A stretch of DNA of 64,000 bases, taken from positions 29,114 to 93,113 of the forward strand of contig CAIKND010000213.1 in the NCBI GenBank assembly GCA_903828675.1, written 5' to 3'. Shown here piece after piece: positions 1 through 64,000 of the stretch. Origin of the DNA: an uncultured Acidobacteriaceae bacterium. GTDB taxonomy: Bacteria > Acidobacteriota > Terriglobia > Terriglobales > Acidobacteriaceae. Within the stretch, counting starts at the first letter, position 1, and each line of letters starts with the position of its first letter. A program made the position numbers and the translations under genes. The notes beneath the pieces were generated by a model, which saw only the letters and a list, made by a program, of their open reading frames with translations, made no database searches and was not told the origin of the DNA.

Positions 1-3000
1 GGCCTCGTCATACCGGCCCAATCCCATCAGCGCCTGCATCTTGCTCATGAACGCCCGCTTCGACTCAGGCTCCTGTTTCAGCAGCGCCGAAGAAACATCC
101 AGCAGCTTTGCAAAGTTGTCCTGGAGCGAGTAACCGGCCGCAAGCGCCAGATCGATGTTGGTGCGTTCCCGCTCTGACACGACGTCCTTTTGCAGTTCTT
201 CAAGCAGCGCCACACCCTGGGCCGCGGTCGGCTTGGTGCCAACCATCAGCGACGCCGCCGCCAGCTTCATCTTCCGCGCATCGGCGGCCTGCCCCTTCGT
301 CCAGAACCGTGGAAACACCGGCCCGCCCAGTGGATCGTCACCGCCCTCAAGATGCTGGCCTTCACGCAGCCAGTCCAGAAACACCTTGGCCCCATTCAGA
401 TCGCCGGCCTTGATCCTGTCAAGCATCTCCAGCGCACAGGCATTCGGTTTGTCCACGTCGTCCAGCAGCTTGTAGATTCCGTCTTCCTTCACCACAAAGA
501 AGGTGCCGTTCGTACCGCCTGGTATCTGGAACTTCACCTTGTAGCCAGTGGTGTCGTTGCCTTCGATCTTGGGATCGAAGGCCTGCATCAGGATGTCGAC
601 GCTGACGTCCAGCGATGTGTCCTGGCGCGCCAGTTGGCTGTTCATTTCCCGTCCAGCTTGCAGCGTCTTCTTCTTCTCTTCGGCATCTTCGTTCTTCATC
701 ACCGCCTGGGCATTGCGGCTGGCCAGGGCGTTCAGCTTGGCCTCCGTCAGGTCAGGATCGACGAAGAGCGCGAAGATGTGTTTCACCAGGTCCGAGGGCG
801 TATTGGCGAATTGCATGTCCTCGTGATGCTTGGCCCCGCGCAGCATGCTGGCCATCCCCATGGTCTGGGCGGCATTGTCGCCGGCGGCGCCCGACTCCAG
901 AAAATCCGCGGCCAACGGATACTGGCGGACGTTGGTCAGCATCTCCCCGGCCACCCGCGCACTCTCTTTGAAAGCGCTGTCGCCCGTGGACCGCTTGTTG
1001 GCTTCGGCCAGCCCGGCCTTGCTTCCGTGCAAAAGCGCCTCACTAGCCGACAACAGCGCTGTGGGCTGCTGATTCAGAGTTTGCGCTGCCTTGATGGTCC
1101 CCTCCGGATCGCCACCATAGAAAAGGGCAAAGGCAAGATTATTCGCGAGGCCAAGCTCAGCCAGTTTGTCCTGGCCCAGGTTCTGGTATTCGGCAATCGC
1201 CTCCTTCATCCGGGAGAAGCGGCCGTAGCGCCTCCCGACAGGGTCGTACTCGAGCAGAATCGCGAGATCGCCCTGCATGCCGTGGTCGTCCGGGTCGAGC
1301 TTGATGGCCGCGCGATAGGCCTCTACCGCACCAGCCAGATCGCTGCCGGCCCGCATGTTGCGGCCCACCAGATCGTGCTTCAGAATCTGGGCCAGTACCT
1401 TTTCCGCCAGGGCCGATTTCGGTTCAAGCTTTACGGCCAGCCGTGCTTCAGCGCGTGCAGCCTCGCCCATGCCCGCCTCCAGCAGCACCTTGGCCACCTG
1501 CAAATGATGTACCGCCTCATTGGGGTGCAGCGCCACCAGGCTGCGATAGGCCGCCAGTGCTTCGCGCACCTTGCCCTCGTGGAAAAACGCCGCGCCCTGC
1601 GGCTCAAAGTTCACCAGAATCGCCGGGCCCGCAATGATGTCGGCCACCTTGTTCCGCAACTCTGTTGCCTCGGCCACCGTGTACCGCCGCTTCACCGTAT
1701 CAAAGGTCACATGTGCCGTAACGGCGCCACTCTTGTCCGAGGTAAAGTCCTCGGTCAGCAAAGCGGGGCCTAGCTGGATCGTTGTCCCCTTGGGCAATTC
1801 CTTAGGAATAAATCCAGCTGGCGGCACAATCTTGTAGTGCCACTCGGCGCTGGACGCCTCGCTGAGTTCCCAATCCGCGGTCCGGGGCTTGGTGGGCTTT
1901 TCCTTGTCCTTCTTCTTCTGCTCTTCGGTATCGTCTTTCCGCTTCAGATCGTTTGGCAGCCGGACAAACAACGAGTCCAGCCGGATGGCCGCTTGCGCGC
2001 TGTCCAGGTCAGTGTAGCCACGCTTGGCCTTTTCGCACGCCAGCGTGAGTTCAAACTGCTTTGAAAGGTCCTCCGGGTCGGTGCGGTCCACGGTGGCCAG
2101 GCTTTCGGCAACATACTGCGACTTCACGTAGCCGGTAAGATTGTCCCTGGTTTCCTTGTCAGGCTTGTCGGCATAGTAGCCGCGGTAGTTTGACTCGAAG
2201 ATGCCGGTCGGCTGCGTTCTCTCGGTCACCGTGGCCGGACCGTTCTCGCTCAGAGTCAGTTCGCGGTACTCCAGCAGCACATTCTCTTTTGACGTGGACT
2301 CCGGTATCTTGACCAGTGCCTTGGTGTCGGCTCGCGCAATCAGCGCCCATCGCCCCTGATCGTTGATGGGCAGTTGCCCAAGCCGCGCATATTTGTCGGT
2401 GGCGTCGATCCACAAGGCAGGCTTTCCCGGCACATAAACGATCGCGTGGTCAAACAAGCCCATTCCCGGCAAATCGGCGGGAACGTCCATGCGGGAACCG
2501 GCGTTGAGCAGTGCTACGTTGGCCGGAATTCCCGCCGCGCGCAGCATGGCCACCAGCAGAGTCGCCTTGTCTTTGCAGTCGCCGTATTTGTGGCTGAGCG
2601 TGTCGGCCGGGGTGTGAGGCAAAAGCGCCGCCTCGCCAAATTCGATACCGGTGTAACGCACCTCCCGATCCAGATAGTCCAGAATTGCGCTTTCCTTCGC
2701 GGCCACGGTGGTTTTGCCGGCAATGAGACCGTCAACGATGGACTGCACTGCCGCCGGATCAATGCGGCCGTCTACGATCTTCGCGTACTCGGTCGCCATC
2801 GTTTGCCATGACTGCCCCGTCGAGAATTCAATCTCGGGCACATACGCGGCATCCGGAGGCAGATTCGGATCGCGTGGCTCCACGCCCTCGAGCGCGCCCA
2901 TATCGAAGGTGAGCGTCACCTTGCCGTTGGCCTCGGTGCGCACCAGCTTCAAATCCGGCAGCAGCATACTGGCTGTGCGCAGCGGCAGCGTGGACGGCGC

Positions 3001-3612
3001 TTCCAACACCGCGCGGCTGTGCGCCACCGGAATGGCTTCGCGCCCAAAGCTGATCCGGCTCACATGTCCGGGGCCAAAGAACGGCACTGTCTCGCGTTCG
3101 ATAAACTCCGTCTCCACCACGACGCCGGGGGCAATGGCCGGGAATGGCGCGTGCAGCCTCTTGCCGTCGCTATAGGTTTTGTAGTCGCCGCCCCGTGCGG
3201 GCGCTTCCGTAATGGCATTCGGATCGAGCGTGTGCACAGAGTAGTCCGGCGCAATTACGCGACCGCGAATCTCGGGCCGGGACTGATGCCACGGCTCCCA
3301 ACCCACCGACAAATAGTCCCAGCCCTCCGCGCCTTTTTGAGTGAGTATCTTGTAGACAAAATAGCCCACATAGACAAAGCGCCCAGCTTCATCGAAGGTG
3401 TAACTCTCGTCATCTTCCAGCATGACCACGTTGGTTCCATCGGGCGCGTTTACTGCGGAAGCCGCCTGGTGAAGCGCCTTCGGCTCGATGGAGAAGTGCG
3501 GCGCCTTCCATGTTTCGACCGGCTGCTGCGCCTGTGCGCTCGCGGCTGTCATGGTTGGCAACAATAAGGTAAGAAGGCGGGAAATAAGAGTGCGGGATGA
3601 AAGAGAAAACAC
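1..3612 (-). CDS. DUF3857 + transglutaminase-like + TPR secreted protein (3'-truncated by window edge, >1200 aa)
   Basis: Absent from the ORF track because no stop lies in the window. My minus-strand translation is open from GTG 3612 (GGAG RBS upstream) to base 1: signal-like N-terminus, DUF3857-like 'YKILTQKGAEGWDYLSVGWEP', transglutaminase motifs YGDCKDKATLL / FDHAI / WIDAT, then helical TPR-like repeats. Confidence 0.85.
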   Translation of the reverse strand, partial: MFSLSSRTLISRLLTLLLPTMTAASAQAQQPVETWKAPHFSIEPKALHQAASAVNAPDGTNVVMLEDDESYTFDEAGRFVYVGYFVYKILTQKGAEGWDYLSVGWEPWHQSRPEIRGRVIAPDYSVHTLDPNAITEAPARGGDYKTYSDGKRLHAPFPAIAPGVVVETEFIERETVPFFGPGHVSRISFGREAIPVAHSRAVLEAPSTLPLRTASMLLPDLKLVRTEANGKVTLTFDMGALEGVEPRDPNLPPDAAYVPEIEFSTGQSWQTMATEYAKIVDGRIDPAAVQSIVDGLIAGKTTVAAKESAILDYLDREVRYTGIEFGEAALLPHTPADTLSHKYGDCKDKATLLVAMLRAAGIPANVALLNAGSRMDVPADLPGMGLFDHAIVYVPGKPALWIDATDKYARLGQLPINDQGRWALIARADTKALVKIPESTSKENVLLEYRELTLSENGPATVTERTQPTGIFESNYRGYYADKPDKETRDNLTGYVKSQYVAESLATVDRTDPEDLSKQFELTLACEKAKRGYTDLDSAQAAIRLDSLFVRLPNDLKRKDDTEEQKKKDKEKPTKPRTADWELSEASSAEWHYKIVPPAGFIPKELPKGTTIQLGPALLTEDFTSDKSGAVTAHVTFDTVKRRYTVAEATELRNKVADIIAGPAILVNFEPQGAAFFHEGKVREALAAYRSLVALHPNEAVHHLQVAKVLLEAGMGEAARAEARLAVKLEPKSALAEKVLAQILKHDLVGRNMRAGSDLAGAVEAYRAAIKLDPDDHGMQGDLAILLEYDPVGRRYGRFSRMKEAIAEYQNLGQDKLAELGLANNLAFALFYGGDPEGTIKAAQTLNQQPTALLSASEALLHGSKAGLAEANKRSTGDSAFKESARVAGEMLTNVRQYPLAADFLESGAAGDNAAQTMGMASMLRGAKHHEDMQFANTPSDLVKHIFALFVDPDLTEAKLNALASRNAQAVMKNEDAEEKKKTLQAGREMNSQLARQDTSLDVSVDILMQAFDPKIEGNDTTGYKVKFQIPGGTNGTFFVVKEDGIYKLLDDVDKPNACALEMLDRIKAGDLNGAKVFLDWLREGQHLEGGDDPLGGPVFPRFWTKGQAADARKMKLAAASLMVGTKPTAAQGVALLEELQKDVVSERERTNIDLALAAGYSLQDNFAKLLDVSSALLKQEPESKRAFMSKMQALMGLGRYDEA

Positions 3613-3711
3613 GGGACTCCGGACTGCGATTGGAATTTGACAACAACGGTAAACCGACCCGCGTCAGAGCGCAAGCCGCACCATCACAGGCCCAGCGCCA
3701 ACCTGCATAAA

Positions 3712-3764
3712 CGAAAAACGGGGCAGGCTTCAACCTTGCCGGTTGGCGCCTGCCCCGTTTTTCG
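3712..3764 (-). terminator. Intrinsic terminator (possibly bidirectional) downstream of the GH51 gene
   Basis: 17-bp perfect inverted repeat CGAAAAACGGGGCAGGC (3712-3728) / GCCTGCCCCGTTTTTCG (3748-3764), with A/T runs at the stem base. Confidence 0.8.
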
Positions 3765-3790
3765 GTATACCACTAGCTAAGCGTTCGCTA

Positions 3791-5449
3791 TCAACTCAAC
3801 TCCACCACAATCTTCGTCACCGAAGCCGGCGGGAATGTGAAGGTCAGCGAATCCGGTCGCACCGCGACCTCGGCCGCGCGCGTCTTCACTGCGTCAGGGT
3901 GCTCGAACGTGTTGTGCGCGTGCGTGTCGCTCTCGGCCACAACCCACGCCTTCGCGCTGGCCACCTTCGCGCCACGAACCGCGATCTGGGCTTCGCGCGG
4001 CTGGCTTACATCCGGATTGGTTGCGGTCAGGACCAGCGTCTTGCCCTTCAGTGAGGCCGAGCCCTTGAGTCCGGCGAAACTGGCGGGTTTGCCGTCGCGA
4101 TCATAGCGCGCCTCGGGCGACGAGAACTCGGTGCGCAGCGCGGTTCCACCCTGGTGCGCAGCGTACATCTCGAACACGTTAAACACCGGCGTCGTCGCGA
4201 ACTTGTCCCCGTAGCTGAGGAACAGTGAGTTGAGGCAGTTCACCAGTTGCGCGCAGGCCGCCATGCCCACCTTGTCCGCATGACGATTGAACGTGTCCAG
4301 CGACAAGGCCGTCATCACGGCATCGCGCACAGTAATCTGCTGCCCCAGCAACTGCTCCGGCGCATTCTCGGTGCCGGGCCGGTACCAGGGGCCATACTCG
4401 TCGACGACAAGCTTGATTTTGTGGTCCAGGTCAAACTGGCCCAGTGCCGTCCAGTGATCCAGAATCACGCCCTCAATCCGCTCCGTCTCGCGGCACAACT
4501 CGTACCAGTCGATGGGGTCGAACTTCAGCGCGTCGCCCTTGCCCGCATCCCAATCCTGCGTTTTGCCGCGCGACAGGTTCCAGGCGTAGTGATGAATGCT
4601 CAGCCCCCACACGCCATGCATATCGTGGCTCGGCTGACCGCGGAACAGCTTGTTAAAGAACCCGCGCGTCCAGGCCTGCTCGTCCGAGTTCGGCCCCGAA
4701 GCCACAAACCGCAGCGGCACTCCGTAGCTCGGAACCCAGGTGGTGTAACGCTTGAATTCGTTGGCGTAGTCTTCCGGATCGAAGTTGCCGCCGCAGCCCC
4801 AGCTCTCGTTCCCCACGCCCCAGTAGCGGACGTTATAAGGATCGGGAGTTCCATCCGCCTCGCGCGTCTCGGCCAGCGTCGTGGTTCCGCGCGGCGAGTT
4901 GCAGTACTCCACCCAGTGATCGAAATCGAGCGGCGACAGGCTGCGCAGATTCGCCGCAATGTAAGGCTCCGCGCCGCTCAGCTTGCAGAAGCGTACAAAG
5001 TCGTCGGTGCCAAACGTATTCGGATCGAAGACCTGCGGAATATTCAACTTCTGCTGTGCCGCCGGGAACGCGTCGGTCCAGAAGTTCGTGCGCCGCGGCC
5101 GCTTCGCCTTGGGCCCCACGCCGTCGCGCCAGTCGTAGCTGTCGGCAAAGCACCCGCCCGGCCAGCGCACCACGGGAGCCTTGATGGCCCGCATCTTTTC
5201 AATCAGGGCTGACCGCAGCCCATGCTGATTGGCGATCTTCGACCCCTCGCCCACATAAATGCCGTCGTAAATTACCGACCCCAGGTGCTCGGTAAAGTGC
5301 CCATAGATCTCGGGTGCGATGGTCCCGATAGGCTCGTCCACCAGGATCTCGATGTGCGAATCCGCCTGCTGCGCAAGCGCACCGCGCCGCCCAAACACAA
5401 GCGCCGCCGCTGTCGACGCCGCCGCCTTCAGAAAGTTTCGACGTTCCAT
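3791..5449 (-). CDS. abfA: Alpha-L-arabinofuranosidase, GH51, with Tat signal
   Basis: IYGHFTEHLG, VRWPGGCFAD, WGVGNESWG and LVVDEYG GH51 motifs; N-terminal 'ERRNFLK' twin-arginine motif; start moved to ATG 5449 after an AGGAG RBS. Confidence 0.92.
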   Translation of the reverse strand: MERRNFLKAAASTAAALVFGRRGALAQQADSHIEILVDEPIGTIAPEIYGHFTEHLGSVIYDGIYVGEGSKIANQHGLRSALIEKMRAIKAPVVRWPGGCFADSYDWRDGVGPKAKRPRRTNFWTDAFPAAQQKLNIPQVFDPNTFGTDDFVRFCKLSGAEPYIAANLRSLSPLDFDHWVEYCNSPRGTTTLAETREADGTPDPYNVRYWGVGNESWGCGGNFDPEDYANEFKRYTTWVPSYGVPLRFVASGPNSDEQAWTRGFFNKLFRGQPSHDMHGVWGLSIHHYAWNLSRGKTQDWDAGKGDALKFDPIDWYELCRETERIEGVILDHWTALGQFDLDHKIKLVVDEYGPWYRPGTENAPEQLLGQQITVRDAVMTALSLDTFNRHADKVGMAACAQLVNCLNSLFLSYGDKFATTPVFNVFEMYAAHQGGTALRTEFSSPEARYDRDGKPASFAGLKGSASLKGKTLVLTATNPDVSQPREAQIAVRGAKVASAKAWVVAESDTHAHNTFEHPDAVKTRAAEVAVRPDSLTFTFPPASVTKIVVELS

Positions 5450-5487
5450 ATTCGTGCTCCTCACCGGTGATTCGATTTCCTGTTGTC

Positions 5488-7071
5488 TCAGTTGGCCTTC
5501 TGCATCTCAGCCGCGATCTTCCTCAACTCGGGCAGCACATCGCCCAGCGGCACCGGCTTTGCATCCCGTGATCCCAACGCGAAATACACATCGCGATAAA
5601 GCCGGTAAAGCCGCTCATACACAGCCGCAGCCTTCGCATCCGGTTCAACGGTTCGGAACGGGAGGCAAACTGCCGCCTGCGCCTCTTCAATGGTCTTGTA
5701 GGCTCCGGCCGCCAGCAGCGCAAATATCCCGGAGCCCAGACTGGTCGGAATTCCCGCAGGCACCAGCACCGGCTTGTTCAGCACGTTGGCATATACCTGG
5801 TTGAGCACTTCGCTCTTCTGCGGAATGCCGCCCGCGTTGATCACGCGATCGATGCGCACGCCATGCTCGGCCATCCGCTCAAGAATGATGCGGGTGTGGA
5901 ACGCTGTCCCCTCGATAGCCGCGAACAGTTCGTCCTGCGCCGTGTGCACCAGGTTCCATCCCAGCGTCACGCCGCCCAGCTCGGGATTCACCAGCACGGT
6001 GCGATCACCGTTATCCCAGCTCAACCGCAACAGCCCGGTCTGCCCCGCCTTGTAAGCATCAAGCCCTTCAGACAGCGCAGCCACAGTCGTCGCCGCGCGT
6101 TTTGCGATGGCCTCGAAAATATCTCCCGTAGCCGAGAGCCCCGCCTCAATCCCGATGAACCCCGGATGAATGCTTCCGGGTACCACGCCGCAAACCCCCG
6201 GAACCAGTTGCGCCTCGGGCGCCATGGCCATAATGCAGGTGGACGTACCCACCACGTTGACCGCATCGCCTTCGCGGAGGTTGGAGCCGATCGCATCCCA
6301 ATGCGCATCGAACGCGCCCACCGGAATCGGAATTCCCGCGCGCAGTCCCAGCGCCTCGGCCCACTTGGGCGAAAGGTGCCCGGCCAGGTGATCGCTGGTC
6401 AGGTACTCGCCGCCCAGCTTCGCCCGGATTCCGGCAAATAGCGGGTCCACGGCCACCAGGAAATCTTCCGGCGGCAGCCCGCCCCACTTGGGATTCCACA
6501 TCCATTTGTGGCCCATGGCGCACACGCTGCGCTTCAGTCCGCTCACCTTCGAAATCCCGGCAAGGGTAGCCGCCACCATGTCGCAATGTTCAATTGCCGT
6601 GACGAACTTATCGCGCTTGTCAGGATTGTGCCGCAGCCAGTGCAGCAGCTTGGAGAAGCCCCACTCGTGCGAGTAGACCCCGCCGCACCAGTCGATTCCC
6701 TCGAAGCCCAATTCATGCGCTTTCTGCGTTATCTCCTGAGCTTCGGCAAAGGCGCGATGGTCGCACCAGAGATAGTAGTCGTCCAGCGGCTCCAGGCCCT
6801 CGCCAACAGGAATCATGGTCGATCCGGTGGTATCCAGAGCGATTGCGGCAACGGCGGCGCCGTCCACACCCGTGCTTTTCAGCACGTCGCGGGTAGCCGC
6901 GGCCAGCGCCGCCATATGGTCCGCGTGCGACTGGGTGGCGAAGTTCGGGTCCTCGCGGCGGCGGTGCAGCGGGTAAGAGGCCGATGCGGTGCCGATCGAG
7001 CCCTTTTCGCTATCGACAAGAGTTACGCGAACGCTGAGTGTGCCAAAGTCAACTCCGGCAACAATAGTCAT
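5488..7071 (-). CDS. araB: Ribulokinase (FGGY carbohydrate kinase)
   Basis: AGVDFGTLSVR, LDTTGST, LWCDHRA, YSHEWGFSK, WDNGDRT and AIEGTAF motifs typical of L-ribulokinase; adjacent to the arabinofuranosidase. Confidence 0.88.
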   Translation of the reverse strand: MTIVAGVDFGTLSVRVTLVDSEKGSIGTASASYPLHRRREDPNFATQSHADHMAALAAATRDVLKSTGVDGAAVAAIALDTTGSTMIPVGEGLEPLDDYYLWCDHRAFAEAQEITQKAHELGFEGIDWCGGVYSHEWGFSKLLHWLRHNPDKRDKFVTAIEHCDMVAATLAGISKVSGLKRSVCAMGHKWMWNPKWGGLPPEDFLVAVDPLFAGIRAKLGGEYLTSDHLAGHLSPKWAEALGLRAGIPIPVGAFDAHWDAIGSNLREGDAVNVVGTSTCIMAMAPEAQLVPGVCGVVPGSIHPGFIGIEAGLSATGDIFEAIAKRAATTVAALSEGLDAYKAGQTGLLRLSWDNGDRTVLVNPELGGVTLGWNLVHTAQDELFAAIEGTAFHTRIILERMAEHGVRIDRVINAGGIPQKSEVLNQVYANVLNKPVLVPAGIPTSLGSGIFALLAAGAYKTIEEAQAAVCLPFRTVEPDAKAAAVYERLYRLYRDVYFALGSRDAKPVPLGDVLPELRKIAAEMQKAN

Positions 7072-7158
7072 GGGAAGTACACCTCTGGTAAACGCTTTCT
7101 GATTCGCAAACCAGACTACACCATTCCTCTCGCATACGTCTCGAAACCCCAGCCGGGC

Positions 7159-8115
7159 TCAGGCACCGGTCAGAATGCGGTGCACGATTTCAGCGTTCAG
7201 CTTCACTTCGTCCCGGATGATCGGGAACATCCCCACAAACACCCCATCGGTGGGCTTGATGCTTGAGAACGCTGTGCGAAACGCCTGCTCGATGCCGCCA
7301 TCGCCCACCCGTCCGGCGGCCAGAATCTTGAATGCGAAGCAAGGCTTCGGGGTCTGGCGCATCACTTTGTACATTCGCGCCGGATCACTCTGCAGATAGA
7401 TCTCGCGCGGCATCTCCATCAGGTCGCCGTGCAGTTCCTTCTTCCACTCCTCGTCGTTTCGACTGCGGAAATAGACGCATCCGGCAAAGTAATCCACATC
7501 CCAGCCCTGCTCTTCCACTAAGGCGATCACCGCCGGATTGTGCGTCGCCACGCCGGTCAGCACTCCGGTATCCCGCACCCGCTTGCACCACTCGCGAACC
7601 GTGTTCATGGTGCCGTTCCTGAAAGCCACATCCACAATCTCGCCCTGCCGGTGCAGCGAAAGAGGCTTCAATCTCTTCGCCACCGCCGCCGGGTCTTCGT
7701 CGCTGGAGTCGTGCGCGATCAGGTGCATGATCCCGCCCTCGGCCGTAAACCGCTCCCAGCCATCGGGCGTGTGCCCCTTGTTTGTGTAGTTCATGGCGTT
7801 GATTCCGAAAGCGTTCGCGCGGTGCATGACCTCACTCACGCGCTCGGCCGTGTACCACTCTCTCATCAAGCTGCCGTAGGTGGCGTTGAAGTGAGCGCCG
7901 CCGTTGAAGGGATTGCAACCCATCAGCAGACGGCTAATCTCGACGCCGCCAAACTTCATCTTCGGAACCTGGATTTCGGCCGTCTGCACGGCAGTTGCCA
8001 TCAGAGCGCTCTGGGCAACAGCGCCCGGCCCGGTGGTCAGTACGGTTGCGCCGCCCATCATTCCCATGGCCAGGGCCGCGCCCGACTGCAGAAACTCTCT
8101 GCGCGAATTCGACAT
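7159..8115 (-). CDS. Tat-exported hypothetical protein, aldo/keto-reductase-like TIM barrel
   Basis: MSNSRREFLQ twin-arginine signal; 'ISRLLMGCNPF', 'GVATHNP' and 'FAFKILAAGR' resemble AKR-fold segments; catalytic residues not confirmed. Confidence 0.6.
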   Translation of the reverse strand: MSNSRREFLQSGAALAMGMMGGATVLTTGPGAVAQSALMATAVQTAEIQVPKMKFGGVEISRLLMGCNPFNGGAHFNATYGSLMREWYTAERVSEVMHRANAFGINAMNYTNKGHTPDGWERFTAEGGIMHLIAHDSSDEDPAAVAKRLKPLSLHRQGEIVDVAFRNGTMNTVREWCKRVRDTGVLTGVATHNPAVIALVEEQGWDVDYFAGCVYFRSRNDEEWKKELHGDLMEMPREIYLQSDPARMYKVMRQTPKPCFAFKILAAGRVGDGGIEQAFRTAFSSIKPTDGVFVGMFPIIRDEVKLNAEIVHRILTGA

Positions 8116-8272
8116 GCGGGTCACTCCATTCCAAGATCTGCCCATGCGCCGCGTCGGGCCAGCTTGAAAATCAGCCAATTCTAGCACCGGCCTCATGGCG
8201 CTTGCGTGCCGCGAGGTTGCGCACGTATACCGTCCTTCGCCACAGCGGGACAATGTTGGGAGTCGCCAAACG

Positions 8273-9208
8273 CTATTTATTTTTGCCTGGCAGCATGTTA
8301 ATTAACTTGCTCATCAGCCCCGGCTTCGGCGCCGGAGTTGCCGCCGAGGGCTTGCCTGCAGCCGGTTGAGCTGCCGGCGTGGCGCTCTGCGCCTTTGCCT
8401 CGCCGGACGCGGCCTTGCCACTGCTCGCATTCCCGGCCCCGCCCACAACCTCCCCATGAGCAACCGCTGGCTGCGCCGCTCCGTCTGTTCCGTTCTTCAC
8501 CAGGATCGAGATTCTGCGATTCGACGGATCGTACGGGTTGTTTTTTACACGCAGAAACTGGTCGGCATAGCCGCGCACCTGGGTCACCTGGTCGGAGCGC
8601 ACACCGTCCTGCTGCAGCATCCGCCGCGCGGAGTTGGCCCGGTCCGCCGACAGCTCCCAGTTACTGTAACTGGTGTCGGTGGAGTACGGCGTTGCATCCG
8701 TGTGCCCTTCGATCAGCAATGCATTCGGGAGGGTCTTCAGTTCGGCGCCCAGCAGCGATAAAAGCTGCTGCCCGCTCTCGCTTAACTTGGCGCTGCCACT
8801 CTGGTAAAAGGTCCCGTTCTTGTCCTCCAGAAGTTCAATGCGCAACCCCTCGGCAGTAATGGTGATCTCAATCTGTTTCGCGAGCTTCTCGAGTTCCTTC
8901 TTTGCCTTGATTTCCTGTTGCAGCTTGTCTTTCAGTTTTTGCATGTTATCGCCGGCGGCCACCGAGATGGTTTCGCCCGTCCCGGTCATCGTGGTGCCCA
9001 GCAAACTGCCAGTGCCTTTGGGATCGTTGAAGTAGCCGGCCACAGCTTTCTTTACCTTTTCACTTGAACCCATCAGCCACAACACAATAAACAGCGACAT
9101 CATGGCTGTGACAAAGTCGGCGTACGCCACCTTCCATGCGCCGCCGTGGTGGCCGGCATGGCCGCCCTTCCGCTTGATCACGATAATGGGTTGAGTCTTC
9201 GCTGTCAT
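8273..9208 (-). CDS. motB: Flagellar stator protein MotB
   Basis: WKVAYADFVTAMMSLFIVLWL TM segment with the conserved Asp; OmpA-like IEGHTD...NWELSADRANS...NRRI. Confidence 0.95.
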   Translation of the reverse strand: MTAKTQPIIVIKRKGGHAGHHGGAWKVAYADFVTAMMSLFIVLWLMGSSEKVKKAVAGYFNDPKGTGSLLGTTMTGTGETISVAAGDNMQKLKDKLQQEIKAKKELEKLAKQIEITITAEGLRIELLEDKNGTFYQSGSAKLSESGQQLLSLLGAELKTLPNALLIEGHTDATPYSTDTSYSNWELSADRANSARRMLQQDGVRSDQVTQVRGYADQFLRVKNNPYDPSNRRISILVKNGTDGAAQPAVAHGEVVGGAGNASSGKAASGEAKAQSATPAAQPAAGKPSAATPAPKPGLMSKLINMLPGKNK

Positions 9209-9241
9209 CGCACCCTGCTTCTTTATGCCGGTTGGAGATTG

Positions 9242-10120
9242 TTATGCCGCCACCGCGTCAATTGCGACGTCCTTGTTTTTGCAGTTCTTCTCCATCTCGT
9301 CAAAGCTCGGCCGCACGTTGGCGGGAATCGCTCTCCGCCCCATTTCGATGGCGATCATGGGAGCCGAGCCTTTCAGGAACGAGAGAATCAACACCCGCAG
9401 CACGTGCAGATATTCGTTGTGCTCGTCGGCGGTCTTGCGCATGTTCGCACTCAATGGCCCCACTACGCCGTAGCAAAGCAGAATGCCGAGGAACGTGCCC
9501 ACCAGCGCCGCTGCCACCTTTTCGCCGATCTCTTCCGGTGGCCCGCCCAGCGCGCCCATCGTAATCACTACGCCCAGCACCGCGGCCACAATACCCAGTC
9601 CCGGCAACGCATCCGCCACCGTGGTTAACGCGTCCACCGGAGCCGTCGAGGCGGTGTGATGCACCTCCATGTCCAGTTCCATCATCTGGTCCATGTCGAA
9701 CGGGTCTACCCCGCCCGTGATGGCGGTGCGCAGTGTGTCACAGAGAAAATCCACGGCATGATGGTCGCTAAGAAACTCCGGGTAATTCTTGAAGATCGAA
9801 CTCTCCTTCGGCTTCTCGACATCCATCTCCACACACAGCAGCCCCTCTTTGCGCACCTTGTTGAGAAACTGGTACATCATCTTCAGCGTGCTCAGGTAGC
9901 GCGCCTTGCTAAACGGCGAGCCCTTCAGCACACCCAGCAGTCCCGCGATCACGCCCTTGATAATGTAAAGCGGGTTGGCCACCAGCAGCGTGCCGATGGA
10001 CGCGCCCGCAATAATCAGCAGTTCGGCCGGCTGAACGAGGACCGACATGTGGCCCTTCTCCATCAGAAAGCCGCCGATAACCGCTCCGAACACGACGAGA
10101 ATGCCTACGATGGCAAACAT
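9242..10120 (-). CDS. motA: Flagellar stator protein MotA
   Basis: MFAIVGILVVFGAVIGGF start, QPAELLII, LPGLGIVAAVLGVV, VAAALVGTFLGILLCYG; start trimmed to ATG 10120. Confidence 0.95.
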   Translation of the reverse strand: MFAIVGILVVFGAVIGGFLMEKGHMSVLVQPAELLIIAGASIGTLLVANPLYIIKGVIAGLLGVLKGSPFSKARYLSTLKMMYQFLNKVRKEGLLCVEMDVEKPKESSIFKNYPEFLSDHHAVDFLCDTLRTAITGGVDPFDMDQMMELDMEVHHTASTAPVDALTTVADALPGLGIVAAVLGVVITMGALGGPPEEIGEKVAAALVGTFLGILLCYGVVGPLSANMRKTADEHNEYLHVLRVLILSFLKGSAPMIAIEMGRRAIPANVRPSFDEMEKNCKNKDVAIDAVAA

Positions 10121-11004
10121 GCATGCCTCCCTGGCGCAGCCGTTACGCAGTTTCCACCCGCATGGATGCTGGCTTCCATGCCTTGCTGCGCTCTCTCGAG
10201 CAGTAGCGCCAGCGTCTCGCCCATGCTGTGGTCGGCCTGGGCCGCTCCGATACTTACGGTGAGCGAGACGCGGTCGCCCCACCACCTGAAGTCAGCAGTC
10301 CTGGCCAATCCCGCCAGTGTCCGTGCATGGCCGGCGAGAATCTCAGGCGTGCGCTCGTACGAGATAATCAGAAACTCGCCATCGCCCCAGCGGCCCATTT
10401 CCTCAGCCGGCCGCAATCCCTGCGCCAGCGCCTTTTGCACCTTGGCCAGCATCGCCTCGCAGGCGCCGGCTCCGTGGGTCTTGTGCAATGCCGGCGCTTG
10501 ATCGACACCGATCCACATCACCCCAAACGGAGGGCCGCCGCGAACAAAGTCCTCATATTCACACTGCAACCTGTCTTCAAGGTCAGTCTGGCTTGCCTCC
10601 ACCGACTGGTTATCCCCAGTCTCCCCATGCGGAAGCGCGTCCAGGCTCTCCGCCGGATGAAAGACAATCGCACTGCCGATCCGCGTGCCCAGACCGTCGC
10701 GCAATACCAGAATCCGCGCGATCGCCTGCACCTCGTGGCCCAGCTTATGCCGCGCTCTGACCAGCTCCCCGCGGCGTGTTTGCGCCCCCGTCCCCGGCTC
10801 CGTATCCTCGTGCCGCGTCCGCTCCAGCAGTAGAGGTTCCAGTTCCTCGGGAACCGGCCGTGCCAGCAGGTCCACGCCCGCGTAACCTGTGATGGCCTCC
10901 GCGGCAAGGTTCCAGAACATCACCTCGCCCTCGACGTCAACCAGCGCGATGCCGTCCGGAAGACTCTCCAGCGCAGATTCAAGCATCTCCGTGCGGTCCA
11001 TCAT
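10105..11004 (-). CDS. PAS + degenerate GGDEF-domain protein
   Basis: PAS-like 'LESLPDGIALVD..FWNLAAEAITGY'; GGDEF fold with signature altered to RWGDGEF and C-terminal VSLTVSIG; AAAGGA RBS before ATG 11004; 16-bp overlap with motA. Confidence 0.85.
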   Translation of the reverse strand: MMDRTEMLESALESLPDGIALVDVEGEVMFWNLAAEAITGYAGVDLLARPVPEELEPLLLERTRHEDTEPGTGAQTRRGELVRARHKLGHEVQAIARILVLRDGLGTRIGSAIVFHPAESLDALPHGETGDNQSVEASQTDLEDRLQCEYEDFVRGGPPFGVMWIGVDQAPALHKTHGAGACEAMLAKVQKALAQGLRPAEEMGRWGDGEFLIISYERTPEILAGHARTLAGLARTADFRWWGDRVSLTVSIGAAQADHSMGETLALLLERAQQGMEASIHAGGNCVTAAPGRHACLPS

Positions 11005-11106
11005 TCCATTCCTTTCAAATGAGCTTCGCCACCCTCGCATCCGCGTGCCGCGCCCTGACGCACAGCAATTTCAAACTCACGCGAACTGAGAACCCGCATA
11101 ACTGCT

Positions 11107-11133
11107 TCATCGGCACACCCCTGCCTAACTTCA
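11107..11133 (-). promoter_or_regulatory. Sigma28 (FliA)-type promoter for the PAS-GGDEF/motA/motB operon
   Basis: Minus strand reads TGAAGTTA-N11-GCCGATGA versus consensus TAAAGTTT-N11-GCCGATAA, about 100 bp upstream of the first gene. Confidence 0.7.
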
Positions 11134-11391
11134 TTGCCCCGCACTGCAATGAGAGCGTTGGAAATCGCTCATGAAAAGGGTGTAACGAACAGCCGGCGCT
11201 CGCCCGCAGAGACGCGCAGTGGCAGATGAGAGTGCTGGTGGAGCCTGTGCACAAGGAACTGATGGCCCCACTCTCCTTAGGAACATCCAAGGACTGTGTA
11301 GCCTGCGTCATGTTGCTCAGGATGTTTTAAGGCATTGCCTCAATATCCGTCGTTTGGTGCCCTCAATGCTCCGTCGCACCAACCGCGCCAA

Positions 11392-12012
11392 CTACTTGCT
11401 GTCGGCAAGACCCGCATGAACCACGTAGCGTTCTGGCGCTGAACCAATAAAACTGAACGGGAAGCAGGTCACAAGCGTAAGCGAAGATCCGCTTGTGATC
11501 GACAGGATGCCGGTATCGTTGGGAGCCGTGATCTGCACCCAATCTACTTTGTAATGCGACAGGCCCGCCGGAGTCTGAATCTGAATCTCATCACCAGCCC
11601 GAACACCTCTCAGCCCGCGAAAGAACGTGTCGCGGTGACCGGCTATTCCGATGTTCCCCGACCCGCCGGGCAGCGCCGTTCCTTCAATATGGCCCGCACC
11701 CAGCCGCAACGTTCGCGATGTAGTCCCCTGTAGAATTGCCACCTTCAACCCAAGCCGGGGTATCGCAATGCGGCCCAGAACATCGCCTTCCCTGGCGGCA
11801 AGCCGAGGCACACTCGCTTTGAGATGTTCTTCGGCATGTATCTGTTGCTCGAGGGAATCGCTTGCGGCTTTTTGGAAGAGCCTTGCGTTCAGCAGTGTGA
11901 GCGCAACATAACAGAGCGCAAAGGCACCTGTGACAAAGAAGAATCTCTGTATCCAGACCAGAAACCTGCGGCTCTGCTTCGTAAACATCTCCTGGTCAGT
12001 CATGGTTATCAT
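11392..12012 (-). CDS. Class D-like sortase
   Basis: N-terminal TM anchor; GHIEGTALPG, IAGHRDTFFR (His), LTLVTCFPF (Cys) and APERY (Arg): all three sortase catalytic residues present. Confidence 0.9.
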   Translation of the reverse strand: MITMTDQEMFTKQSRRFLVWIQRFFFVTGAFALCYVALTLLNARLFQKAASDSLEQQIHAEEHLKASVPRLAAREGDVLGRIAIPRLGLKVAILQGTTSRTLRLGAGHIEGTALPGGSGNIGIAGHRDTFFRGLRGVRAGDEIQIQTPAGLSHYKVDWVQITAPNDTGILSITSGSSLTLVTCFPFSFIGSAPERYVVHAGLADSK

Positions 12013-13031
12013 GGCCGGCCATTCTGGTTCCCGGCGCCGGGTGTTGACGGCACGGTGAACCCTGCCCTGGTTCGAACCGACAAGTGCCCATGCCCCGGAG
12101 CGCTTGCCCTTATATCCAGAACCCGATAGCTGCCGTCGAGTTTGGCAATTGTGGGGACGTAGGCCAGAGAGTATTGAGTGCGAATATCGCGAGCGATCTC
12201 TTCGCAGATTGAGGTAATCTCTTTTGAAGATTCGGGGAAGAAAGCCTCTCCGCCTGTCTCTCGCGCAAACCGCCTGAGAACTGCCGGATTCCGATCTGCG
12301 TCCTGCTCGTCGAAGATGCCGATCACATAGATGATTGCGGAAGACTGCTTGGCCATGCCGATCACCTGCGCCAAACTGCGCTTGCTCGCATCATCGCCGC
12401 CGTCGCTCAAAAGGATCAGGACCTTCTTGTCGCGATTGCCCAGCCTCAGATGATCCAGAGCTGCGGCCATCCCGTCGTAGAGCGCGGTCTGGCCGATAGT
12501 CCTGATTTGAGATAGCGCCTTTTGCAGCACATCCGGCTGGTCGGTGAATGCAATATTCGCCGGGAGGCCAAGCGATACGGTGTCATTGAAGTTGACAACA
12601 AATATCTGATCCAAAGGGTTGCTCGAGCGGGCAAATGCCAGTGCCGAGGCAATCACGTCAGCGCGCTTCGGCTGCATGCTCCCGCTGTTATCTACAACAA
12701 TCCCGACTGTAACTGGAATATCTTCGTGACTGAAATATTTAATTTGTTGAAGTACGCCATCTTCATATATTTGAAAATTATCTTTACTAAGTCCGGACAC
12801 TAACGCATTGTGGCGATCCAGTACGGTCGCACTTAGCATCACAATGTCGGAATTCAGCTTGAGTGTGTAGTCGTCGCCGGAGTTACTCTGCGTCGATTGC
12901 ACATTCTGCGCCCTGATCACGCAGCTCATGTTCATAGCACTCATGAGCGCAAGCAGGCACAAGAAGGCTCCGCCTCCTGAGTTCTTGAAGCGGAATCGGG
13001 CAATGAACAGGTTTGGACACCGCATGCCCAT
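12009..13031 (-). CDS. VWA domain protein (acidobacterial VWFA type), secreted
   Basis: MIDAS DNSGS, GQTALYDG, LILLSDGGDD, RFARETGGEAF and IARDIRTQYSLAY; signal-like N-terminus; 4-bp overlap with the sortase start. Start uncertain (13025-13064). Confidence 0.88.
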   Translation of the reverse strand: MGMRCPNLFIARFRFKNSGGGAFLCLLALMSAMNMSCVIRAQNVQSTQSNSGDDYTLKLNSDIVMLSATVLDRHNALVSGLSKDNFQIYEDGVLQQIKYFSHEDIPVTVGIVVDNSGSMQPKRADVIASALAFARSSNPLDQIFVVNFNDTVSLGLPANIAFTDQPDVLQKALSQIRTIGQTALYDGMAAALDHLRLGNRDKKVLILLSDGGDDASKRSLAQVIGMAKQSSAIIYVIGIFDEQDADRNPAVLRRFARETGGEAFFPESSKEITSICEEIARDIRTQYSLAYVPTIAKLDGSYRVLDIRASAPGHGHLSVRTRAGFTVPSTPGAGNQNGRP

Positions 13032-13137
13032 CACTCCCTTGTCGCTTCGCGCCGCTACGGTCATTTCAATCGCCCGTCCAGCCCCTCAATGCAAATCTGA
13101 AACAGGAACACTCGTTGCCCGCACATGCGCTTGAATG

Positions 13138-13173
13138 AAAACAGAGGGCGATACGTGCGTACCGCCCCTGTTT
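13138..13173 (-). terminator. Possible terminator hairpin between the LPXTG gene and the VWA gene
   Basis: Imperfect inverted repeat AAACAGAGGGCG...CGCCCCTGTTT. Confidence 0.45.
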
Positions 13174-13235
13174 GACCTATTGTTCCCGGCTAACTCAATA
13201 GCTGCGCTTTCCACCGGGTCCGACCCTCGGCCAAT

Positions 13236-13931
13236 TTAGGCGCTGCGCTTCAACAGTCCGAAGAGCGCAAGGCCGCTGCCCAGTGCGAGGAATCCGAACA
13301 GCCCCATCAAGGGAAGATTGCTGGCTGTCTTGGGAAGAGAGGCCATAAGCACCGGCTCAGGTTTTACTTGCGGCACGGGAGGAGCTTCAACAACCGTGGC
13401 TTCATCAACTGTGTCTCCAGCCGGGCCGATCGCTTCAACGCGTGCAGTATTCAGATCGTCGACGGTTGAGGATGTTGTTACTACAGGTGTGGAAAGAACG
13501 GCCTCGTTGGTTTCCTTGGCCAATTCGATTGCCCTGGATCTTTCATACACAAACTGCTCGCCCCACTGGTGGCCGGGATAGAACCACGCTCTCAATGCTT
13601 CAGGCTGTCCGGCGGGCCGCTCCCTGAATGTGATGACGGTCTTGTCCGTTGGCTTCAAGCGATAGTTGGGAATCGCGAGAATGGTGGTGAATACATGCGT
13701 GCCTTCTTCGTTTGTGATCTGCACGATGTGGCGGTCGCTCAGCGAGTTCATCACCATGAACACATAAGTACCAGCAGGCAGAAGATGTTCGCCCACGCCC
13801 GGAACTTCCACCGGCCCGCTGAAGGTGATAACTGTCTTCCTGTTCCATTCGTCGGCCTTGGCTTTCGGCGCAACGAGTAAGCAAAGTACGGTAAGGCACA
13901 GTCCTGTTCCTAATCCCTTGAGCAGTGTCAT
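13236..13931 (-). CDS. Secreted protein with LPXTG-like (LPKTA) sorting signal
   Basis: Sec signal ending KAKA-D; C-terminus 'LPKTASNLPLMGLFGFLALGSGLALFGLLKRSA' = motif + hydrophobic helix + basic tail; LPKTA encoded at 13323-13337. Confidence 0.88.
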   Translation of the reverse strand: MTLLKGLGTGLCLTVLCLLVAPKAKADEWNRKTVITFSGPVEVPGVGEHLLPAGTYVFMVMNSLSDRHIVQITNEEGTHVFTTILAIPNYRLKPTDKTVITFRERPAGQPEALRAWFYPGHQWGEQFVYERSRAIELAKETNEAVLSTPVVTTSSTVDDLNTARVEAIGPAGDTVDEATVVEAPPVPQVKPEPVLMASLPKTASNLPLMGLFGFLALGSGLALFGLLKRSA

Positions 13932-14222
13932 TGTTTCTCCAATTGTTTCTCCGACCTGCTCGCACGGGGGTTGTTATGTTGCGAGGACTCTCATGTTGCC
14001 GGTTTCATAAGAGATTCAACGCCGGAACGTCCGGCAGAGTTCTATACCGTGGAGCACAGTTCAAGGTTCAGTCTCATTCATAGGGAAAGGCATTACTGGC
14101 TAATAGAGACCGCACTTACAAATGACCTTTCTATCTAATCTAAGTTGGAAACAGGCAGTGTAATAGCAGCAGAGCGTTGATTCTAATAGGACTACTTGGG
14201 ATATCCATATCTTTAAAAGTCT

Positions 14223-14251
14223 CTGGATGACGGTTCCCGACCGTCATCCAG
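14223..14251 (-). terminator. Intrinsic terminator after pepA
   Basis: 11-bp stem CTGGATGACGG / CCGTCATCCAG with 7-nt loop, followed by AGACTTTT on the minus strand. Confidence 0.7.
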
Positions 14252-14269
14252 GGACTTATCACCAGCTAT

Positions 14270-15775
14270 TTAATAGCTCCGCACCCACTCCAGAATCGAG
14301 CGCACAGCAACTCCGCTCGGGCCTTTGGCGATGTACGGACGCGAATCTTCCACCCAGGCCATACCCGCAATGTCGAGGTGGATCCACGGCGTGTCTTCGG
14401 CAAAAACTTTCAGGAACTCGGCAGCGGTAATCGCGCCACCCCAACGGCCGCCGGTGTTTTTTATGTCGCCGATGTCGCTCTTGATCATCTCGGCATACTC
14501 GTCGCCTAGCGGCAGCCGCCAGAATTTTTCACCTGAAATCGCCAGCGCCGACTCGAATCTGCCGTAGGTTTCGTCGTCATTCGAAAAAGCGCCCGCATTC
14601 ACCATGCCCAGAGCCACAACGCAGGCACCGGTCAGGGTAGCCGCGTCAATCAGGTGGGTCGCACCCAGTTGGCGTGCATAGGCCAGCCCATCAGCCAGCA
14701 CAAGCCGCCCTTCGGCATCCGTATTGATGATCTCAATCGTCTTGCCGGACATGGCGGTCTGCACGTCACCGGGCTTTTGCGCCTTGCCGTCAGGCATATT
14801 CTCAGCCGCGCACACAATTCCAATCACACGCACCCTGGGCTTCAGCAAAGCAATCGCGCGCATCGCGCCGATCATCGCCGCACCGCCCGCCATGTCGTAC
14901 TTCATCTTTTCCATGTTGTCGCCGGGCTTGAGGGAGATTCCGCCGGAATCGAAGGTGATGCCCTTACCGACCAGCCCCAGAATTGGACCCTCGTTAACCC
15001 CTTCCGGCTCGTACCGCAACACGATCAGCGCCGGTGGCTCCTCGGAGCCCTGGGAGACGCTCCAGAACGCGCCCATCTTCAGTTCGTGCAGTTTCTCAGT
15101 GGAGTGGACTTCGCATCCGAGCCCAACCTCAGCCGCCATCTCGGCAGCGCGCTGGCCCAGAATGGTTGGCGTCAGCTTGTTGCCCGGCTCGTTCACCAGC
15201 ACGCGGGTAAAGTTCTGGCTCTCGCCCACAATCACGCCCTCGGCAAACGCGGCCTCCAGGACAGCCTTATCAGGGCCGGCCTTGGCAATCAGCGTGAAGG
15301 TTTCGACGCTCACATCCTTGCGATCGCTGCGATAGGTGTCAGGATCGAAATCGCCCACAAACGCGCCTTCGACAGCTGCCCGCATGCACGCGTCCGCCGC
15401 CAACGCCCCGGCTTCAGGCAGAACAAGCACCAGTTCCTTGATGAAGCGTGGCTTCCCATAGCGCACGGCGGTCCCGGCCGCATTGCGCACATGGTTCGCC
15501 GTGGCCTTGGCCTGCTTGCCCAGCCCCACAATCAGCAGCCTTTTCGCCGCGATCCCTTGAGGGGCGTGCAGCAGCAGCGTCTCGCTGGCGCCGGCCTTGA
15601 ACTCGCCGCTTGCCAGTACAGCAGCGGCAGCGGCCGTGACAGCCGCGTCGGCGGTCAGAAGCACCGGTTGCGGTTTCGCTTCCGGCCCTTTGCCAGTTTG
15701 GGTGTCGACGGCCACCACGGCCAGCAGTTCAGTCTCAATCTCAAAAGCATTCGCAAAAGATAGTTGGGTCCGCAT
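14270..15775 (-). CDS. pepA: Leucyl aminopeptidase (M17)
   Basis: LVGKGITFDSGG, MKYDMAGGA and INTDAEGRLVLAD M17 signatures. Confidence 0.95.
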   Translation of the reverse strand: MRTQLSFANAFEIETELLAVVAVDTQTGKGPEAKPQPVLLTADAAVTAAAAAVLASGEFKAGASETLLLHAPQGIAAKRLLIVGLGKQAKATANHVRNAAGTAVRYGKPRFIKELVLVLPEAGALAADACMRAAVEGAFVGDFDPDTYRSDRKDVSVETFTLIAKAGPDKAVLEAAFAEGVIVGESQNFTRVLVNEPGNKLTPTILGQRAAEMAAEVGLGCEVHSTEKLHELKMGAFWSVSQGSEEPPALIVLRYEPEGVNEGPILGLVGKGITFDSGGISLKPGDNMEKMKYDMAGGAAMIGAMRAIALLKPRVRVIGIVCAAENMPDGKAQKPGDVQTAMSGKTIEIINTDAEGRLVLADGLAYARQLGATHLIDAATLTGACVVALGMVNAGAFSNDDETYGRFESALAISGEKFWRLPLGDEYAEMIKSDIGDIKNTGGRWGGAITAAEFLKVFAEDTPWIHLDIAGMAWVEDSRPYIAKGPSGVAVRSILEWVRSY

Positions 15776-15874
15776 AGCCCTTATTCTTTCATCGAATCCG
15801 CAACTTGTGGCAAATCACAGGGGCCTGATCCCCGTTTCAGCGGCAACCCTGCATATTTGTCTCGTATGTAGAAA

Positions 15875-15916
15875 ATGTCACATATAATGTTATTGACATC
15901 TATTGCATTTATGTCA
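15875..15916 (+). promoter_or_regulatory. Putative TA promoter/operator
   Basis: AT-rich; ATGTCA (15875-80), TGACAT (15894-99, overlapping a TTGACA -35 box) and ATGTCA (15911-16) form overlapping inverted repeats just upstream of the antitoxin. Confidence 0.5.
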
Positions 15917-15936
15917 TTATCATAGATTAGGTCACA

Positions 15937-16224
15937 ATGAAATATTCTGTCACAAATTCGGAATATGCTACTGCCCGCCTGAACAACAACGGCCGCATCG
16001 TCATCCCGGCGGAGATCAGGCGGGAGATGGGTCTCAAGCCCGGCGATGCCGTCGTCATGATATTGGAAGACGGTGTCCTACGGATCGAGTCGCACCGCGC
16101 CAGAATTCGCAATATCCAGGATGAATTCAAGAAATTGGCCCGGCCTGGGGCTCTCGCGTCGGACGAACTCGTAGACGAGCGCCGCGAAGAAGCGGTCCAG
16201 GAAATGGAGGAGTGGCTTGGATAA
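15937..16224 (+). CDS. AbrB/MazE/SpoVT-family antitoxin (VapB-like)
   Basis: 'RLNNNGRIVIPAEIRREMGLKPGDAVVMILEDGVLRIES' swapped-hairpin DNA-binding motif; overlaps the PIN gene. Confidence 0.88.
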   Translation: MKYSVTNSEYATARLNNNGRIVIPAEIRREMGLKPGDAVVMILEDGVLRIESHRARIRNIQDEFKKLARPGALASDELVDERREEAVQEMEEWLG

Positions 16225-16603
16225 GCTAGCCGTCCTCGACTCCTCGGCGATTCTCGCAGTCATCTTCAGGGAGCCCGGAAGCGAGGCTGTCATCGATCTG
16301 CTTCAGGGAGGATTGCTCAGCGCCGTGAATCTCGCCGAAGTCCACGCCCGCCTGCTCCTGGGCGGGTCCACCGCCGGGCTTGCCTGGGACCGTCTTCAGA
16401 GCCTGGGATGCGAGATATGCCCATTTGACAGCGCACAAGCTCGTCTGGCCGCCGAGCTGACCGGCAACACCCATTCCCAAGCCCTCTCCCTCGGGGCACG
16501 CGCTTGCCTGGCCCTGGCCATCGAGCGCAGCGCTACGGTCTACACCACTGACCGCGCATGGAAGAATCTTGCTTTGGGAATTGACGTCGAAGTGATCCGA
16601 TAA
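16217..16603 (+). CDS. vapC: PIN-domain toxin (VapC-like)
   Basis: VLDSSAILA, SAVNLAEV, LSLGARACLALA and YTTDRAW PIN motifs. The usual Asp in 'LSLGD' is Ala here. TTG start with GGAGGAG RBS. Confidence 0.85.
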   Translation: MDKLAVLDSSAILAVIFREPGSEAVIDLLQGGLLSAVNLAEVHARLLLGGSTAGLAWDRLQSLGCEICPFDSAQARLAAELTGNTHSQALSLGARACLALAIERSATVYTTDRAWKNLALGIDVEVIR

Positions 16604-16629
16604 ACCGGCATCAGGCGTTGGTTTCGCCT

Positions 16630-17181
16630 CTACCGCCCCATCTTGTGCTTGCTGGCGTTTACCGCGGCCCGGGCCTCGCGATCGCCCTCCCGCCGCTTTT
16701 CCGTCTCCCGCTTATCCCAGTCCTGCTTGCCTTTCGCCACCGCCAGTTCGCACTTAACCCTGCCATTCCGGAAATAAAGCCGGGTGGGGATGAGCGTGTG
16801 GCCTTTGATCTGCGTCTTGGAGAGTAGCTTGCGAACCTCCTCCCGGTGCAACAGCAGCTTGCGGGTGCGGGTGGCGTCGTGGTTGGCTATGTTGCCATGG
16901 GAGTAAGGACCGATATGTACGTTCAGCAGAAAAGCCTCGCCGTCCTTGATGAGGCCGTAGGAGTCTTTCAGGTTGGCCTGGCCCTCGCGGATCGACTTCA
17001 CTTCCGTCCCGCGCAGCGCCACGCCCGCTTCAAATCTGTCCAGCAGAAAGTAGTTGTGGCTGGCCACCCGATTATGCGCAGCGTCCCGCTCGCCGCTGGC
17101 CACAGGGTCGCGCGGCTTGGACGGCTTTTGCGGGCCGGAAGCCTCCTTGGCGACAATCACATGACTGGTTTGACGGGGCAT
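16630..17181 (-). CDS. smpB: SsrA-binding protein
   Basis: HNYFLLDRFEAGVALRGTEVKSIR, RTRKLLLHREE, GKQDWDKRE; start trimmed to ATG 17181. Confidence 0.95.
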   Translation of the reverse strand: MPRQTSHVIVAKEASGPQKPSKPRDPVASGERDAAHNRVASHNYFLLDRFEAGVALRGTEVKSIREGQANLKDSYGLIKDGEAFLLNVHIGPYSHGNIANHDATRTRKLLLHREEVRKLLSKTQIKGHTLIPTRLYFRNGRVKCELAVAKGKQDWDKRETEKRREGDREARAAVNASKHKMGR

Positions 17182-17380
17182 AGCAAAACATCCTCGAATC
17201 TTCATCCTAGCATTGGCGCGAGTTTTACCCGCGCTCGAGTGGGGCTTTGCTAAAATGAGGCATCGTTGGTTGAAGAATCTTTCCGACAGGAAATGCGTCA
17301 GCATGTGCGTCCGGGGCAGCCAAGGCAGCCCTCAGGGACCCGGCGGAGAATCCGGGCCGGCCAAGACGCCTGGGAGTACG

Positions 17381-19837
17381 ATGAACCGCCGCGCTCAAGC
17401 TCCGGTCCCTTCCGGATCCGTTCTATTTAAAGCCGCTTCCCGGATTGCGCTGGTTGGCATTCTGGTGGTCTTTGCCCTGGCCTGTGTGCGTTTATACGCC
17501 GAGTCGGCCAACTCCTTCTTCAAGCGCGGCCAGACCGCTGAAGCCCGCGAAGACTACGATGCCGCCTTTGACTATTTTCAAAAGGCCAATGCCAAAGACC
17601 CAAAAGATCTGGCCTTCCGCACCGCACTCTATCGGGTACGCGTCTCCGCCTCTGCCATGCACATGACCAAGGGGCGCAAGCTGCTGCAGGCGGGCGACGA
17701 GCAGGGTGCACTCGCCGAGTTCCTTCATGCCGCCCAAATCGATCCAGGCAACGAAGCAGCACAGCAGGAGATTGCACAGGCGCGCGCCAAGAGCGGCGAG
17801 GCCTTTCAGCGACCCGAGATCGCCATGCCCGGGCGGGCAGATCTTCAGGCGCAGATCGACTCCATGGCTGCTCCCACCGAACTCAAGCCGCTCTCCAGCG
17901 AGCCCCTTACCCTGCACATGACCGAGGACGCCAAGGTCATTTATCAGGCGGTCGGCAAAGCCGCCGGGATCAATGTGCTCTTCGATCCGGACTTCAATTC
18001 CAAGCGCGTCCAGGTGGACCTGAATAACGTGTCGCTGGTCGACGCGCTGCGCATTGTCGGCACCATGTCCAACACCTTCTGGCGCCCCGTTACCACCAAT
18101 ACGATCTTTGTGGCCCAGAACACCCGCGTCAAGCGTACTGAACTAGACGAGCAGGCAGTCCAGACCTTCTACCTGTCCAACGCCTGGCAGCAAAACGATC
18201 TCAACGACGTGCAAACCGCCCTGCGCAACGTGCTGCCCAATGCCAAGGTCTACGGCGTCGCCAGCCAGAACGCCATCGTCATGCGCGGGACGCCCGACGA
18301 GTTGTTGTTGGCCCAAAAGCTCATCAACGATCTCGACAAGGCGCGCGCAGAAGTCGTGGTAGACATCGCGGTCATGGAAGTGAGCAGAAACTGGGAGCGC
18401 ACCCTCGGTATCGCCTGGCCCAGCAGCGTGAACGTAGCCATGCAGTCCACATCCACCTCCAGTTCTTCCTCCTCCTCGTCCAGCACCACGACCAGCAGCA
18501 CCACTACCCCCTCCCTCTACGATCTGGCCCACCTCAAGGCCACCAACTTTGCCGTCACCATCGGCTCGGCCACGCTCAATCTGCTCATGACCGACTCGAA
18601 TACCAAGGTCCTGCAGAACCCGCGCATTCGCGCTACCGACGCGCAGAAGGCGACCATGAAAATCGGCTCTAGGATCCCGATCGCCACCGGTTCCTATCAG
18701 ACCGGCGCAGCCACAGCGGTTGTCAGCTCGCTTGTCAATACTCAGTTCCAGTACCAGGACGTCGGCGTAAATATCGAGATGACGCCCACCGTCCACTATG
18801 ACCGCGACGTAACCCTGAAGATCAAAATCGAAGTCACCTCGCAGAGCGGTTCCGTAACCATCAGCGGCGTAACCGAGCCCATCCTCTCGCAGCGCGTCGT
18901 CGACCAGGTCATCCGCCTCCGCGAGGGAGAAGCCAGCATCCTCGGCGGCATCCAGAACAATCAAAACCAGGTAAGCTGGACCGGAATCCCAGGAATGGGG
19001 ACAATCCCCGTTCTCAAATACATCTTTGGCTCCAAAGACCGCACGGTCCAGGACGACGAGATTGTCTTCGTGGTGGTGCCTCACGTAGTCCGTTCACAGG
19101 AACTGGGACCAGCCAACCTTCGCGCCATCGACACCGGTTCTGGCCAGTCCATCGAACTGCGTCACGTTGAGGGCCAGGGGGCGGATACCAAGCCCATGCC
19201 TGCACCTGTTCCCGCTGTTCGCCCCGCCGCGCCTCCGCAATCCACAATAGGCACAGTCCCAGGCCAGAGTGCGGAGGCCGCGGTGCCCGCAGCGATGGCG
19301 CAGATGAAAACAGCCGCTCAGGCCACCGAGAATACGCCGGCGCGGCCCCCATCTCCTGAGCCGGCGCCGGCTCCAGCTGAACCACCCGCTCCCCCTGCTG
19401 CGACACCCAATCCATCTGCTGGAACTGCGGTCACCCTCTCGTTTACTCCGCCCACCGGCCTATTGGCTGCGGGCTCCAGCTTCCAGGTTCCGCTTGTCCT
19501 CAGCGGCGGCACGGATATAGCCTCGATTCCCTTGCAACTTCAGTACGATCCGGCCAAGCTTCAACTGGTCAACGTCGCCGCCGGAGACCTGCTCAACAGG
19601 GACGGGCAGGCCGTTGCTCTTATCCACCGTGACGACGGACCCGGCACCATCACCGTCGTTGCATCACGTCCTCCGGGTACGGTCGGCATCACCGGCACCG
19701 GCGTGGTCTGCGTACTCACGTTCCAAGCCAAAGTCTCAGGAGAGACCGCGCTGGATATCACGCGCGCGGGAGCTGTAAACAGTGCTCAACTGCAGTTGCC
19801 GGCCAACAACGCGCATGTCAACATTCTGGTCAAATAG
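17381..19837 (+). CDS. Secretin (GspD/PilQ family) with N-terminal TPR-like region and C-terminal cohesin-like domain
   Basis: GINVLFDPD, IVMRGTP, AEVVVDIAVMEV, LQNPRIRATDAQKA and FQYQDVGVNIEMTPTV secretin motifs; Pro/Ala linker; cohesin-like 'FQVPLVLSGGTDIASIPLQLQYDPAKLQLVNV'. Confidence 0.9.
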   Translation: MNRRAQAPVPSGSVLFKAASRIALVGILVVFALACVRLYAESANSFFKRGQTAEAREDYDAAFDYFQKANAKDPKDLAFRTALYRVRVSASAMHMTKGRKLLQAGDEQGALAEFLHAAQIDPGNEAAQQEIAQARAKSGEAFQRPEIAMPGRADLQAQIDSMAAPTELKPLSSEPLTLHMTEDAKVIYQAVGKAAGINVLFDPDFNSKRVQVDLNNVSLVDALRIVGTMSNTFWRPVTTNTIFVAQNTRVKRTELDEQAVQTFYLSNAWQQNDLNDVQTALRNVLPNAKVYGVASQNAIVMRGTPDELLLAQKLINDLDKARAEVVVDIAVMEVSRNWERTLGIAWPSSVNVAMQSTSTSSSSSSSSSTTTSSTTTPSLYDLAHLKATNFAVTIGSATLNLLMTDSNTKVLQNPRIRATDAQKATMKIGSRIPIATGSYQTGAATAVVSSLVNTQFQYQDVGVNIEMTPTVHYDRDVTLKIKIEVTSQSGSVTISGVTEPILSQRVVDQVIRLREGEASILGGIQNNQNQVSWTGIPGMGTIPVLKYIFGSKDRTVQDDEIVFVVVPHVVRSQELGPANLRAIDTGSGQSIELRHVEGQGADTKPMPAPVPAVRPAAPPQSTIGTVPGQSAEAAVPAAMAQMKTAAQATENTPARPPSPEPAPAPAEPPAPPAATPNPSAGTAVTLSFTPPTGLLAAGSSFQVPLVLSGGTDIASIPLQLQYDPAKLQLVNVAAGDLLNRDGQAVALIHRDDGPGTITVVASRPPGTVGITGTGVVCVLTFQAKVSGETALDITRAGAVNSAQLQLPANNAHVNILVK

Positions 19838-19849
19838 GGAGTAACGCGG

Positions 19850-20338
19850 ATGATCCCCACGTCTGCAACCTTTGCTCCAATAACTCGGATACACCCGCAC
19901 GAACGCGGCCTCACGCTCATCGAGTTGATCGTGACCGTCGCCATTTTGTCGATCCTCGCCGGGGCTGCCATCCCCATTGCGCGCTTCCAGGTCAAGCGCC
20001 AGAATGAGCGCGAGTTGCGTCGCGACCTGTGGGAAATGCGCGACGCCATCGACCACTACAAGGACGCGGCCGACAAAGGCGCCTTTCAAACCAAGGTGGA
20101 CAGCCAAAACTACCCGCCTGACCTCGAGACCCTGGTCAATGGCGTCGACGTGCAGACCAAGAAGGTCAAGTTCCTCCGTCGCATTCCGGTGGATCCTATG
20201 ACAGGCCATGCCGAGTGGGGAATGCGCTCCATGCAGGACGATCCAACCTCCGACTCATACGGCGGGCAAAGCGTATTCGATGTCTATTCGAAGTCCCCGG
20301 GGACGGCCCTGGACGGCACCAAATACTCCGACTGGTAA
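19850..20338 (+). CDS. Type II secretion/type IV pilin-like protein (GspG-like)
   Basis: Prepilin cleavage motif RG/LTLIELIVTVAIL; FLRRIPVDPMTG. Confidence 0.88.
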   Translation: MIPTSATFAPITRIHPHERGLTLIELIVTVAILSILAGAAIPIARFQVKRQNERELRRDLWEMRDAIDHYKDAADKGAFQTKVDSQNYPPDLETLVNGVDVQTKKVKFLRRIPVDPMTGHAEWGMRSMQDDPTSDSYGGQSVFDVYSKSPGTALDGTKYSDW

Positions 20339-20366
20339 GCCAGCGGTTCAACCTGAAGAGGTACGT

Positions 20367-20768
20367 GTGCGCAGAATTCGCAAACAAGACGCGGGCTTTA
20401 CGCTTATCGAGTTGCTGATCGTCATGGCCATTATCGCCATTCTCGCAACCATGGCTATTCCCCGGTTCTCCGGCGCCTTGAAGGCGGCTCGCGAGGCCGT
20501 GCTCAAGGAAGACCTCCACGTAATGCGCTCGGCCATCGACTCCTACACCATGGACAAGCAAAAGGCCCCCCAATCGCTTGAGGACCTCGTCCAGGACGGC
20601 TACCTCAGGGCGGTGCCTGAAGACCCCATGACGCATAGCAAGGACACCTGGGTCACCGACACCAGCGACGCCATGCACTCGCTTGACCAGACCGACCCCG
20701 GAGTTGATGATGTCCACTCTGGTTCACAGGAGTCCGGTTCAGACGGACAACCCTACTCGACTTGGTGA
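20367..20768 (+). CDS. Second pseudopilin (GspG-like)
   Basis: AG/FTLIELLIVMAII; YLRAVPEDPMT; GTG start at 20367 after GAAGAGG. Confidence 0.88.
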   Translation: MRRIRKQDAGFTLIELLIVMAIIAILATMAIPRFSGALKAAREAVLKEDLHVMRSAIDSYTMDKQKAPQSLEDLVQDGYLRAVPEDPMTHSKDTWVTDTSDAMHSLDQTDPGVDDVHSGSQESGSDGQPYSTW

Positions 20769-20997
20769 GCTTTGCCGGCGATTCAGGGTTTTCTTGGAGA
20801 AACGCCCCAAGATTCTTTGGAAAGTGTCCAATTTTGAACTGAAATTCGGCCGGAAGTCTGACATTGTTCTTACAGCGCCAGGCTTCCCATTGAGCTGCCC
20901 GTGAACTTCCCCTCCCCCTCTCAACTAGCCCGGCTCGCAGCAGACCGGCTGGTCAGAAGTGAATTCAGTATTATTCCCTCTTTGTGGAGGTTATTTA

Positions 20998-21867
20998 ATG
21001 TATATGGATTCAAGTCTGGCCAGCTCGTTTGCTGCGAATGTTGACTGGGCCTACGCAGGACTTGTCCGCACAGCAGATCCAGTTCCAGGACCGGACCTAA
21101 GAGAGATGGGGTTGGGAGGCAGCCTTGTCTACGCCGACGAACTCGAGGGCGCAGGCTCCATTTTGGTCGTGGCGGCGAACATCGCTGGGGCTGCTTCAAT
21201 CACTGCCTCAGCAGACGCAGGCACCCAGAGACAGGCCGTTCGCGATGGCGTGATTGATTTCCTGGTCAGTAACCTGAGTGAAGCCCTGCGCATTCTAAAG
21301 AATGAAATCCGCAAACGTGAGCCGGTAGCTGTCTGCGTTGCCCAGCCTCCTGAAGAACTCGAGAGCGACATGGCCGAGCTCGGTGTGCTTCCCGATCTGC
21401 TACCGCCAGGTGCTTTGAATGCGAGCCGGTTCGAGGTCTTCCTGGATCAGGGTGCGCGGCAGATCGCCCCGGTCTCCGCCGCCAAGAACCAGACCATATT
21501 GACTTGGAGCGTGGACCGCACGCCTACCCGTCACCTTCCAAAGCTGGACGCAATCGCCCTGGACTGCCTCGGGGCAAATAAGACCCCCATAACTTGGCCT
21601 GTCAGGCGTTGGCTCCGCTATGCCCCGCGTTACATGGGACGCTTGGCACACGAAAAGCGCCTGGTGCGCTGCCAAACCCCGGTCGCGCGTGCTTTCCTCA
21701 ATACGGTGCGGGGACTGGTGGCGGATGGCCTGCTTGACGTCGCGGTGGCGATTGAGATGTGCAGCTCTGGCAAGTCCGAATCCCACCAGATCACTCCGCC
21801 TTCGAATCGGCAGCGGCCCGAGGACTCACTCTTGTTCCCCTCCGGCAGTTTCGATCCGGGTCCATAG
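20998..21867 (+). CDS. Hypothetical protein resembling the urocanase Rossmann-like domain only
   Basis: 'LGLGGSLVYAD...AANIAGAASI...VIDFLVSNLSEALRILKNEIRKREPVAVC' resembles the HutU NAD-binding segment; about 290 aa, roughly half a full urocanase; GGAGG RBS. Confidence 0.55.
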   Translation: MYMDSSLASSFAANVDWAYAGLVRTADPVPGPDLREMGLGGSLVYADELEGAGSILVVAANIAGAASITASADAGTQRQAVRDGVIDFLVSNLSEALRILKNEIRKREPVAVCVAQPPEELESDMAELGVLPDLLPPGALNASRFEVFLDQGARQIAPVSAAKNQTILTWSVDRTPTRHLPKLDAIALDCLGANKTPITWPVRRWLRYAPRYMGRLAHEKRLVRCQTPVARAFLNTVRGLVADGLLDVAVAIEMCSSGKSESHQITPPSNRQRPEDSLLFPSGSFDPGP

Positions 21868-22419
21868 CTCCCTGACCCCGTAGCCGGTCTTCGCGGAAAC
21901 CGGAAGAATCTCGTCCAGTTCCAGCCCCTTTTTCAGCGCCAGCAGATTCCGCGTCCGCTCGTTACCGCTCAACCGGTCGATCTTGGTCGCCACCACAACA
22001 AAGTCACGCTCCGCGGACCGCAGCCAATCAAACAACTTCGCGTCGTTCACTTGCGGGGGGACATTCGAGTCCACCAGGCACACGCATAGCTTCAACGTCG
22101 AGCGAATCGCCAGGTACGGATCGATGAACGCAGACCATCCCGCCGAAATCGACTTGGAAATCTTCGCGTAGCCGTAGCCCGGCAAGTCCGCAAAAATAAG
22201 TTGGCGTCTCTGGCTCTGGTTCAACAGGGCAAAGAAGTTGATTGCTCGAGTACGCCCCGGCGTTTGCGACACCTTGGCCGCCTTGTCGCCCACCAGCGCA
22301 TTCAGCAGGCTCGATTTGCCCACATTCGATCGCCCCAGAAAGGCAATCTCCGGCACATCCGGCTCAGGAAACTGCGCCGGAGCCATCGCCGAAAGCAAAA
22401 ACTGTGTCGTATAGTGCAT
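21826..22419 (-). CDS. yihA: Ribosome biogenesis GTPase YihA/EngB
   Basis: PEIAFLGRSNVGKSSLLN, SQTPGRT, DLPGYG, TKID; TAATG stop/start overlap with lon. Confidence 0.95.
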   Translation of the reverse strand: MHYTTQFLLSAMAPAQFPEPDVPEIAFLGRSNVGKSSLLNALVGDKAAKVSQTPGRTRAINFFALLNQSQRRQLIFADLPGYGYAKISKSISAGWSAFIDPYLAIRSTLKLCVCLVDSNVPPQVNDAKLFDWLRSAERDFVVVATKIDRLSGNERTRNLLALKKGLELDEILPVSAKTGYGVRELWTRIETAGGEQE

Positions 22420-24830
22420 TACTGCCGCGCCGGTTGGTTCGTGGTAATCTCCGCCGCCGGAACTGAGGTCAACACTTCCGCTTCCACGTGCTTCAGCGGC
22501 TTCAGCGGACTCTCCAGCGCGAGCGCCAACACCTCATCCATCTGATCCACAAAATGCAGCTTCATCGAGTTCTTGATGTTGTCCGGCAGTTCGGCAATAT
22601 CCTTCTCGTTGGCGCGCGGCAAAATAATCTCGAAGATACCCGCTCGCAGCGCAGCCAGCAGCTTTTCCTTTAGCCCGCCAATGGCCAGCACCTTGCCGCG
22701 CAGTGTGATTTCGCCCGTCATGGCGATATCGCGCCGCACCGGAATCTTGGCCAGTGCGCTTGCCAGGGCAGTCGCCATCGTAATTCCCGCTGACGGCCCA
22801 TCCTTCGGAATCGCGCCCTCGGGCACATGCAGATGCAAATCCACGTTGCGATAGAACTCGCGGCTTAGCCCCAGAGCCTGCGCGCGCCCGCGAATGTAAC
22901 TCAGCGCCGCTTGAGCCGACTCCTGCATCACGTCGCCCAACTGGCCTGTAATGGTGAGCTTTCCCTTGCCGTCCAGCACCTGCACTTCCGTGGTCAGAAT
23001 GCTGCCGCCCACCTCGGTCCACGCAAGGCCCGTCACCAGGCCCACTTCACTCTTCTCGTGCACCTCGGAGTCGCGGAATCGGGCCACGCCCAAAAACTCG
23101 TTGATGTTCGCCGCGGTCACTTCTTCCTTGTGCTTCGCGCCGGATTTCACCACCCGCCGCGCCACCTTGCGGCACACATTGCCGATCTCGCGCTCCAGGT
23201 TTCGAACGCCCGCTTCGCGCGTGTAGTACCGGATGATCTCAAGAATCGCGTCGTCTTTGAAGACGATATTCTTCTCGCTCAGGCCGGTCTGTTCGCGCTG
23301 CTTTTTCACCAGGTACTGGCGTGCAATCTCCAGCTTCTCCTGCTCCGTGTACCCTTGCAGGCGCAGAACTTCCATGCGGTCTTGCAGCGCGGCCGGAATC
23401 GTATGCATCACGTTGGCCGTTGCCACAAAAAGAACCTGCGACAGGTCGTAGTCCACGTCGAGATAGTGGTCCTGGAAGGCGCTATTCTGTTCCGGGTCCA
23501 GCACCTCCAGCAGCGCAGACGACGGGTCGCCGCGGAAGTCCGATGAGATTTTGTCCACCTCGTCCAGCAGGAACACCGGGTTCTTCGTCCCCGCACGCTT
23601 CATGTGCTGGATAATCTGTCCCGGCAGCGCGCCGATATACGTTCTGCGATGCCCGCGAATCTCCGCCTCGTCGCGCACGCCGCCCAGCGAGAGCCGTACA
23701 AACTTGCGCCCTGTGGCCTTTGCGATGGACATGCCCAGCGAAGTCTTGCCCACTCCCGGAGGTCCGGCGAAACACAGAATCGACCCCTTTGGATTCTTCA
23801 CCAACTGCCGCACTGCAAGAAATTCGAGAATGCGCTCCTTGATCTTTTCCAGGCCGTAATGGTCTGAGTTCAGCACCTTTTCGGCGTAATCGATCGAGCG
23901 CGTCTCTTTCGACTTCTTCTTCCACGGCACCGCCAGCAGCCAATCTATATAGTTCCGGCTCACCGTGGATTCGGCCGACATCGGCGGCATCGCTTCAAGC
24001 TTCTTGAGTTCCTGGATCGCCTTGTCGAGCACATCCTTCGGCATTCCCGCGGCTTCAATCTTCTTCCGCAGTTCGTCGAACTCGCTCTTTTCCCCACGGC
24101 CCAGTTCCTTCTGAATGGCCTTAATCTTTTCGTTCAGGTAGTACTCTTTTTGCGCCCGCTCCATCTGCCGCTTCACGCGCGACTGGATGTTGCGGTCTAG
24201 GTCAAGCTTCTCGATCTCGATGTCCAGTACATCCGCAATACGCGCCAGCCGCACCGCGGGATCGAAGATCGACAGCAGTTCCTGCTTCTCCTCGATGCCA
24301 AGTTGCAGGTTTGCGGCGATCGTGTCGCTCAGCTTCGCCGGTTCGTCCATGCGCACCGTGGCGATGATCGTCTCGTAGTTCAGCGACTGCTGCAGTTTCA
24401 CGTATTGCTCAAAAAGGCTGGTCACGCGCTGCATCAGTTGTTCTGCCGCAGGCGTCATCTCAAACTGGCTCTTGCCGGTGCGCACCGTGGCCACAAAGAA
24501 CCCGTCGCGGTCGGTCACTTCGATGGACTTGGCGCGTTCCACGCCCTCCACCAAAACCTTGATATTTCCGTCGGGCATCTTGACGCTCTGCACGATGCTG
24601 CAAATCGACCCAACCTGGAAAATGTCTTTGGCTTTGGGCTCGTCGATGGATGCGTCGTGCTGCGTGGCAAGAAATATCTTGCGGTCGCCGCTCAGAGCCT
24701 CTTCCAGCGCGCGCACGCTTGACTCGCGGCCCACCACAAAAGGCGTCATCATGTACGGAAAAATCACCATGTCCCGGATGGGCATCATGGGCAACTTGCG
24801 CGACTCGGTCTTTTCTCGGGATGCGGTCAT
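22419..24830 (-). CDS. lon: Lon protease
   Basis: Lon N-domain, [27 protein letters not shown] (catalytic Ser), [11 protein letters not shown]. Confidence 0.98.
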
Positions 24831-24943
24831 TCGGACACCTTGATGATTAGACGCGCTGGAACGGCCCAGGATTCAGTGCCGCATTCCAGTGCGCATGTTG
24901 GGATTGTATCGCGGAACAGGGCGCGAAGAAGCGCATAGACACG

Positions 24944-24977
24944 CTGTCCCGGGTCTCAGCCATGAAACCCGGGACAG
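24944..24977. repeat. Stem-loop between clpX and lon
   Basis: 11-bp stem CTGTCCCGGGT / ACCCGGGACAG with no U-tract; more like a REP or mRNA-stability hairpin than a terminator. Confidence 0.5.
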
Positions 24978-24999
24978 GCGAAATGTGCCGTAGCGTGAA

Positions 25000-26271
25000 T
25001 CAGCCCGCTTTTTCCAGCAAACAAAGCGACAGATCACGCCGCTCAACCATATCGCTGGTAATCTCCAGATCACGGACGCGCTTGTTGTTGGGCAGGTGAT
25101 ACATCAGGTCGAGCATTAGCTCCTCAAGAATCATGCGCAAACCGCGGGCGCCCACCTTGCGCGCCAACGCCTCCTTGGCAACGGCGCAGCAGGCTTCAGG
25201 AGTAAAGTGCAGGCGTACGTTTTCAAACTCGAAAAGGCGCTGGTACTGCTTCAGAATCGCATTCTTCGGCTTGGTCAAAATATCGATCAACGCCGCTTCG
25301 TCCAGTTCGTCCAGAATGCCCATCACCGGCAACCGGCCGACAAATTCAGGAATCAGGCCGTACTTGATCAGATCCTGCGGCTCGGTGCGGCGCAGCAACT
25401 CGGTGTCGCGATGCGACCGTGTGGTCGCCGCATCTGCCTCTGCATCTGCTGCCTTGAAGCCAAGCGCCTTCTTGCCCACGCGCCGGCCAACCACGCGCTC
25501 CAGGCCTACAAACGCACCGCCGCAAATGAACAGTATGTTGGTGGTGTCGATGGCGGTGAACTCCTGGTGCGGATGCTTGCGGCCGCCCTGCGGTGGAACG
25601 TTGGCAACCGTGCCTTCCAGAATCTTCAAGAGCGCCTGCTGCACTCCCTCGCCGGAAACATCGCGGGTAATCGACGGGTTCTCGTCCTTGCGGCCGATCT
25701 TGTCGATTTCGTCGATGTAGATGATGCCTTGCTGAGCGCGGGTCACGTCGCCGTCGGCGGCCTGCAGCAGTTTGAGAATGATGTTCTCGACATCCTCGCC
25801 CACATAGCCGGCCTCGGTCAGCGTGGTCGCGTCGACGATTGCGAAGGGAACATCCAGCATCTTCGCCAGCGTCTGCGCCAGCAGGGTCTTTCCTGATCCG
25901 GTGGGGCCGATCAGCAGAATGTTGCTCTTGGCCAGTTCCACTTCGTTATTGCGCAGCCGATTCATCTGGATGCGCTTGTAGTGGTTATAGACCGCCACAG
26001 CAAGCTTCTTCTTGGTCTGGTCCTGTCCGATGACGAAGTCGTCGAGGAAGCTCTTCACTTCACTCGGCTTGGGCAGGTGCCCCGCCGCAGCTGCTGGCGC
26101 CGCTTCGCCACGATCATCTTCGAGAATCGAGTTACAAACAGCCACGCATTCGTCGCAGATATAGGCGCGAGGGTAGTCGCTGGGCGAAGAAATCAGCTTC
26201 GCAACGGCATCCTGCGACTTGTGACAGAACGAGCAGCGCAATGCTTCTTCGGGTCCCGTGCGCGTTTTCAT
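25000..26271 (-). CDS. clpX: ATP-dependent Clp protease ATP-binding subunit
   Basis: CSFC...CDEC zinc finger, [29 protein letters not shown]. Confidence 0.98.
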
Positions 26272-26336
26272 TTCTTTACTCCCTTTGACGTGCTCGTCGA
26301 TCTCCGCCCCATGCGGGTCCGGCCGTCCGTTTACAC

Positions 26337-26927
26337 CTAGGTGCGCGGCCGGTCAATAATTTCGTCTACGATGCCATATTCCTTGGCCTGTTGCGCGTTC
26401 ATGATGAAGTCCCGTTCCACGTCGCGCTCAATCCGGTCCAGCGGCTGGCCGGTATGCTTGGCCATCAGCGTATTGGTAATCTCGCGGATGCGCAGAATCT
26501 CACGCGCATGAATGTCGATATCCGTGGCCTGTCCGCTCAATCCGCCCATCGAAGGCTGATGAATCAGAATCCTCGAGTTCGGCAGCGTAAATCGCTTGCC
26601 CTTGGTCCCTGCCAAAAGCAGAAACGCGCCCATGCTGGCCGCCTGACCAATGCAATACGTCACCACGTTGTTCTTGATGAACTGCATGGTGTCATAAATC
26701 GCCAGCCCCGCCGTAATCGAACCGCCGGGAGAATTAATGTAAAGCGATACGTCCTTTTCAGGGTCTTCACCCTGCAGAAACAGCATCTGCGCCACGATCA
26801 GATTAGCCACCTGGTCGTCGATGGGCGTGCCAAGAAAGATGATGTTGTCGCGTAGCAGACGGGAGTAGATGTCGTAGGCGCGCTCGCCTCGGCTCGTCTG
26901 CTCAACCACCATGGGAACCAATGCCAT
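26337..26927 (-). CDS. clpP: Clp protease proteolytic subunit
   Basis: [25 protein letters not shown]. Confidence 0.98.
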
Positions 26928-27032
26928 TGAGTTTTTTCTCGCTCTCGCGTTGGGGGTCGCTTGCTCCCCGTCTCTTGTTGTCCGCGCGGCATTTTTCCCG
27001 CCGCGCGGCGCCCCAGGTGCCAGTTGCCGAAT

Positions 27033-28442
27033 CTACGCGGGCAGCCGATCATAAAGAGCCGAGGCGGTCTTCTCGCGCCGCAACTGCTCCCGTATCCTAG
27101 CCAGTCCGCCATCCTCAGTCAATCGTGCTCGCAGCACATCCACGGGCTCACGGGACTGCAAAGCCGCAAGCTGCAGCTCGCTGTCCAGTTCCTCGTCGCT
27201 GACGCTAATGTTCTCTTCATTCGCAATGCGATCCAGCAGAATAGAAGTCCTCGCCTCTGCCAGGGCGCTATCCCGCTGCGCAGCCCGCAAACGGACAAAG
27301 TCCAGCTTCCGCATCTGCTCGGTGTCCATGCCCTGGGCAGCCAACGCCCGCAAACCGCGTTCCAGCCGCGCGTCAATCTGCTCCTGCACCAAAGACTCGG
27401 GAACCGGGAACGCATAGCGCTCCGTCAGGGCCGCGAACAGGCGATCCTTGGTTTCCCCCTCCACGCTGCGGCGCTTGCGGCTGGCCAGGTGCTCGCGCAC
27501 CCGCGCTGCCAGGTCGGCAAAGCTCTCATACGCGCCGATCTCCTTGGCGAAGTCGTCGTTCAACTCCGGCAGGGTGCGCTTCTTGATGGCTTTTACTTCC
27601 ACTTCGTAGGCCACCGTCTTGCCGGCCAGCTTGGGCTCGGCATAGTCCTCCGGATAAATGACTTCCGCCTTCAGTTCCTGACCCGGCCTGGCGCCGCGCA
27701 GTGAAGTCGAGAATGCCTCTACCGTGTCTTTTCCGCCAATCTCAACCAGCGAATCTTCTCCGGCCACCGGAGCTGAATCGGTATCGCCTTCAATCTCGCC
27801 CTTGTAGGTAATCTGTGCCCAGTCGCCATCCACCAGAGCCCGGTCTTCTTCTACAGGCTCAATGGTGGCGCGCGCCTCGCGCAGCTGGTCGATCTCCTGC
27901 TGATACTCCTCTTCCGTAATCTCCACGGAAGGCTTGTCGACGGTGACCGTCTGATAGCCCTCGATCGAGAAATCGGGAACGTATTCGAAGACCGCCTTCA
28001 CATGCAGAGGCGCGCCGTCTTCTACCGTCAGTTCCGTCACTTGCGGCTGCCCAACCGGCTTTACGCCCAACTCGGCGACAGCCTTGTTGAACCGCTCCGG
28101 CAGCAGGCCGTCGATTACGTCCTTCTTGATCTCGGCCCCAAAACGCCGACGAATCACCGTCTCCGGCACTTTGCCGGCGCGGAAGCCAGGAATCTTGGCA
28201 TATTTGCGATAATTGGCAGCCACGGTGCGATACGCCTTGGCAACCTCTTCGGCAGGAATGTCCAGCACCAGTTCGCGGGTGCATTCCGGGTTTAGAACCG
28301 GCCCATGCTGGTGGTTATGGCCTTCGTGATCGTGGCCTTCATGGTTGTGATCGTGGCCTTCGTGCTCATGGTCATGATCAACGCCCGCCGCTTCAGCCGC
28401 GCCAGGTTGGAGGTTGTCCTCGAGGGTGTCCGTAGAACTCAA
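27033..28442 (-). CDS. tig: Trigger factor with His-rich N-terminal extension
   Basis: IPGFRAGKVP ribosome-binding motif and FKBP-like central domain, upstream of clpP-clpX-lon; likely TTG start at 28442 after GGAAGG. Confidence 0.93.
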   Translation of the reverse strand: MSSTDTLEDNLQPGAAEAAGVDHDHEHEGHDHNHEGHDHEGHNHQHGPVLNPECTRELVLDIPAEEVAKAYRTVAANYRKYAKIPGFRAGKVPETVIRRRFGAEIKKDVIDGLLPERFNKAVAELGVKPVGQPQVTELTVEDGAPLHVKAVFEYVPDFSIEGYQTVTVDKPSVEITEEEYQQEIDQLREARATIEPVEEDRALVDGDWAQITYKGEIEGDTDSAPVAGEDSLVEIGGKDTVEAFSTSLRGARPGQELKAEVIYPEDYAEPKLAGKTVAYEVEVKAIKKRTLPELNDDFAKEIGAYESFADLAARVREHLASRKRRSVEGETKDRLFAALTERYAFPVPESLVQEQIDARLERGLRALAAQGMDTEQMRKLDFVRLRAAQRDSALAEARTSILLDRIANEENISVSDEELDSELQLAALQSREPVDVLRARLTEDGGLARIREQLRREKTASALYDRLPA

Positions 28443-28689
28443 CGTTTTGCCTTCCAGGCGCACTTGGCGCCGATCAAACTGCCACTATAGGCTAATTCCC
28501 GGCCGCATGCCGTACCTTCCGGCACCTAAACCGCCGATTCCATCTACAAACCGCCGCATCGGGCTGTCGCGCAAGACGAGAACAGCGCCTCGATGCCGAG
28601 GATATGTCTCATCTCATGGTAAGAGGGTTTGCTGACAGGGTCAAACCGGGCAGGGGGCCAGACGGCTGAAACGCACCGCGAAAGGCACG

Positions 28690-28944
28690 CTACTCCTCGG
28701 TAACCAGGGCCTTGCGGACGTATGGGACAAAGCGCGGATGAGCGGCGCCGATCTGGGAATAGAATTCCCGCGCCTGGTCCAGGCTCAGTTGGCCATTCAC
28801 AGTCAGCCGCACGTCCCCGGCGTCGCGGTCCTCCTGGCCATCGTCCTCCCACCAGCAGACCGGGCACAGAGCCAATGCGTCGGGAGTTTGCAGCGTCCTG
28901 TTTCCGCAGCACGGGCAGCGGAATCGCTTCTCGACAGTTTCCAC
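28690..28944 (-). CDS. Cysteine-rich CPCC domain protein
   Basis: 'RCPCCGNRTL...LCPVCWWEDDG...VNGQLSLDQARE' matches the Cys_rich_CPCC pattern; start trimmed to GTG 28944. Confidence 0.8.
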   Translation of the reverse strand: METVEKRFRCPCCGNRTLQTPDALALCPVCWWEDDGQEDRDAGDVRLTVNGQLSLDQAREFYSQIGAAHPRFVPYVRKALVTEE

Positions 28945-29104
28945 GTATGCATGGACGGCAAACAGGCGACCCGGGTTTACGGGCGGCAATTTTTTGTCAC
29001 CGGCTGCCAGGTGCGTCAAACTACGAATCGCCTTGCATTCAGGCGTTTTCCGCAGTCTCTGCCGTCCCTGAAGCGCGTTCTCCGGGATCTCCTCAGACCG
29101 CCCT

Positions 29105-29641
29105 TTAAAACCGAAATACCAACCCTGTGCTGAACCGCCCATGCGTCCCGGTTCCGGGCGACGAGGTCGGCGCATCCAGATAATCAGCCGCCGCGCGCCA
29201 TGCGAAGAACGGCGCAATCGGCACATCCACCCCGCCCCCCAGCGCTACCGCAAAAGCGCTGCCGGAGAAGATGTTGCCGTTCGAGGAGTGTTCTCCTCCG
29301 GCCAGCGCATGAACAAAAACCTTCACCCGCATCGCGCCCAGGCTCAGCCGCGGGCCGACAAGGAGCGTCGTGGTGCGGGGAATCGTCGAGTTCGCGCCCA
29401 GACCGTAATGGGCAATATCGCCCTCAACTCCCAGAAAGGGCTTCACTTTGAAATGCACTGCGCCCTCCCACCCGTTCAGGCCCCCTGCGGTGGGATTGAA
29501 GGCGTTGGCACCCAGGCGGCTATATCCCAGAAATGCGTCTCCGTTGGGACCGACCGCCCTGGCCACAGACGAAAATGCAAGCAATAAAATCGGAACGGCA
29601 AACAGAAGACAAATACGCGAAAGCCGGCGCGGGATCGGCAT
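29105..29641 (-). CDS. Small outer-membrane beta-barrel protein
   Basis: Signal peptide ending VARA, alternating beta-strands, terminal GLVFRF (C-terminal Phe). Confidence 0.75.
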   Translation of the reverse strand: MPIPRRLSRICLLFAVPILLLAFSSVARAVGPNGDAFLGYSRLGANAFNPTAGGLNGWEGAVHFKVKPFLGVEGDIAHYGLGANSTIPRTTTLLVGPRLSLGAMRVKVFVHALAGGEHSSNGNIFSGSAFAVALGGGVDVPIAPFFAWRAAADYLDAPTSSPGTGTHGRFSTGLVFRF

Positions 29642-29795
29642 CGTGGTCTCCATTCTGGCCATAATTCGTGCGGCCCCTACGTAAAAGGATGGCGTCATCA
29701 GTTCTCCGGTTGCCTGCTTTGCTTCCCCTAAGCCTATCCTGAAGACCGCTCCTCTCGTTTCCGAGTAAAATCGGGCGCGAGGGGGCTCTAAGAAA

Positions 29796-30938
29796 ATGCT
29801 GGAATTACGCTCTGATTTTGTCTCTCAAGTACGCCGCATCTTGGTGGTGGGGTTGTTCTTCATCGTGCCCGCCGTCGTTGCTGCCCAGGCCCCGGCCGCT
29901 CCGCTCAAAGTGGCCATCGTCGGCCTCGAGCACGGCCACGTCGAGGGATTTCTCAAGTCCCTGCCGCAGCACCACGACATCGAACTGGTGGGCATCGCCG
30001 ACGCCGATCCCGCGCTCTTCGCCAAATACCAGAAGAAGTTTGACCTGCCTGAAACCCTCTTCTTCAAGAGCATGGCCAACATGATCGAGGTGCGCCATCC
30101 CCAGGCCATACTCGTCTACACCTCCGTTGGCGAGCATCGCCACGCCATTGAGATTGCCGCGCAATACGGCGTCTCCGTCATGGTCGAAAAGCCGCTCACC
30201 ATCTCGCTCGACGACGCGCTCGCCATCCGCCGCGCCGCCCGCCACTACAACATTCATGTGCTGGTCAACTACGAAACCACCTGGTACTCGAGCAACCGCG
30301 CGGCTTATGAAGAACTGGCGCATGGAAGCCTGGGCCCTGTCCGCAAAGTCGTTGTCCATGACGGCCATCAGGGCCCCAAGGAAATCGGCGTCCCTCCGGA
30401 ATTTCTGAGTTGGCTTACTGACCCCGCGCAAAACGGAGCCGGAGCCCTCTACGACTTCGGCTGTTACGGCGTCGACCTCATGACCTGGATGATGCACGGC
30501 GAAGCCCCGCTCACCGTCACCGCCGTCGTCAACCAGGACAAGCCCCAGATTTATCCGCATGTCGATGACGACGCCACTATTGTGCTCGCCTATCCCCGCG
30601 CCCAGGCCGTCATTCAGGCCTCGTGGAACTGGCCCTTCGGCCGCAAGGATATGGAAGTCTACGGCGCCACCGGCTACGCCATCACCATCGACGCAACCCG
30701 CCTGCGCATCCGCCACGAGCACGACAACGACGAGCGCCTAGTCACCGCCCCTCCGCTCACCTCGCCCGAGAACGACTCGCTGACTTATCTCGCAGCCGTC
30801 CTCTCGGGCCGCGTCCAGGACAAAGCCGATCTCAGCGCCCTCGACACCAACGTCGTGGTCACGCAGATCCTCGACGCCGCCCGCGAATCCGCCCGCACCG
30901 GCCGAACCGTCCGCCTGTCAAAACTCGGCAACGACTAA
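29796..30938 (+). CDS. Gfo/Idh/MocA family oxidoreductase
   Basis: VAIVGLEHGH, VMVEKPL, GAGALYDFGCYG. Confidence 0.9.
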   Translation: MLELRSDFVSQVRRILVVGLFFIVPAVVAAQAPAAPLKVAIVGLEHGHVEGFLKSLPQHHDIELVGIADADPALFAKYQKKFDLPETLFFKSMANMIEVRHPQAILVYTSVGEHRHAIEIAAQYGVSVMVEKPLTISLDDALAIRRAARHYNIHVLVNYETTWYSSNRAAYEELAHGSLGPVRKVVVHDGHQGPKEIGVPPEFLSWLTDPAQNGAGALYDFGCYGVDLMTWMMHGEAPLTVTAVVNQDKPQIYPHVDDDATIVLAYPRAQAVIQASWNWPFGRKDMEVYGATGYAITIDATRLRIRHEHDNDERLVTAPPLTSPENDSLTYLAAVLSGRVQDKADLSALDTNVVVTQILDAARESARTGRTVRLSKLGND

Positions 30939-30963
30939 TCTGGCAGGAAGACTCGGGCGACGA

Positions 30964-31202
30964 TTGATCCGGCAAAAATGCCCCGTGCCCCATCCTTTCC
31001 GCGGCTTCATCGCGGAATGGGTGGGAAGCGACGAATCTCAACTGCCCTCTTAATGAGGAGCCTAAAGCTCGCATCAAAAATGAACTGTCATCCTGAGCGA
31101 GCGCAGCGAGTCGAAGGACCTGCGGTTGCTCCTAAACTCCACGTCCCGCAAAAATGCCCCGTGCACCATCCTTTCCGCGGCTTCATCGCGGAATGGGTGG
31201 GA
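30964..31202. repeat. BIME-like mosaic of REP-like palindromes
   Basis: Near-identical 54/55-bp direct copies at 30972-31025 and 31148-31202 flank a second motif TGTCATCCTGAGCG...GAAGGACCTGCGGTTGC (31086-31129). Confidence 0.85.
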
Positions 31203-31293
31203 CAGCAACACCTTCCCTCCGGCCATGTCCCTCCGCTTTCGAGACTCGGCAATCCGCAAAACGCCCCATCCCCATTCCCGCTAAAATCGTTGA

Positions 31294-32397
<1,104 letters not shown>

Positions 32398-32438
32398 CTC
32401 TCGCGGCCCATTGTTCCGGCCCTTAGACACTGCAGATT

Positions 32439-32479
32439 GGGTGCCCCATCCTCTCCGCGCTTTTGCGGAAAGGGTGGGA
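32439..32479. repeat. REP-like palindrome (GTGCCCCATCC...GGGTGGGA family)
   Basis: GGGTGCCCCATCCTCTCCGCGCTTTTGCGGAAAGGGTGGGA between convergent tgt and the CE15 gene. Confidence 0.8.
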
Positions 32480-32522
32480 AAGCGCAACACGAATCCGCGG
32501 CCAGACCGAAGACCGGTCAGTA

Positions 32523-35336
32523 TTACCGCTTCGCGCCGCCCCCTTGCGCGTGCAGATAGCGCCCGGCGAACTCCAGAAACACAGGCCAGTTCGGCCCCGG
32601 CGTGTGGCCAAACTGGTGCTGGCGGAAGGCCAGATCGCCCTCGACCAGTCCGGTTTGCATGGCTGGAAACTGCGCCGTCCCCATGTCCTTTTTGCCCAAC
32701 AATCGATAAACCGGCCCCGCTCCCACTGCGCCAAGGAATTCGCCCTTGGGATCGGCCCACTCGTCTCCTGCGGTATCCGAGCCCACGCCGATAAACACCG
32801 GCCGGGGAGCGCAGAGCGCAATCAGCTCATGGGCGTCTACGGGCAGATCGCCGGTGGTCAGCGGACCGGCGTACTTCATGAAATTGCCCGCCATCCAATA
32901 GTAGAAAGTGGGCGCGGCCGCCAGATTTTCAAGCTGCTCGCCGTAAACATGGCGGTAGGGCTTCACCCCTCCTGTGCCGGACGAGCTGATGTAGGCCACG
33001 GCGAAGCGCGAATCGTAAGCCATCGTGACCAGCGCCGTTTTCCCGAATCTCGAATGGCCCTCGATGCCCACCCGCTTCGCATCCACAGCCTTGTCCGTCT
33101 CCAGGTAATCCAGCGCCCGGCTTGCGCCCCAGGCCCAGGCGCGCAGCGTTCCCCAATCCTCGGGACTGCGCGGATGGCCCTTGTTCACCAGGCCGATAAT
33201 GCCGGCATCGAGTCCCGCGCCGTTGTCGTCCTGAAAACTGGTCGGCAGCAGAATCGCATAGCCCCATCCCTTGGCCAGCACCTGCTGCTGCCACGCGGGT
33301 TCCGGGTTGCCGGGTCCGCCGGGCAGCATTTCGGGAATGCTCTTGGCGATGGCCGCCATAAACTCCGGGCTGAATGCCAGTTCCATGACCACCGGAACCG
33401 GCCCAGCAGCATTGGCCGGCGTGGTCAGCAGCAGATCGATATTGACCTTGATCGCGGGGTAGGCTGAGTTGTCCACATGGCCCGCCAGCCGCTTGGTCAC
33501 CACCGGCACGTTGCCAATGGTTTCCCGCTTGCTGCTGGTCACCTCCCAGGTCACCTTGGGCAGATGCGCGGGCACGCGGCCCAAAACATCGCGGTCGAAG
33601 TCCTCGACAATCTCGGGCCGGCGCTGGGCCCACCACACCTTGGCCGAGGTAACCGGTTTGCCGTTTTTCAGCACCAGCGGTTCAGGCAGCTTGGGGTAGG
33701 GATTCGCCTTCGACTCATCGTAATTCACGGCGTTGGGCGATTTGGGATCGTGGCTGGCGGCGGGCCGCAGTTGCTTGATGCCCAGCCGATCCATCATGAG
33801 CTGGTGGTCCTTGATTGCCGCATCCCGCTCAGCCAACTGTTCCTGGTTGGGCACGGACGGGCCTTGCGCAGCCCCTTGGATGTGCAGATAGCGCCCGGCA
33901 AAGGTCAGGAACGTGGGCCAGTTCGGCCCCGGCGTGTGCCCGCCCGCGTGCTGGCGGAAGGCCACGTCTCCATCGATCAGCGCCGTCTCCATGGGCGGAA
34001 ACTCGGTCGTGCCCATGTCCCGCTTGCCCAGCAGCCGATAGACCGGACCCGCACCTGCCGCCGCCAGAAACATCCCCTTGGCGTCGATCCAACCGTCCCC
34101 TTTAAGCGCGCCGCCCGAGATGAACACCGGCCGCGGCGCGCACATCGCAACCAGCTCATGCGCATCCACGGGCATGTCGCCCGGCGTCAGCGGGCCGGCG
34201 TATTTCATAAAGTTGCCGGCCATCCAGTGATACTCGTTGGTGGCGGCCACGTTGCCCACCTGCTCGCCGAAGATGTGCCGGTAAAGTTTGGCCCCGCCCT
34301 CGCCCGAAGAACTGACATAGGCAATCGCCAGCCGCGGTTCATAGGCCATCGCCACCAGCGTGGCCTTGCCGTAGCGGGAGTGTCCTTCCATGCCTATCTG
34401 CTTCGCGTCCACCGCTCTGTCGGTTTCAAAGTAATCAATCGCCCGGCTCGCGCCCCAGCCCCAGGCCTTCAGCGTGCCCCAGTCGTCCGCCGCCCGCGGC
34501 TGGCCCTTGTTCACCAGGCCGATAATGCCCTCGGTCAATCCGGCGCCGTTGTCCGCCTGATAGCTGGTGGGTACCAGTTCCGCGTAACCCCAGCCTCTTG
34601 CCAGCACCTGTTGCTGCCAGGTCGGCCCCTGATTCCCCGCCCCGGCGCCAAACATCTGCGGAAAGCGCTTCGCCATCGCCGCCATGAACTCGCGGCTGAA
34701 TCCGAACTCCATAATCACCGGAACCGGCCCTTTTGCATCGGCCGGTGTCGTCAGCGTCAGGTCGATATCCACCGTGATCGCGGGCCACGCCGAATTATCC
34801 ACATGGCCCAAAAGCCGCTTCGTCACCACCGGCACGTCGCCGTTCTTTTCCCGCGTCGTGCTCATCACTTCCCACAGCACCTGGGGCAGGTTCGCGGGTG
34901 TGCGGCCCAGGATCTCACGATCGAAATCCTCTTGAATCTCCCCCCGCCGCTTGCTCCACCACATCTGCTCCGAGGCAACCTTTTCGCCGCTCTTGAGCAC
35001 CAGCGGATCGGGCAGGTTGGTGTAGACATCGGCCTTCGACTCGTCGTAGTTGGCCGCGTTGGGCGCATTGGCTTCGCCGCTCACCCCGGGCCGCAGCACC
35101 TTGATGCCCAGCAGGTCCATCATGCGCTGGTGGTCCTTTTCCGATGCCGCCTGGATGGCCAGCTGTTCCGGCGTGGGCGCCGGACGCGCGGGCGCAGCCT
35201 GGGCAGGAGCGGGCGCAGCAGCGGGCGCTGCCTGAGCCGCCAGCCACGATACCCAAGAACCTGCAAGAAGGGCCAGCACCAGCACTGCCAGCCTGACCGG
35301 AGCAGTCAACCGCAACATCGTCCGCAACATCATCAT
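32523..35336 (-). CDS. Secreted esterase with two tandem CE15 (glucuronoyl-esterase-like) domains
   Basis: Two homologous halves with GHSRYGK and GHSRFGK nucleophile motifs, SSG(E/T)GG...GEQ and RQH..GHTPGPNWP. Start trimmed to MMMLR (35336); the ORF-track extension runs through a repeat element. Confidence 0.85.
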   Translation of the reverse strand: MMMLRTMLRLTAPVRLAVLVLALLAGSWVSWLAAQAAPAAAPAPAQAAPARPAPTPEQLAIQAASEKDHQRMMDLLGIKVLRPGVSGEANAPNAANYDESKADVYTNLPDPLVLKSGEKVASEQMWWSKRRGEIQEDFDREILGRTPANLPQVLWEVMSTTREKNGDVPVVTKRLLGHVDNSAWPAITVDIDLTLTTPADAKGPVPVIMEFGFSREFMAAMAKRFPQMFGAGAGNQGPTWQQQVLARGWGYAELVPTSYQADNGAGLTEGIIGLVNKGQPRAADDWGTLKAWGWGASRAIDYFETDRAVDAKQIGMEGHSRYGKATLVAMAYEPRLAIAYVSSSGEGGAKLYRHIFGEQVGNVAATNEYHWMAGNFMKYAGPLTPGDMPVDAHELVAMCAPRPVFISGGALKGDGWIDAKGMFLAAAGAGPVYRLLGKRDMGTTEFPPMETALIDGDVAFRQHAGGHTPGPNWPTFLTFAGRYLHIQGAAQGPSVPNQEQLAERDAAIKDHQLMMDRLGIKQLRPAASHDPKSPNAVNYDESKANPYPKLPEPLVLKNGKPVTSAKVWWAQRRPEIVEDFDRDVLGRVPAHLPKVTWEVTSSKRETIGNVPVVTKRLAGHVDNSAYPAIKVNIDLLLTTPANAAGPVPVVMELAFSPEFMAAIAKSIPEMLPGGPGNPEPAWQQQVLAKGWGYAILLPTSFQDDNGAGLDAGIIGLVNKGHPRSPEDWGTLRAWAWGASRALDYLETDKAVDAKRVGIEGHSRFGKTALVTMAYDSRFAVAYISSSGTGGVKPYRHVYGEQLENLAAAPTFYYWMAGNFMKYAGPLTTGDLPVDAHELIALCAPRPVFIGVGSDTAGDEWADPKGEFLGAVGAGPVYRLLGKKDMGTAQFPAMQTGLVEGDLAFRQHQFGHTPGPNWPVFLEFAGRYLHAQGGGAKR

Positions 35337-35463
35337 CGGGAACCTCGTTTTCAGTGCATCTCCAAAGATGGAGAGCGAAACGGCCCAAGCATAACGATTT
35401 AGTTCGATGTTGGGCAAGCGCCGGCCTGAGTTGAGCGGGTTCCGTTTAGCCGCCCAAACTTCG

Positions 35464-35559
35464 GATCCGGCAACTAAATACCGTTCGGGTGCTCCATCCA
35501 TTCCCGCGTATTTTGCGGGAATGGGCGGGAAGAAGATGACCTTGTTTTCTTGCCGGATC
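35464..35559. mobile_element. 96-bp miniature inverted-repeat element (copy 1)
   Basis: Ends GATCCGGCAA / TTGCCGGATC, internal REP-like hairpin; near-identical copy of equal length at 63086-63181. Confidence 0.75.
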
Positions 35560-35583
35560 AATAAGTATCTCGATGCGGTTCAC

Positions 35584-35610
35584 TCAAGTTGCCCCTGTCA
35601 GCGCCGATGA
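35584..35610 (+). promoter_or_regulatory. Sigma28 (FliA)-type promoter for the MCP gene
   Basis: TCAAGTTG-N11-GCCGATGA, 32 bp upstream of the MCP start. Confidence 0.75.
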
Positions 35611-35642
35611 GATGAGCGAACCACCCAAGAAAGGCACCGCTT

Positions 35643-37355
35643 ATGCATTGGCTTCGCAACTTACCCGTATCCCGCAAATTCCTCTACGCATTCGGTCTTG
35701 TTTGTGGACTCTGCATCATGCTGGGCACGTACACCTTCATCCAGTTCCACAGCATCGCTGCGAAAAATTCCGAGGTCAGCGAGAAGGACTTTCCTTCCGT
35801 AATCCAACTGGCGACCGTTCGCGAGACGATCGGTACCCTGCGCCGGGAAGATCTCCACCTTTTGCTTTGCACAACGCCGGCCTGCTTCACGGACGAGAGC
35901 GCAAAACGCCAAGTGGCAATCAACGCCTACTTTGCAGCAGTAAAAGCCTATGAGCCCCTGACCGACGAACAAGGAGAACGCGATAACTGCGCAAAACTTG
36001 AGGCAGCATTCAACCAGTACAAGGACGCCAGCGATCGCGTGAGTGCGCTGGTTGCAGCCGGCAAAACCGGAGATGCTCTTGACCTGCTTTTGTCTGATAG
36101 CGTGCGAGTTTCTTTGGAAACCGCCTTGGATACGAGCGGCAAGGCCCTCGCTATTAATGTCAAGAGTGGCACTGATTCCTCTCAAGCCGCAACAGTATTA
36201 AGTACCCACACCACCTGGATCAACGCCGGAGTCACTCTTCTAATCGTGATTTTCTGTGCGCTCACCGGAGCAGGCCTTACCCGGGAAATAGCGCCGCGTA
36301 TCGCGAGACTCAGAAACGCCGTGGAAGCCATGGCGGCCAAGGATCTGACGGTCACCGTCCGTGTCTCAGGCAACGATGAAATTGGTCAACTGGGCGAGGC
36401 GTTCAACAGCAGTGTGGCCTCCATACGCGCTGTGTTGCAGGCTGTAGCGCAGGGTGCGGATACTCTCTCAGCCGCCACTACCGAAATCAGCGCACGCTCC
36501 GTGCAGAGCGCCGGCAATGCGCGCACCGAGTGCAGCAAGATAAACCAGATCGCCGCTGCCGCCCAGGAGATGACCGCGACCATCGGCGAGATCAGCCACA
36601 ACGCCGAAAATGCGGCCGGTGCGAGCCGCGCCTCCGCCGAAAACGCCGACCAGGGAGGAACCGTGATGCAGGCCGCCTCCGTCACCATGGAAAAGATCGC
36701 CGCCGCCACCAGTTCGGTCTCTGAAAAAATGACTTCGCTGTCCCATCGCTCCGAGGAAATTGGCAAGGTGGTCAACGTGATTCAGGAGATCAGCGAGCAA
36801 ACCAACCTGCTGGCCCTGAATGCTGCCATTGAAGCAGCTCGCGCCGGAGAGCATGGACGCGGCTTCGCGGTGGTGGCCGGCGAGGTTCGCCGCCTCGCCG
36901 AACGCACCAAGGGCGCCACGGAAGAAATCGCCGGCACCATTCGCAGAATCCAGGAGGAAACCCGAGACACCCTCCAGGTAATGCATGACAGCCGCACCGC
37001 CGTCGAAAGCGGCATGGCAGAGACAGCGCACGCCCGCGAAAGCCTCGATGCCATTATCGAGTCCTCAAAACAGGTGGAGCACCAGATTCACCTCATCGCC
37101 ACAGCTGCCACAGAGCAGACCTCGGCTTCGGGAGAAATCTCCGAATCCGCCGGCCAAATCTCGCAGCTGTCCAACGAAACCGCGCAGGGCGCGGACGAGG
37201 CCGTGGAAGCCCTCAGAAACCTGGCCTCGCTGGCCAGCGACCTGGATGGCATCATCCGCCAGTTCCACCTGGAAGGCGACCGGCAACCCGGCGGCAAATT
37301 CACAGCCAAGCCCCAGCCCTTGGGTCAGGCCGTCTACAAAGCGGTTCGTTCCTAG
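35643..37355 (+). CDS. Methyl-accepting chemotaxis protein (4HB sensor, HAMP, MA domain)
   Basis: Two TM segments, HAMP '[13 protein letters not shown]', hairpin tip '[40 protein letters not shown]'. Confidence 0.95.
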
Positions 37356-37624
37356 ACTCAAGACAAGTTGGCGGCGGGGCGGGGGTTACAGATCTGCGTC
37401 GCGGCGACATTACCCCCTCGCCACGAGCCCCGCACTGCCGCCACTTTCCCCCTCGCGCTGCCGGATCCTCTTCGGCAGCGCAATTTTTTATGCGCCCCTC
37501 GCCGCTCCTCCTGAGTTTATGGCAACTGGCCGCTATGGTAGCCTCCGTTTATGGACCTCGACGCATCCCGCTGAAACCCGCCGCGGAAGTTCTTCAAAAA
37601 ACGCCCCTGGGGAGATAGATTCGC

Positions 37625-39031
37625 ATGAGCGCCGTTAAATATGACCTTATTGTGATTGGCTCCGGGCCTGCCGGGCAGCGTGCCGCCGTGGCCGCGTCCA
37701 AAATGAACAAGCGCGTGGCTGTTGTCGAGGCCCGCTCTGTCGTGGGCGGCGTCTGCGTCAACACCGGCACCATCCCCTCCAAAACCATGCGCGAGGCCGT
37801 CCTGCACCTGTCGGGCTTCAACTACCGCGCCATCTACGGCGTCAACTACCGCGTCAAGGAAAAGATCACCATGGCCGACCTGGCCTACCGCGTCCAGGCC
37901 GTCATCAAGACCGAGGTGGACGTGACCGAGGCGCAACTGTCGCGCAACGGCATCGACGTCGTCCACGGCATCGCCCACTTCGTCGATGCCCACCAGGTGC
38001 GCGTGCAGGGTCCGCAGGCTGAGACCACTCTCGAGGCCGACCGCATCATCATCGCCGTCGGCACCAAGCCCGCCTCCTCGCCCAACGTGCCCACCAACGG
38101 CCGCACCATCGTGAACAGCGACCAGATTCTGGACCTCGAGACCCTGCCTCACTCGCTCATCGTGGTCGGCGGCGGCGTCGTTGGCGTGGAATACGCCTGC
38201 ATGTTCGCCGTCCTCGGGGTGCGCGTCACGCTGATTGAAAAGCGCGACCGCCTGCTCGAATTTGCCGACCGCGAAATTATCGAGGCGCTCAGCTACCATC
38301 TGCGCGACAGCCGCGTCACCCTGCGCCTCGGCGAAGAGGTGGACAGCGTGGAAGAGCTGCCCCTGGGCACCGTAGTCGCCAACCTCAAGAGCAACAAGCG
38401 TGTCTCCGGCGACGCCCTGCTCTATGCCGTGGGCCGACAGGGCAACGTCGAAGACCTGAACCTGGCCGCCGCCGGGCTTGAAGCCGACAGCCGCGGCCGC
38501 ATCCCCGTCGACGAGCACTATCAAACCAAGGTCGAACACATCTTTGCGGCGGGCGACGTTGTCGGCTTCCCCTCGCTCGCTTCCGTCTCCATGGAGCAGG
38601 GCCGCATCGCCTCGGCCCGCGCCTTCAATGACAAGGCCACCACCTCCAACCCAGGCTTTTATCCCTATGGCATCTACACCATCCCCGAGATCAGCTTCAT
38701 CGGCAAAACCGAAGAGCAGTTGACCGAAGAGGATGTGCCCTACGAAGTCGGCATGGCCTACTATCGCGAGGTTGCCCGAGGCCAGATTCGCGGCGACACG
38801 ACGGGAAGGCTCAAGCTCATCTTCCACCGCGACACCCGCAAGGTGCTGGGCGTGCACATCATCGGCGAAGGCGCCACCGAGCTGGTCCACATCGGCCAGG
38901 CAGTCATGATTCTCGACGGCACCATGGACTACTTCATCGAAGCCGTCTTCAACTACCCCACCCTCGCCGAGTGCTACAAGGTAGCCGCCTTCAACGGCCT
39001 CGGGCGGCTCCACCGCTACCAGGCGGATTAG
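37625..39031 (+). CDS. sthA: Soluble pyridine nucleotide transhydrogenase
   Basis: YDLIVIGSGPAG, GGVCVNTGTIPSKT (single Cys, no redox disulfide), AVFNYPTLAECYKVAA. Confidence 0.88.
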   Translation: MSAVKYDLIVIGSGPAGQRAAVAASKMNKRVAVVEARSVVGGVCVNTGTIPSKTMREAVLHLSGFNYRAIYGVNYRVKEKITMADLAYRVQAVIKTEVDVTEAQLSRNGIDVVHGIAHFVDAHQVRVQGPQAETTLEADRIIIAVGTKPASSPNVPTNGRTIVNSDQILDLETLPHSLIVVGGGVVGVEYACMFAVLGVRVTLIEKRDRLLEFADREIIEALSYHLRDSRVTLRLGEEVDSVEELPLGTVVANLKSNKRVSGDALLYAVGRQGNVEDLNLAAAGLEADSRGRIPVDEHYQTKVEHIFAAGDVVGFPSLASVSMEQGRIASARAFNDKATTSNPGFYPYGIYTIPEISFIGKTEEQLTEEDVPYEVGMAYYREVARGQIRGDTTGRLKLIFHRDTRKVLGVHIIGEGATELVHIGQAVMILDGTMDYFIEAVFNYPTLAECYKVAAFNGLGRLHRYQAD

Positions 39032-39253
39032 GGGTGATCAGCTCGCAGCGGAGCCGAACAGGGCGCGGAAGAAGGCGCGATGCACAGTGGGATTTTGCAT
39101 TCAAGTGCTATTTAGCAGCGACACCGCTGAAGTGTTAACCGGAAGGTAACTTCCGAGTAGGCGGTTACTCGCCCAGAAAGTTGATCCGGGGTAGTATCAC
39201 GAAAAGCCGATAAAATCTTTGGCACAGACCCATCGATCACGCCAAACCCAACT

Positions 39254-40168
39254 CTATTCGAGAAAAATCTGCGCAGGCGCGGAGATTTGGACGTTCTTCT
39301 CCGAACTCTTGATCGAGAGAGTATGCAATTTCCGATCGGGTACTTGAGGAGGCACGACGTCAAGAACCCACTGCTTATGAATCGCATCGAACAAGAGCGG
39401 TACACCTTCCTCTAGTCTCTTGGGCCGGAAGGTCTGCCCACCAGTGTCGAGGCTGGCTAACTCCAAAAAGCGCCGGGCATGACGAGCTTCTGACGACCCC
39501 ATATCGGAGGGCCCAGTCTGCAAAGTGAAGATCGCAACCCCTTCTCGGATGGCGATATCTAAGGCTTCGCCGAGGTAGATTTTGCTAGCATTATCCTCCC
39601 CATCACTGATCAAGAAGATCACCCGACGAGGAGTTTCGGAATTTCCATGTTTGTTAAGAAGCTTCTGGCTGGCAAACGCAATCGCATCGTTGATTGCCGA
39701 CCCGCCGCAGGGTTCCACACACTCATGGGCTTGGCGCACTCCTGATTCGAGGGCTTGGCGCACTTCTGAGAGTTGCAGTGGTTTGCTGCTGGTAATTACC
39801 TGCTCATTGAAGACTAGCAAGTAGCCTTCATTCCGCTGTTCCAACAAACCTTGGAAGAGTTGAACCGCCGCATCCCTTATCGACGCGGCTTGCTTAGTTT
39901 CCGAATTGCTGGCGTCAACAAGCAATGCGAACCGCATCTTATCCGCGTTTGCTGAACGCGCAGAGGTTATCTGGGCGGCTTGTTTATCAATAGCGCCGCT
40001 CAGTTTTGACAGAGTAGGAATCGGCGAAGAATCATCCTTTCCCGATGCAGTTATGTAAATCTGAAGCGGTCGATTGGAGGAAGGGACTGATTGTGCCACC
40101 ATCGGATTCCGGCTTGCGATGCACAGGAGAAGCACACCGTAGAGTATGCCCAATGAGTGCTGGGGCAT
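39254..40168 (-). CDS. VWA domain protein
   Basis: LLVDASNS MIDAS-like motif, GGSAINDAI, IFLISDGEDNAS, DTGG; signal-like N-terminus from MPQH. Confidence 0.8.
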   Translation of the reverse strand: MPQHSLGILYGVLLLCIASRNPMVAQSVPSSNRPLQIYITASGKDDSSPIPTLSKLSGAIDKQAAQITSARSANADKMRFALLVDASNSETKQAASIRDAAVQLFQGLLEQRNEGYLLVFNEQVITSSKPLQLSEVRQALESGVRQAHECVEPCGGSAINDAIAFASQKLLNKHGNSETPRRVIFLISDGEDNASKIYLGEALDIAIREGVAIFTLQTGPSDMGSSEARHARRFLELASLDTGGQTFRPKRLEEGVPLLFDAIHKQWVLDVVPPQVPDRKLHTLSIKSSEKNVQISAPAQIFLE

Positions 40169-40557
40169 GACGCTTCCATCGTAACACCGGGTCAGGGAAA
40201 GGCAACGACACCCTCGGAGAGCTAATTGACCACAACCGCGTTCTGAGTGGGCGGGTGCCCAGGTCTCGATTTTGAGACCTGGGAATGCATAATCTCCGAA
40301 TAGCCTGTCCTTCGACAGAAACCCCAAAATTTGTCACGCAGGCGCATATTTCACGCTTTGGCGATTTACCGTCATTCCAGAAATGCATCGAGACGCAGCG
40401 TTGAATCGGCATAGGGGCGGCAGTCACCCGCCTCGGCTTGATCGTCAGTTGTTGCCTACAGCCCTTCCCATAAACCCACAGCTGTCCGCACATATTTTCC
40501 ATGCAACCGTTATCATCAAAGCTGATACTTCAGATTCGACGTATGAGAGGACCGCCG

Positions 40558-41043
40558 GTGCCAGTTTCTGCAAATCGTGTTTGGCGACAATTGCCAATTG
40601 AGACCCGAGTCGCCGTCTGCCAGATTTTTTGGGCTCAGTCAAAGGGCACAGAGAAGCAGTTTCTCATTGCATCTCTTGCAAAAGAGAAAAAACTGCGTGA
40701 GGTCTTTGTCCGCAAAAGCTCCATTGAGCGGCTGGTCAACTGGACTGCGGCAACCTTGTCATTTCCTGACCCGATCGTGGATGACCTGCTGAAGAAATAT
40801 CTTCTCCACGAGCATCGTGCCGTTATTGTCAGCTTTCTTGACTTGCTCAATATTCCCCATTCCGAGGGAATGATCGAGGAGAGCTTTGACTTCGCCACCC
40901 TGACAAATGAACGCGTTCAGGAGGCTGCCCGTAGCTTGCTCGCATCGGCAGATCGCACCGGCTCCGAACTTTACATGAAGTACCTCGTGCTTCAAGGTGG
41001 ACCCTGGGCTGGGATTGAAGCAGTCCTGCCAACCGGAGAGTAA
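40558..41043 (+). CDS. Hypothetical protein
   Basis: Open frame with protein-like composition ('FLDLLNIPHSEGMIE'); GAGAGGA RBS before GTG 40558. Confidence 0.6.
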   Translation: MPVSANRVWRQLPIETRVAVCQIFWAQSKGTEKQFLIASLAKEKKLREVFVRKSSIERLVNWTAATLSFPDPIVDDLLKKYLLHEHRAVIVSFLDLLNIPHSEGMIEESFDFATLTNERVQEAARSLLASADRTGSELYMKYLVLQGGPWAGIEAVLPTGE

Positions 41044-41289
41044 AAGCGGCTGACAACCTGTACCCTTCATCTCCTGTAGCACTAGCGTGCTCCAGGACTG
41101 GGAGTTCCGAGAGGTTAGCCGCCTACGCGAAGACAACTGCCCTTTTCACTTTTGTTCCCGCTCCGCGTTCAGCCACACTGTCAAAAACAGCAGTCGCTCA
41201 GCACCCCGCCCCTGCACTGACGTATCCTTCCATAAGGATTTGGCAAGCTGAACGCGAGGATTCCCCCCTCCAGGCCCAGGAGGTCCAGA

Positions 41290-42198
41290 GTGACCACAGC
41301 AATCGGCATCGTCATGACCGAGCACATTGTTGCCGGCAGATTTCAAGACCAGCGGCTCACCGGCCGTCTATTGCACTACCCAACGAACACCGACGAGGTG
41401 CACGCGCTGACGGCGATGCCGGGCAGCGACCTGGTAAACCTGCTGGCCACCCACATCGCCAGCCTGGCCGACAGCGCCGAAGGCCCGGTCGATGCCATCG
41501 GCGTCGCCGTACCCGGCATCATCCGCTACGGCATTATCGAGGACTCGCCCAACCTTCCCCAGATCAAGGGCATGCGGCTCGCGATGGAACTAACCAGGGT
41601 GCTGTCTGCCCGCGGCAACACGGCCCCCGTCCATGTGACAAACGACGCCGACGCCATCGCCGCAGGAGTCGCCGCCACGCGCGGCCAGCTCGACAAGCTC
41701 ACCCGCGTGTGGACCATCGGAAACGGCATCGGCTACGGCCGCTGGCCTTATGTGGAGGGCGTGTGGGAGGGCGGACACATCACCGTGACCCTCGACCCGA
41801 AGGAGCGTTTTTGCGGCTGCGGCGGACTGGGCCATCTGGAAGGCATCATGGGCTACCGCGCCATGCGCATGAGGTTCCTCGACCTGGAGCCGGAGGAAGT
41901 GTTTCTCAAAGGCCGCCAGGGAGATCCGCGCTGCAAGGAGTTCGTGGACTTGTGGCATCGCGCGCTGGCCGCCGCCACATCATCGTTCATTCACCTTGCC
42001 GGGCCAGGACGCTTTTACTTCACCGGGCACAACGTCGAGTTCCTTGACTTGGCCCTCTTGCGCAGCCACCTTGAAACCATGGTCAAGATGAGCCCATTGC
42101 AGAGCTTTTCCCTTGAGATCCTGCCACTGGACGACGAAATCGCCCTGCTGGGCGCGAGCGTTTCAGCGATTCGCGCGCTGACCGAGCGTTGCGCATGA
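41290..42198 (+). CDS. ROK family sugar kinase
   Basis: IGVAVPG, VTNDADAIAAG, TIGNGIGYG, EGGHITV...CGCGGLGHLEG. Confidence 0.88.
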   Translation: MTTAIGIVMTEHIVAGRFQDQRLTGRLLHYPTNTDEVHALTAMPGSDLVNLLATHIASLADSAEGPVDAIGVAVPGIIRYGIIEDSPNLPQIKGMRLAMELTRVLSARGNTAPVHVTNDADAIAAGVAATRGQLDKLTRVWTIGNGIGYGRWPYVEGVWEGGHITVTLDPKERFCGCGGLGHLEGIMGYRAMRMRFLDLEPEEVFLKGRQGDPRCKEFVDLWHRALAAATSSFIHLAGPGRFYFTGHNVEFLDLALLRSHLETMVKMSPLQSFSLEILPLDDEIALLGASVSAIRALTERCA

Positions 42199-42232
42199 AG
42201 AGCCAATAACCCGCAAAAACCTCGGCGTTTTT

Positions 42233-42260
42233 CTGTTCCCTATTCCCTGCTCCCTGCTCT
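42233..42260. repeat. Short tandem heptamer repeats
   Basis: GTTCCCT-ATTCCCT-GCTCCCT between convergent ROK and RDD genes. Confidence 0.55.
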
Positions 42261-43643
42261 TCAGTACTTCCGCATATAAGTCTTTGACAGGCGGTCGTGC
42301 CAGAACAGGTGGCTTTCGTCGAAGAGGGCCCACACAATCCCCAGGCCCACCGGCAGCAATGACAGCAGCAGCGCCAGCAGGCGCCCGCACCGACGCGCGC
42401 GGCTGGGTCGCCCGCCGTCGAAGGTGCACAGCGAAATGTGCGCATACTTCATGCCCGGCGTACCCTTGGCCAGAACGAAGAACAGCAACTGATAAAGTAC
42501 TCCGGCCAGGACCAGCGCTACCGCCCCGCCTATTTCTATCTCCCGCAGCGGAGGCAGTTCCGCCATGTTGTACGCCGTTGCCATGGCAGCCCCCACCACT
42601 GCGCCCATAATCAGCGTGCCATTCACCGTAATCGACAACAGCCGCCAGCCCAGCGTAGCCAGTTCAATCGGCGGAGCGGCGGCAGGCGCCGGATCTTCCA
42701 AAAGCTCTTCGTCATATTCAGCCTGCAGGCGCGTCTGCCGCTGGACGGCCGGCTCCATGGCCGGCAGCTCCGGCAGAGCCCACTCCGGTTCCTGCCAGTT
42801 GGGAACGGTCCACTCCGTTGCCAGGGTCTCGTCCGCAACCTCCGCCTGCACAGGTTGAATTGAAATGGTTCCGGGGTCCACCTCGAAGATGCTCAACTGC
42901 GCTCCGGGCTCGGCAACCGCAGCCAGGGGCCCTTCTTCGCGGCGAGGGCGAGCCTTGCGCGTAGCCACCAGCTCACGCGGAAATTCGATCAGGTTGGCGT
43001 GAATCGGCTGAGCCGGCTCCACCACCTCAATGGCTTCAACCGCAGTCTGAACCGGTTCCCGCCAGTCCTGCGGCTCAATCTCCGGCAGTTTGGGTCCATG
43101 CACCGCTCGGGCTTGCTCAGGTTCAACAGTATGCTCCGGAAAATCCGGCTCCCAGCGAATGGCGAACGGCTGCCTGTCCTCTACATTCAGAACCCGGCGC
43201 GCCTGGGCAATCTGCACTGTCTCGACGCGCACCGGCTCAGCAGCCAGCTTTACAGGCCGCTCAGGAACCGCCACGGGGGTACCCGGCCGTTCCCACACAG
43301 ACTCGGCGGCGGACACAGCTTCCAGTCCCGCCAGCACGGATTCCGCGGCGGCCTGCGCTTCCAGAGCGGCTCGCGAGGCGGCTTCCGCGGCTCGTACCGC
43401 TGCACGCGCATCGTCGGCCAGGATCTCGCTGTAGCTGGGCGCATTGGCGTAGCGGGCAGCCACCCGCGCAGCCGCGGCGGCGGCTTTGGCGTTGGCGCTA
43501 AGAGGTGCCTGCTGAAACAATTCCGGCTCTGCCGCGGATGAACCTTTGCGGTTCTTGTGTTCCGCGAGTCGCCGGTTCACTTCCTGCTTCCACGATGGTG
43601 AGAGGCTCGGCAATGTGCTCACAGTTTCTGTGTCCCTTCCCAT
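42261..43643 (-). CDS. RDD family membrane protein with long acidic/Pro-rich N-terminus
   Basis: C-terminal RDD: 'LGWRLLSITVNG...GTPGMKYAHI...WHDRLSKTY'; start uncertain. Confidence 0.8.
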   Translation of the reverse strand: MGRDTETVSTLPSLSPSWKQEVNRRLAEHKNRKGSSAAEPELFQQAPLSANAKAAAAAARVAARYANAPSYSEILADDARAAVRAAEAASRAALEAQAAAESVLAGLEAVSAAESVWERPGTPVAVPERPVKLAAEPVRVETVQIAQARRVLNVEDRQPFAIRWEPDFPEHTVEPEQARAVHGPKLPEIEPQDWREPVQTAVEAIEVVEPAQPIHANLIEFPRELVATRKARPRREEGPLAAVAEPGAQLSIFEVDPGTISIQPVQAEVADETLATEWTVPNWQEPEWALPELPAMEPAVQRQTRLQAEYDEELLEDPAPAAAPPIELATLGWRLLSITVNGTLIMGAVVGAAMATAYNMAELPPLREIEIGGAVALVLAGVLYQLLFFVLAKGTPGMKYAHISLCTFDGGRPSRARRCGRLLALLLSLLPVGLGIVWALFDESHLFWHDRLSKTYMRKY

Positions 43644-43901
43644 GCGGCAATTGACCCGGTTTGGAGGTCTTGCCGCAGCTTCGGCCCGCGACGGAAACCC
43701 AAATGCAAACGGGGCTTCGCGGACAAATGCTTTCAATGGAGGGAAGAGGGTCGCGGAAAAACAGGGGTGCGGTTCGGATCGTGAGACCCGTAGCCAGTGA
43801 GATCAACCCGATTTTGCCTGCTGCCAGAGCGTCGTGGAGCGCGTCTCAACCAAGGTGGCTCACTTTTGCTATGCTGAGCCTTGCAACTGTCTTGGTTAGG
43901 G

Positions 43902-46442
43902 ATGCGTCCTCGTAACTTAGTATGTATCACGCTGCTGGCCCTCTGTCACCTGCAACTTGGGGGGCAGGCGTTGACCAATGCGTTACCCCCTGCCACCCAG
44001 AGCACACCCGCACGCGATCAGGACGCTTCCACCGCAGCGCTTCCCGACGATCCCGGCCAGGAAATTCTCCCCGTCGCCGAGCCCGAGCCTATCCCGCCCG
44101 CCGGCGTGCCCGTGCGCTGGGAAGCCAGGCACCAGAACTGGGTCGGCAATACCCTTACGCTCGACGGGGATGTGGTCTTCCACTACCGCAACTACATCCT
44201 CAAGGCCGACAAGGTGGTTTACAACCAGTCCACTTCGCAGCTTGAGGCCGAGGGCCATCTCGAGATCTCCGGCGGCCCCACCGATGTGCTCATCAACGCA
44301 TCCCACGGCGACATGCGCCTCAACATGCACACCGCGCGCTTTTACAACGTCACCGGCTCGCAGGGCATCCACCGCGGCGGTCGCAGCGCGGTTTACTCCA
44401 CGTCGAACCCTTTCCTGTTCTCCGCAAGGGTGGTGCTGCAGACCGGCGAGGGCAACTACCGGCTCATCGATGGCACCATGACCAACTGCCGCCTGCCCAA
44501 GCCGGATTGGAAGGTAATCTCGCGCTCCATCAAGCTCGAAGATGGCACCGCCTCGACAACCAACTCCTTCTTTCAGTTTCTCGGTGTGCCACTCTTCTAC
44601 CTGCCCTATCTGCGCCACCCCATCGACGAGACCGGACGCGAGAGCGGTCTGCTGATTCCCGTGGTCGGCAACTCGTCCATCAAGGGTTTTATCGCCGGCG
44701 CGCAGGTCTACTGGGTTATCAGCCGCAGCATGGACATGGTGATTGGCGCCGAGTTGTTCAGCAGGCGCGGATGGGCGCCCAACGGCGACTTCCGCTATAA
44801 GGGCCGCGATCTTGACCACTTGGTGGTGCGCTGGAATGGCCTTCTCGACCGCGGCGTCATGCAGCAGATAGGCAATACCTATGCCGCATCGGGCGTGCAA
44901 TCCACCAATGGCGCCGCCGACCACCTCCCCGGCCCGGTGGGCTACCAGCTCGTCAACCAGGGTGGGGTGGATATTGTCGCCCAGGGCCGCAAAGATCTCA
45001 CGCCCCGCACTCATGCCGCCGGAACCGTCGAATACCTCTCCAGCTACCTTTACCGCCTCGTCTTCAACGACAACTTCACCCAGGCAGTCAGTTCACAGGT
45101 AACCAGCAACGCCTCGCTCACGCACGCCCATAACGGTTTTGTTCCGTCCATTTCGCTGGACCGCTTTGAGACCTTTGCCAGTTCCACAAACGGCGACGAG
45201 GCCAGGATCTTCCATCTTCCCAGCCTGCGCTACGACGTGCTTGATAGGCCCTTGGGCGCATCGCCCCTTTACTGGGGGCTTGGCTCCTCCGCCAGTTATC
45301 TCAGCCGCTCTGAGCCCCGTTTCCACGCCCGCAACGTGGGCCGCATTGACCTCTATCCGCATCTGTCGCTCCCCCTCTCCGCCGGCGGCTGGAGTGCTGT
45401 TCCTGAGATCGCTTTCCGCGATACCTTCTACACCATCAGCCAGACCCCCGACCTGGCCGACCTGCGCCACGGCGTCCCCACCATCAGCCACGACCCGCTC
45501 AATCGCATCGATGTCGAGGGGGTCCTGGATGTCCGTCCGCCGGCCTTGGAGCGCGACTTTGCGCTGACCCATTGGAACCGCGTGCTGCGCCATGTGATCG
45601 AGCCCGAGCTGACCTATCGCTACATCGGCGGCATTGGCGCACAGGCCCGTAACGTGCTCCTGGTCGACACCACCGACATTGCCACCAGCACCAACGAGGC
45701 GGGCTTCTCCATCACACAGCGCCTTTACATGCGCCCCACCGGCGAGCAACCCTGCACGCAGCAGGGAGCCAAGGTCCCCGGCGATTGCCCCGCCCCCCAG
45801 CGCGAGTGGGCCAGTTGGCAGATTGCCCAGAAGTTCTTCATCGATCCCAACTTCGCCGGCGCACTCATTCCCGGCCGCCGCAACGTCCTCGATTCCACTT
45901 TGGACATGAGCGGCGTGGCCTTCCTCATATCGCCCACCAATGTTGCCCCCATCACCTCGCGCTTGCGCTTTGAGGCCATCGACAATCTGCGCATCCAGTG
46001 GGATCTCGACTACGACCCCAAAGGCGGACAACTGAGCGCCGACAATCTTTTTGCCGGGTACAGCTTTGGCCGAACCACCATCGGCCTGGGCCACGCCCTG
46101 CTCAACGCCGTCGATGAGAGCCGCGGCTCCGCTTCCACCATCAAGAGCCAGCAGTTGCAGCCCTTCCTCGCCATCGGCAAGCCCACCAGCGTCGGTTTCA
46201 ACCTCGCCGCCAATGGCGGATACGACTTTGTGCTCGGACAGTTGCAATACGCCGGAATCCAGACCACCTATAACTGGGACTGCTGCGGCCTCACCCTCGG
46301 CTACCGCCGCTTCCAGCTTGGCTCGGTTCGAGACGAGACCCAGTATCTCTACAGCTTCACCCTGGCCAACTTCGGGTCCGTCGGTGACATCCGCCGCACC
46401 AACTCCGTCTTTCGCGACCCCTCCCTGCCGCCAGCCTATTAG
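43902..46442 (+). CDS. lptD: LPS-assembly protein LptD
   Basis: N-terminal jellyroll ('LKADKVVYNQST'), 'FFQFLGVPLFYLPYL', RESGLLIP, large beta-barrel, C-terminal WDCCG Cys pair. Confidence 0.88.
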   Translation: MRPRNLVCITLLALCHLQLGGQALTNALPPATQSTPARDQDASTAALPDDPGQEILPVAEPEPIPPAGVPVRWEARHQNWVGNTLTLDGDVVFHYRNYILKADKVVYNQSTSQLEAEGHLEISGGPTDVLINASHGDMRLNMHTARFYNVTGSQGIHRGGRSAVYSTSNPFLFSARVVLQTGEGNYRLIDGTMTNCRLPKPDWKVISRSIKLEDGTASTTNSFFQFLGVPLFYLPYLRHPIDETGRESGLLIPVVGNSSIKGFIAGAQVYWVISRSMDMVIGAELFSRRGWAPNGDFRYKGRDLDHLVVRWNGLLDRGVMQQIGNTYAASGVQSTNGAADHLPGPVGYQLVNQGGVDIVAQGRKDLTPRTHAAGTVEYLSSYLYRLVFNDNFTQAVSSQVTSNASLTHAHNGFVPSISLDRFETFASSTNGDEARIFHLPSLRYDVLDRPLGASPLYWGLGSSASYLSRSEPRFHARNVGRIDLYPHLSLPLSAGGWSAVPEIAFRDTFYTISQTPDLADLRHGVPTISHDPLNRIDVEGVLDVRPPALERDFALTHWNRVLRHVIEPELTYRYIGGIGAQARNVLLVDTTDIATSTNEAGFSITQRLYMRPTGEQPCTQQGAKVPGDCPAPQREWASWQIAQKFFIDPNFAGALIPGRRNVLDSTLDMSGVAFLISPTNVAPITSRLRFEAIDNLRIQWDLDYDPKGGQLSADNLFAGYSFGRTTIGLGHALLNAVDESRGSASTIKSQQLQPFLAIGKPTSVGFNLAANGGYDFVLGQLQYAGIQTTYNWDCCGLTLGYRRFQLGSVRDETQYLYSFTLANFGSVGDIRRTNSVFRDPSLPPAY

Positions 46443-46475
46443 GCCGTTTTCAACTCGATTGTGAAGAATTGATTA

Positions 46476-46594
46476 GGTGCCCCCGGTGCCTCGCTTTTGG
46501 GCACCGGGGATATCAATACGTTGGACGGCTGACCACCCTTGACCTCGACATCACAGTGCCCCATCCTTGAATCGCTCTTGATCCAAGGGTGGGA
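46476..46594. repeat. Two REP-like palindromes between lptD and the dsbA-like gene
   Basis: CCCCGGTGCC / GGCACCGGGG stem (46481-46509) and GTGCCCCATCC...GGGTGGGA copy (46556-46594). Confidence 0.75.
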
Positions 46595-46759
46595 GAGCAT
46601 AGGTCCCCATCTCAACCATCCGCCGCCTGACAGAACATGCTCTTGCGGGTTGCGTTTCACTCCCGTCCGCGTCCACTCACTGTGGGTGGTAGAAATCGTG
46701 CGCTTCGTCAGGTTCGAACCGTCCCCCGCTGGAGTATCCTTTCCAGAGAGGACTCTCAT

Positions 46760-47689
46760 TTGTCGCATATACGCTTAATGGCCGCCCTGCTGGCGGTTTG
46801 CCTTACCGCTGGGTGCAAAGCCCAGACCGCTGTCAATGACCCGTTGCTCCAGCGGCACATCGAGGTCATGGTCCGCTCCCAGTTCAACCTGCCCCCCAGC
46901 TTCGATGTAATCCTCGGCGCGCGCACACCCAGCCAGATGCCGGGCTATGACGCATTACCCGTTACGCTGACCCATGGAGCCAAGTCCCAGGTGGTCAACT
47001 TCCTCATCTCCTCCGACGGCAAGACGCTGGCCCGCCTGGAGACCTTTGACCTCTTGAAGGACCCGTCCTTCACCATCAATGCCGGCGGCAGGCCAGTCCG
47101 CGGAAATCCCGCGGCCAAGGTCACCATCATCAACTTCGACGACCTCGAGTGCCCTTACTGCGCCCGCATGCACCTGTCGCTGTTTCCCGCCACCCTGGAT
47201 CGCTACAAAGAAAAGGTACAGGTCGTCTACAAAGACTTTCCGCTCATGGAAATCCACCCCTGGGCCATGCATGCCTCCATTGACGCCAACTGCCTCGCGG
47301 CCCAGAGCGGCGATGTCTATTGGACCTACGTGGATTACCTTCACAGCCACGCCGAAGAGGTCAACGGCAAAGACCGGAATGCCTCCCAAAGCTTCGCGAC
47401 GCTTGACCGCATCGCCCGCCAGGAGGCCGTCCTGGGCAAACTGGACAGCGGCAGGCTCGACGCCTGCCTCGCCAAGCAGGACGAGACCCAGGTCCGCGCC
47501 TCGCTCAATGAGGGTCTCGCACTGGGACTCGAAGGAGCACCCGCTCTCTTTATCAATGGAGAGAGGATTCCCGGAGCCGTGCCGGAAGACCAGCTTTGGA
47601 TCGTGATCGACCGCGCTCTGCGTGCCGCGGGCGAACAGCCACCCCCCGCCCAAGCCGCGCCGACGCTCGCTGCGGGAGCCGGTAATTAA
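46760..47689 (+). CDS. DsbA-family thioredoxin-fold lipoprotein
   Basis: LTAGC lipobox, 'INFDDLECPYC', YKDFPL..IHPWA, GAPALFING. Confidence 0.88.
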   Translation: MSHIRLMAALLAVCLTAGCKAQTAVNDPLLQRHIEVMVRSQFNLPPSFDVILGARTPSQMPGYDALPVTLTHGAKSQVVNFLISSDGKTLARLETFDLLKDPSFTINAGGRPVRGNPAAKVTIINFDDLECPYCARMHLSLFPATLDRYKEKVQVVYKDFPLMEIHPWAMHASIDANCLAAQSGDVYWTYVDYLHSHAEEVNGKDRNASQSFATLDRIARQEAVLGKLDSGRLDACLAKQDETQVRASLNEGLALGLEGAPALFINGERIPGAVPEDQLWIVIDRALRAAGEQPPPAQAAPTLAAGAGN

Positions 47690-47773
47690 GAGCCGGTTTC
47701 TCTATCGCCGTACCGGCCTATGGATATATCCTTGGATGCCGGGGCCTTGTTCGGCCCCACAGGAGAGATCAGG

Positions 47774-48850
47774 TTGCAAGTGAAATCGATTTTCCGGAAT
47801 AGTTCCCGTTTTACCGTCCTTGTTGTTTTCAGTGGCGCCATCCTGGCTGCGGTGGCGGGATGCCATCGTTCGCCCACCGCGGACGTAATGGCCACCGTGA
47901 ACGGCAAGGATATTCTGCGCGCGGACCTGGAAAGATATTTCCAGGCAAGCCTCGGCGGCTCGCCCCAGAAGCCTTCAGATGAAGAGGCGGACATCCGGCG
48001 GCTCACCATTCTGCATGGAATGATTGAGGATGAGATTATCCAGCAGCGTGCCGCCAAGCTCAACCTGGCCGCTTCCGATGAGGACGTCAACGCCAAGCTG
48101 ACTGAGATCAAGGCGCCCTACACGCAGGAAGAGTTTGACAACCAGCTCAAGCAGCGCAACCTCTCTCTGGACGACTTCAAGCGCGACCTGCACCGCTCCC
48201 TCACCAAGACCAAGCTGATCAACAAGGAGATCGAGTCCAGAATCAACATCACGGACGGCGAAATCTCCAGCTACTATACGGCCCACAAGGCCGAGTTCAA
48301 TTTGATCGAGCCCCAGTATCATCTGGCGCAGATCGTCGTTACCAGCGGTCCCACCCAGCAGGCCGGCAACCTGCAGAACAACAAGGCATCCGGCGATGCC
48401 GACGCCAAAAAGAAAATCCAGACGCTGCACAGCCGCCTCGAAAGCGGCGAAGACTTTGGCGCCCTGGCCATGAACTTCTCAGAGGACTCGAACACCAGTT
48501 CCAATGGCGGAGACATGGGCTTTGTTGCCGAGTCGGCCCTGCACGGCGCGCCGGAAGTATACGATTCGATCAGCAAGCTCAAGCCGGATCAGTTCACCGG
48601 CGTTCTGCCCATCAACGACCCCTCCGGGCCCGCTCACAAGACCATCGGCTATGCCATCTACAAGCTGATCGCGCATGAGCCCGCCGGGCAGCGCGAATTG
48701 AATGACCCCCGCGTACAGCAGGCCATTCACAAGCTCCTCCACGACAGCCGCGCGCAGTTGCTCCAGAACGCTTATCTGGAAATGCTCCACGACGAAGCCA
48801 AGGTACACAACTACCTTGCCGACCGTATCCTCAAGGACGGCGCGCGCTAA
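47774..48850 (+). CDS. SurA/PrsA-like peptidyl-prolyl isomerase lipoprotein
   Basis: AVAGC lipobox, SurA N-domain 'VMATVNGKDI', parvulin 'DFGALAMNFSED...NGGDMGF'. Confidence 0.85.
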   Translation: MQVKSIFRNSSRFTVLVVFSGAILAAVAGCHRSPTADVMATVNGKDILRADLERYFQASLGGSPQKPSDEEADIRRLTILHGMIEDEIIQQRAAKLNLAASDEDVNAKLTEIKAPYTQEEFDNQLKQRNLSLDDFKRDLHRSLTKTKLINKEIESRINITDGEISSYYTAHKAEFNLIEPQYHLAQIVVTSGPTQQAGNLQNNKASGDADAKKKIQTLHSRLESGEDFGALAMNFSEDSNTSSNGGDMGFVAESALHGAPEVYDSISKLKPDQFTGVLPINDPSGPAHKTIGYAIYKLIAHEPAGQRELNDPRVQQAIHKLLHDSRAQLLQNAYLEMLHDEAKVHNYLADRILKDGAR

Positions 48851-48870
48851 AGTACGCCCTCCAGAACACC

Positions 48871-48909
48871 GCCTCATGCGCTTCGATCCAACGCGCATGA
48901 GGCATTTTT
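48871..48909 (+). terminator. Intrinsic terminator after the surA-like gene
   Basis: 11-bp stem GCCTCATGCGC / GCGCATGAGGC followed by ATTTTT. Confidence 0.85.
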
Positions 48910-48982
48910 ATGCCCGCTGCAGCCAGAATCAGCGGCAATTCAACCCCGGAGTCGTCCTCGCGAATTACCGCAAAAGTGCTCC

Positions 48983-49059
48983 GTGCCCCATCCACTCCCG
49001 CGTTCTTTTGCGGGAATGGGTGGGAAGATGATGCCATTGCTTTGTTGCAGGATCAATAA
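48983..49059. repeat. Partial copy of the 96-bp element / REP-like palindrome
   Basis: GTGCCCCATCC...GCGGGAATGGGTGGGAAGATGA...TTGCAGGATCAATAA shares the hairpin and right end with 35464-35559. Confidence 0.75.
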
Positions 49060-49243
49060 GGCCGACCGTCCCAAGTGGCATAAAGCCGCCTCGTCGAGCA
49101 TCACCCGCTGACCCGCTGACTCGCTATCCCTGCGCAGCAGGGGCTGACTTGCTGACTTTCAACCGCGCCGCTCGAATGATTGATCGCGCAGCCCCACGGT
49201 ATCCCTATTTCTTATCTAAGCAGACACAATAGACGGACATGAA

Positions 49244-49389
49244 AGGCTGCGGAAAAACTCCTATCAAGGGACTGTTTTGAAGGGGCACGGCTTCAGCCGT
49301 GCCGTAAGTGGTTGAAAATACATGAGGGCTTTAGCCCCTGAGGTATGCTTCTCCGGCTTTTCCCAGAAATCAGGCCCTTTCCGCAGCCT
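49244..49389. mobile_element. 146-bp MITE-like element
   Basis: 12-bp perfect terminal inverted repeats AGGCTGCGGAAA / TTTCCGCAGCCT; internal palindromes GGCACGGCTTCAGCCGTGCC and GGGCTTTAGCCC. Confidence 0.8.
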
Positions 49390-49651
49390 CTTTAGCCCCC
49401 GAGCGGGACATGAGATTCTGCTCATACGCCGCCAATAATCCCGTGCACGAAATGAAAAGTCCTAACAACAAAAATGCCACTTGTTTTCAAGGCGCTGAAT
49501 GTAAATAACTTAACCGCCTTCTCGATTGCAGAGAATTAACCCCATTGGGCGCACAATATTCATAGAGGACAAAAGATGAAGGTACGCCGTGGATTGCAAG
49601 CCCAATCAAGCCCCGCTCGAACTGCGCAGGCCACCTAGCTGGCACACACCA

Positions 49652-49705
49652 CCCACCCCCCTCCCACCCCATCCCTCCCTACCCACCCCCCCCCTCCCTG
49701 CACCC
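49652..49705 (-). other. G-quadruplex/i-motif-capable tract
   Basis: Ten runs of three or more C on the plus strand within 54 bp, i.e. ten G-runs on the minus strand. Confidence 0.7.
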
Positions 49706-49736
49706 TTGAATCAATCTGTCGGCCAGGAAGTGAGAA

Positions 49737-50120
49737 GAGACTCGTGCGAAGAAGCTCATTGTTCGATGTCCCATGCGGGCTCTGTGTCAGGGCACGACTT
49801 CAAAGCCTGCACTGAGCGAAGTCGAAGTGTGCCGCAAGTAATTGAAAATACACAAGTACTTCACAGGCTGCGGAAGAGCTCGTCCGGGTGATATGCCGGG
49901 GATTTATCCCCGGCATAAGCGCCGCAGAATGAACGAGGGCTTTACAGGTTGCGGGAAAACTCAATATCCGAACTCTATTGGCGAGCTTTGCGTCAGGGCA
50001 CGACTTCAGTCGTGCCGCAATCCGCTGAAAACAAACCTGGGCCTTAGCCCCTGAGGGATGCGTTCCCGGCTTTCCCTCTCAATTCAAGCCTTATTCCGCA
50101 GCCTGTTTAGCCTCTGAGGT
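49737..50120. mobile_element. Nested MITE-like elements
   Basis: Inner element 49945-50105 (CAGGTTGCGG / CCGCAGCCTG) flanked by TTTA direct repeats (49941-44, 50106-09), inside an element starting CAGGCTGCGG at 49864, itself following a third related segment from about 49737. Confidence 0.75.
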
Positions 50121-50328
50121 GGCTTTCTCGATGATTCAGATTTATTGGGCAAGACGGAAAAGTTTAGGCGAGCAAGGCCCACCGGATTTGCCCGCTCTTT
50201 GCCCATAAGACCGAATTGACTAGAAGATAACTTACGATCAGCCGGCTGCCTGTTTACCGACACTGTACGCCTTGCCGGCAATCCAACCACAATGCCAGCT
50301 CCGCACCATCATCCGCCACCCACAGCAA

Positions 50329-50363
50329 TGTCATCCTGAACGAAGTGAAGGATCCGCGGTTGC
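50329..50363. repeat. REP-like motif (TGTCATCCTGA...GAAGGA family)
   Basis: TGTCATCCTGAACGAAGTGAAGGATCCGCGGTTGC, related to 31086-31129. Confidence 0.7.
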
Positions 50364-50441
50364 CTTTGAGAGTTTCAAATTGGCGTTACTTCCGAATTAC
50401 CGACGATCCTCTCGGGACTGGTCCTGTGAGTGAGTTTCGGT

Positions 50442-50900
50442 CTACCAAATGACATCGAATGACCGGGGTTCCCAGATACCTTTTGTCTCGCTGATACTAA
50501 CCATGCCTTCGCCGGACCAACGTTCAACATTCACACCATCCAACCTTGTGAATTGATAGTAGAGAAAGATCTGATCTGACATGTCACGTCTATTCTTGAG
50601 CCTCCACTCGAATGCGCGAGCCTTGAGATCGGTGTGCGTGCAGTCTATGGCATGGCCGTCGGCCAAACACTTTCCCTGCCGGATATCTGCTAGGAAAGAT
50701 TCTGCGGCAGTTTCAGGTGCGCGATCTCTGAAAGGATTAAAGAGCGTGAGGCCCGTGACTTCTTCTGAGTAATCGGTACAACTACAGCTGGCAAAGAGAT
50801 GCAGCAATACCGGGTGACGGTGGCGTGCGACTACCAGGGCGGCGACAAACCCGGCGGCGGAAACCAACAGGACGGCGGCCACAATTCTCAATCGTTTCAT
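50442..50900 (-). CDS. Hypothetical secreted or membrane-anchored protein
   Basis: N-terminal hydrophobic segment; GAGGA RBS; several Cys; no family recognised. Confidence 0.55.
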   Translation of the reverse strand: MKRLRIVAAVLLVSAAGFVAALVVARHRHPVLLHLFASCSCTDYSEEVTGLTLFNPFRDRAPETAAESFLADIRQGKCLADGHAIDCTHTDLKARAFEWRLKNRRDMSDQIFLYYQFTRLDGVNVERWSGEGMVSISETKGIWEPRSFDVIW

Positions 50901-51275
50901 AGCTTATCCTCCAGCGTCGACCAATCCCAAATACTCTAGCTGTGAGATCGTCAAGAGAATGAATCAATTGGGTCCGTTGCAGCAGGTGTTGCCGTCACCG
51001 ATTGCACGCTCCGATCGTATCACCGCCAACTCGTCAGTTACTAGCTGGTGAACATCTCAGCATCGCTGTTGCCAGTCGAATCCTGGAATCGAACCAATTC
51101 CTGAACAACGTCTTGCGAACCGCTGATTTTAGCCCGGAAACTGACTCTTCAGGAAAGTCGCGGATTCAGGGGAAGCTGGCAGTCTTTGCGATTCTTTGGG
51201 CAAAGCCCCGGAATGTTTGCTTTTCGGTCCCTTCGCTCCAAGTTCCTGCCTTTTCCCGCATCCTCTTCACGCCAT

Positions 51276-53663
51276 TCAGAGCCTGGCCGCGGCTTTCTCC
51301 CCCGAATAGGCCAGCACCTTGTCCGGCGCGCTTGTGACCTCGCCGCCTGTACCGTGTCCCGCGCTCACAACCACCACATTGAAGGTGTGACGCGCGGCCA
51401 TTCCCTTGTAGCTTCCCTGCCGGGCGCCAACGGTCAGAGTCCGGGTCGCATTGTCCCAGTGGATCGGGATAATCGAGTGGGCTCCCTGTGCGTAGCGATA
51501 GCTGTCGCCCTCGTCCTCATAGAGGTTGAAGTCGCCATCTTTCCCCGCATAGATGCGCAGTTCGATGGGATCCGTGGCCTGTCCGGCATATTCGATCGCC
51601 GGTCCCATCGGCAGAATCGTCCCTTCCCGCACATCCAGAGGAATCCGTCCGATCGGGGCCGCGACATTGATCTCGGTGCCGCCCTCGGTCCGCTCGCCGG
51701 TCCAGAAGTCATACCAGCCCGTTCCGGCCGGAAGATAGACTCCGCGACCAGTGGCGTGTTCCTTCAGCACCGGGCTTACCAGGATCGCCGGGCCGAAAAG
51801 GAATTCATCCCCGATCTCCCAAGTAGCTCGATCCGCGCGGAAGTCCATCACCAGGGGCCGCTGAATCGTGTAGTCCTCGTCCGTCACCTTCCATGCCAGC
51901 GAGTAGACGTAGGGTAGGAGCCGGTAGCGCAGACGATCGATCGCCAGCAGCGACGGATACACCTTGTCGTAGGTCCAAAGTTCGTTATGATCGCGGTGTC
52001 CGTGCGTGCGGAAGACCGGGCAGAACGCCCCGTACTCAAACCAGCGCGCATACAGTTCCTGGTACGCCGGCTCGTTGGCCGCGCCTGGGTACGGCTGGTG
52101 GTATCCGCCGATATCGGTGGTCCAATAGGGATAACCAGAAAGTGCAAAATTCAGCCCCGCAGCCACCTGATGGCGCAGCGCCCACCATGTGCTGTACACA
52201 TCGCCCGACCACACCGTGGCTCCCACGCGCTGCTGCCCCAGGAATGCCGAGCGTGTCAACAGAAACACGCGCTTCTCCTGGTTCGCCTGCTTCCAATGGT
52301 CCTGCACGCCGAGGTTATGCGCGAACGGAAAGATATTGGTGTATTCGAGGCCGCTGCCGATAGCCAGTTGCTTGTAACGCAGAATCGCATCGCCCACATG
52401 CGGCCAGTGTTCTTCCGGCTCCGCGCTGTCGAGCCAGAATGCGTCCCATCCTTGCGCAAAGAGCTTGCCTGCCAGTTGGTTCCAGAAGAACTCGCGCCCT
52501 GCGGCGTTGGTCGGATCATAGACCCGCGTTCCCGGGATCTCGAATCCTTGCCGATGGATTTCTTGATAATTCTTCGAATCCTCGTCCATCAGCCCCCACA
52601 CCGAGATCATGGCGTGAACGTGCTCTTCATGCAGCGCTTTCAATTCAGCAGGCACATCGGTATACCCGGCATTGAACTCGGGATCGCCCTCGCCGCCATG
52701 CTTCCACCAGAACCAGTCCTGCACAATGGCGTCCATTGGGATATGCCGGGCACGATACTGGCCGGCGACATCCAGGATCTCGGCCTGTGTCTGGTAGCGG
52801 TCTTTGGATTGGAAGAGCCCGTAGGCCCATTGCGGAAACATGGGGGCGTGGCCGGTCAGCGACCGGTATTCGTGGATAATCCCGTCCATCTCCGGCCCGT
52901 AGAGAACGTAGTAATCCACCTGGTCTGCCGCCATGGACTCAAAACTGAGCTCCAGCGGAAAGCGGTTGTCCATGTAGCTGAAAGAGGCGGTATTCCACAA
53001 GATGCCGTACCCCTTGCTGGACAGCAGCAGCGGAATTGCGACATCGGTGTTGTTCTGGCCCAGTTCTACCGTGCTGCCGCGATAGTTGAACACGCCGCTC
53101 TGGTGCTGCCCAAGCCCGTAGACGGCCTCGGTGGCCTCGGGCCGGAAGCGGTCCTCAAGCTGGTAGAGCCCCGGCGAGCCCAGTGGACTGTATGTCCGCG
53201 GCACATTAGAATTCTCGTGCAGTAGCGTCTCGCCCTTGAGAGTTTTAACGGTCAGGCTACCCTCCCGTCCAGAGAGGGAGATGGTCAGCTTAGACGTAGT
53301 CAGTGTTGTCGTGTCACCGGATTGGCTGAACTGAAAACCCACCCCAGGGCAGGACTGCGCCTTGTCGAGCATCCACGGCCTTGAGGCGGACGATGCCGGT
53401 GCGCCCAAGGGGTGGGCAACCACGTGCAGCAGTGAATCCCCGCAGACCGTCACCTCAAGAACTTCACTGTCATTGTGCGCCGATAGGCCCCCCAGCGTGT
53501 GCACAACCTGCATCATGCCAGGACGCGGAACGTCCCCGGTGACCGTCTGGGCAATCGAGGGAATTGCGAGAAACGGCGAGAAGACAAGGGTGGACAGAGC
53601 CGTCCAGCAGCCGTAATTGCGTAGCTTGATCAAGACCCACCTCGTTAGTTGTAGCTGTAGCAT
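51276..53663 (-). CDS. Glycoside hydrolase family 31 (alpha-xylosidase/glucosidase-like), secreted
   Basis: IPMDAIVQDW, FWLDSAEPE (nucleophile), WSGDV (acid/base), YWTTDIGG, RWFEYGAFCPVFRTHG. Start trimmed below the terminator at 53676-53702; exact start uncertain. Confidence 0.92.
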   Translation of the reverse strand: MLQLQLTRWVLIKLRNYGCWTALSTLVFSPFLAIPSIAQTVTGDVPRPGMMQVVHTLGGLSAHNDSEVLEVTVCGDSLLHVVAHPLGAPASSASRPWMLDKAQSCPGVGFQFSQSGDTTTLTTSKLTISLSGREGSLTVKTLKGETLLHENSNVPRTYSPLGSPGLYQLEDRFRPEATEAVYGLGQHQSGVFNYRGSTVELGQNNTDVAIPLLLSSKGYGILWNTASFSYMDNRFPLELSFESMAADQVDYYVLYGPEMDGIIHEYRSLTGHAPMFPQWAYGLFQSKDRYQTQAEILDVAGQYRARHIPMDAIVQDWFWWKHGGEGDPEFNAGYTDVPAELKALHEEHVHAMISVWGLMDEDSKNYQEIHRQGFEIPGTRVYDPTNAAGREFFWNQLAGKLFAQGWDAFWLDSAEPEEHWPHVGDAILRYKQLAIGSGLEYTNIFPFAHNLGVQDHWKQANQEKRVFLLTRSAFLGQQRVGATVWSGDVYSTWWALRHQVAAGLNFALSGYPYWTTDIGGYHQPYPGAANEPAYQELYARWFEYGAFCPVFRTHGHRDHNELWTYDKVYPSLLAIDRLRYRLLPYVYSLAWKVTDEDYTIQRPLVMDFRADRATWEIGDEFLFGPAILVSPVLKEHATGRGVYLPAGTGWYDFWTGERTEGGTEINVAAPIGRIPLDVREGTILPMGPAIEYAGQATDPIELRIYAGKDGDFNLYEDEGDSYRYAQGAHSIIPIHWDNATRTLTVGARQGSYKGMAARHTFNVVVVSAGHGTGGEVTSAPDKVLAYSGEKAAARL

Positions 53664-53669
53664 ATAGGA

Positions 53670-53703
53670 AATAAAACGGCCTCCGCACATGGCAGAGGCC
53701 GTC
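53670..53703 (-). terminator. Intrinsic terminator after the TPR lipoprotein gene
   Basis: Minus strand GACGGCCTCTGCCATGTGCGGAGGCCGTTTTATTT. Confidence 0.8.
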
Positions 53704-53728
53704 GGTGTTGATGGACAGAATAAGTTGC

Positions 53729-54565
53729 CTATTTCAGGTTGCCGTTCGAATCCATGGTGATGCCGCCGGGCCCAGCGTTCTTCTTCTCTTCGTTGGCCTT
53801 GCGAACTCCCATCGCCTTGGTGCGCCAATCTTCTGCCGCAGCAATGTCAGCCTTGACGGCTGCAGCATCTCCAAAATCCACATCCGCCTTGCGCCGATAG
53901 ATCAGGTTTAGATAAGCCATGGCCTCGTCATAGTTAGCGCGATTCTGGTTGGCCTGAAGGAGATACTGCAGGCCTTCTGCAACCAACTCGGAATTCTGTG
54001 CCTTGAGGGGGTCCATAACCTTCTTGGGCACCTTGACGTTGCCCGCGCCGTCGTCGTTGAAGCCGGCAGCTTGCAGGGCCGACAACACGTTTTTGTGCGC
54101 CTGATCCCAGTCAATCACGCCGATTGTGTAAGCGGCCTCGGGATCTTTCGGATCAGCCTGCAGAACCTTCTTCTGCCATTCCTTGGCGTCGTCCATCTTA
54201 TGAATCTGGTAATAGATGCCAGCGATCTGTTTCAGGCTGTTAACGTCGTGCGGGTCCTTGACCAGTACGTCCTTGAAGATGTCGATGGCCTGTTGGGCCG
54301 TCTTCAGGTTTTCCTGCGTCTCCAGTCCGGGAACCACATTCTGGGCCAACGCTGTGGCCAGATAGGTCTTCGCCATGGGCAGACTCGGGTCAAGCTGAGT
54401 GGCCTTCTGGAAGTGACCGATCGCCTCTTCGTAGTGGGCGCTTTTGTACGCCTCCACTCCCTTGTTTAATTGGTCACGGGCTGCAAGCTGGTTGCACCCG
54501 CTCATGGTAAGCACCATGCCGGCCAGGGTAACCGCGAGCGCCGTAATACGTGCGGGTCCATTCAT
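53729..54565 (-). CDS. TPR-repeat lipoprotein
   Basis: LTMSGC lipobox; TPR-like 'YEEAIGHFQKATQLDP' and 'KKVLQADPKDPEAAYTIG'. Confidence 0.82.
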   Translation of the reverse strand: MNGPARITALAVTLAGMVLTMSGCNQLAARDQLNKGVEAYKSAHYEEAIGHFQKATQLDPSLPMAKTYLATALAQNVVPGLETQENLKTAQQAIDIFKDVLVKDPHDVNSLKQIAGIYYQIHKMDDAKEWQKKVLQADPKDPEAAYTIGVIDWDQAHKNVLSALQAAGFNDDGAGNVKVPKKVMDPLKAQNSELVAEGLQYLLQANQNRANYDEAMAYLNLIYRRKADVDFGDAAAVKADIAAAEDWRTKAMGVRKANEEKKNAGPGGITMDSNGNLK

Positions 54566-54880
54566 GTTCGTATCCTTCTCCTTCAGGCGAGTGCCTATCG
54601 GTTGCGCGCCTGGAATCTATTGCCACTGGCCGCGGGCGGGAGCAACCGAAACCAGGATCAAAAAAGAATTGTACTCCAGTTTCCGCCCGGACAAATTCAT
54701 TCCGAACGTGGCTGGGATCTCAGGGACAATCTGGAATATTGTAGCTATTCCAGCAGCCCATCGGCCAGCCTGAATCTTTGGCGCCTTGGGTGCGATGCAA
54801 CCGGTTCCTGCCAGATGGCTGGGCCCTATTGCCCTGGCGCGCCTTTCCCTCTTAAGAGAAAGACGCCACCGTGCGCCCTG

Positions 54881-55318
54881 CTATTGGCCGGCCTGAATCT
54901 TCGGCGTCATCAACCCTATGTGATCCACACCGACCGCTCGGCCCGTATCGATCACGTCTGCGATGTAGGCGAAGTTTAGATCGTCATCGCCGCGAACAAA
55001 CATGACCTTCTCAGCCCGGTTGGCATAGATTGTGTCAAGACGGGTTTTCAAATCCGTCTTGGCCACATCGTCCTCGTTGATCTTGTATGTTGGCGCCGCG
55101 CCGGGATGGTAGAAGACCTGCACGACAATTGTGCGGTCATTCTTAATCTGCTCCGGCTGCTGAGTCTTTGGAGGCTGAGGCACCAGCGCATCCAAGCCCT
55201 TGGGCGTCACCGGCACGATGACCATGAAGATGATCAACAATACCAGAAGAACGTCGATCATGGGCGTAACATTGATGTCGGACGAGTAGCCTCCCCCGCC
55301 TCCCATTGACATTGCCAT
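54881..55318 (-). CDS. exbD: ExbD/TolR family protein
   Basis: DINVTPMIDVLLVLLIIFMV with conserved Asp; FVRGDDDLNF. Confidence 0.9.
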   Translation of the reverse strand: MAMSMGGGGGYSSDINVTPMIDVLLVLLIIFMVIVPVTPKGLDALVPQPPKTQQPEQIKNDRTIVVQVFYHPGAAPTYKINEDDVAKTDLKTRLDTIYANRAEKVMFVRGDDDLNFAYIADVIDTGRAVGVDHIGLMTPKIQAGQ

Positions 55319-55375
55319 GGCTTAAAACTCCTCGTTTACTGCGGAATCGTTATAGAGACAGCATAGCTGCAAAAC

Positions 55376-55816
55376 TTATTCGCCGCCTGATAGGTTGCCT
55401 TCGCGCTTTTGCGTTAGCAAGCCCACTTCATCCACGCCGGCAGTACGCACGTCGTCGATGGCGTCTTCAACAGCTTTGTACTGTGCGCGCGCATCTGCGC
55501 GAACATATATCGTTTTGCCAGGCTTGTCAGAAAGTTTATCGCGAACCAACCTTCCAAGCTCGCTGGGGGCCACCTTGTCCTGCCCAAGAAACAAGCCACC
55601 ATCACGAGTAACCGCGACGACGATAGCGTCTTCCTTGTCAGCGTCCGGCATGGCAACGGCGTTGTCCACCTTGGCCATGTCGACCTGGACCTTGTTTTGA
55701 AGCATGGGGGTGATGACCATGAAGATGATGAGTAGAACCAGCATCACGTCCACCATTGGTGTGACGTTGATATTGGAACTGACAGCTTTGCTTACGTCAC
55801 GTACCGCTATTCCCAT
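55376..55816 (-). CDS. exbD: ExbD/TolR family protein
   Basis: NINVTPMVDVMLVLLIIFMV; IYVRADARAQY. Confidence 0.9.
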   Translation of the reverse strand: MGIAVRDVSKAVSSNINVTPMVDVMLVLLIIFMVITPMLQNKVQVDMAKVDNAVAMPDADKEDAIVVAVTRDGGLFLGQDKVAPSELGRLVRDKLSDKPGKTIYVRADARAQYKAVEDAIDDVRTAGVDEVGLLTQKREGNLSGGE

Positions 55817-55972
55817 TGTCGGGGCTCCGTGCGTTTGAATTTTTTGTACCGGATCCCGTCCGGCTTTACTCTCGAACTAGATGGCTTGCGTGAGGTTGAA
55901 ACCGGCGGGCAGGAGAGACTTGCAACTCCCCTGCCCTCCGCAGCTTCTCGCTCGAGCCGTGAGCCGCCTCGC

Positions 55973-56713
55973 TTAGCGCTTGTGGCTCTGCTTGATGAAG
56001 TAGTCGACCAGTTCGCTAGAGGAGTTGTCCATTTCGACGTCGAACGCCTCAACGCGGCCGGTGAAGTAGTTGAATGCCATGACAGCGGGGATGGCCACAA
56101 GCAGGCCGAAAGCCGTGGTGACCAGGGCTTCCGAGATGCCGCCAGCAACCGCGCCGATACCTGAGGTCTTCTGGGTGGCGATCTGCTGGAAGGCGTGCAG
56201 AATACCGATGACGGTGCCCAGCAGTCCAACGAACGGTGCAGTGGCGCCGATGGTGGCCAGAACTGCAAGGCCCCTCTTCAGCTTGGCGTGGACGATGGCC
56301 TCAGCCCTCTCCAACGCGCGGCCCGAACTAGCAATCGTCTCGTCTGTAGGTGAGCCGCCGGAAGAGCGGAACTCCTGCAGGCCAGCCGTTACAACCTCGG
56401 CCAGGTGGGACTTCTTGTTGCGGTCGGCGATCTTGATCGCCTCTTCAAGCTTGCTGTCCTTCAGGGCGCCGGCAACCTTGGGCGCGAATTCGCGCGACTG
56501 CTTGCGGGCTGCGGAGAAGTACAGGTAGCGGTCGATCATAACGGCCAACGACCAGATCGACTCGACAAAAAGAGTGACGGCGATGAAGCGCACGGGCCAA
56601 CCCATGTTTTCCCAAAGCTGCATGGGGCTGAAACCGACCGTCTGCTCTTCCTGGAAAAGTGCCAGGCTGCTGACCGTGTGCGAAGCGAAGTGTGTGAGCT
56701 GAGCGAGAATCAC
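55973..56713 (-). CDS. exbB: ExbB/TolQ/MotA proton-channel protein
   Basis: LATIGATAPFVGLLGTVIGI, GISEALVTTAFGLLVAIPA. Confidence 0.92.
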   Translation of the reverse strand: MILAQLTHFASHTVSSLALFQEEQTVGFSPMQLWENMGWPVRFIAVTLFVESIWSLAVMIDRYLYFSAARKQSREFAPKVAGALKDSKLEEAIKIADRNKKSHLAEVVTAGLQEFRSSGGSPTDETIASSGRALERAEAIVHAKLKRGLAVLATIGATAPFVGLLGTVIGILHAFQQIATQKTSGIGAVAGGISEALVTTAFGLLVAIPAVMAFNYFTGRVEAFDVEMDNSSSELVDYFIKQSHKR

Positions 56714-56850
56714 TGAATCGTTCCTCCTAAGGAGTTTCTTGTGAACTAATACTGCCTTGCGGTTGCTGAGAATGCTGCTCTTTCCAGATTCGCATTCAAG
56801 TCAAAAGCGGGGCCCCTTGTCAAAGACGCAGCAGGGAGCCAGGGAGTTGG

Positions 56851-57570
56851 TCATCCACCCAGAGTAAAGATCACGTTCACCGTGGTCTCAACTTCGACCG
56901 GCTCGTTATTGAGCAGGTAGGGCTTGTAGCGCCAGGACTTCACGGCGTCCATGGCGGCCTGTTGCAACATAGCCGGTCCACTGATCACGTGGAGACCTTC
57001 AATTGTTCCGGACTTCGAGATGGTGGCCTGTAAAACCACCGTCCCGGAAACACGGGCTGCCTTGGCAATCGGCGGATAGACAGGCTGAGTCTTCTGAAGC
57101 AGCATGCCCACGGCTACGCCGGCTGAAATATTGACCTTCTTCGGAACAGCGGCTTTCACCTTGGGTCCGCCACTTCCAAACAGGCTGTCGGTGACGCCCG
57201 TGTTGCTTCCTCCCAAACCTTCCATGCCGGCAACGCCGAAGCTTGAGGTGGGCGCTTCCTTCTCGGTAACGATGGTGACGTTATGCGGAATGCGCGTGGG
57301 GGCCGTCAGCTGGTTGTTCATCATCTCCGACTGCACATGCACAACATGCACTGCCTCCGGTGGAGGTGGCGGAGGAGGAGGAGGTGGCGGCGGAGGGGGT
57401 GCAAACAGCAATGTCTGCATAGCGCCCTTGGGCAGCGCCTCAGGGTAGATCAGCGGAATGAGAACCAGGAGAACAAGAACCGAGAAGTTGGCGATTCCTG
57501 TAAACATCGCCCAGCGTCCACTCTTGGTTTTGATCCTACCCGCGGATTCAAACGTGGAATCTTCAAACAT
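56851..57570 (-). CDS. tonB: TonB-family energy transducer
   Basis: N-terminal TM, run of at least 13 consecutive Pro, TonB_C 'YPPIAKAARVSGTVVL...AVKSWRYKP'. Confidence 0.9.
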   Translation of the reverse strand: MFEDSTFESAGRIKTKSGRWAMFTGIANFSVLVLLVLIPLIYPEALPKGAMQTLLFAPPPPPPPPPPPPPPEAVHVVHVQSEMMNNQLTAPTRIPHNVTIVTEKEAPTSSFGVAGMEGLGGSNTGVTDSLFGSGGPKVKAAVPKKVNISAGVAVGMLLQKTQPVYPPIAKAARVSGTVVLQATISKSGTIEGLHVISGPAMLQQAAMDAVKSWRYKPYLLNNEPVEVETTVNVIFTLGG

Positions 57571-57848
57571 GGCCAGCCTCGAATCGGGTGTTGGTTACCT
57601 CTACTTAGACACCGCGGAAACTGAAAATGTTCCCGAGCGTGAAAACGGTCTCTGAAGAAGCGTGATCACCTTATCAGAACAACGCCTCTCATGCAAAGCG
57701 TGCTCTAAAACCTGTGCAATTCCCAGCCCCCAAGCCGCCAAAAAACGCCGCACTCTGGAGCTGGTTGAAAGATTTTGTGCCTTGTCCGGGAAAACGTTCG
57801 CTCGCATTCACAAGCGAGCTTCAGGATACTCCCGGACGCCTCAAAAAA

Positions 57849-58811
57849 CTACACTCGTGCGCGTTTCGCGGCAGGTAGCGTTGTCCCCTTGCCGCTCTTT
57901 CCACGCCACTCCTGCCATGCAACCAGCATTGGAGCGGCCACAGCAATTGATGAATAGGTACCAATCAGAATACCCACCACGAGCGCAAATGAAAAGCCCC
58001 TCAACACCTGGCCGCCAAAAACATAAAGCGACAGCACGGTCAGGAAGGTAAGACCCGACGTGAGTACAGTTCTGCTCAGCGTCTGGTTAATGCTGCGATT
58101 AACGACATCCGGCAAGGCCTCTCTCCGGCTCAGGCGCAGGTTCTCGCGGATTCGGTCAAAAACGACGATGGTATCGTTCATCGAATAGCCCACGAGCGTC
58201 AGGATGGCCGCAATGACGGTCAGGCTGATCTCCTGCCCGGTAAGCGCAAAAAAGCCAACCGTGATCAGGGTGTCGTGGAAACAGGCAACAACTGCGGCCA
58301 CGCCGTAGATCAACTGGAAACGGAACCATAGATAGACCAGCATGCCCGCCATGGAGTAAAGCGTGGCGAGGCCGGCCTGCCGCTCAAGTTGCTTGCCCAC
58401 TGTGGGTCCGACTACCTGCACGTTACGCACCGTAAATTGATTGGCGTAGTGCGCATGCAGGGCATCGACGATCTGCTGGCGGCCCGCATCAAGCGAGCTC
58501 TCATTGGTCTGCTCGGGCAGGCTGATGAGTACCTCGTTGTTGCTGGCTACGTCATAGGCCACAACGCTGGCGTCCTTGATGCCCGCCTCGACAGTCGCCT
58601 GGCGAATTCTGCCTATATCGGGAGTTTGGGCAAACTGAAGCTGTACCTGTGTGCCGCCGCGAAAGTCCACGCTCAGGGGGACCGGACTGCCGATCTGCAC
58701 CCAGTGCATACTCATCGAGATGATGCCGGCAACGCTGAAGATCATAGAAAAGGCGAGGAAGTACCACTTCTTCCCAAGCCAGTCCACATTCACGCCGTGA
58801 AACAATTCCAC
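57849..58811 (-). CDS. secF: Protein translocase subunit SecF
   Basis: VDFRGGT, GYSMNDTIVVFDRIREN, SINQTLSRTVLTS; GTG start at 58811. Confidence 0.95.
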   Translation of the reverse strand: MELFHGVNVDWLGKKWYFLAFSMIFSVAGIISMSMHWVQIGSPVPLSVDFRGGTQVQLQFAQTPDIGRIRQATVEAGIKDASVVAYDVASNNEVLISLPEQTNESSLDAGRQQIVDALHAHYANQFTVRNVQVVGPTVGKQLERQAGLATLYSMAGMLVYLWFRFQLIYGVAAVVACFHDTLITVGFFALTGQEISLTVIAAILTLVGYSMNDTIVVFDRIRENLRLSRREALPDVVNRSINQTLSRTVLTSGLTFLTVLSLYVFGGQVLRGFSFALVVGILIGTYSSIAVAAPMLVAWQEWRGKSGKGTTLPAAKRARV

Positions 58812-58914
58812 TGGTTCTCTCCGCTTCCTGGGGCCGTAGTCCTTAAGGACTGCAGCGTTCAATGTTTTCTGCCGCCGGCCGGAATTGCCGGTCAGGCGGC
58901 CCTCGTCCCAAATC

Positions 58915-60531
58915 CTAGATTGACACCGTTTCCCCTGGCTTCAGCTTGTTCAGGTGCGCCTCGAAAATTACGCGCGAGACATACACTGCCGTGAACAGGT
59001 TGGCCGCCAGACCGAAGGTCAGGGTGACCGCGAAGCCCTTCACCGGGCCGCTGCCGAAAAGGAACAGGATGGCCGCCGAAACAATGGTGGTTACGTGCGT
59101 ATCGACGATGGTTACCCAGGCATGCGCAAAGCCCTGGTCCACAGCCGCCGATGGCGCCTTGCCGGCGCGTACCTCTTCGCGTATTCGCTCAAAGATCAGT
59201 ACGTTCGAGTCCACGCCCATGCCTATGGTCAAAATCACTCCGGCAATACCGGGCAATGTCAGCGTCGCCTTGGAGAAGCCCATGAAGCCCAGCAGGATAA
59301 CCAGGTTCAGGAACAGCGCCAGGTCGGCGTTGATGCCCGAGCCCCGGTAATAGAAGAGCATGAAGGCCATCACCACGAGCACACCGACGATAGCCGCCGT
59401 GACACCCTGGCGAATCGAATCCGCGCCGAGTGACGCGCCCACGGTGCGATCTTCCAGATAATTCAACGAAGCCGGAAGCGCGCCGGTGCGCAGCATCTTG
59501 GAAAGGATGGTGACTTCGTCTGGAGTGAAGCTGCCTTCAATTTCGCCGCTATCCCGAATGGCGCTCTTGATGTTCGCCACTTCGCGAACGCGGCCGCCCA
59601 TCACCACCGCCATGCTCTTGCCGACGTTGACGCTTGTGTATTCGTAGAACTTGTCGCCGGCTTCATTGGTCAGCGTGAAGCGGACATTTCTGAGGCCGTT
59701 TTGATCGGTGCCAGGGTCGGCCGAGCGGAAGTCGCTGCCCGCCACTACCGAGACGCGCTGCAGCACGTATACGCTGTCGGCATCGGAACCGGTGGCTAGG
59801 GCGCCGGAGCCATGAACCAGCATCTCGTCGGGAGGAACCACGCCTCCCACACTTGCCAGCGCCGCTGTTTCGTCCTGATAGGGACCGCCCACAACAGCGT
59901 GAATCTCAAGCCGAGCGGTGGACTGGATGATGCTTTTCACGCGGTCCAGGTCCGAGATGCCCGGCAGCTCGACAAGAATCTGATTGGCGCCCAGGTTGTA
60001 CTCCTGGATCAGCGGCTCGCTCACACCCAGCGAATCCACGCGGTCGCGAATGGTGTCGATGGCCTGCTGGACGGTCTTTTCTTCCAGGGCTTTCTGCACC
60101 AGCGGCTTCATGGTCAGCGTCCAGGTGTTGTCCGCGCCGCCGCCGTTCACGTCGTATTCGTTGGAATACTTGGTGTCAAGCAGGGAGCGCACCACGCTCG
60201 CGTTGGGCTGTGTCGTGCCTTCCAGGCGGATCACCTGAGGCTTGGTCGGATCTGGCTTGTACGCCTGCGAGAACGTCAGCTTGGCCGTCTTCAAGTCCTG
60301 CTGAACCCGCGCCACGGTGTTGTCCGTCTCCGAAGCCACCGCTTCTGACACCACTACCTGCAAAATCAGGTGGGCGCCGCCGCGCAGATCGAGACCGAGG
60401 TGAATACGGTTGCTGAGGGCTTCCATCAGGGCCTTGCCGCTCACTCCCGAGGGCACCCCGATGATGCCGTAGGTGAAAACCACCAGGACCGCAATAATCA
60501 GGAGAACTTTGTTCTTGAGATTCTTCTTCAT
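58915..60531 (-). CDS. secD: Protein translocase subunit SecD
   Basis: LGLDLRGG, IRDRVDSLGVSEP, GMGVDSNVLIFERIREE. Confidence 0.96.
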   Translation of the reverse strand: MKKNLKNKVLLIIAVLVVFTYGIIGVPSGVSGKALMEALSNRIHLGLDLRGGAHLILQVVVSEAVASETDNTVARVQQDLKTAKLTFSQAYKPDPTKPQVIRLEGTTQPNASVVRSLLDTKYSNEYDVNGGGADNTWTLTMKPLVQKALEEKTVQQAIDTIRDRVDSLGVSEPLIQEYNLGANQILVELPGISDLDRVKSIIQSTARLEIHAVVGGPYQDETAALASVGGVVPPDEMLVHGSGALATGSDADSVYVLQRVSVVAGSDFRSADPGTDQNGLRNVRFTLTNEAGDKFYEYTSVNVGKSMAVVMGGRVREVANIKSAIRDSGEIEGSFTPDEVTILSKMLRTGALPASLNYLEDRTVGASLGADSIRQGVTAAIVGVLVVMAFMLFYYRGSGINADLALFLNLVILLGFMGFSKATLTLPGIAGVILTIGMGVDSNVLIFERIREEVRAGKAPSAAVDQGFAHAWVTIVDTHVTTIVSAAILFLFGSGPVKGFAVTLTFGLAANLFTAVYVSRVIFEAHLNKLKPGETVSI

Positions 60532-60569
60532 GGTTCCGTTTCTCTAGTTCCGTTTCTTTGGTCCGAGGC

Positions 60570-60896
60570 CTAGGAGGCCGAAGAGCCGTCCTGGGTGGTA
60601 ACCGAGGCGATCGCGTTCTTGGCCACTTCCAGCTTCAGGTTGTCCGGAGCCACGCGGATGATGATGGAATCGTCCTTCATGGACAGGATAATGCCGCGGA
60701 TGCCGCCGGCAGTGGTCACGCGGTCGCCAGGCTTGATCGAGCCCAGCATCGACTGCCACTGCTTTTGCCGCTTCTGTTGCGGGCGGATCATCACCAGGTA
60801 AAGTACCGGGATCAAAAGCAAGGGCAACAGCACCGTCAGGCCGCCACCACCTGCTCCGCCGGGTCCAGCCAACAACATTGCGAAACTCGTCGCCAC
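60570..60896 (-). CDS. yajC: Preprotein translocase subunit YajC
   Basis: YLVMIRPQQKRQK, GDRVTTAGGIRG; directly upstream of secD; GTG start after AAGGA. Confidence 0.92.
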   Translation of the reverse strand: MATSFAMLLAGPGGAGGGGLTVLLPLLLIPVLYLVMIRPQQKRQKQWQSMLGSIKPGDRVTTAGGIRGIILSMKDDSIIIRVAPDNLKLEVAKNAIASVTTQDGSSAS

Positions 60897-61219
60897 ACTC
60901 GTCCTTTGCTCGCCCTGAGCCGCAAATTCGCTGCTCGGGGCACAGGCACACCCGGCCTTTCGCCGGGCGCCTGAAAATAAATTTGTCTCCGGGAATGGTC
61001 CTGGCCGTTGGTCAAATCCAGCCCAGGCTCTGGAAGTAGAGTCCGGTTGCCGCATGACGGGAAATTGAAGAGCCTTCCCGTGCCTGCATTCATCCTTGGA
61101 ACCCTGCCGCCGTCTGCTTCCTGTTCGACACAGCTCTCTGTTGGCGCTCCGCCCGCGAAAACCGCACCACTCAACCGGTGCCCACTCCGCACGGAATCCA
61201 AAAGAATGCCTAGGAAGAT

Positions 61220-61247
61220 AAGATACGCGTGCCCGCTTGCGTGTCAA
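61220..61247 (-). promoter_or_regulatory. Sigma70-type promoter for yajC-secD-secF
   Basis: Minus strand TTGACA-N16-TATCTT, about 320 bp upstream of yajC. Confidence 0.5.
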
Positions 61248-61701
61248 GGCGTTCTGAGCGTCAAAACACCTCAACCGGCCACTTCCCGTCCTTTTTATAA
61301 AGCCCTTACAGCTTACATACCCCTTCATTACCGGTTCGGGCGATTTCTGGTATTACGACGCACTCGCCTCGGGGCGCGACTGTTGGGAGCCTCCTCCTCA
61401 GCCCCGAATGCGGGAAGGGGGCCCATCCTCATGTTCGAATTTCGCTCAGAATTGCTCTTGCTTATCCCGATATGGCAAAACCAGAGTTGGTATATCCCGA
61501 AAGCAGTTCATCCAAGTCGACGCGACCCCCCAGGGAGCGGCGGCCTCGCATGCATTGAACAGGACACAGTGACTCTGGTTTTGCCCTAGTCCCCTCCATA
61601 GCCCTCATGCTCTGGGTGCTGTGGAATCTGAACCGCGAAATAAAGCGGTGAGGCAGCGGACCGTAAGCAGTGGCCAGAGGCTGATTTTCACTGTCCCCTG
61701 C

Positions 61702-62319
61702 TCACTGTTCCCTGTTCCCTCCCTTCTCCGTGTCTTCCGGCGTCCAGTAGCGCAGTTCGGGGCGCGCGCAGCTCAGGCAGAGACGCTCGCCATCCGCCTG
61801 CTCAAAGCGCCCAAAGTTCACGCTTTCTCCGCAGCGAGGGCAGACCGCGCGCTTGCCCCGGCTGCCCGGCATTTCGGCTCCATGGATGTCCACGCGCACC
61901 CGTTGCTCCCGGAAGAGTTGAGCATCGGAGAGTTCGCGATAGGCCTGCATTTGCTTGCTGCCCTCGCTTGCCAGGTGGGGATAAAGTTCGCGCGCTAACT
62001 CGCGGGAGTCTTCGAGAGCCACAATCCGTACCCCGCGGCCCGAGGCAGTATCGACGAAGGTGGCGGCCATCTTGCCCCAGTCACGGAATTTGAGGGCGCG
62101 CTTGCCCAGCCGGCAGCCAGTCACAAGACTTATGGCGTCGGTTGCGCAGCGGTCGATCTCGACATAGGTCACGAAGCGTCTGCGAGCTGCGCCGCGCGGG
62201 TCCGCAATGCCGAGCCGCGCCAGACCAAGAAGGGCCATGCGCACTCCCAGAATCTGCCCCGCGCACAGGTGCCCATGCGCCGCCTCAGCCTTCCGCAGAA
62301 GTTCGTCGAGTGATTCCAT
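61702..62319 (-). CDS. FmdE family protein with C-terminal C4 zinc finger
   Basis: HGHLCAGQILGVRMA, EIDRCATDAI..VTGC..GK, CPRCGE...CLSC. Confidence 0.85.
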   Translation of the reverse strand: MESLDELLRKAEAAHGHLCAGQILGVRMALLGLARLGIADPRGAARRRFVTYVEIDRCATDAISLVTGCRLGKRALKFRDWGKMAATFVDTASGRGVRIVALEDSRELARELYPHLASEGSKQMQAYRELSDAQLFREQRVRVDIHGAEMPGSRGKRAVCPRCGESVNFGRFEQADGERLCLSCARPELRYWTPEDTEKGGNREQ

Positions 62320-62343
62320 GGTTTTCGCTGACTAGCCGACTTG

Positions 62344-63069
62344 CTACTTCGCTTTTGTCTCTGCGGCAGGCTGCGCTGGAGTCTCGGCCTCGTCGCCTGA
62401 GTCTTCCACCAGCACCGCTGAGCCGGGAACAATGTCGTAGCTCACCGCGTCCTTGACCGTTGGATGAAAGGTAATCCGCAGCGGCTCGCGCTGCCATTCT
62501 GGAGGTGCGCAGGCCGGATCGGGATGACTCTCTGGATCGAAGGCCGAAAGCTTCTTTGCCAGCACCGCCTTGCGCGCCGCCACCTGCGCCACCACGGCGT
62601 ACAGGCTCTTCCCGCTCGCGGTTACGCCGCAATAGGCCCCGTAGTCGCGGAACCAGCTCACCTGGCTTACTCCTGGGTCGTAGTCTGGCAACTTGAGCGG
62701 CGCGGCATGGCCCGTCACGCGATCCACCAGCACCCAGGGGCCCCGCTGCCAAACCCAGTGGCCAAGCTTGTCGCCGGGAAGAGAATCATTGAGGCGGATC
62801 ACGCGCCTCACCACAAAGCTGCGATCGGTTACATCGTGGGCGTCGCCGGTGGTCCACTCCTTCAGAACGCCATCCACCATGAGGGCGCGAATCTTCAGCG
62901 CGTCTTCAGTGGCCGCCGCGCCGGCCGGGTCGCCGGCCTTCGAGTAAGGAACGCGCTTGCCTGCGCCCAGAACCACGGTATGCGGTTTGCGCGGTGCCGC
63001 CTGTGAAGCCGTCGCAACGGCGAGCGCCGCCGTCAGAACCACCGCCGCAATCTTCCCGCCCTTGCTCAT
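62344..63069 (-). CDS. Hypothetical secreted protein
   Basis: Sec-type signal peptide (ASQA), GAGGG RBS, protein-like composition; no family recognised. Confidence 0.65.
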   Translation of the reverse strand: MSKGGKIAAVVLTAALAVATASQAAPRKPHTVVLGAGKRVPYSKAGDPAGAAATEDALKIRALMVDGVLKEWTTGDAHDVTDRSFVVRRVIRLNDSLPGDKLGHWVWQRGPWVLVDRVTGHAAPLKLPDYDPGVSQVSWFRDYGAYCGVTASGKSLYAVVAQVAARKAVLAKKLSAFDPESHPDPACAPPEWQREPLRITFHPTVKDAVSYDIVPGSAVLVEDSGDEAETPAQPAAETKAK

Positions 63070-63085
63070 TTCCCTCGCTCCTATA

Positions 63086-63181
63086 GATCCGGCAACTCAA
63101 TACTGTTCGGGTGCCCCATCCATTCCCGCGTGTTTTGCGGGAATGGATGGGAAGAAGATGACCTTGCTTTTTTGCCGGATC
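63086..63181. mobile_element. 96-bp miniature inverted-repeat element (copy 2), overlapping the gatA stop codon
   Basis: Same ends and length as 35464-35559; gatA ends ...ATT TAT TGA with the TGA running into the element end. Confidence 0.75.
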
Positions 63182-64000
63182 AATAAATCCCCGCATCTTC
63201 CACGGCCCGCGCCACGCGGAAGGCCGTGCTTTCATTCAAATGCGCAGCCAGCACCTGCATGCCTACGGGCAGTCCGGCTGCGGTTGTTCCGCAGGGCACC
63301 GTCACGCCACAGATGCCCGCCAGGCTCGCTGTCACCGTATAGATGTCGGCCAGGTACATGGCCAGCGGATCGCCTGTCTTCTCGCCCAGCTTGAAGGCGG
63401 GTGTCGGAGCCGTCGGCGTCACGATCGCGTCCACGTCGTTGAAGGCCCGCAGATACTCCTCGGCCAGCAGCCGACGCACCTGCTGCGCCTTCAAGTAGTA
63501 GGCATCGTAGTAGCCCGCGCTCAGCGCGTAGGTTCCCAGCAGAATGCGCCGCTTGACCTCCGCGCCAAAGCCCTCGTCGCGGGAGTGCGAATACATGTCG
63601 GACAGAGTGTCGGAGGCCGGCGAGCGGTACCCGTAGCGCACGCCGTCGAAGCGCGCCAGGTTGGCGCTGGCTTCAGCCGTGGCAATCAGGTAATACGTCG
63701 GAACCGCGTACTTGGTATTCGGCATCGAAACCGGCTTTACACTGCATCCTGCCGCCCCCAGCGCGGCGATGCCCTTTTCAATGGCCGCCCGCACCTCCGG
63801 GTCAAGTCCCTCGGCAAAATACTCAGCCGGAACGCCGATGCGTAATCCCGCCACCGGCTTGTCGCTCTCCGCCGCGTAATCCGGCACCGGAGCGGGAGAG
63901 CAGGTCGCGTCTTTCGGATCCTGCCCTGCGATCACGCCCAGCAGCGTGGCGGCGTCGCGCACGTTAGAGGCGAACGGCCCCACGCGGTCCAGCGAAGACG
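63180..64000 (-). CDS. gatA: Asp/Glu-tRNA amidotransferase subunit A (5' part outside window)
   Basis: AEASANLARFDGVRYG, GFGAEVKRRILLG, PLAMYLADIYT amidase-family GatA motifs. Confidence 0.93.
   Translation of the reverse strand, partial: SSLDRVGPFASNVRDAATLLGVIAGQDPKDATCSPAPVPDYAAESDKPVAGLRIGVPAEYFAEGLDPEVRAAIEKGIAALGAAGCSVKPVSMPNTKYAVPTYYLIATAEASANLARFDGVRYGYRSPASDTLSDMYSHSRDEGFGAEVKRRILLGTYALSAGYYDAYYLKAQQVRRLLAEEYLRAFNDVDAIVTPTAPTPAFKLGEKTGDPLAMYLADIYTVTASLAGICGVTVPCGTTAAGLPVGMQVLAAHLNESTAFRVARAVEDAGIY

Follow-up and report, generated by a model that had tools for sequence, protein, structure and literature searches.

A conserved sortase cassette of diderm Terriglobia with a dedicated LPxTA substrate, a VWA partner and an intercistronic RNA hairpin, predicted to act at the periplasmic wall

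Inspection of a 64,000-nt stretch of DNA from an uncultured soil Acidobacteriaceae bacterium (the whole stretch analysed, referred to here as the window) showed three co-oriented genes on the minus strand, coding for a small exported protein with a C-terminal sorting signal (SUB), an exported protein with a VWA domain (VWA) and a membrane-anchored sortase (SRT). Judged by gene order and homology, this cassette is a conserved and widespread three-gene unit of Terriglobia (Acidobacteriota). The reading that we favour, with modest confidence, is that the cassette is a dedicated one in which the sortase fixes SUB to the periplasmic wall via meso-DAP, with VWA as a partner and with the ratio of the products set by an RNA hairpin.

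The three genes lay exactly where a preliminary description of this DNA had placed an LPKTA substrate, a VWA protein and a sortase, all on the same strand: SUB at 13236-13931 (231 aa), VWA at 12009-13064 (351 aa) and SRT at 11392-12012 (206 aa). The VWA stop codon overlaps the SRT start codon (ATGA), and an overlap of the sortase start codon with the 3′-end of VWA was found in all 23 loci checked. A consensus scan of the 338-nt gap upstream of SUB returned a single promoter-like site (TGGATA, a 16-nt spacer and TAGAAT; 14180-14207, minus strand), which is no more than was obtained in shuffled sequence; it might possibly be the promoter of the cassette, as a weak candidate. The genome of the source is 100% complete, and in it a sortase, a SUB and a clean LPxTA-TM-basic tail each occur just once. 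SUB and SRT are therefore a dedicated pair. These counts, together with the conserved gene order in Terriglobia, bear out the proposal that the diderm contains a dedicated sortase system, and the locus corresponds to a Haft-type dedicated sorting system, defined by one enzyme and one target encoded side by side (PMC3237569). The locus had also been thought to be AT-rich. Its GC content was indeed mildly lower than the genome mean (55.2% vs 58.4%; SD 2.7%), but the difference lies within 1.2 SD and is not significant; 13% of the equal-sized windows of the genome had a GC content equal to or below that of the locus.

The SUB protein starts with a Sec-type signal peptide (residues 1-26; MTLLKGLGTGLCLTVLCLLVAPKAKA|DEW) and ends with LPKTASNLPLMGLFGFLALGSGLALFGLLKRSA, which comprises the motif, a 22-residue hydrophobic stretch and a basic tail. 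The sorting signal read from the sequence (LPKTAS-NLPL, the 22-residue helix, KRSA and the stop codon) occupies 13236-13337 on the minus strand, and cleavage by the sortase is predicted between Thr202 and Ala203. Between the two ends lie a beta-rich passenger domain (approximately residues 27-180), containing a conserved P-x-G-x-x-V strand, and a short Pro-rich linker (approximately residues 181-198). SUB thus has the full architecture of a tripartite C-terminal signal of the PF00746/TIGR01167 type, signal peptide included. The PF00746 profile gave no match to the SUB of the window at E<=0.01; among 35 SUB homologues it matched 14 (best E 1e-4). All 33 genomic SUB homologues kept the LPxT-type motif, as did about 76 of the 76 metagenomic homologues that were complete; the latter came from a scan that yielded close, tailed homologues only. 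The motif, on whose conservation in sortase-linked orthologues the original proposal depended, is thus retained. The residue following the Thr was Ala in 67 of 74 signals (91%), and the next was Ser in 71 of 74, so that the family motif reads LPxTAS-x-(L/M)P(L/F), not LPxTATN. In line with this, NF058670, the model for the LPxTATN signal, scored SUB at 16.6 bits, below its cut-off of 32. Three loci had LPKGAS, with Gly replacing the scissile Thr, and two of these nonetheless retain VWA and the sortase, which counts against the favoured reading.

No Pfam family matched the SUB of the window at E<=0.01, and weak matches to DUF2911 were seen in five of 35 homologues (best E 0.0022). AlphaFold2 models reached a mean pLDDT of 64.1 for full-length SUB and 74.8 for the mature part, the latter with a more diverse alignment. 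A Foldseek search of the PDB with two SUB models produced no match (best E 0.33 and 1.6), and a profile search of PDB sequences with the SUB passenger returned noise only. The modelled passenger fold offers no hint of function. The passenger family is nevertheless large, with 3,293 clusters at 50% identity, and at least 8,000 scored SUB matches were obtained in soil and peat metagenomes.

SRT has an N-terminal TM anchor (approximately residues 17-42) and belongs to the sortase superfamily, with 96.4 bits for PF04203 (cut-off 26.6) and 80.9 bits for TIGR01076 (cut-off 39.35). Its nearest solved relatives, 4d70 and 2ln7, are both class D sortases; His126, the TLxTC cysteine Cys183 and Arg195 of SRT align to the catalytic residues of these structures, and the triad was invariant in 28 orthologues. 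The best class model was NF058671 (class D, LPxTATN-specific), on which SRT scored marginally above the cut-off (143.3 vs 140 bits); the cassette-linked orthologues straddle this cut-off (130-152 bits), which was exceeded in only seven of 41 related genomes. A control exceeded the same cut-off in B. subtilis, indicating that the model is centred on Bacillus. The second-best model, that for class D in general (NF033746), gave 125.7 bits, below its cut-off of 165. For class GN the scores were well short of the cut-offs, both for the enzyme (TIGR03784 on SRT, 95.9 vs 158.25 bits) and for its VIT/VWA target (TIGR03788 on VWA, 19.8 vs 551.65 bits). NCBI names the orthologues of SRT 'class D sortase', and about 3,000 sortase homologues were found. 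On sequence grounds, SRT is best termed class-D-like, closest to the class D sortases of Bacillota; cleavage of LPxT|A and transfer to meso-DAP is its predicted activity.

The VWA protein contains the PF00092 domain (49.6 bits) and belongs to the acidobacterial VWFA family TIGR03436 (201.2 bits vs a cut-off of 81.25). Its true start may be internal, since 317 aa are called in other assemblies. The MIDAS site is complete (D125-x-S127-x-S129, T193 and D221), and its residues were invariant across 24 cassette-linked orthologues. The genome encodes about eight VWA paralogues, of which this one alone adjoins a sortase.

The spacer between SUB and VWA contains a terminator-like RNA hairpin at 13139-13172 on the minus strand, 67 nt after the SUB stop codon. 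Its sequence in the window is GGGGCGGTAC-GCAC-GTATCGCCCT, followed by CTGTTTTCAT; the consensus across the family has a GNRA loop and reads GGAGGCGGTAC-GCGA-GTATCGCCTCC. A covariance model (R1) matched 38 loci, all on the SUB strand and directly downstream of SUB; it matched once in the window and nowhere else in 759 kb. Among 21 sequences that had not been used in building the model, 96.1% of the cells pair, against 39-65% in slid controls, and compensatory changes were present at six of the 11 hairpin pairs. An Rfam search of 10900-14400 matched no family. The hairpin is unique in the source genome; the possibility that it is a generic genome repeat was rejected, the sole similar site (C196:7898) lying inside a sulfatase-like coding region. 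The hairpin is likely to act as an attenuator or as a 3′ stabiliser of the SUB message. Its position after SUB, together with the overlap of VWA and SRT, would imply the production of much SUB and of coupled VWA and sortase. A good U-tract was mostly absent from the hairpins, however, and the effect on the transcript ratio is therefore a guess.

Of the 26 named Terriglobia loci, 20 had the order SUB-VWA-SRT, as had 32 of the 36 metagenome loci that were informative and four of the seven SUB loci of relatives. Clustering of the ORFs of 46 loci gave SUB, VWA, SRT and antisense shadow ORFs, with no other co-conserved gene. The flanks present in the window (PepA, PAS-GGDEF, MotAB) were not conserved beside the cassette in other species. 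As for the suggestion that the system is undescribed, no description of the cassette was found in the literature searched on sortases of Acidobacteria and diderms, LPxTATN and TIGR03436, and no NCBIfam model covers the SUB substrate; the enzyme, however, already bears a class name, and models exist for its class and for the VWA family. The notion that the cassette is an assembly artefact, or an inactive relic newly acquired from a Gram-positive donor, draws on the slightly low GC content and on the variable flanks but is scarcely credible, since at least six independent metagenome assemblies have an identical gene order (the contig is therefore not chimeric), the GC value rules against horizontal acquisition as well, the triad, the MIDAS and the motif are invariant across 40-70% sequence divergence, and the homologues, which number in the thousands, all lie on Acidobacteriota-type contigs.

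The host cell is a diderm: the window encodes LptD (43881-46442), a secretin (17213-19837) and SurA-like and DsbA-like proteins. Among the outer-membrane markers named in the preliminary description, LptD and the secretin stand, whereas the only candidate found for ExbBD is a MotA/MotB pair (8273-10285; PF20560 and PF13677). The MurE protein of the genome passes two meso-DAP-ligase equivalogs (NF001126, 519 bits vs a cut-off of 373) and contains the DNPR motif; by these marks it is of the meso-DAP type. In B. anthracis, DAP cross-bridges are the sites to which the class D sortase SrtC attaches LPNTA substrates (PMC8225981). The class-D-like character of the enzyme, the LPxTA type of the signal and the meso-DAP in the wall are mutually consistent and lead to the prediction that Thr202 of SUB becomes amide-linked to meso-DAP.

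The mechanism, as we infer it from cleavage and acceptor to product location, VWA role and hairpin effect, would run as follows. After export by Sec, SUB would remain tethered to the inner membrane through its C-terminal helix. Cleavage of LPKT|AS by the membrane-anchored SRT, between Thr202 and Ala203, would leave Thr202 bound to Cys183 as a thioester; the Thr carboxyl would then be transferred to meso-DAP, at its free amino group, either in lipid II or in a peptidoglycan stem peptide. The beta-rich domain would end up covalently bound to the wall within the periplasm, on its short Pro-rich linker. To our knowledge, the thin periplasmic wall is an unusual site for sortase products, a point against this route. 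The overlapping start and stop codons would allow VWA and the sortase to be made in step, and the MIDAS-bearing VWA would be a metal-dependent partner that, most simply, binds SUB or a ligand of SUB. The hairpin would let the SUB message exceed the VWA-sortase message. A fuller picture can be drawn, although we regard it as doubtful: a sortase-made, peptidoglycan-bound protein with a head of novel fold, and a MIDAS VWA made one-to-one with the enzyme, might together link the wall to another envelope layer or capture a ligand. The cassette would then build a type of covalent envelope fixture new to diderms, a functional analogue in Acidobacteria of Braun's lipoprotein, with the family-specific hairpin setting the subunit ratios and perhaps serving as a protein-binding or processing site.

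The conserved VWA gene bears on a different possibility, namely that the sortase joins protein to protein in a pilus-like manner, so that a lysine of VWA, or of another SUB, becomes attached to Thr202 of SUB and a covalent heterodimer or a short polymer results. In its favour, the third conserved gene of the cassette is VWA, whose translation is coupled to that of the sortase and which has invariant lysines (K133, K214 and K228). A parallel is offered by Gram-positive pili, which have tip adhesins with VWA/MIDAS domains; RrgA, GBS104 and SpaC are tip pilins that contain VWA domains and are assembled by sortases. The enzyme, however, scored only 80.3 bits with the class C (pilus) model NF033745, the cut-off of which is 160; no DP(W/F/Y) lid motif was seen in SRT residues 43-80, and the YPKN pilin motif was absent from the SUB and VWA sequences. 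In addition, VWA itself lacks a sorting signal, the cassette includes no outer-membrane conduit, and several loci combine SUB and a sortase with no VWA. VWA is missing from loci L022, L030, L063 and L085 and is therefore not strictly needed. Taken together, this makes protein-protein ligation unlikely.

Another possibility is that SRT acts chiefly as a protease, using water as acceptor to clip SUB from its membrane helix, so that the soluble SUB domain, perhaps bound to VWA, would be freed to the periplasm or for export. Sortases hydrolyse their substrates when a nucleophile is absent, and some relatives of the passenger domain lack a TM tail and stop once the conserved P-x-G-x-E-V segment is complete, showing that the domain can work unanchored. 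Release is nonetheless improbable: a signal peptide alone would give a soluble periplasmic protein, making a tail plus a dedicated enzyme a costly solution; the tail is retained in essentially all close homologues; and its class D relatives are genuine transpeptidases.

The nature of the acceptor might instead differ, SUB being transferred to an amino group on a lipid (such as phosphatidylethanolamine or an ornithine lipid), on LPS or on exopolysaccharide, and thus becoming lipid- or glycan-anchored. We know of no PF04203 sortase for which a lipid, LPS or glycan acceptor has been reported, and the combination of a class-D-like enzyme, an LPxTA signal and meso-DAP in the wall is more simply explained by transfer to the wall. 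The acceptor is not known for any diderm sortase (PMC8225981), and the PEP-CTERM and GlyGly-CTERM tripartite signals of diderms do have non-wall fates (PMC3237569); even so, a lipid or glycan anchor for SUB appears quite improbable. Attachment to meso-DAP of the wall remains the preferred reading.

The function of sortases in diderm cells has stayed unsettled ever since their first detection in Shewanella and allied bacteria, and in reviews these diderm enzymes are still termed 'not well characterized' (PMC8225981). With one enzyme, one substrate and one partner, the cassette is a small system, found very widely, in which this question can be addressed. If the favoured reading is true, a member of the extensive VWA family of Acidobacteriota would gain a role, and the conserved hairpin adds a small piece of candidate RNA-level regulation.

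Among the systems known, the class D sortases of Bacillota come closest (B. anthracis SrtC with BasH/BasI, 2ln7; C. perfringens SrtD, 4d70; B. subtilis YhcS with YhcR/YfkN; models NF058671 and NF033746). SRT has their fold and their His-Cys-Arg triad; in both cases Ala follows the Thr, the substrates are few and operon-linked, and the host wall contains meso-DAP, the acceptor of B. anthracis SrtC. The cassette differs in that its host is a diderm, so that the SUB product would have to stay beneath the outer membrane. In addition, SRT falls below the general class D cut-off and is borderline for NF058671, LPxTAS-x-LPL takes the place of LPxTATN as the signal, the passenger is unrelated, and the cassette adds a conserved VWA partner as well as the RNA hairpin. 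The marine proteobacterial class GN systems of Shewanella and Colwellia (TIGR03784/TIGR03788) resemble the cassette in pairing one enzyme with one target in a Gram-negative cell and in involving a VWA domain; there, however, the VWA protein itself bears the LPXTG signal, whereas here VWA is tail-less and the target is a separate small protein. The acceptor of class GN is likewise not known (PMC3237569; PMC8225981). At the RNA level, the intercistronic hairpins of pilin and puf operons also place a stable stem-loop after the gene for an abundant component and before the genes for enzymes, but the SUB hairpin has a conserved sequence of its own, a GNRA loop and no Rfam family. Finally, Braun's lipoprotein is joined to meso-DAP by L,D-transpeptidases. 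By analogy, the outcome proposed for SUB would be similar, that is, a periplasmic protein joined through its C-terminus to meso-DAP of the wall; the means would differ, with a Cys transpeptidase of sortase fold in place of a YkuD-type enzyme, a Thr exposed by cleavage in place of a C-terminal Lys, and a protein with no lipid anchor. If Thr202 is indeed linked to meso-DAP, the cassette would represent a third enzymatic route for the covalent fixing of proteins to the diderm wall.

The cassette consists of three ORFs in one orientation on the minus strand (window 11392-13931). The predicted sortase substrate SUB (13236-13931, minus strand; 231 aa) carries a Sec-type signal peptide at its N-terminus (…LLVAPKAKA/DEW) and, at its C-terminus, LPKTASNLPL, then 22 hydrophobic residues and finally KRSA. 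The von Willebrand A protein, VWA (12009-13064, minus strand; 351 aa), matched PF00092, and scored 201.2 bits against the acidobacterial VWFA family TIGR03436 (cut-off 81.25). The sortase, SRT (11392-12012, minus strand; 206 aa), matched PF04203 (96.4 bits), has a membrane anchor at its N-terminus, and its His126, Cys183 and Arg195 align to those of solved sortases. The co-oriented trio of the preliminary description, with its tailed substrate and a membrane-anchored sortase with intact His, Cys and Arg, was thus found as claimed. The outer membrane attributed to the cell also stands, since the window codes for LptD, a secretin, a SurA-like chaperone and a DsbA-like protein; the genes taken for ExbBD, however, are apparently a MotA/MotB pair (8273-10285). 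The locus was also said to look more AT-rich. Its GC content is indeed lower than the genome mean (55.2% versus 58.4%, SD 2.7%), but this is unremarkable because 13% of the equal-sized windows across the genome have a GC content as low or lower.

The genome (6.39 Mb, 241 contigs, 100% complete) contains one sortase and one copy of SUB, and a search of all its six-frame ORFs returned a single clean LPxT[AG]-TM-basic tail. SUB and SRT form a dedicated pair. About eight TIGR03436-like VWA paralogues are present, the cassette VWA being the only one that adjoins a sortase. The possibility of a chimeric contig was dispelled by independent JGI and ENA assemblies, which contain an identical SUB protein and a matching gene order (secretin, SmpB, PIN/MazE, PepA, SUB, VWA, SRT, PAS-GGDEF, MotA, MotB). 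On sequence evidence, an artefactual origin of the cassette is refuted by the agreement of these assemblies, the unremarkable GC content, the invariant catalytic triad of SRT, the invariant metal-binding site (MIDAS) of VWA and the conserved tail.

Several neighbouring genes deserve mention. Directly downstream of the sortase lie a PAS-GGDEF protein and then a MotA/MotB-type stator pair (8273-11040, minus strand), an order kept across the independent assemblies of the source species and not in other species. The secretin (17213-19837, plus strand; 874 aa; PF00263, Secretin_N, TPR) carries at its C-terminus a cohesin domain (PF00963, 53.9 bits, residues 745-859), an unusual addition for a secretin; in other assemblies its gene is followed by a prepilin-type N_methyl gene. 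A VapBC-like pair, composed of a MazE/AbrB-type antitoxin (95 aa) overlapping a PIN-domain toxin (128 aa), sits between SmpB and PepA (15937-16603, plus strand). The consecutive genes for LptD, a DsbA-like thioredoxin protein and a SurA-like PPIase (43881-48850, plus strand) look like an outer-membrane biogenesis cluster. Two long ORFs had no Pfam match at E<=1e-5: 7159-8253 (minus strand, 364 aa) and 33477-35402 (plus strand, 641 aa); the latter may be no gene, since a 1012-aa ORF overlaps it on the opposite strand.

Of 26 named loci in genomes of GTDB (Terracidiphilus, Candidatus Sulfotelmatobacter, Acidipila, Bryobacterales and further Terriglobia), 20 have the order SUB-VWA-SRT. Among 80 metagenome loci, 36 reach at least 2.4 kb past SUB and were informative; 32 of these contain the full cassette. 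The other four had the sortase only (one), VWA only (one) or neither (two). Starting from the sortase, a SUB homologue adjoined it in 7 of 20 retrieved loci, with VWA in between in four of those seven. Clustering of all ORFs of the genomic loci revealed no fourth conserved gene, and the flanks of the window's cassette had no counterpart beside the cassette in other species; SUB, VWA and SRT therefore travel as a unit. Homologues are abundant: at least 8,000 scored matches for SUB, 3,018 matches for the sortase and, for the passenger domain of SUB (about residues 27-180) alone, 3,293 clusters at the 50% identity level, of which 1,989 matched at E<=1e-10.

The sorting tail was retained in 33/33 genomic SUB homologues and in essentially all of the 76 complete metagenomic ones. 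The family motif is [L/M]P-x-T-A-S-x-(L/M/A)P(L/F), where x is K in 42 sequences, Q in 10, A in 10 and other residues in a few; Ala directly follows the Thr in 67/74, and Ser occupies the next position in 71/74. Three loci (L051, L056 and L076) have LPKGAS (in full, LPKGASSLPL), with Gly at the scissile Thr position. VWA and sortase are retained downstream in L051 and L056, while the L076 sequence ends too early to judge. The cleavage site of these variants could be altered, or they could be inactive as substrates.

The passenger domain matched no Pfam or NCBIfam family. A model of mature SUB built from a diverse alignment (mean pLDDT 74.8) contains a beta-rich domain with a helix after it; a conserved P-x-G-x-x-V segment forms a further strand inside the most confident ten-residue block (mean pLDDT 90), and about 18 Pro-rich residues separate it from LPKTA. 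Neither Foldseek comparison of the structure with the PDB (best E 1.6) nor a profile search against PDB sequences gave a match. About 80 of the best 150 distant passenger-domain representatives carry the tail, while a subset stops after a conserved P-x-G-x-E-V segment, with no helix; P0166, P0183-P0185, P0197, P0206-P0208, P0211 and P0214 have neither LPxTA tail nor TM helix. Since both tailed and helix-less relatives occur, the tail behaves as a suffix on a domain able to exist alone. Other substrate types adjoin sortases in the same genus and a related family (L028:6537-7454, L031:6495-7427 and L023:4810-5562). One, encoded downstream of the sortase, has 305-310 aa, a polyproline stalk and LPKTGSSLPL; another, of 250 aa and low complexity, carries LPKTAGDLPL. 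Several kinds of passenger thus bear this tail in Terriglobia.

The SUB-VWA spacer contains a 10-bp hairpin (13145-13168, minus strand) followed by CTGTTTTCAT. A homologous hairpin was found in 14 other loci, 21-121 nt past the SUB stop codon, with the consensus GGAGGCGGTAC-GCGA-GTATCGCCTCC and usually a GNRA loop; most remaining loci have a different strong hairpin at the same place. As this first set had been selected for the presence of a stem, a covariance model was built to remove the bias and searched against 82 sources (759 kb in total). It matched 38 loci, in each of them on the same strand as SUB and shortly after the gene, with no match elsewhere in the 759 kb and a single one in the 64-kb window; the hairpin is unique in the source genome and had no Rfam match. 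In 21 sequences outside the model set, 96.1% of cells pair and 6/11 pairs changed on both sides, compared with 39-65% pairing in slid controls; model-found matches lean towards the model structure, which makes this evidence good, not perfect. The hairpin belongs to the 3′ end of SUB, because it also follows SUB in L042 and L058, which have no VWA and sortase downstream. The U-tract after it is weak in most loci. It is read as a candidate attenuator or 3′ stabiliser that would keep the SUB message above the VWA-sortase message.

VWA has an export signal at its N-terminus and no sorting tail, and all 24 cassette-linked orthologues compared share its MIDAS residues (D125, S127, S129, T193 and D221). 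The SRT start codon overlaps the 3′ end of VWA in 23/23 loci, as ATGA or a 17-nt overlap, which suggests that translation of the two proteins is coupled. Since a few loci (L022, L030, L063 and L085) keep SUB and sortase without VWA, the latter is a frequent, not an obligatory, partner.

Among the sortase class models, only NF058671 (class D, LPxTATN-specific) scored SRT above its cut-off (143.3 bits versus 140). Scores were lower than the cut-offs for NF033746 (class D; 125.7 versus 165), TIGR03784 (class GN, the marine proteobacterial type; 95.9 versus 158), NF033747 (class E; 90.7 versus 160) and NF033745 (class C; 80.3 versus 160). The NF058671 family is present in 16/41 related genomes; cassette-linked orthologues scored 130-152 bits, straddling the cut-off, which was exceeded in the B. 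subtilis control. Against NF058670, the signal model paired with NF058671, SUB reached 16.6 bits (cut-off 32). Among solved structures, the closest relatives are 4d70 (C. perfringens) and 2ln7 (B. anthracis), both of class D, and Terracidiphilus orthologues carry the NCBI name ‘class D sortase’. Because the orthologues straddle one cut-off and SUB fails the paired model, SRT is read as probably sister to the class D sortases of Bacillota, with a common preference for Ala after Thr, and not as a plain member. Within 3 kb of a second sortase subfamily among the relatives (f2; L032-L041, …TLVTCYPTYWIGPAPKRLIV…), no tailed substrate could be recognised; the copy at L033:5114-7102 makes up the C-terminal portion of a protein of 662 aa.

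As to the acceptor, the genome's MurE contains a DNPR motif and scores above the cut-offs of two curated equivalogs for meso-DAP ligases (519.3 bits versus 373, and 488.8 versus 476). On the simplest reading, Thr202 of SUB, the residue ahead of the predicted cleavage in LPKTAS, would be joined to wall meso-DAP inside the periplasm. SUB might alternatively be ligated to VWA or to another SUB, but the class C score is poor, no lid or pilin motif is present, and loci without VWA exist. Release of SUB by hydrolysis would make a dedicated tail and enzyme a costly arrangement. Transfer to a lipid or glycan has no known precedent for the sortase fold.

No paper describing the cassette was found in the literature searched. 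Dedicated sortase cassettes in Gram-negative bacteria have been recognised in silico as TIGR03784/TIGR03788 (PMC3237569), and Gram-negative dedicated sortase systems remain uncharacterised (PMC8225981). By its model scores, the cassette does not belong to the TIGR03784/TIGR03788 system; from the Bacillota class D systems it differs in host envelope, signal, substrate and partner.

What the first reader, a model, noticed from the sequence alone, without database searches (positions are those of the whole stretch)
49737..50120. Russian-doll MITE stack: elements inserting into the same palindrome of their own family
Seen: the inner element (49945-50105) splits GGGC-TTTA-GCC of its host, leaving TTTA on both sides; the empty form of this site is visible at 49326-49337. 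The host begins CAGGCTGCGG at 49864, exactly where the outer segment reaches the equivalent position (…TTGAAAATACA…CTTCA versus …TTGAAAATACATGAGGGCTTTA). The outer segment's GGCACGACTTCA..GTGCC palindrome is itself interrupted by a CTGAGCGAAGTCGAA REP-like piece. The host also has a 12-bp perfect hairpin (49892-49917). Right ends of the two outer elements are degenerate or missing. Inference: a family that carries its own preferred target, so copies pile up in a harmless intergenic site; this may explain how the complex acidobacterial intergenic mosaics grow.
Basis: partly seen in the sequence, partly recalled or inferred. Interest (0 to 1): 0.65.

Follow-up and report, generated by a model that had tools for sequence, protein, structure and literature searches.

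The report
Self-nesting MITEs targeting REP hairpin loops
The stack is real. Small non-coding transposons derived from an IS5-type insertion sequence insert into the four-base loop of a repeated palindrome, and because each copy carries that palindrome, copies pile up inside one another and enlarge intergenic DNA in this acidobacterium and its relatives.

Summary
**Observation:** confirmed. A 161-bp element (49945-50105) with CAGGYTGCGG ends splits GAGGGC-TTTA-GCC of a host arm that starts at 49864. TTTA lies on both sides, and the unsplit site is at 49326-49337.

**Genome-wide:** about 100 such ends exist. In all, 38 of 62 left ends and 20 of 37 right ends abut GGGCTTYA or its complement (background 0.08%).

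**Transposase:** related Acidobacteriaceae carry a 1.3-kb IS5-family element. It has the same 17-bp inverted repeats and a 367-aa InsH-like transposase, makes perfect 4-bp duplications (TTCA), and sits in the same palindrome. It is not in this assembly.

**Target:** both palindromes are the REP sequences that flank this genome's RAYT gene in inverted orientation. The MITEs hold a REP doublet between their IS5 ends, so they carry their own landing pad. Free REPs are hit as well.

**Other assemblies:** a perfect four-deep doll with matched duplications and a matched variant end pair occurs in another MAG.

**Asymmetric stacks:** arrays such as 5 or 15 left arms look like later tandem expansion.

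**Second IS:** a different IS5-family element, recently active here, hits the same loops.

**Verdict:** This is a new variant of REP-targeting transposition. The copies in the window are old fossils.

The parts
49243..49390 (+). Complete un-nested MITE copy ('element A'). It has a left arm with an IS5-type end, an intact centre palindrome and a right arm. TTTAGCCCC follows its right end.
   Evidence: Its best paralogue is 89% identical.
49284..49303 (+). Arm hairpin GGCACGGC-TTCA-GCCGTGCC of element A. This is REP type 1 and is an empty second target.
   Evidence: There are 87 copies in the genome. The same hairpin flanks the RAYT gene.
49326..49337 (+). Empty centre palindrome GGGC-TTTA-GCCC. 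This is REP type 2 and is the main target.
   Evidence: GGGCTTTAGCCCCTGC flanks the RAYT gene in perfect inverted copies.
49741..49863 (+). Outer left arm. Its terminal repeat is degenerate (12 of 18 bases by my own alignment), its hairpin is the variant with about 24 extra bases (49790-49833), and its tail ends ..ACTTCA.
49860..49863 (+). TTCA to the left of the host arm. It is a presumed target tetranucleotide, and its partner is lost or uncertain.
49864..49944 (+). Host left arm. It holds the end CAGGCTGCGGAAGAG, the hairpin 49892-49917 (11-bp stem, TTTA loop) and the tail ..GAACGAGGGC-TTTA.
   Evidence: There are 16 related arms, the best 86% identical.
49941..49944 (+). Left copy of the TTTA target-site duplication of the inner element.
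49945..50105 (+). Inner complete MITE (161 bp). It has 10-bp near-perfect ends, its own arm hairpin at 49997-50016 and its own centre GGGCCTTAGCC at 50039-50049.
50106..50109 (+). Right copy of the TTTA duplication.
50110..50140 (+). Truncated right arm of the host (GCCTCTGAGGTGGCTTTCTCGATGATTCAG). The terminal repeat is missing.
51205..51265 (+). Solo right arm ending ..TTTTCCCGCATCCTC and followed by TTCA. It may be a displaced partner of the host or outer left arm, or an independent remnant.
   Evidence: score 21.6.

Best explanation
The locus is a fossil stack of MITEs that are non-autonomous derivatives of an IS5-family (IS5-group, InsH-like DDE) insertion sequence.

**The transposase lineage.** This Acidobacteriaceae lineage recognises ends of the form SAGGCTGCGGAAAAA. 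It inserts into the 4-nt TTYA spacer of short G+C palindromes, and both types are targets: GGGC-TTYA-GCCC and GGCACGRC-TTYA-GYCGTGCC. It duplicates the four bases, and it inserts almost always in one orientation relative to the palindrome's surroundings.

**The targets.** These palindromes are the REP sequences of the genome's REP-associated tyrosine transposase (RAYT).

**Why copies nest.** The MITEs hold a REP doublet between their IS5 ends. Each new copy therefore brings one to three fresh landing sites, and copies insert into free REPs and into each other. This gives left-left-(left-right)-right-right dolls.

**Later changes.** Slippage or unequal recombination between the tandem arms expands or deletes arms. 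That produces asymmetric stacks and minisatellites.

**Shown:** the anatomy, the target bias, the duplications, the cognate IS in relatives, and the REP-RAYT link.

**Inferred:** that this transposase moved these copies, how the REP doublet came to lie inside the MITE, and the tandem-expansion step.
For: **Site anatomy:**

**Target bias:** of the ends in the genome, 61% of left ends and 54% of right ends abut the target 8-mer, against 0.08% at random positions.

**Whole-element mobility:** the same 146-150-bp element lies in at least 5 different hosts.

**Reverse-oriented insertion:** C192:11263-11402 shows TAAA/TAAA.

**Flanking tetramers:** they are identical in 8 of 28 innermost pairs and differ by one base in several more. 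TTCA pairs with TTCA and TTTA with TTTA.

**Autonomous elements:**
- L107:2572-3871 is 1300 bp, and L138:1414-2736 is 1323 bp.
- Both have 17-bp ends identical to the MITE ends.
- Each encodes a 367-aa transposase with DUF772, DDE_Tnp_1 and DDE_Tnp_1_6. It scores 225 bits against NF033581, the IS5-family model.
- Their flanks are GGC-TTCA|IS|TTCA-GCCCCTGAGG and the reverse complement of that.
- In 3 of 3 copies, TTYA reads in the direction of the transposase gene.

**Classical relatives:** distant relatives with nearly the same ends use the classical IS5 target, with CTAG, TTAG or CTAA duplications.

**Four-deep doll:** L060:4428-5060 has duplications TTCA/TTCA, TTTA/TTTA and TTTA/TTTA. Its second level carries a matched variant pair of ends.

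**RAYT link:** the RAYT (NF047646, 120.6 bits) is flanked by inverted copies of both palindromes.

**Distribution:** the family is in 17 of 18 genomes of the genus that were searched and in 0 of 12 from a second family of the order.
Against: - **No cognate transposase here:** none is in this assembly, and none was seen in five well-assembled congeners by end-pair search. Current mobility here is therefore unsupported.
- **Old copies:** copies are 75-90% alike, and only 8 of 28 pairs keep identical duplications.
- **Excess of left ends:** left ends outnumber right ends 62 to 37. Some arrays have 5 or at least 15 left arms with one right arm, which simple nesting does not predict.
- **Inverted flanks:** a few copies have inverted rather than direct flanks (C114, L185).
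- **No close strain:** none was available, so no orthologous filled and empty pair was seen.
- **Arm assignment is weak:** assigning the left and right arms to the two IS ends rests on weak similarity beyond 17 bp.
Confidence: 0.8

Rival explanations
1. The arms are REP/REPIN-type modules moved as single strands by the RAYT (a Y1 HUH transposase). Each module would insert 3' of TTYA and re-create TTYA at its own end. Left arms and right arms would then accumulate independently, and no DDE transposase would be involved.
For: - A RAYT flanked by both palindromes exists.
- Arrays with many left arms and one right arm occur.
- Left ends outnumber right ends.
- Free REP doublets lacking IS5 ends are common.
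Against: - The ends are 15-18-bp terminal inverted repeats identical to those of a DDE IS5 element that makes true 4-bp duplications in the same site.
- The symmetric four-deep doll has a matched variant end pair.
- Whole left-plus-right units recur in different hosts and in non-REP DNA.
- The long left-arm arrays show higher-order periodicity typical of block duplication.
Confidence: 0.08
2. The stacks arise without transposition, by local tandem or palindromic duplication and gene conversion among intergenic REP clusters, as in a BIME-like mosaic. The TTTA repeats would be part of the repeated unit.
For: - Tandem arrays of 44-bp and 93-bp arm units exist.
- Many flanks are imperfect.
Against: - Nested arms belong to different subfamilies, 15-25% diverged, not to local duplicates.
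- The tetramer is direct while the surrounding bases are inverted.
- One insertion is in reverse orientation, with TAAA on both sides.
- An IS with the same ends, target and duplication exists.
Confidence: 0.06
3. The nested order in the window is a short-read assembly artefact of a repeat-rich region.
For: - The genome is a 241-contig draft.
- Several repeats end contigs.
- Reads could not be examined.
Against: - The pieces at this locus are too diverged from their paralogues to be confused. Identities are 77%, 86%, and 95% over only 62 bp.
- The contig is 124 kb.
- The same architecture is found in other assemblies, including ones with few contigs.
Confidence: 0.02

Closest known systems
IS5 of Escherichia coli and the IS5 group of the IS5 family (InsH-type DDE transposase)
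   Same: The transposase has the DUF772 N-terminal domain and the DDE_Tnp_1 domain and passes the NCBIfam IS5-family model. The element is about 1.3 kb with 17-bp terminal inverted repeats and a 4-bp duplication. Distant clade members, with nearly the same ends, use CTAG, TTAG or CTAA. That matches the YTAR target I know for IS5 (own knowledge).
   Different: The lineage with the MITE ends duplicates TTCA or TTTA inside a G+C palindrome and shows a fixed orientation. The classical YTAR target is not used.
REP-targeting insertion sequences: IS1397 and ISKpn1, ISPpu9 and ISPpu10, IS621, ISRm22, ISNm1106 (Tobes and Pareja 2006, PMC1525189)
   Same: The transposable elements insert specifically into repetitive extragenic palindromes. 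The broken REP can be rebuilt by joining the flanks. An IS5-family case (ISNm1106) is on record.
   Different: Here the main players are MITEs that themselves contain the REP, so they nest in their own kind. Two unrelated IS5-family lineages (4-bp and 3-bp duplication) hit the same loops. I found no report of self-nesting MITEs in prokaryotes in the library searched.
REP/REPIN-RAYT systems (PMC2817692, PMC3333891, PMC3116915, seen in the list)
   Same: A single RAYT gene is flanked by inverted copies of the genome's abundant palindromes. About 80-90 copies of each palindrome were counted.
   Different: The elements in the finding carry DDE-type terminal inverted repeats and target duplications around the REP doublet. 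REPINs lack both.
IS1111 insertions in QMITE2 of Coxiella burnetii (PMC5896051)
   Same: A MITE serves as the hot spot for insertion of another mobile element.
   Different: There the invader is an IS110-family element unrelated to the MITE. Here the invader is the MITE's own family.
Nested Tourist and Stowaway MITEs of grasses (own knowledge: Jiang and Wessler 2001, not read here)
   Same: MITEs are found inside MITEs because the short target (TAA or TA) is frequent in them.
   Different: The bacterial case uses a defined palindrome loop, at one to three fixed positions per element, with orientation bias. It gives exact dolls rather than scattered nesting.

Membership tests
MITE (non-autonomous DDE transposon) | Small, non-coding, multi-copy | tested here: met
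   Units are 136-164 bp. About 100 ends were found in the genome. No Rfam family matched.
MITE (non-autonomous DDE transposon) | Terminal inverted repeats | tested here: met
   Both ends read SAGGCTGCGGAAAAA.
MITE (non-autonomous DDE transposon) | Target-site duplication | tested here: met
   The inner element has TTTA/TTTA. Flanks are identical in 8 of 28 pairs and one base off in several more. The dolls in L060 have perfect duplications.
MITE (non-autonomous DDE transposon) | Autonomous element with the same ends | tested here: met
   L107 and L138, from related Acidobacteriaceae, have the same ends. No such element is in this assembly.
MITE (non-autonomous DDE transposon) | Filled versus empty orthologous site | tested here: inconclusive
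   Only paralogous empty sites were seen. The nearest genomes are at most 78% identical in the flanking gene. One congener has a 58-bp spacer where this genome has 2.4 kb.
IS5 family, IS5 group | DDE transposase of InsH type | tested here: met
   DUF772 plus DDE_Tnp_1. NF033581 scores 225 bits against a cut-off of 140.
IS5 family, IS5 group | 4-bp duplication | tested here: met
   TTCA/TTCA and TGAA/TGAA.
IS5 family, IS5 group | YTAR target (own knowledge of ISfinder's description) | tested here: not met
   The MITE-end lineage uses TTYA. Distant clade members do use CTAG, TTAG or CTAA.
REP-RAYT system (for the target palindromes) | RAYT protein | tested here: met
   NF047646 scores 120.6 bits against a cut-off of 80.
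REP-RAYT system (for the target palindromes) | RAYT gene flanked by inverted REPs | tested here: met
   The flanking pairs are 33 nt at 91% and 16 nt at 100% complementary.
REP-RAYT system (for the target palindromes) | Conserved GTAG or CGTC tetranucleotide at the REP foot (PMC3733652, listed, not read) | not tested
   Not examined.
REP-targeting IS (type 1 association of PMC1525189) | Most copies are inserted in REPs, and the REP can be rebuilt from the flanks | tested here: met
   For the second IS.

The most novel reading that the evidence does not exclude
An IS5-group lineage in Acidobacteriaceae has switched from the classical YTAR target to orientation-specific insertion into the TTYA loop of the host's RAYT-associated REP hairpins. 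Its MITE derivatives have taken a REP doublet inside themselves. They thereby become self-propagating landing pads: a safe-haven strategy that builds Russian dolls, seeds minisatellites and drives the growth of intergenic mosaics. It would be the first described self-targeting MITE family in prokaryotes. It would also be a natural system for studying how a DDE transposase reads a hairpin or palindrome target.
Probability: 0.6. Interest if true: 0.62.

Novelty: new variant of a known kind. Interest (0 to 1): 0.55.

Why it matters
- **Origin of the repeat islands:** it gives a concrete, testable mechanism for how the dense intergenic repeat islands of Acidobacteriaceae form. Three mobile systems are layered on one palindrome: RAYT-REPs, an IS5-group lineage with its MITEs, and a second IS5-family element.
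- **Harmless proliferation:** it shows how a transposon can multiply with little harm, by carrying its own target.
- **Target choice:** related transposases with nearly identical ends differ in target (YTAR versus a TTYA loop in a palindrome). That offers a clean comparison for locating the determinants of target choice in IS5-type enzymes.
- **Annotation:** these stacks can be mistaken for structured RNAs or assembly noise.

Tried and rejected
- **Own-genome search for the IS:** a search for end pairs 260-6000 bp apart found no autonomous element.
- **Resident IS427-like element:** the IS5-family element at C150:17138-18040 shares only GAGGCTG with the MITE ends and sits in CTAG. I rejected it as the partner.
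- **Congeners:** loci of PF13586 transposases in 40 congeners held none with the MITE ends. They did reveal full copies of the second IS. An exact-end search in five well-assembled congeners found only MITE-sized pairs.
- **Rfam:** nothing relevant.
- **3-bp duplication:** TTA or TCA with an extra base at the right end was considered. The autonomous copies show 4 bp.
- **Duplication covariation:** taken alone it is only suggestive (about p = 0.05 by my hand count).
- **Arm assignment:** assigning left arms to one IS end and right arms to the other beyond 17 bp is weak.
- **Literature:** searches found no prior description of self-nesting prokaryotic MITEs. The library is incomplete.
- **Earlier scan notes:** nothing was recorded for this genome. 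Two loosely similar notes on other genomes exist.

Full report
**The site.**
- The window is G000:C213:29114-93113.
- The region 49737-50120 lies in a 2.4-kb spacer. A SurA-like peptidyl-prolyl isomerase gene ends at 48850, and a GH31 glycosidase gene on the minus strand has its stop at 51276.
- A 161-bp element (49945-50105) begins CAGGTTGCGG and ends CCGCAGCCTG. It lies between ..GAACGAGGGC-TTTA and TTTA-GCCTCTGAGG.
- The uninterrupted form, ..GAGGGC-TTTA-GCCCCTGAGG.., stands at 49326-49337 inside a complete 148-bp copy (49243-49390).
- The host arm starts CAGGCTGCGG at 49864 and runs to the TTTA at 49944. It is itself preceded by the tail of a third arm that ends ..ACTTCA.
- After the inner element the host's right arm continues for only about 35 bp.

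**A real family, not chance.**
- BLAST of the pieces against the 6.39-Mb draft gives about 100 hits for complete units and 17 for each of the other arms.
- A position-weight scan calibrated on the reversed genome finds 62 convincing left-type ends and 37 right-type ends.
- Both share SAGGCTGCGGAAAAA. Left ends continue CTC.., and right ends continue GGCCTGAAT...
- The eight bases outside the end match GGGCTTYA at 7 of 8 positions or better in 38 of 62 left ends. The eight bases outside right ends match GGGCTRAA in 20 of 37. At random positions either match occurs 0.08% of the time.
- Upstream of many left ends, the flank continues as the tail of another arm (..GAAAATNAANGAGGGCTTTA).
- A second class of flank is the loop of the arm hairpin, GGCACGRC-TTYA.
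- Stacks of the form left-left-(left-right)-right occur at C121:14850-15450, C222:57600-58300 and C239:71600-72200.

**Is the tetramer a duplication?**
- The bases around it are inverted (GGGC..GCCC), while TTTA is direct.
- Among 28 innermost pairs, eight have identical tetramers and several more differ by one base. TTCA goes with TTCA and TTTA with TTTA, with two exceptions.
- One copy (C192:11263-11402) sits in the opposite orientation in its host and has TAAA on both sides.
- One 146-150-bp unit occurs as a whole in at least five different hosts.
- A few units lie in unrelated DNA, for example C216:61780.

**The transposase.**
- No autonomous element with these ends is in this assembly.
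- A scan of one genome per species for the 18-mer CAGGCTGCGGAAAAACTC returned more than 119 loci. Most were from Acidobacteriaceae or Terriglobales genomes.
- Two of these loci hold end pairs 1.3 kb apart: L107:2572-3871 and L138:1414-2736.
- Each encodes a 367-aa protein. The two are 74% identical. They carry DUF772, DDE_Tnp_1 and DDE_Tnp_1_6 and pass the NCBIfam IS5-family model.
- Their flanks are ..GTGGC-TTCA | IS | TTCA-GCCCCTGAGG.. and ..CCTCAGGGGC-TGAA | IS | TGAA-GCCCAC... These are perfect 4-bp duplications in the same palindrome.
- With the transposase gene read forward, the tetramer reads TTYA in these two copies and in a third (L167).
- Homologues occur in 25 of 151 genomes of the family that were searched. 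The more distant ones (47-50% identity) have almost the same ends but sit in CTAG, TTAG or CTAA, the classical IS5 target.
- The same holds for elements with this 18-mer in Nitrospira and other phyla.
- The MITEs are therefore derivatives of an IS5-group lineage whose target choice has changed.

**The palindromes are REPs.**
- One of the genome's five Y1-transposase genes (C128:77931-78416, minus strand) is a REP-associated tyrosine transposase (NF047646, 120.6 bits).
- It is flanked by inverted copies of GCTTTGTAATAAGGGCACGGCTTCAGCCGGGCC (33 nt, 91% complementary) and of GGGCTTTAGCCCCTGC (16 nt, 100% complementary). These are the arm hairpin and the centre palindrome.
- The genome has 87 copies of the hairpin. 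About 73 copies of GGGC-NNNN-GCCC carry TTTA, TAAA, TGAA or TTCA.
- Many of them stand as free hairpin-plus-centre doublets without IS5 ends.
- So the MITE consists of IS5 ends around a REP doublet. Free REPs and MITE-borne REPs are both targets.
- This places the case among REP-targeting insertion sequences, known for five IS families including IS5 (PMC1525189). The added feature is that the MITE carries the target.

**Evidence from other genomes.**
- The family is present in 17 of 18 congeners searched and in 0 of 12 genomes of another family of the order.
- L060:4428-5060, from a bog MAG, is a perfect four-level doll.
  - Element 2 lies in the hairpin loop of element 1 (TTCA/TTCA).
  - Element 3 lies in the centre of element 2 (TTTA/TTTA).
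  - Element 4 lies in the centre of element 3 (TTTA/TTTA).
  - Element 2 has the same unusual end variant on both sides.
- This is hard to explain other than by insertion of whole elements.

**What simple nesting does not explain.**
- Left ends outnumber right ends.
- One congener has five near-identical 93-bp left arms followed by a single right arm.
- L139 has at least 15 tandem 44-bp units, each running from the end to the hairpin loop. They show a higher-order period.
- I read these as tandem expansion seeded by a first nested insertion. That step is inferred.
- A few copies have inverted flanks (C114, L185). This may reflect recombination between copies.

**Age and activity.** The pieces at this locus are 77-89% identical to their best paralogues, and no cognate transposase is assembled. 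The stack is a fossil.

**A second IS.**
- A different IS5-family element is recent, because its ends are 100% identical at 12 or more contig ends.
  - Full copies in a congener are 937 bp.
  - They have two ORFs with DUF4096 and DDE_Tnp_1_2.
  - Their ends read GAGCTTATCCGTAAATA.
- In this genome it sits in the same hairpin loops as GGCACGGCT-TTA | IS | TTA-GCCGTGCC.
- An IS110-family fragment also lies in the centre of a MITE at C167.

**The locus in other species.**
- A congener (G010) has only about 58 bp between the same two genes.
- The closest relative has one MITE just after the SurA-like gene.
- This fits growth of the spacer by insertion. The genomes are too distant (at most 78% identity) for a clean pair of filled and empty sites.

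**Limits.**
- Mobility is inferred from comparative anatomy, not observed.
- How the REP doublet came to lie between the IS5 ends is unknown.
- The literature library held no description of self-nesting prokaryotic MITEs, but it is incomplete.

Noticed in passing
G000 contig ends: C27, C28, C46, C47, C117, C118, C157 (one end); C23, C24, C42, C50, C128 (other end): A recently active IS5-family element with ends GAGCTTATCCGTAAATA. Its body is missing from the assembly. Full 937-bp relatives are at L025 and L038. It is inserted in the TTTA loops of the same REP or MITE hairpins, apparently with a 3-bp TTA duplication.
   Followed up: partly
G000:C128:77850-78490 (L207): A RAYT gene flanked by inverted copies of both target palindromes. 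Four further Y1-transposase genes lie elsewhere (C217 twice, C76, C100) without these hairpins nearby.
   Followed up: partly
G000:C167:59723-60961 (L212): A long MITE whose centre holds a nested symmetric 142-bp MITE directly followed by the C-terminal half of an IS110-family transposase (Transposase_20).
   Followed up: partly
G000 starts of contigs C14, C231, C232 (first 128-137 bp; L213): An identical unassembled repeat abuts MITE ends exactly (..GTGGTCCTTGG|GAGGCTG..) at three loci with no TTYA between. It may be another element that targets the MITE end.
   Followed up: no
window 51205-51269: A solo right arm just downstream of the GH31 stop, followed by TTCA. The same tetramer precedes the host arm at 49860-49863, 1.4 kb away.
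   Followed up: partly
window 50442-50900 (-): A 152-aa ORF with a signal-peptide-like start and no Pfam match. It lies inside the expanded spacer between the stack and the solo right arm.
   Followed up: no
window 49640-49705: A C-rich tract of about 65 bp (CCCACCCC-type) just upstream of the stack.
   Followed up: no
window 49003-49030, and many genome loci such as C4:23600 and C28:22400: Another abundant palindrome family (CCCACCCTTTCCGCA..TGCGGAAAGGRTGGGG type) that often neighbours the MITE stacks.
   Followed up: no
L139:2979-3770, L011 (G012:C13:154700-155600), L065:5234-5400: Minisatellites built from MITE left-arm units: at least 15 units of 44 bp, 5 units of 93 bp, and 4 units of 44 bp.
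   Followed up: partly
12 genome loci including window 49803-49826: A variant of the REP hairpin with about 24 extra bases in the loop (..AAGCCTGCACTGAGCGAAGTCGAAG..), 92-100% conserved. It is often the outermost host of a stack.
   Followed up: partly
L048, L051, L054, L079, L103, L114, L123 (Nitrospira); L077, L110 (Dehalococcoidia); others: The same 18-bp end occurs in other phyla, there flanked by CTAG, CTAA or TTAG. It is a widely shared IS5-group end with the classical target.
   Followed up: partly
L203 (G010:C101) versus window 48851-51275: The spacer between the orthologous SurA-like and GH31 genes is about 58 bp in a congener and 2.4 kb here.
   Followed up: partly
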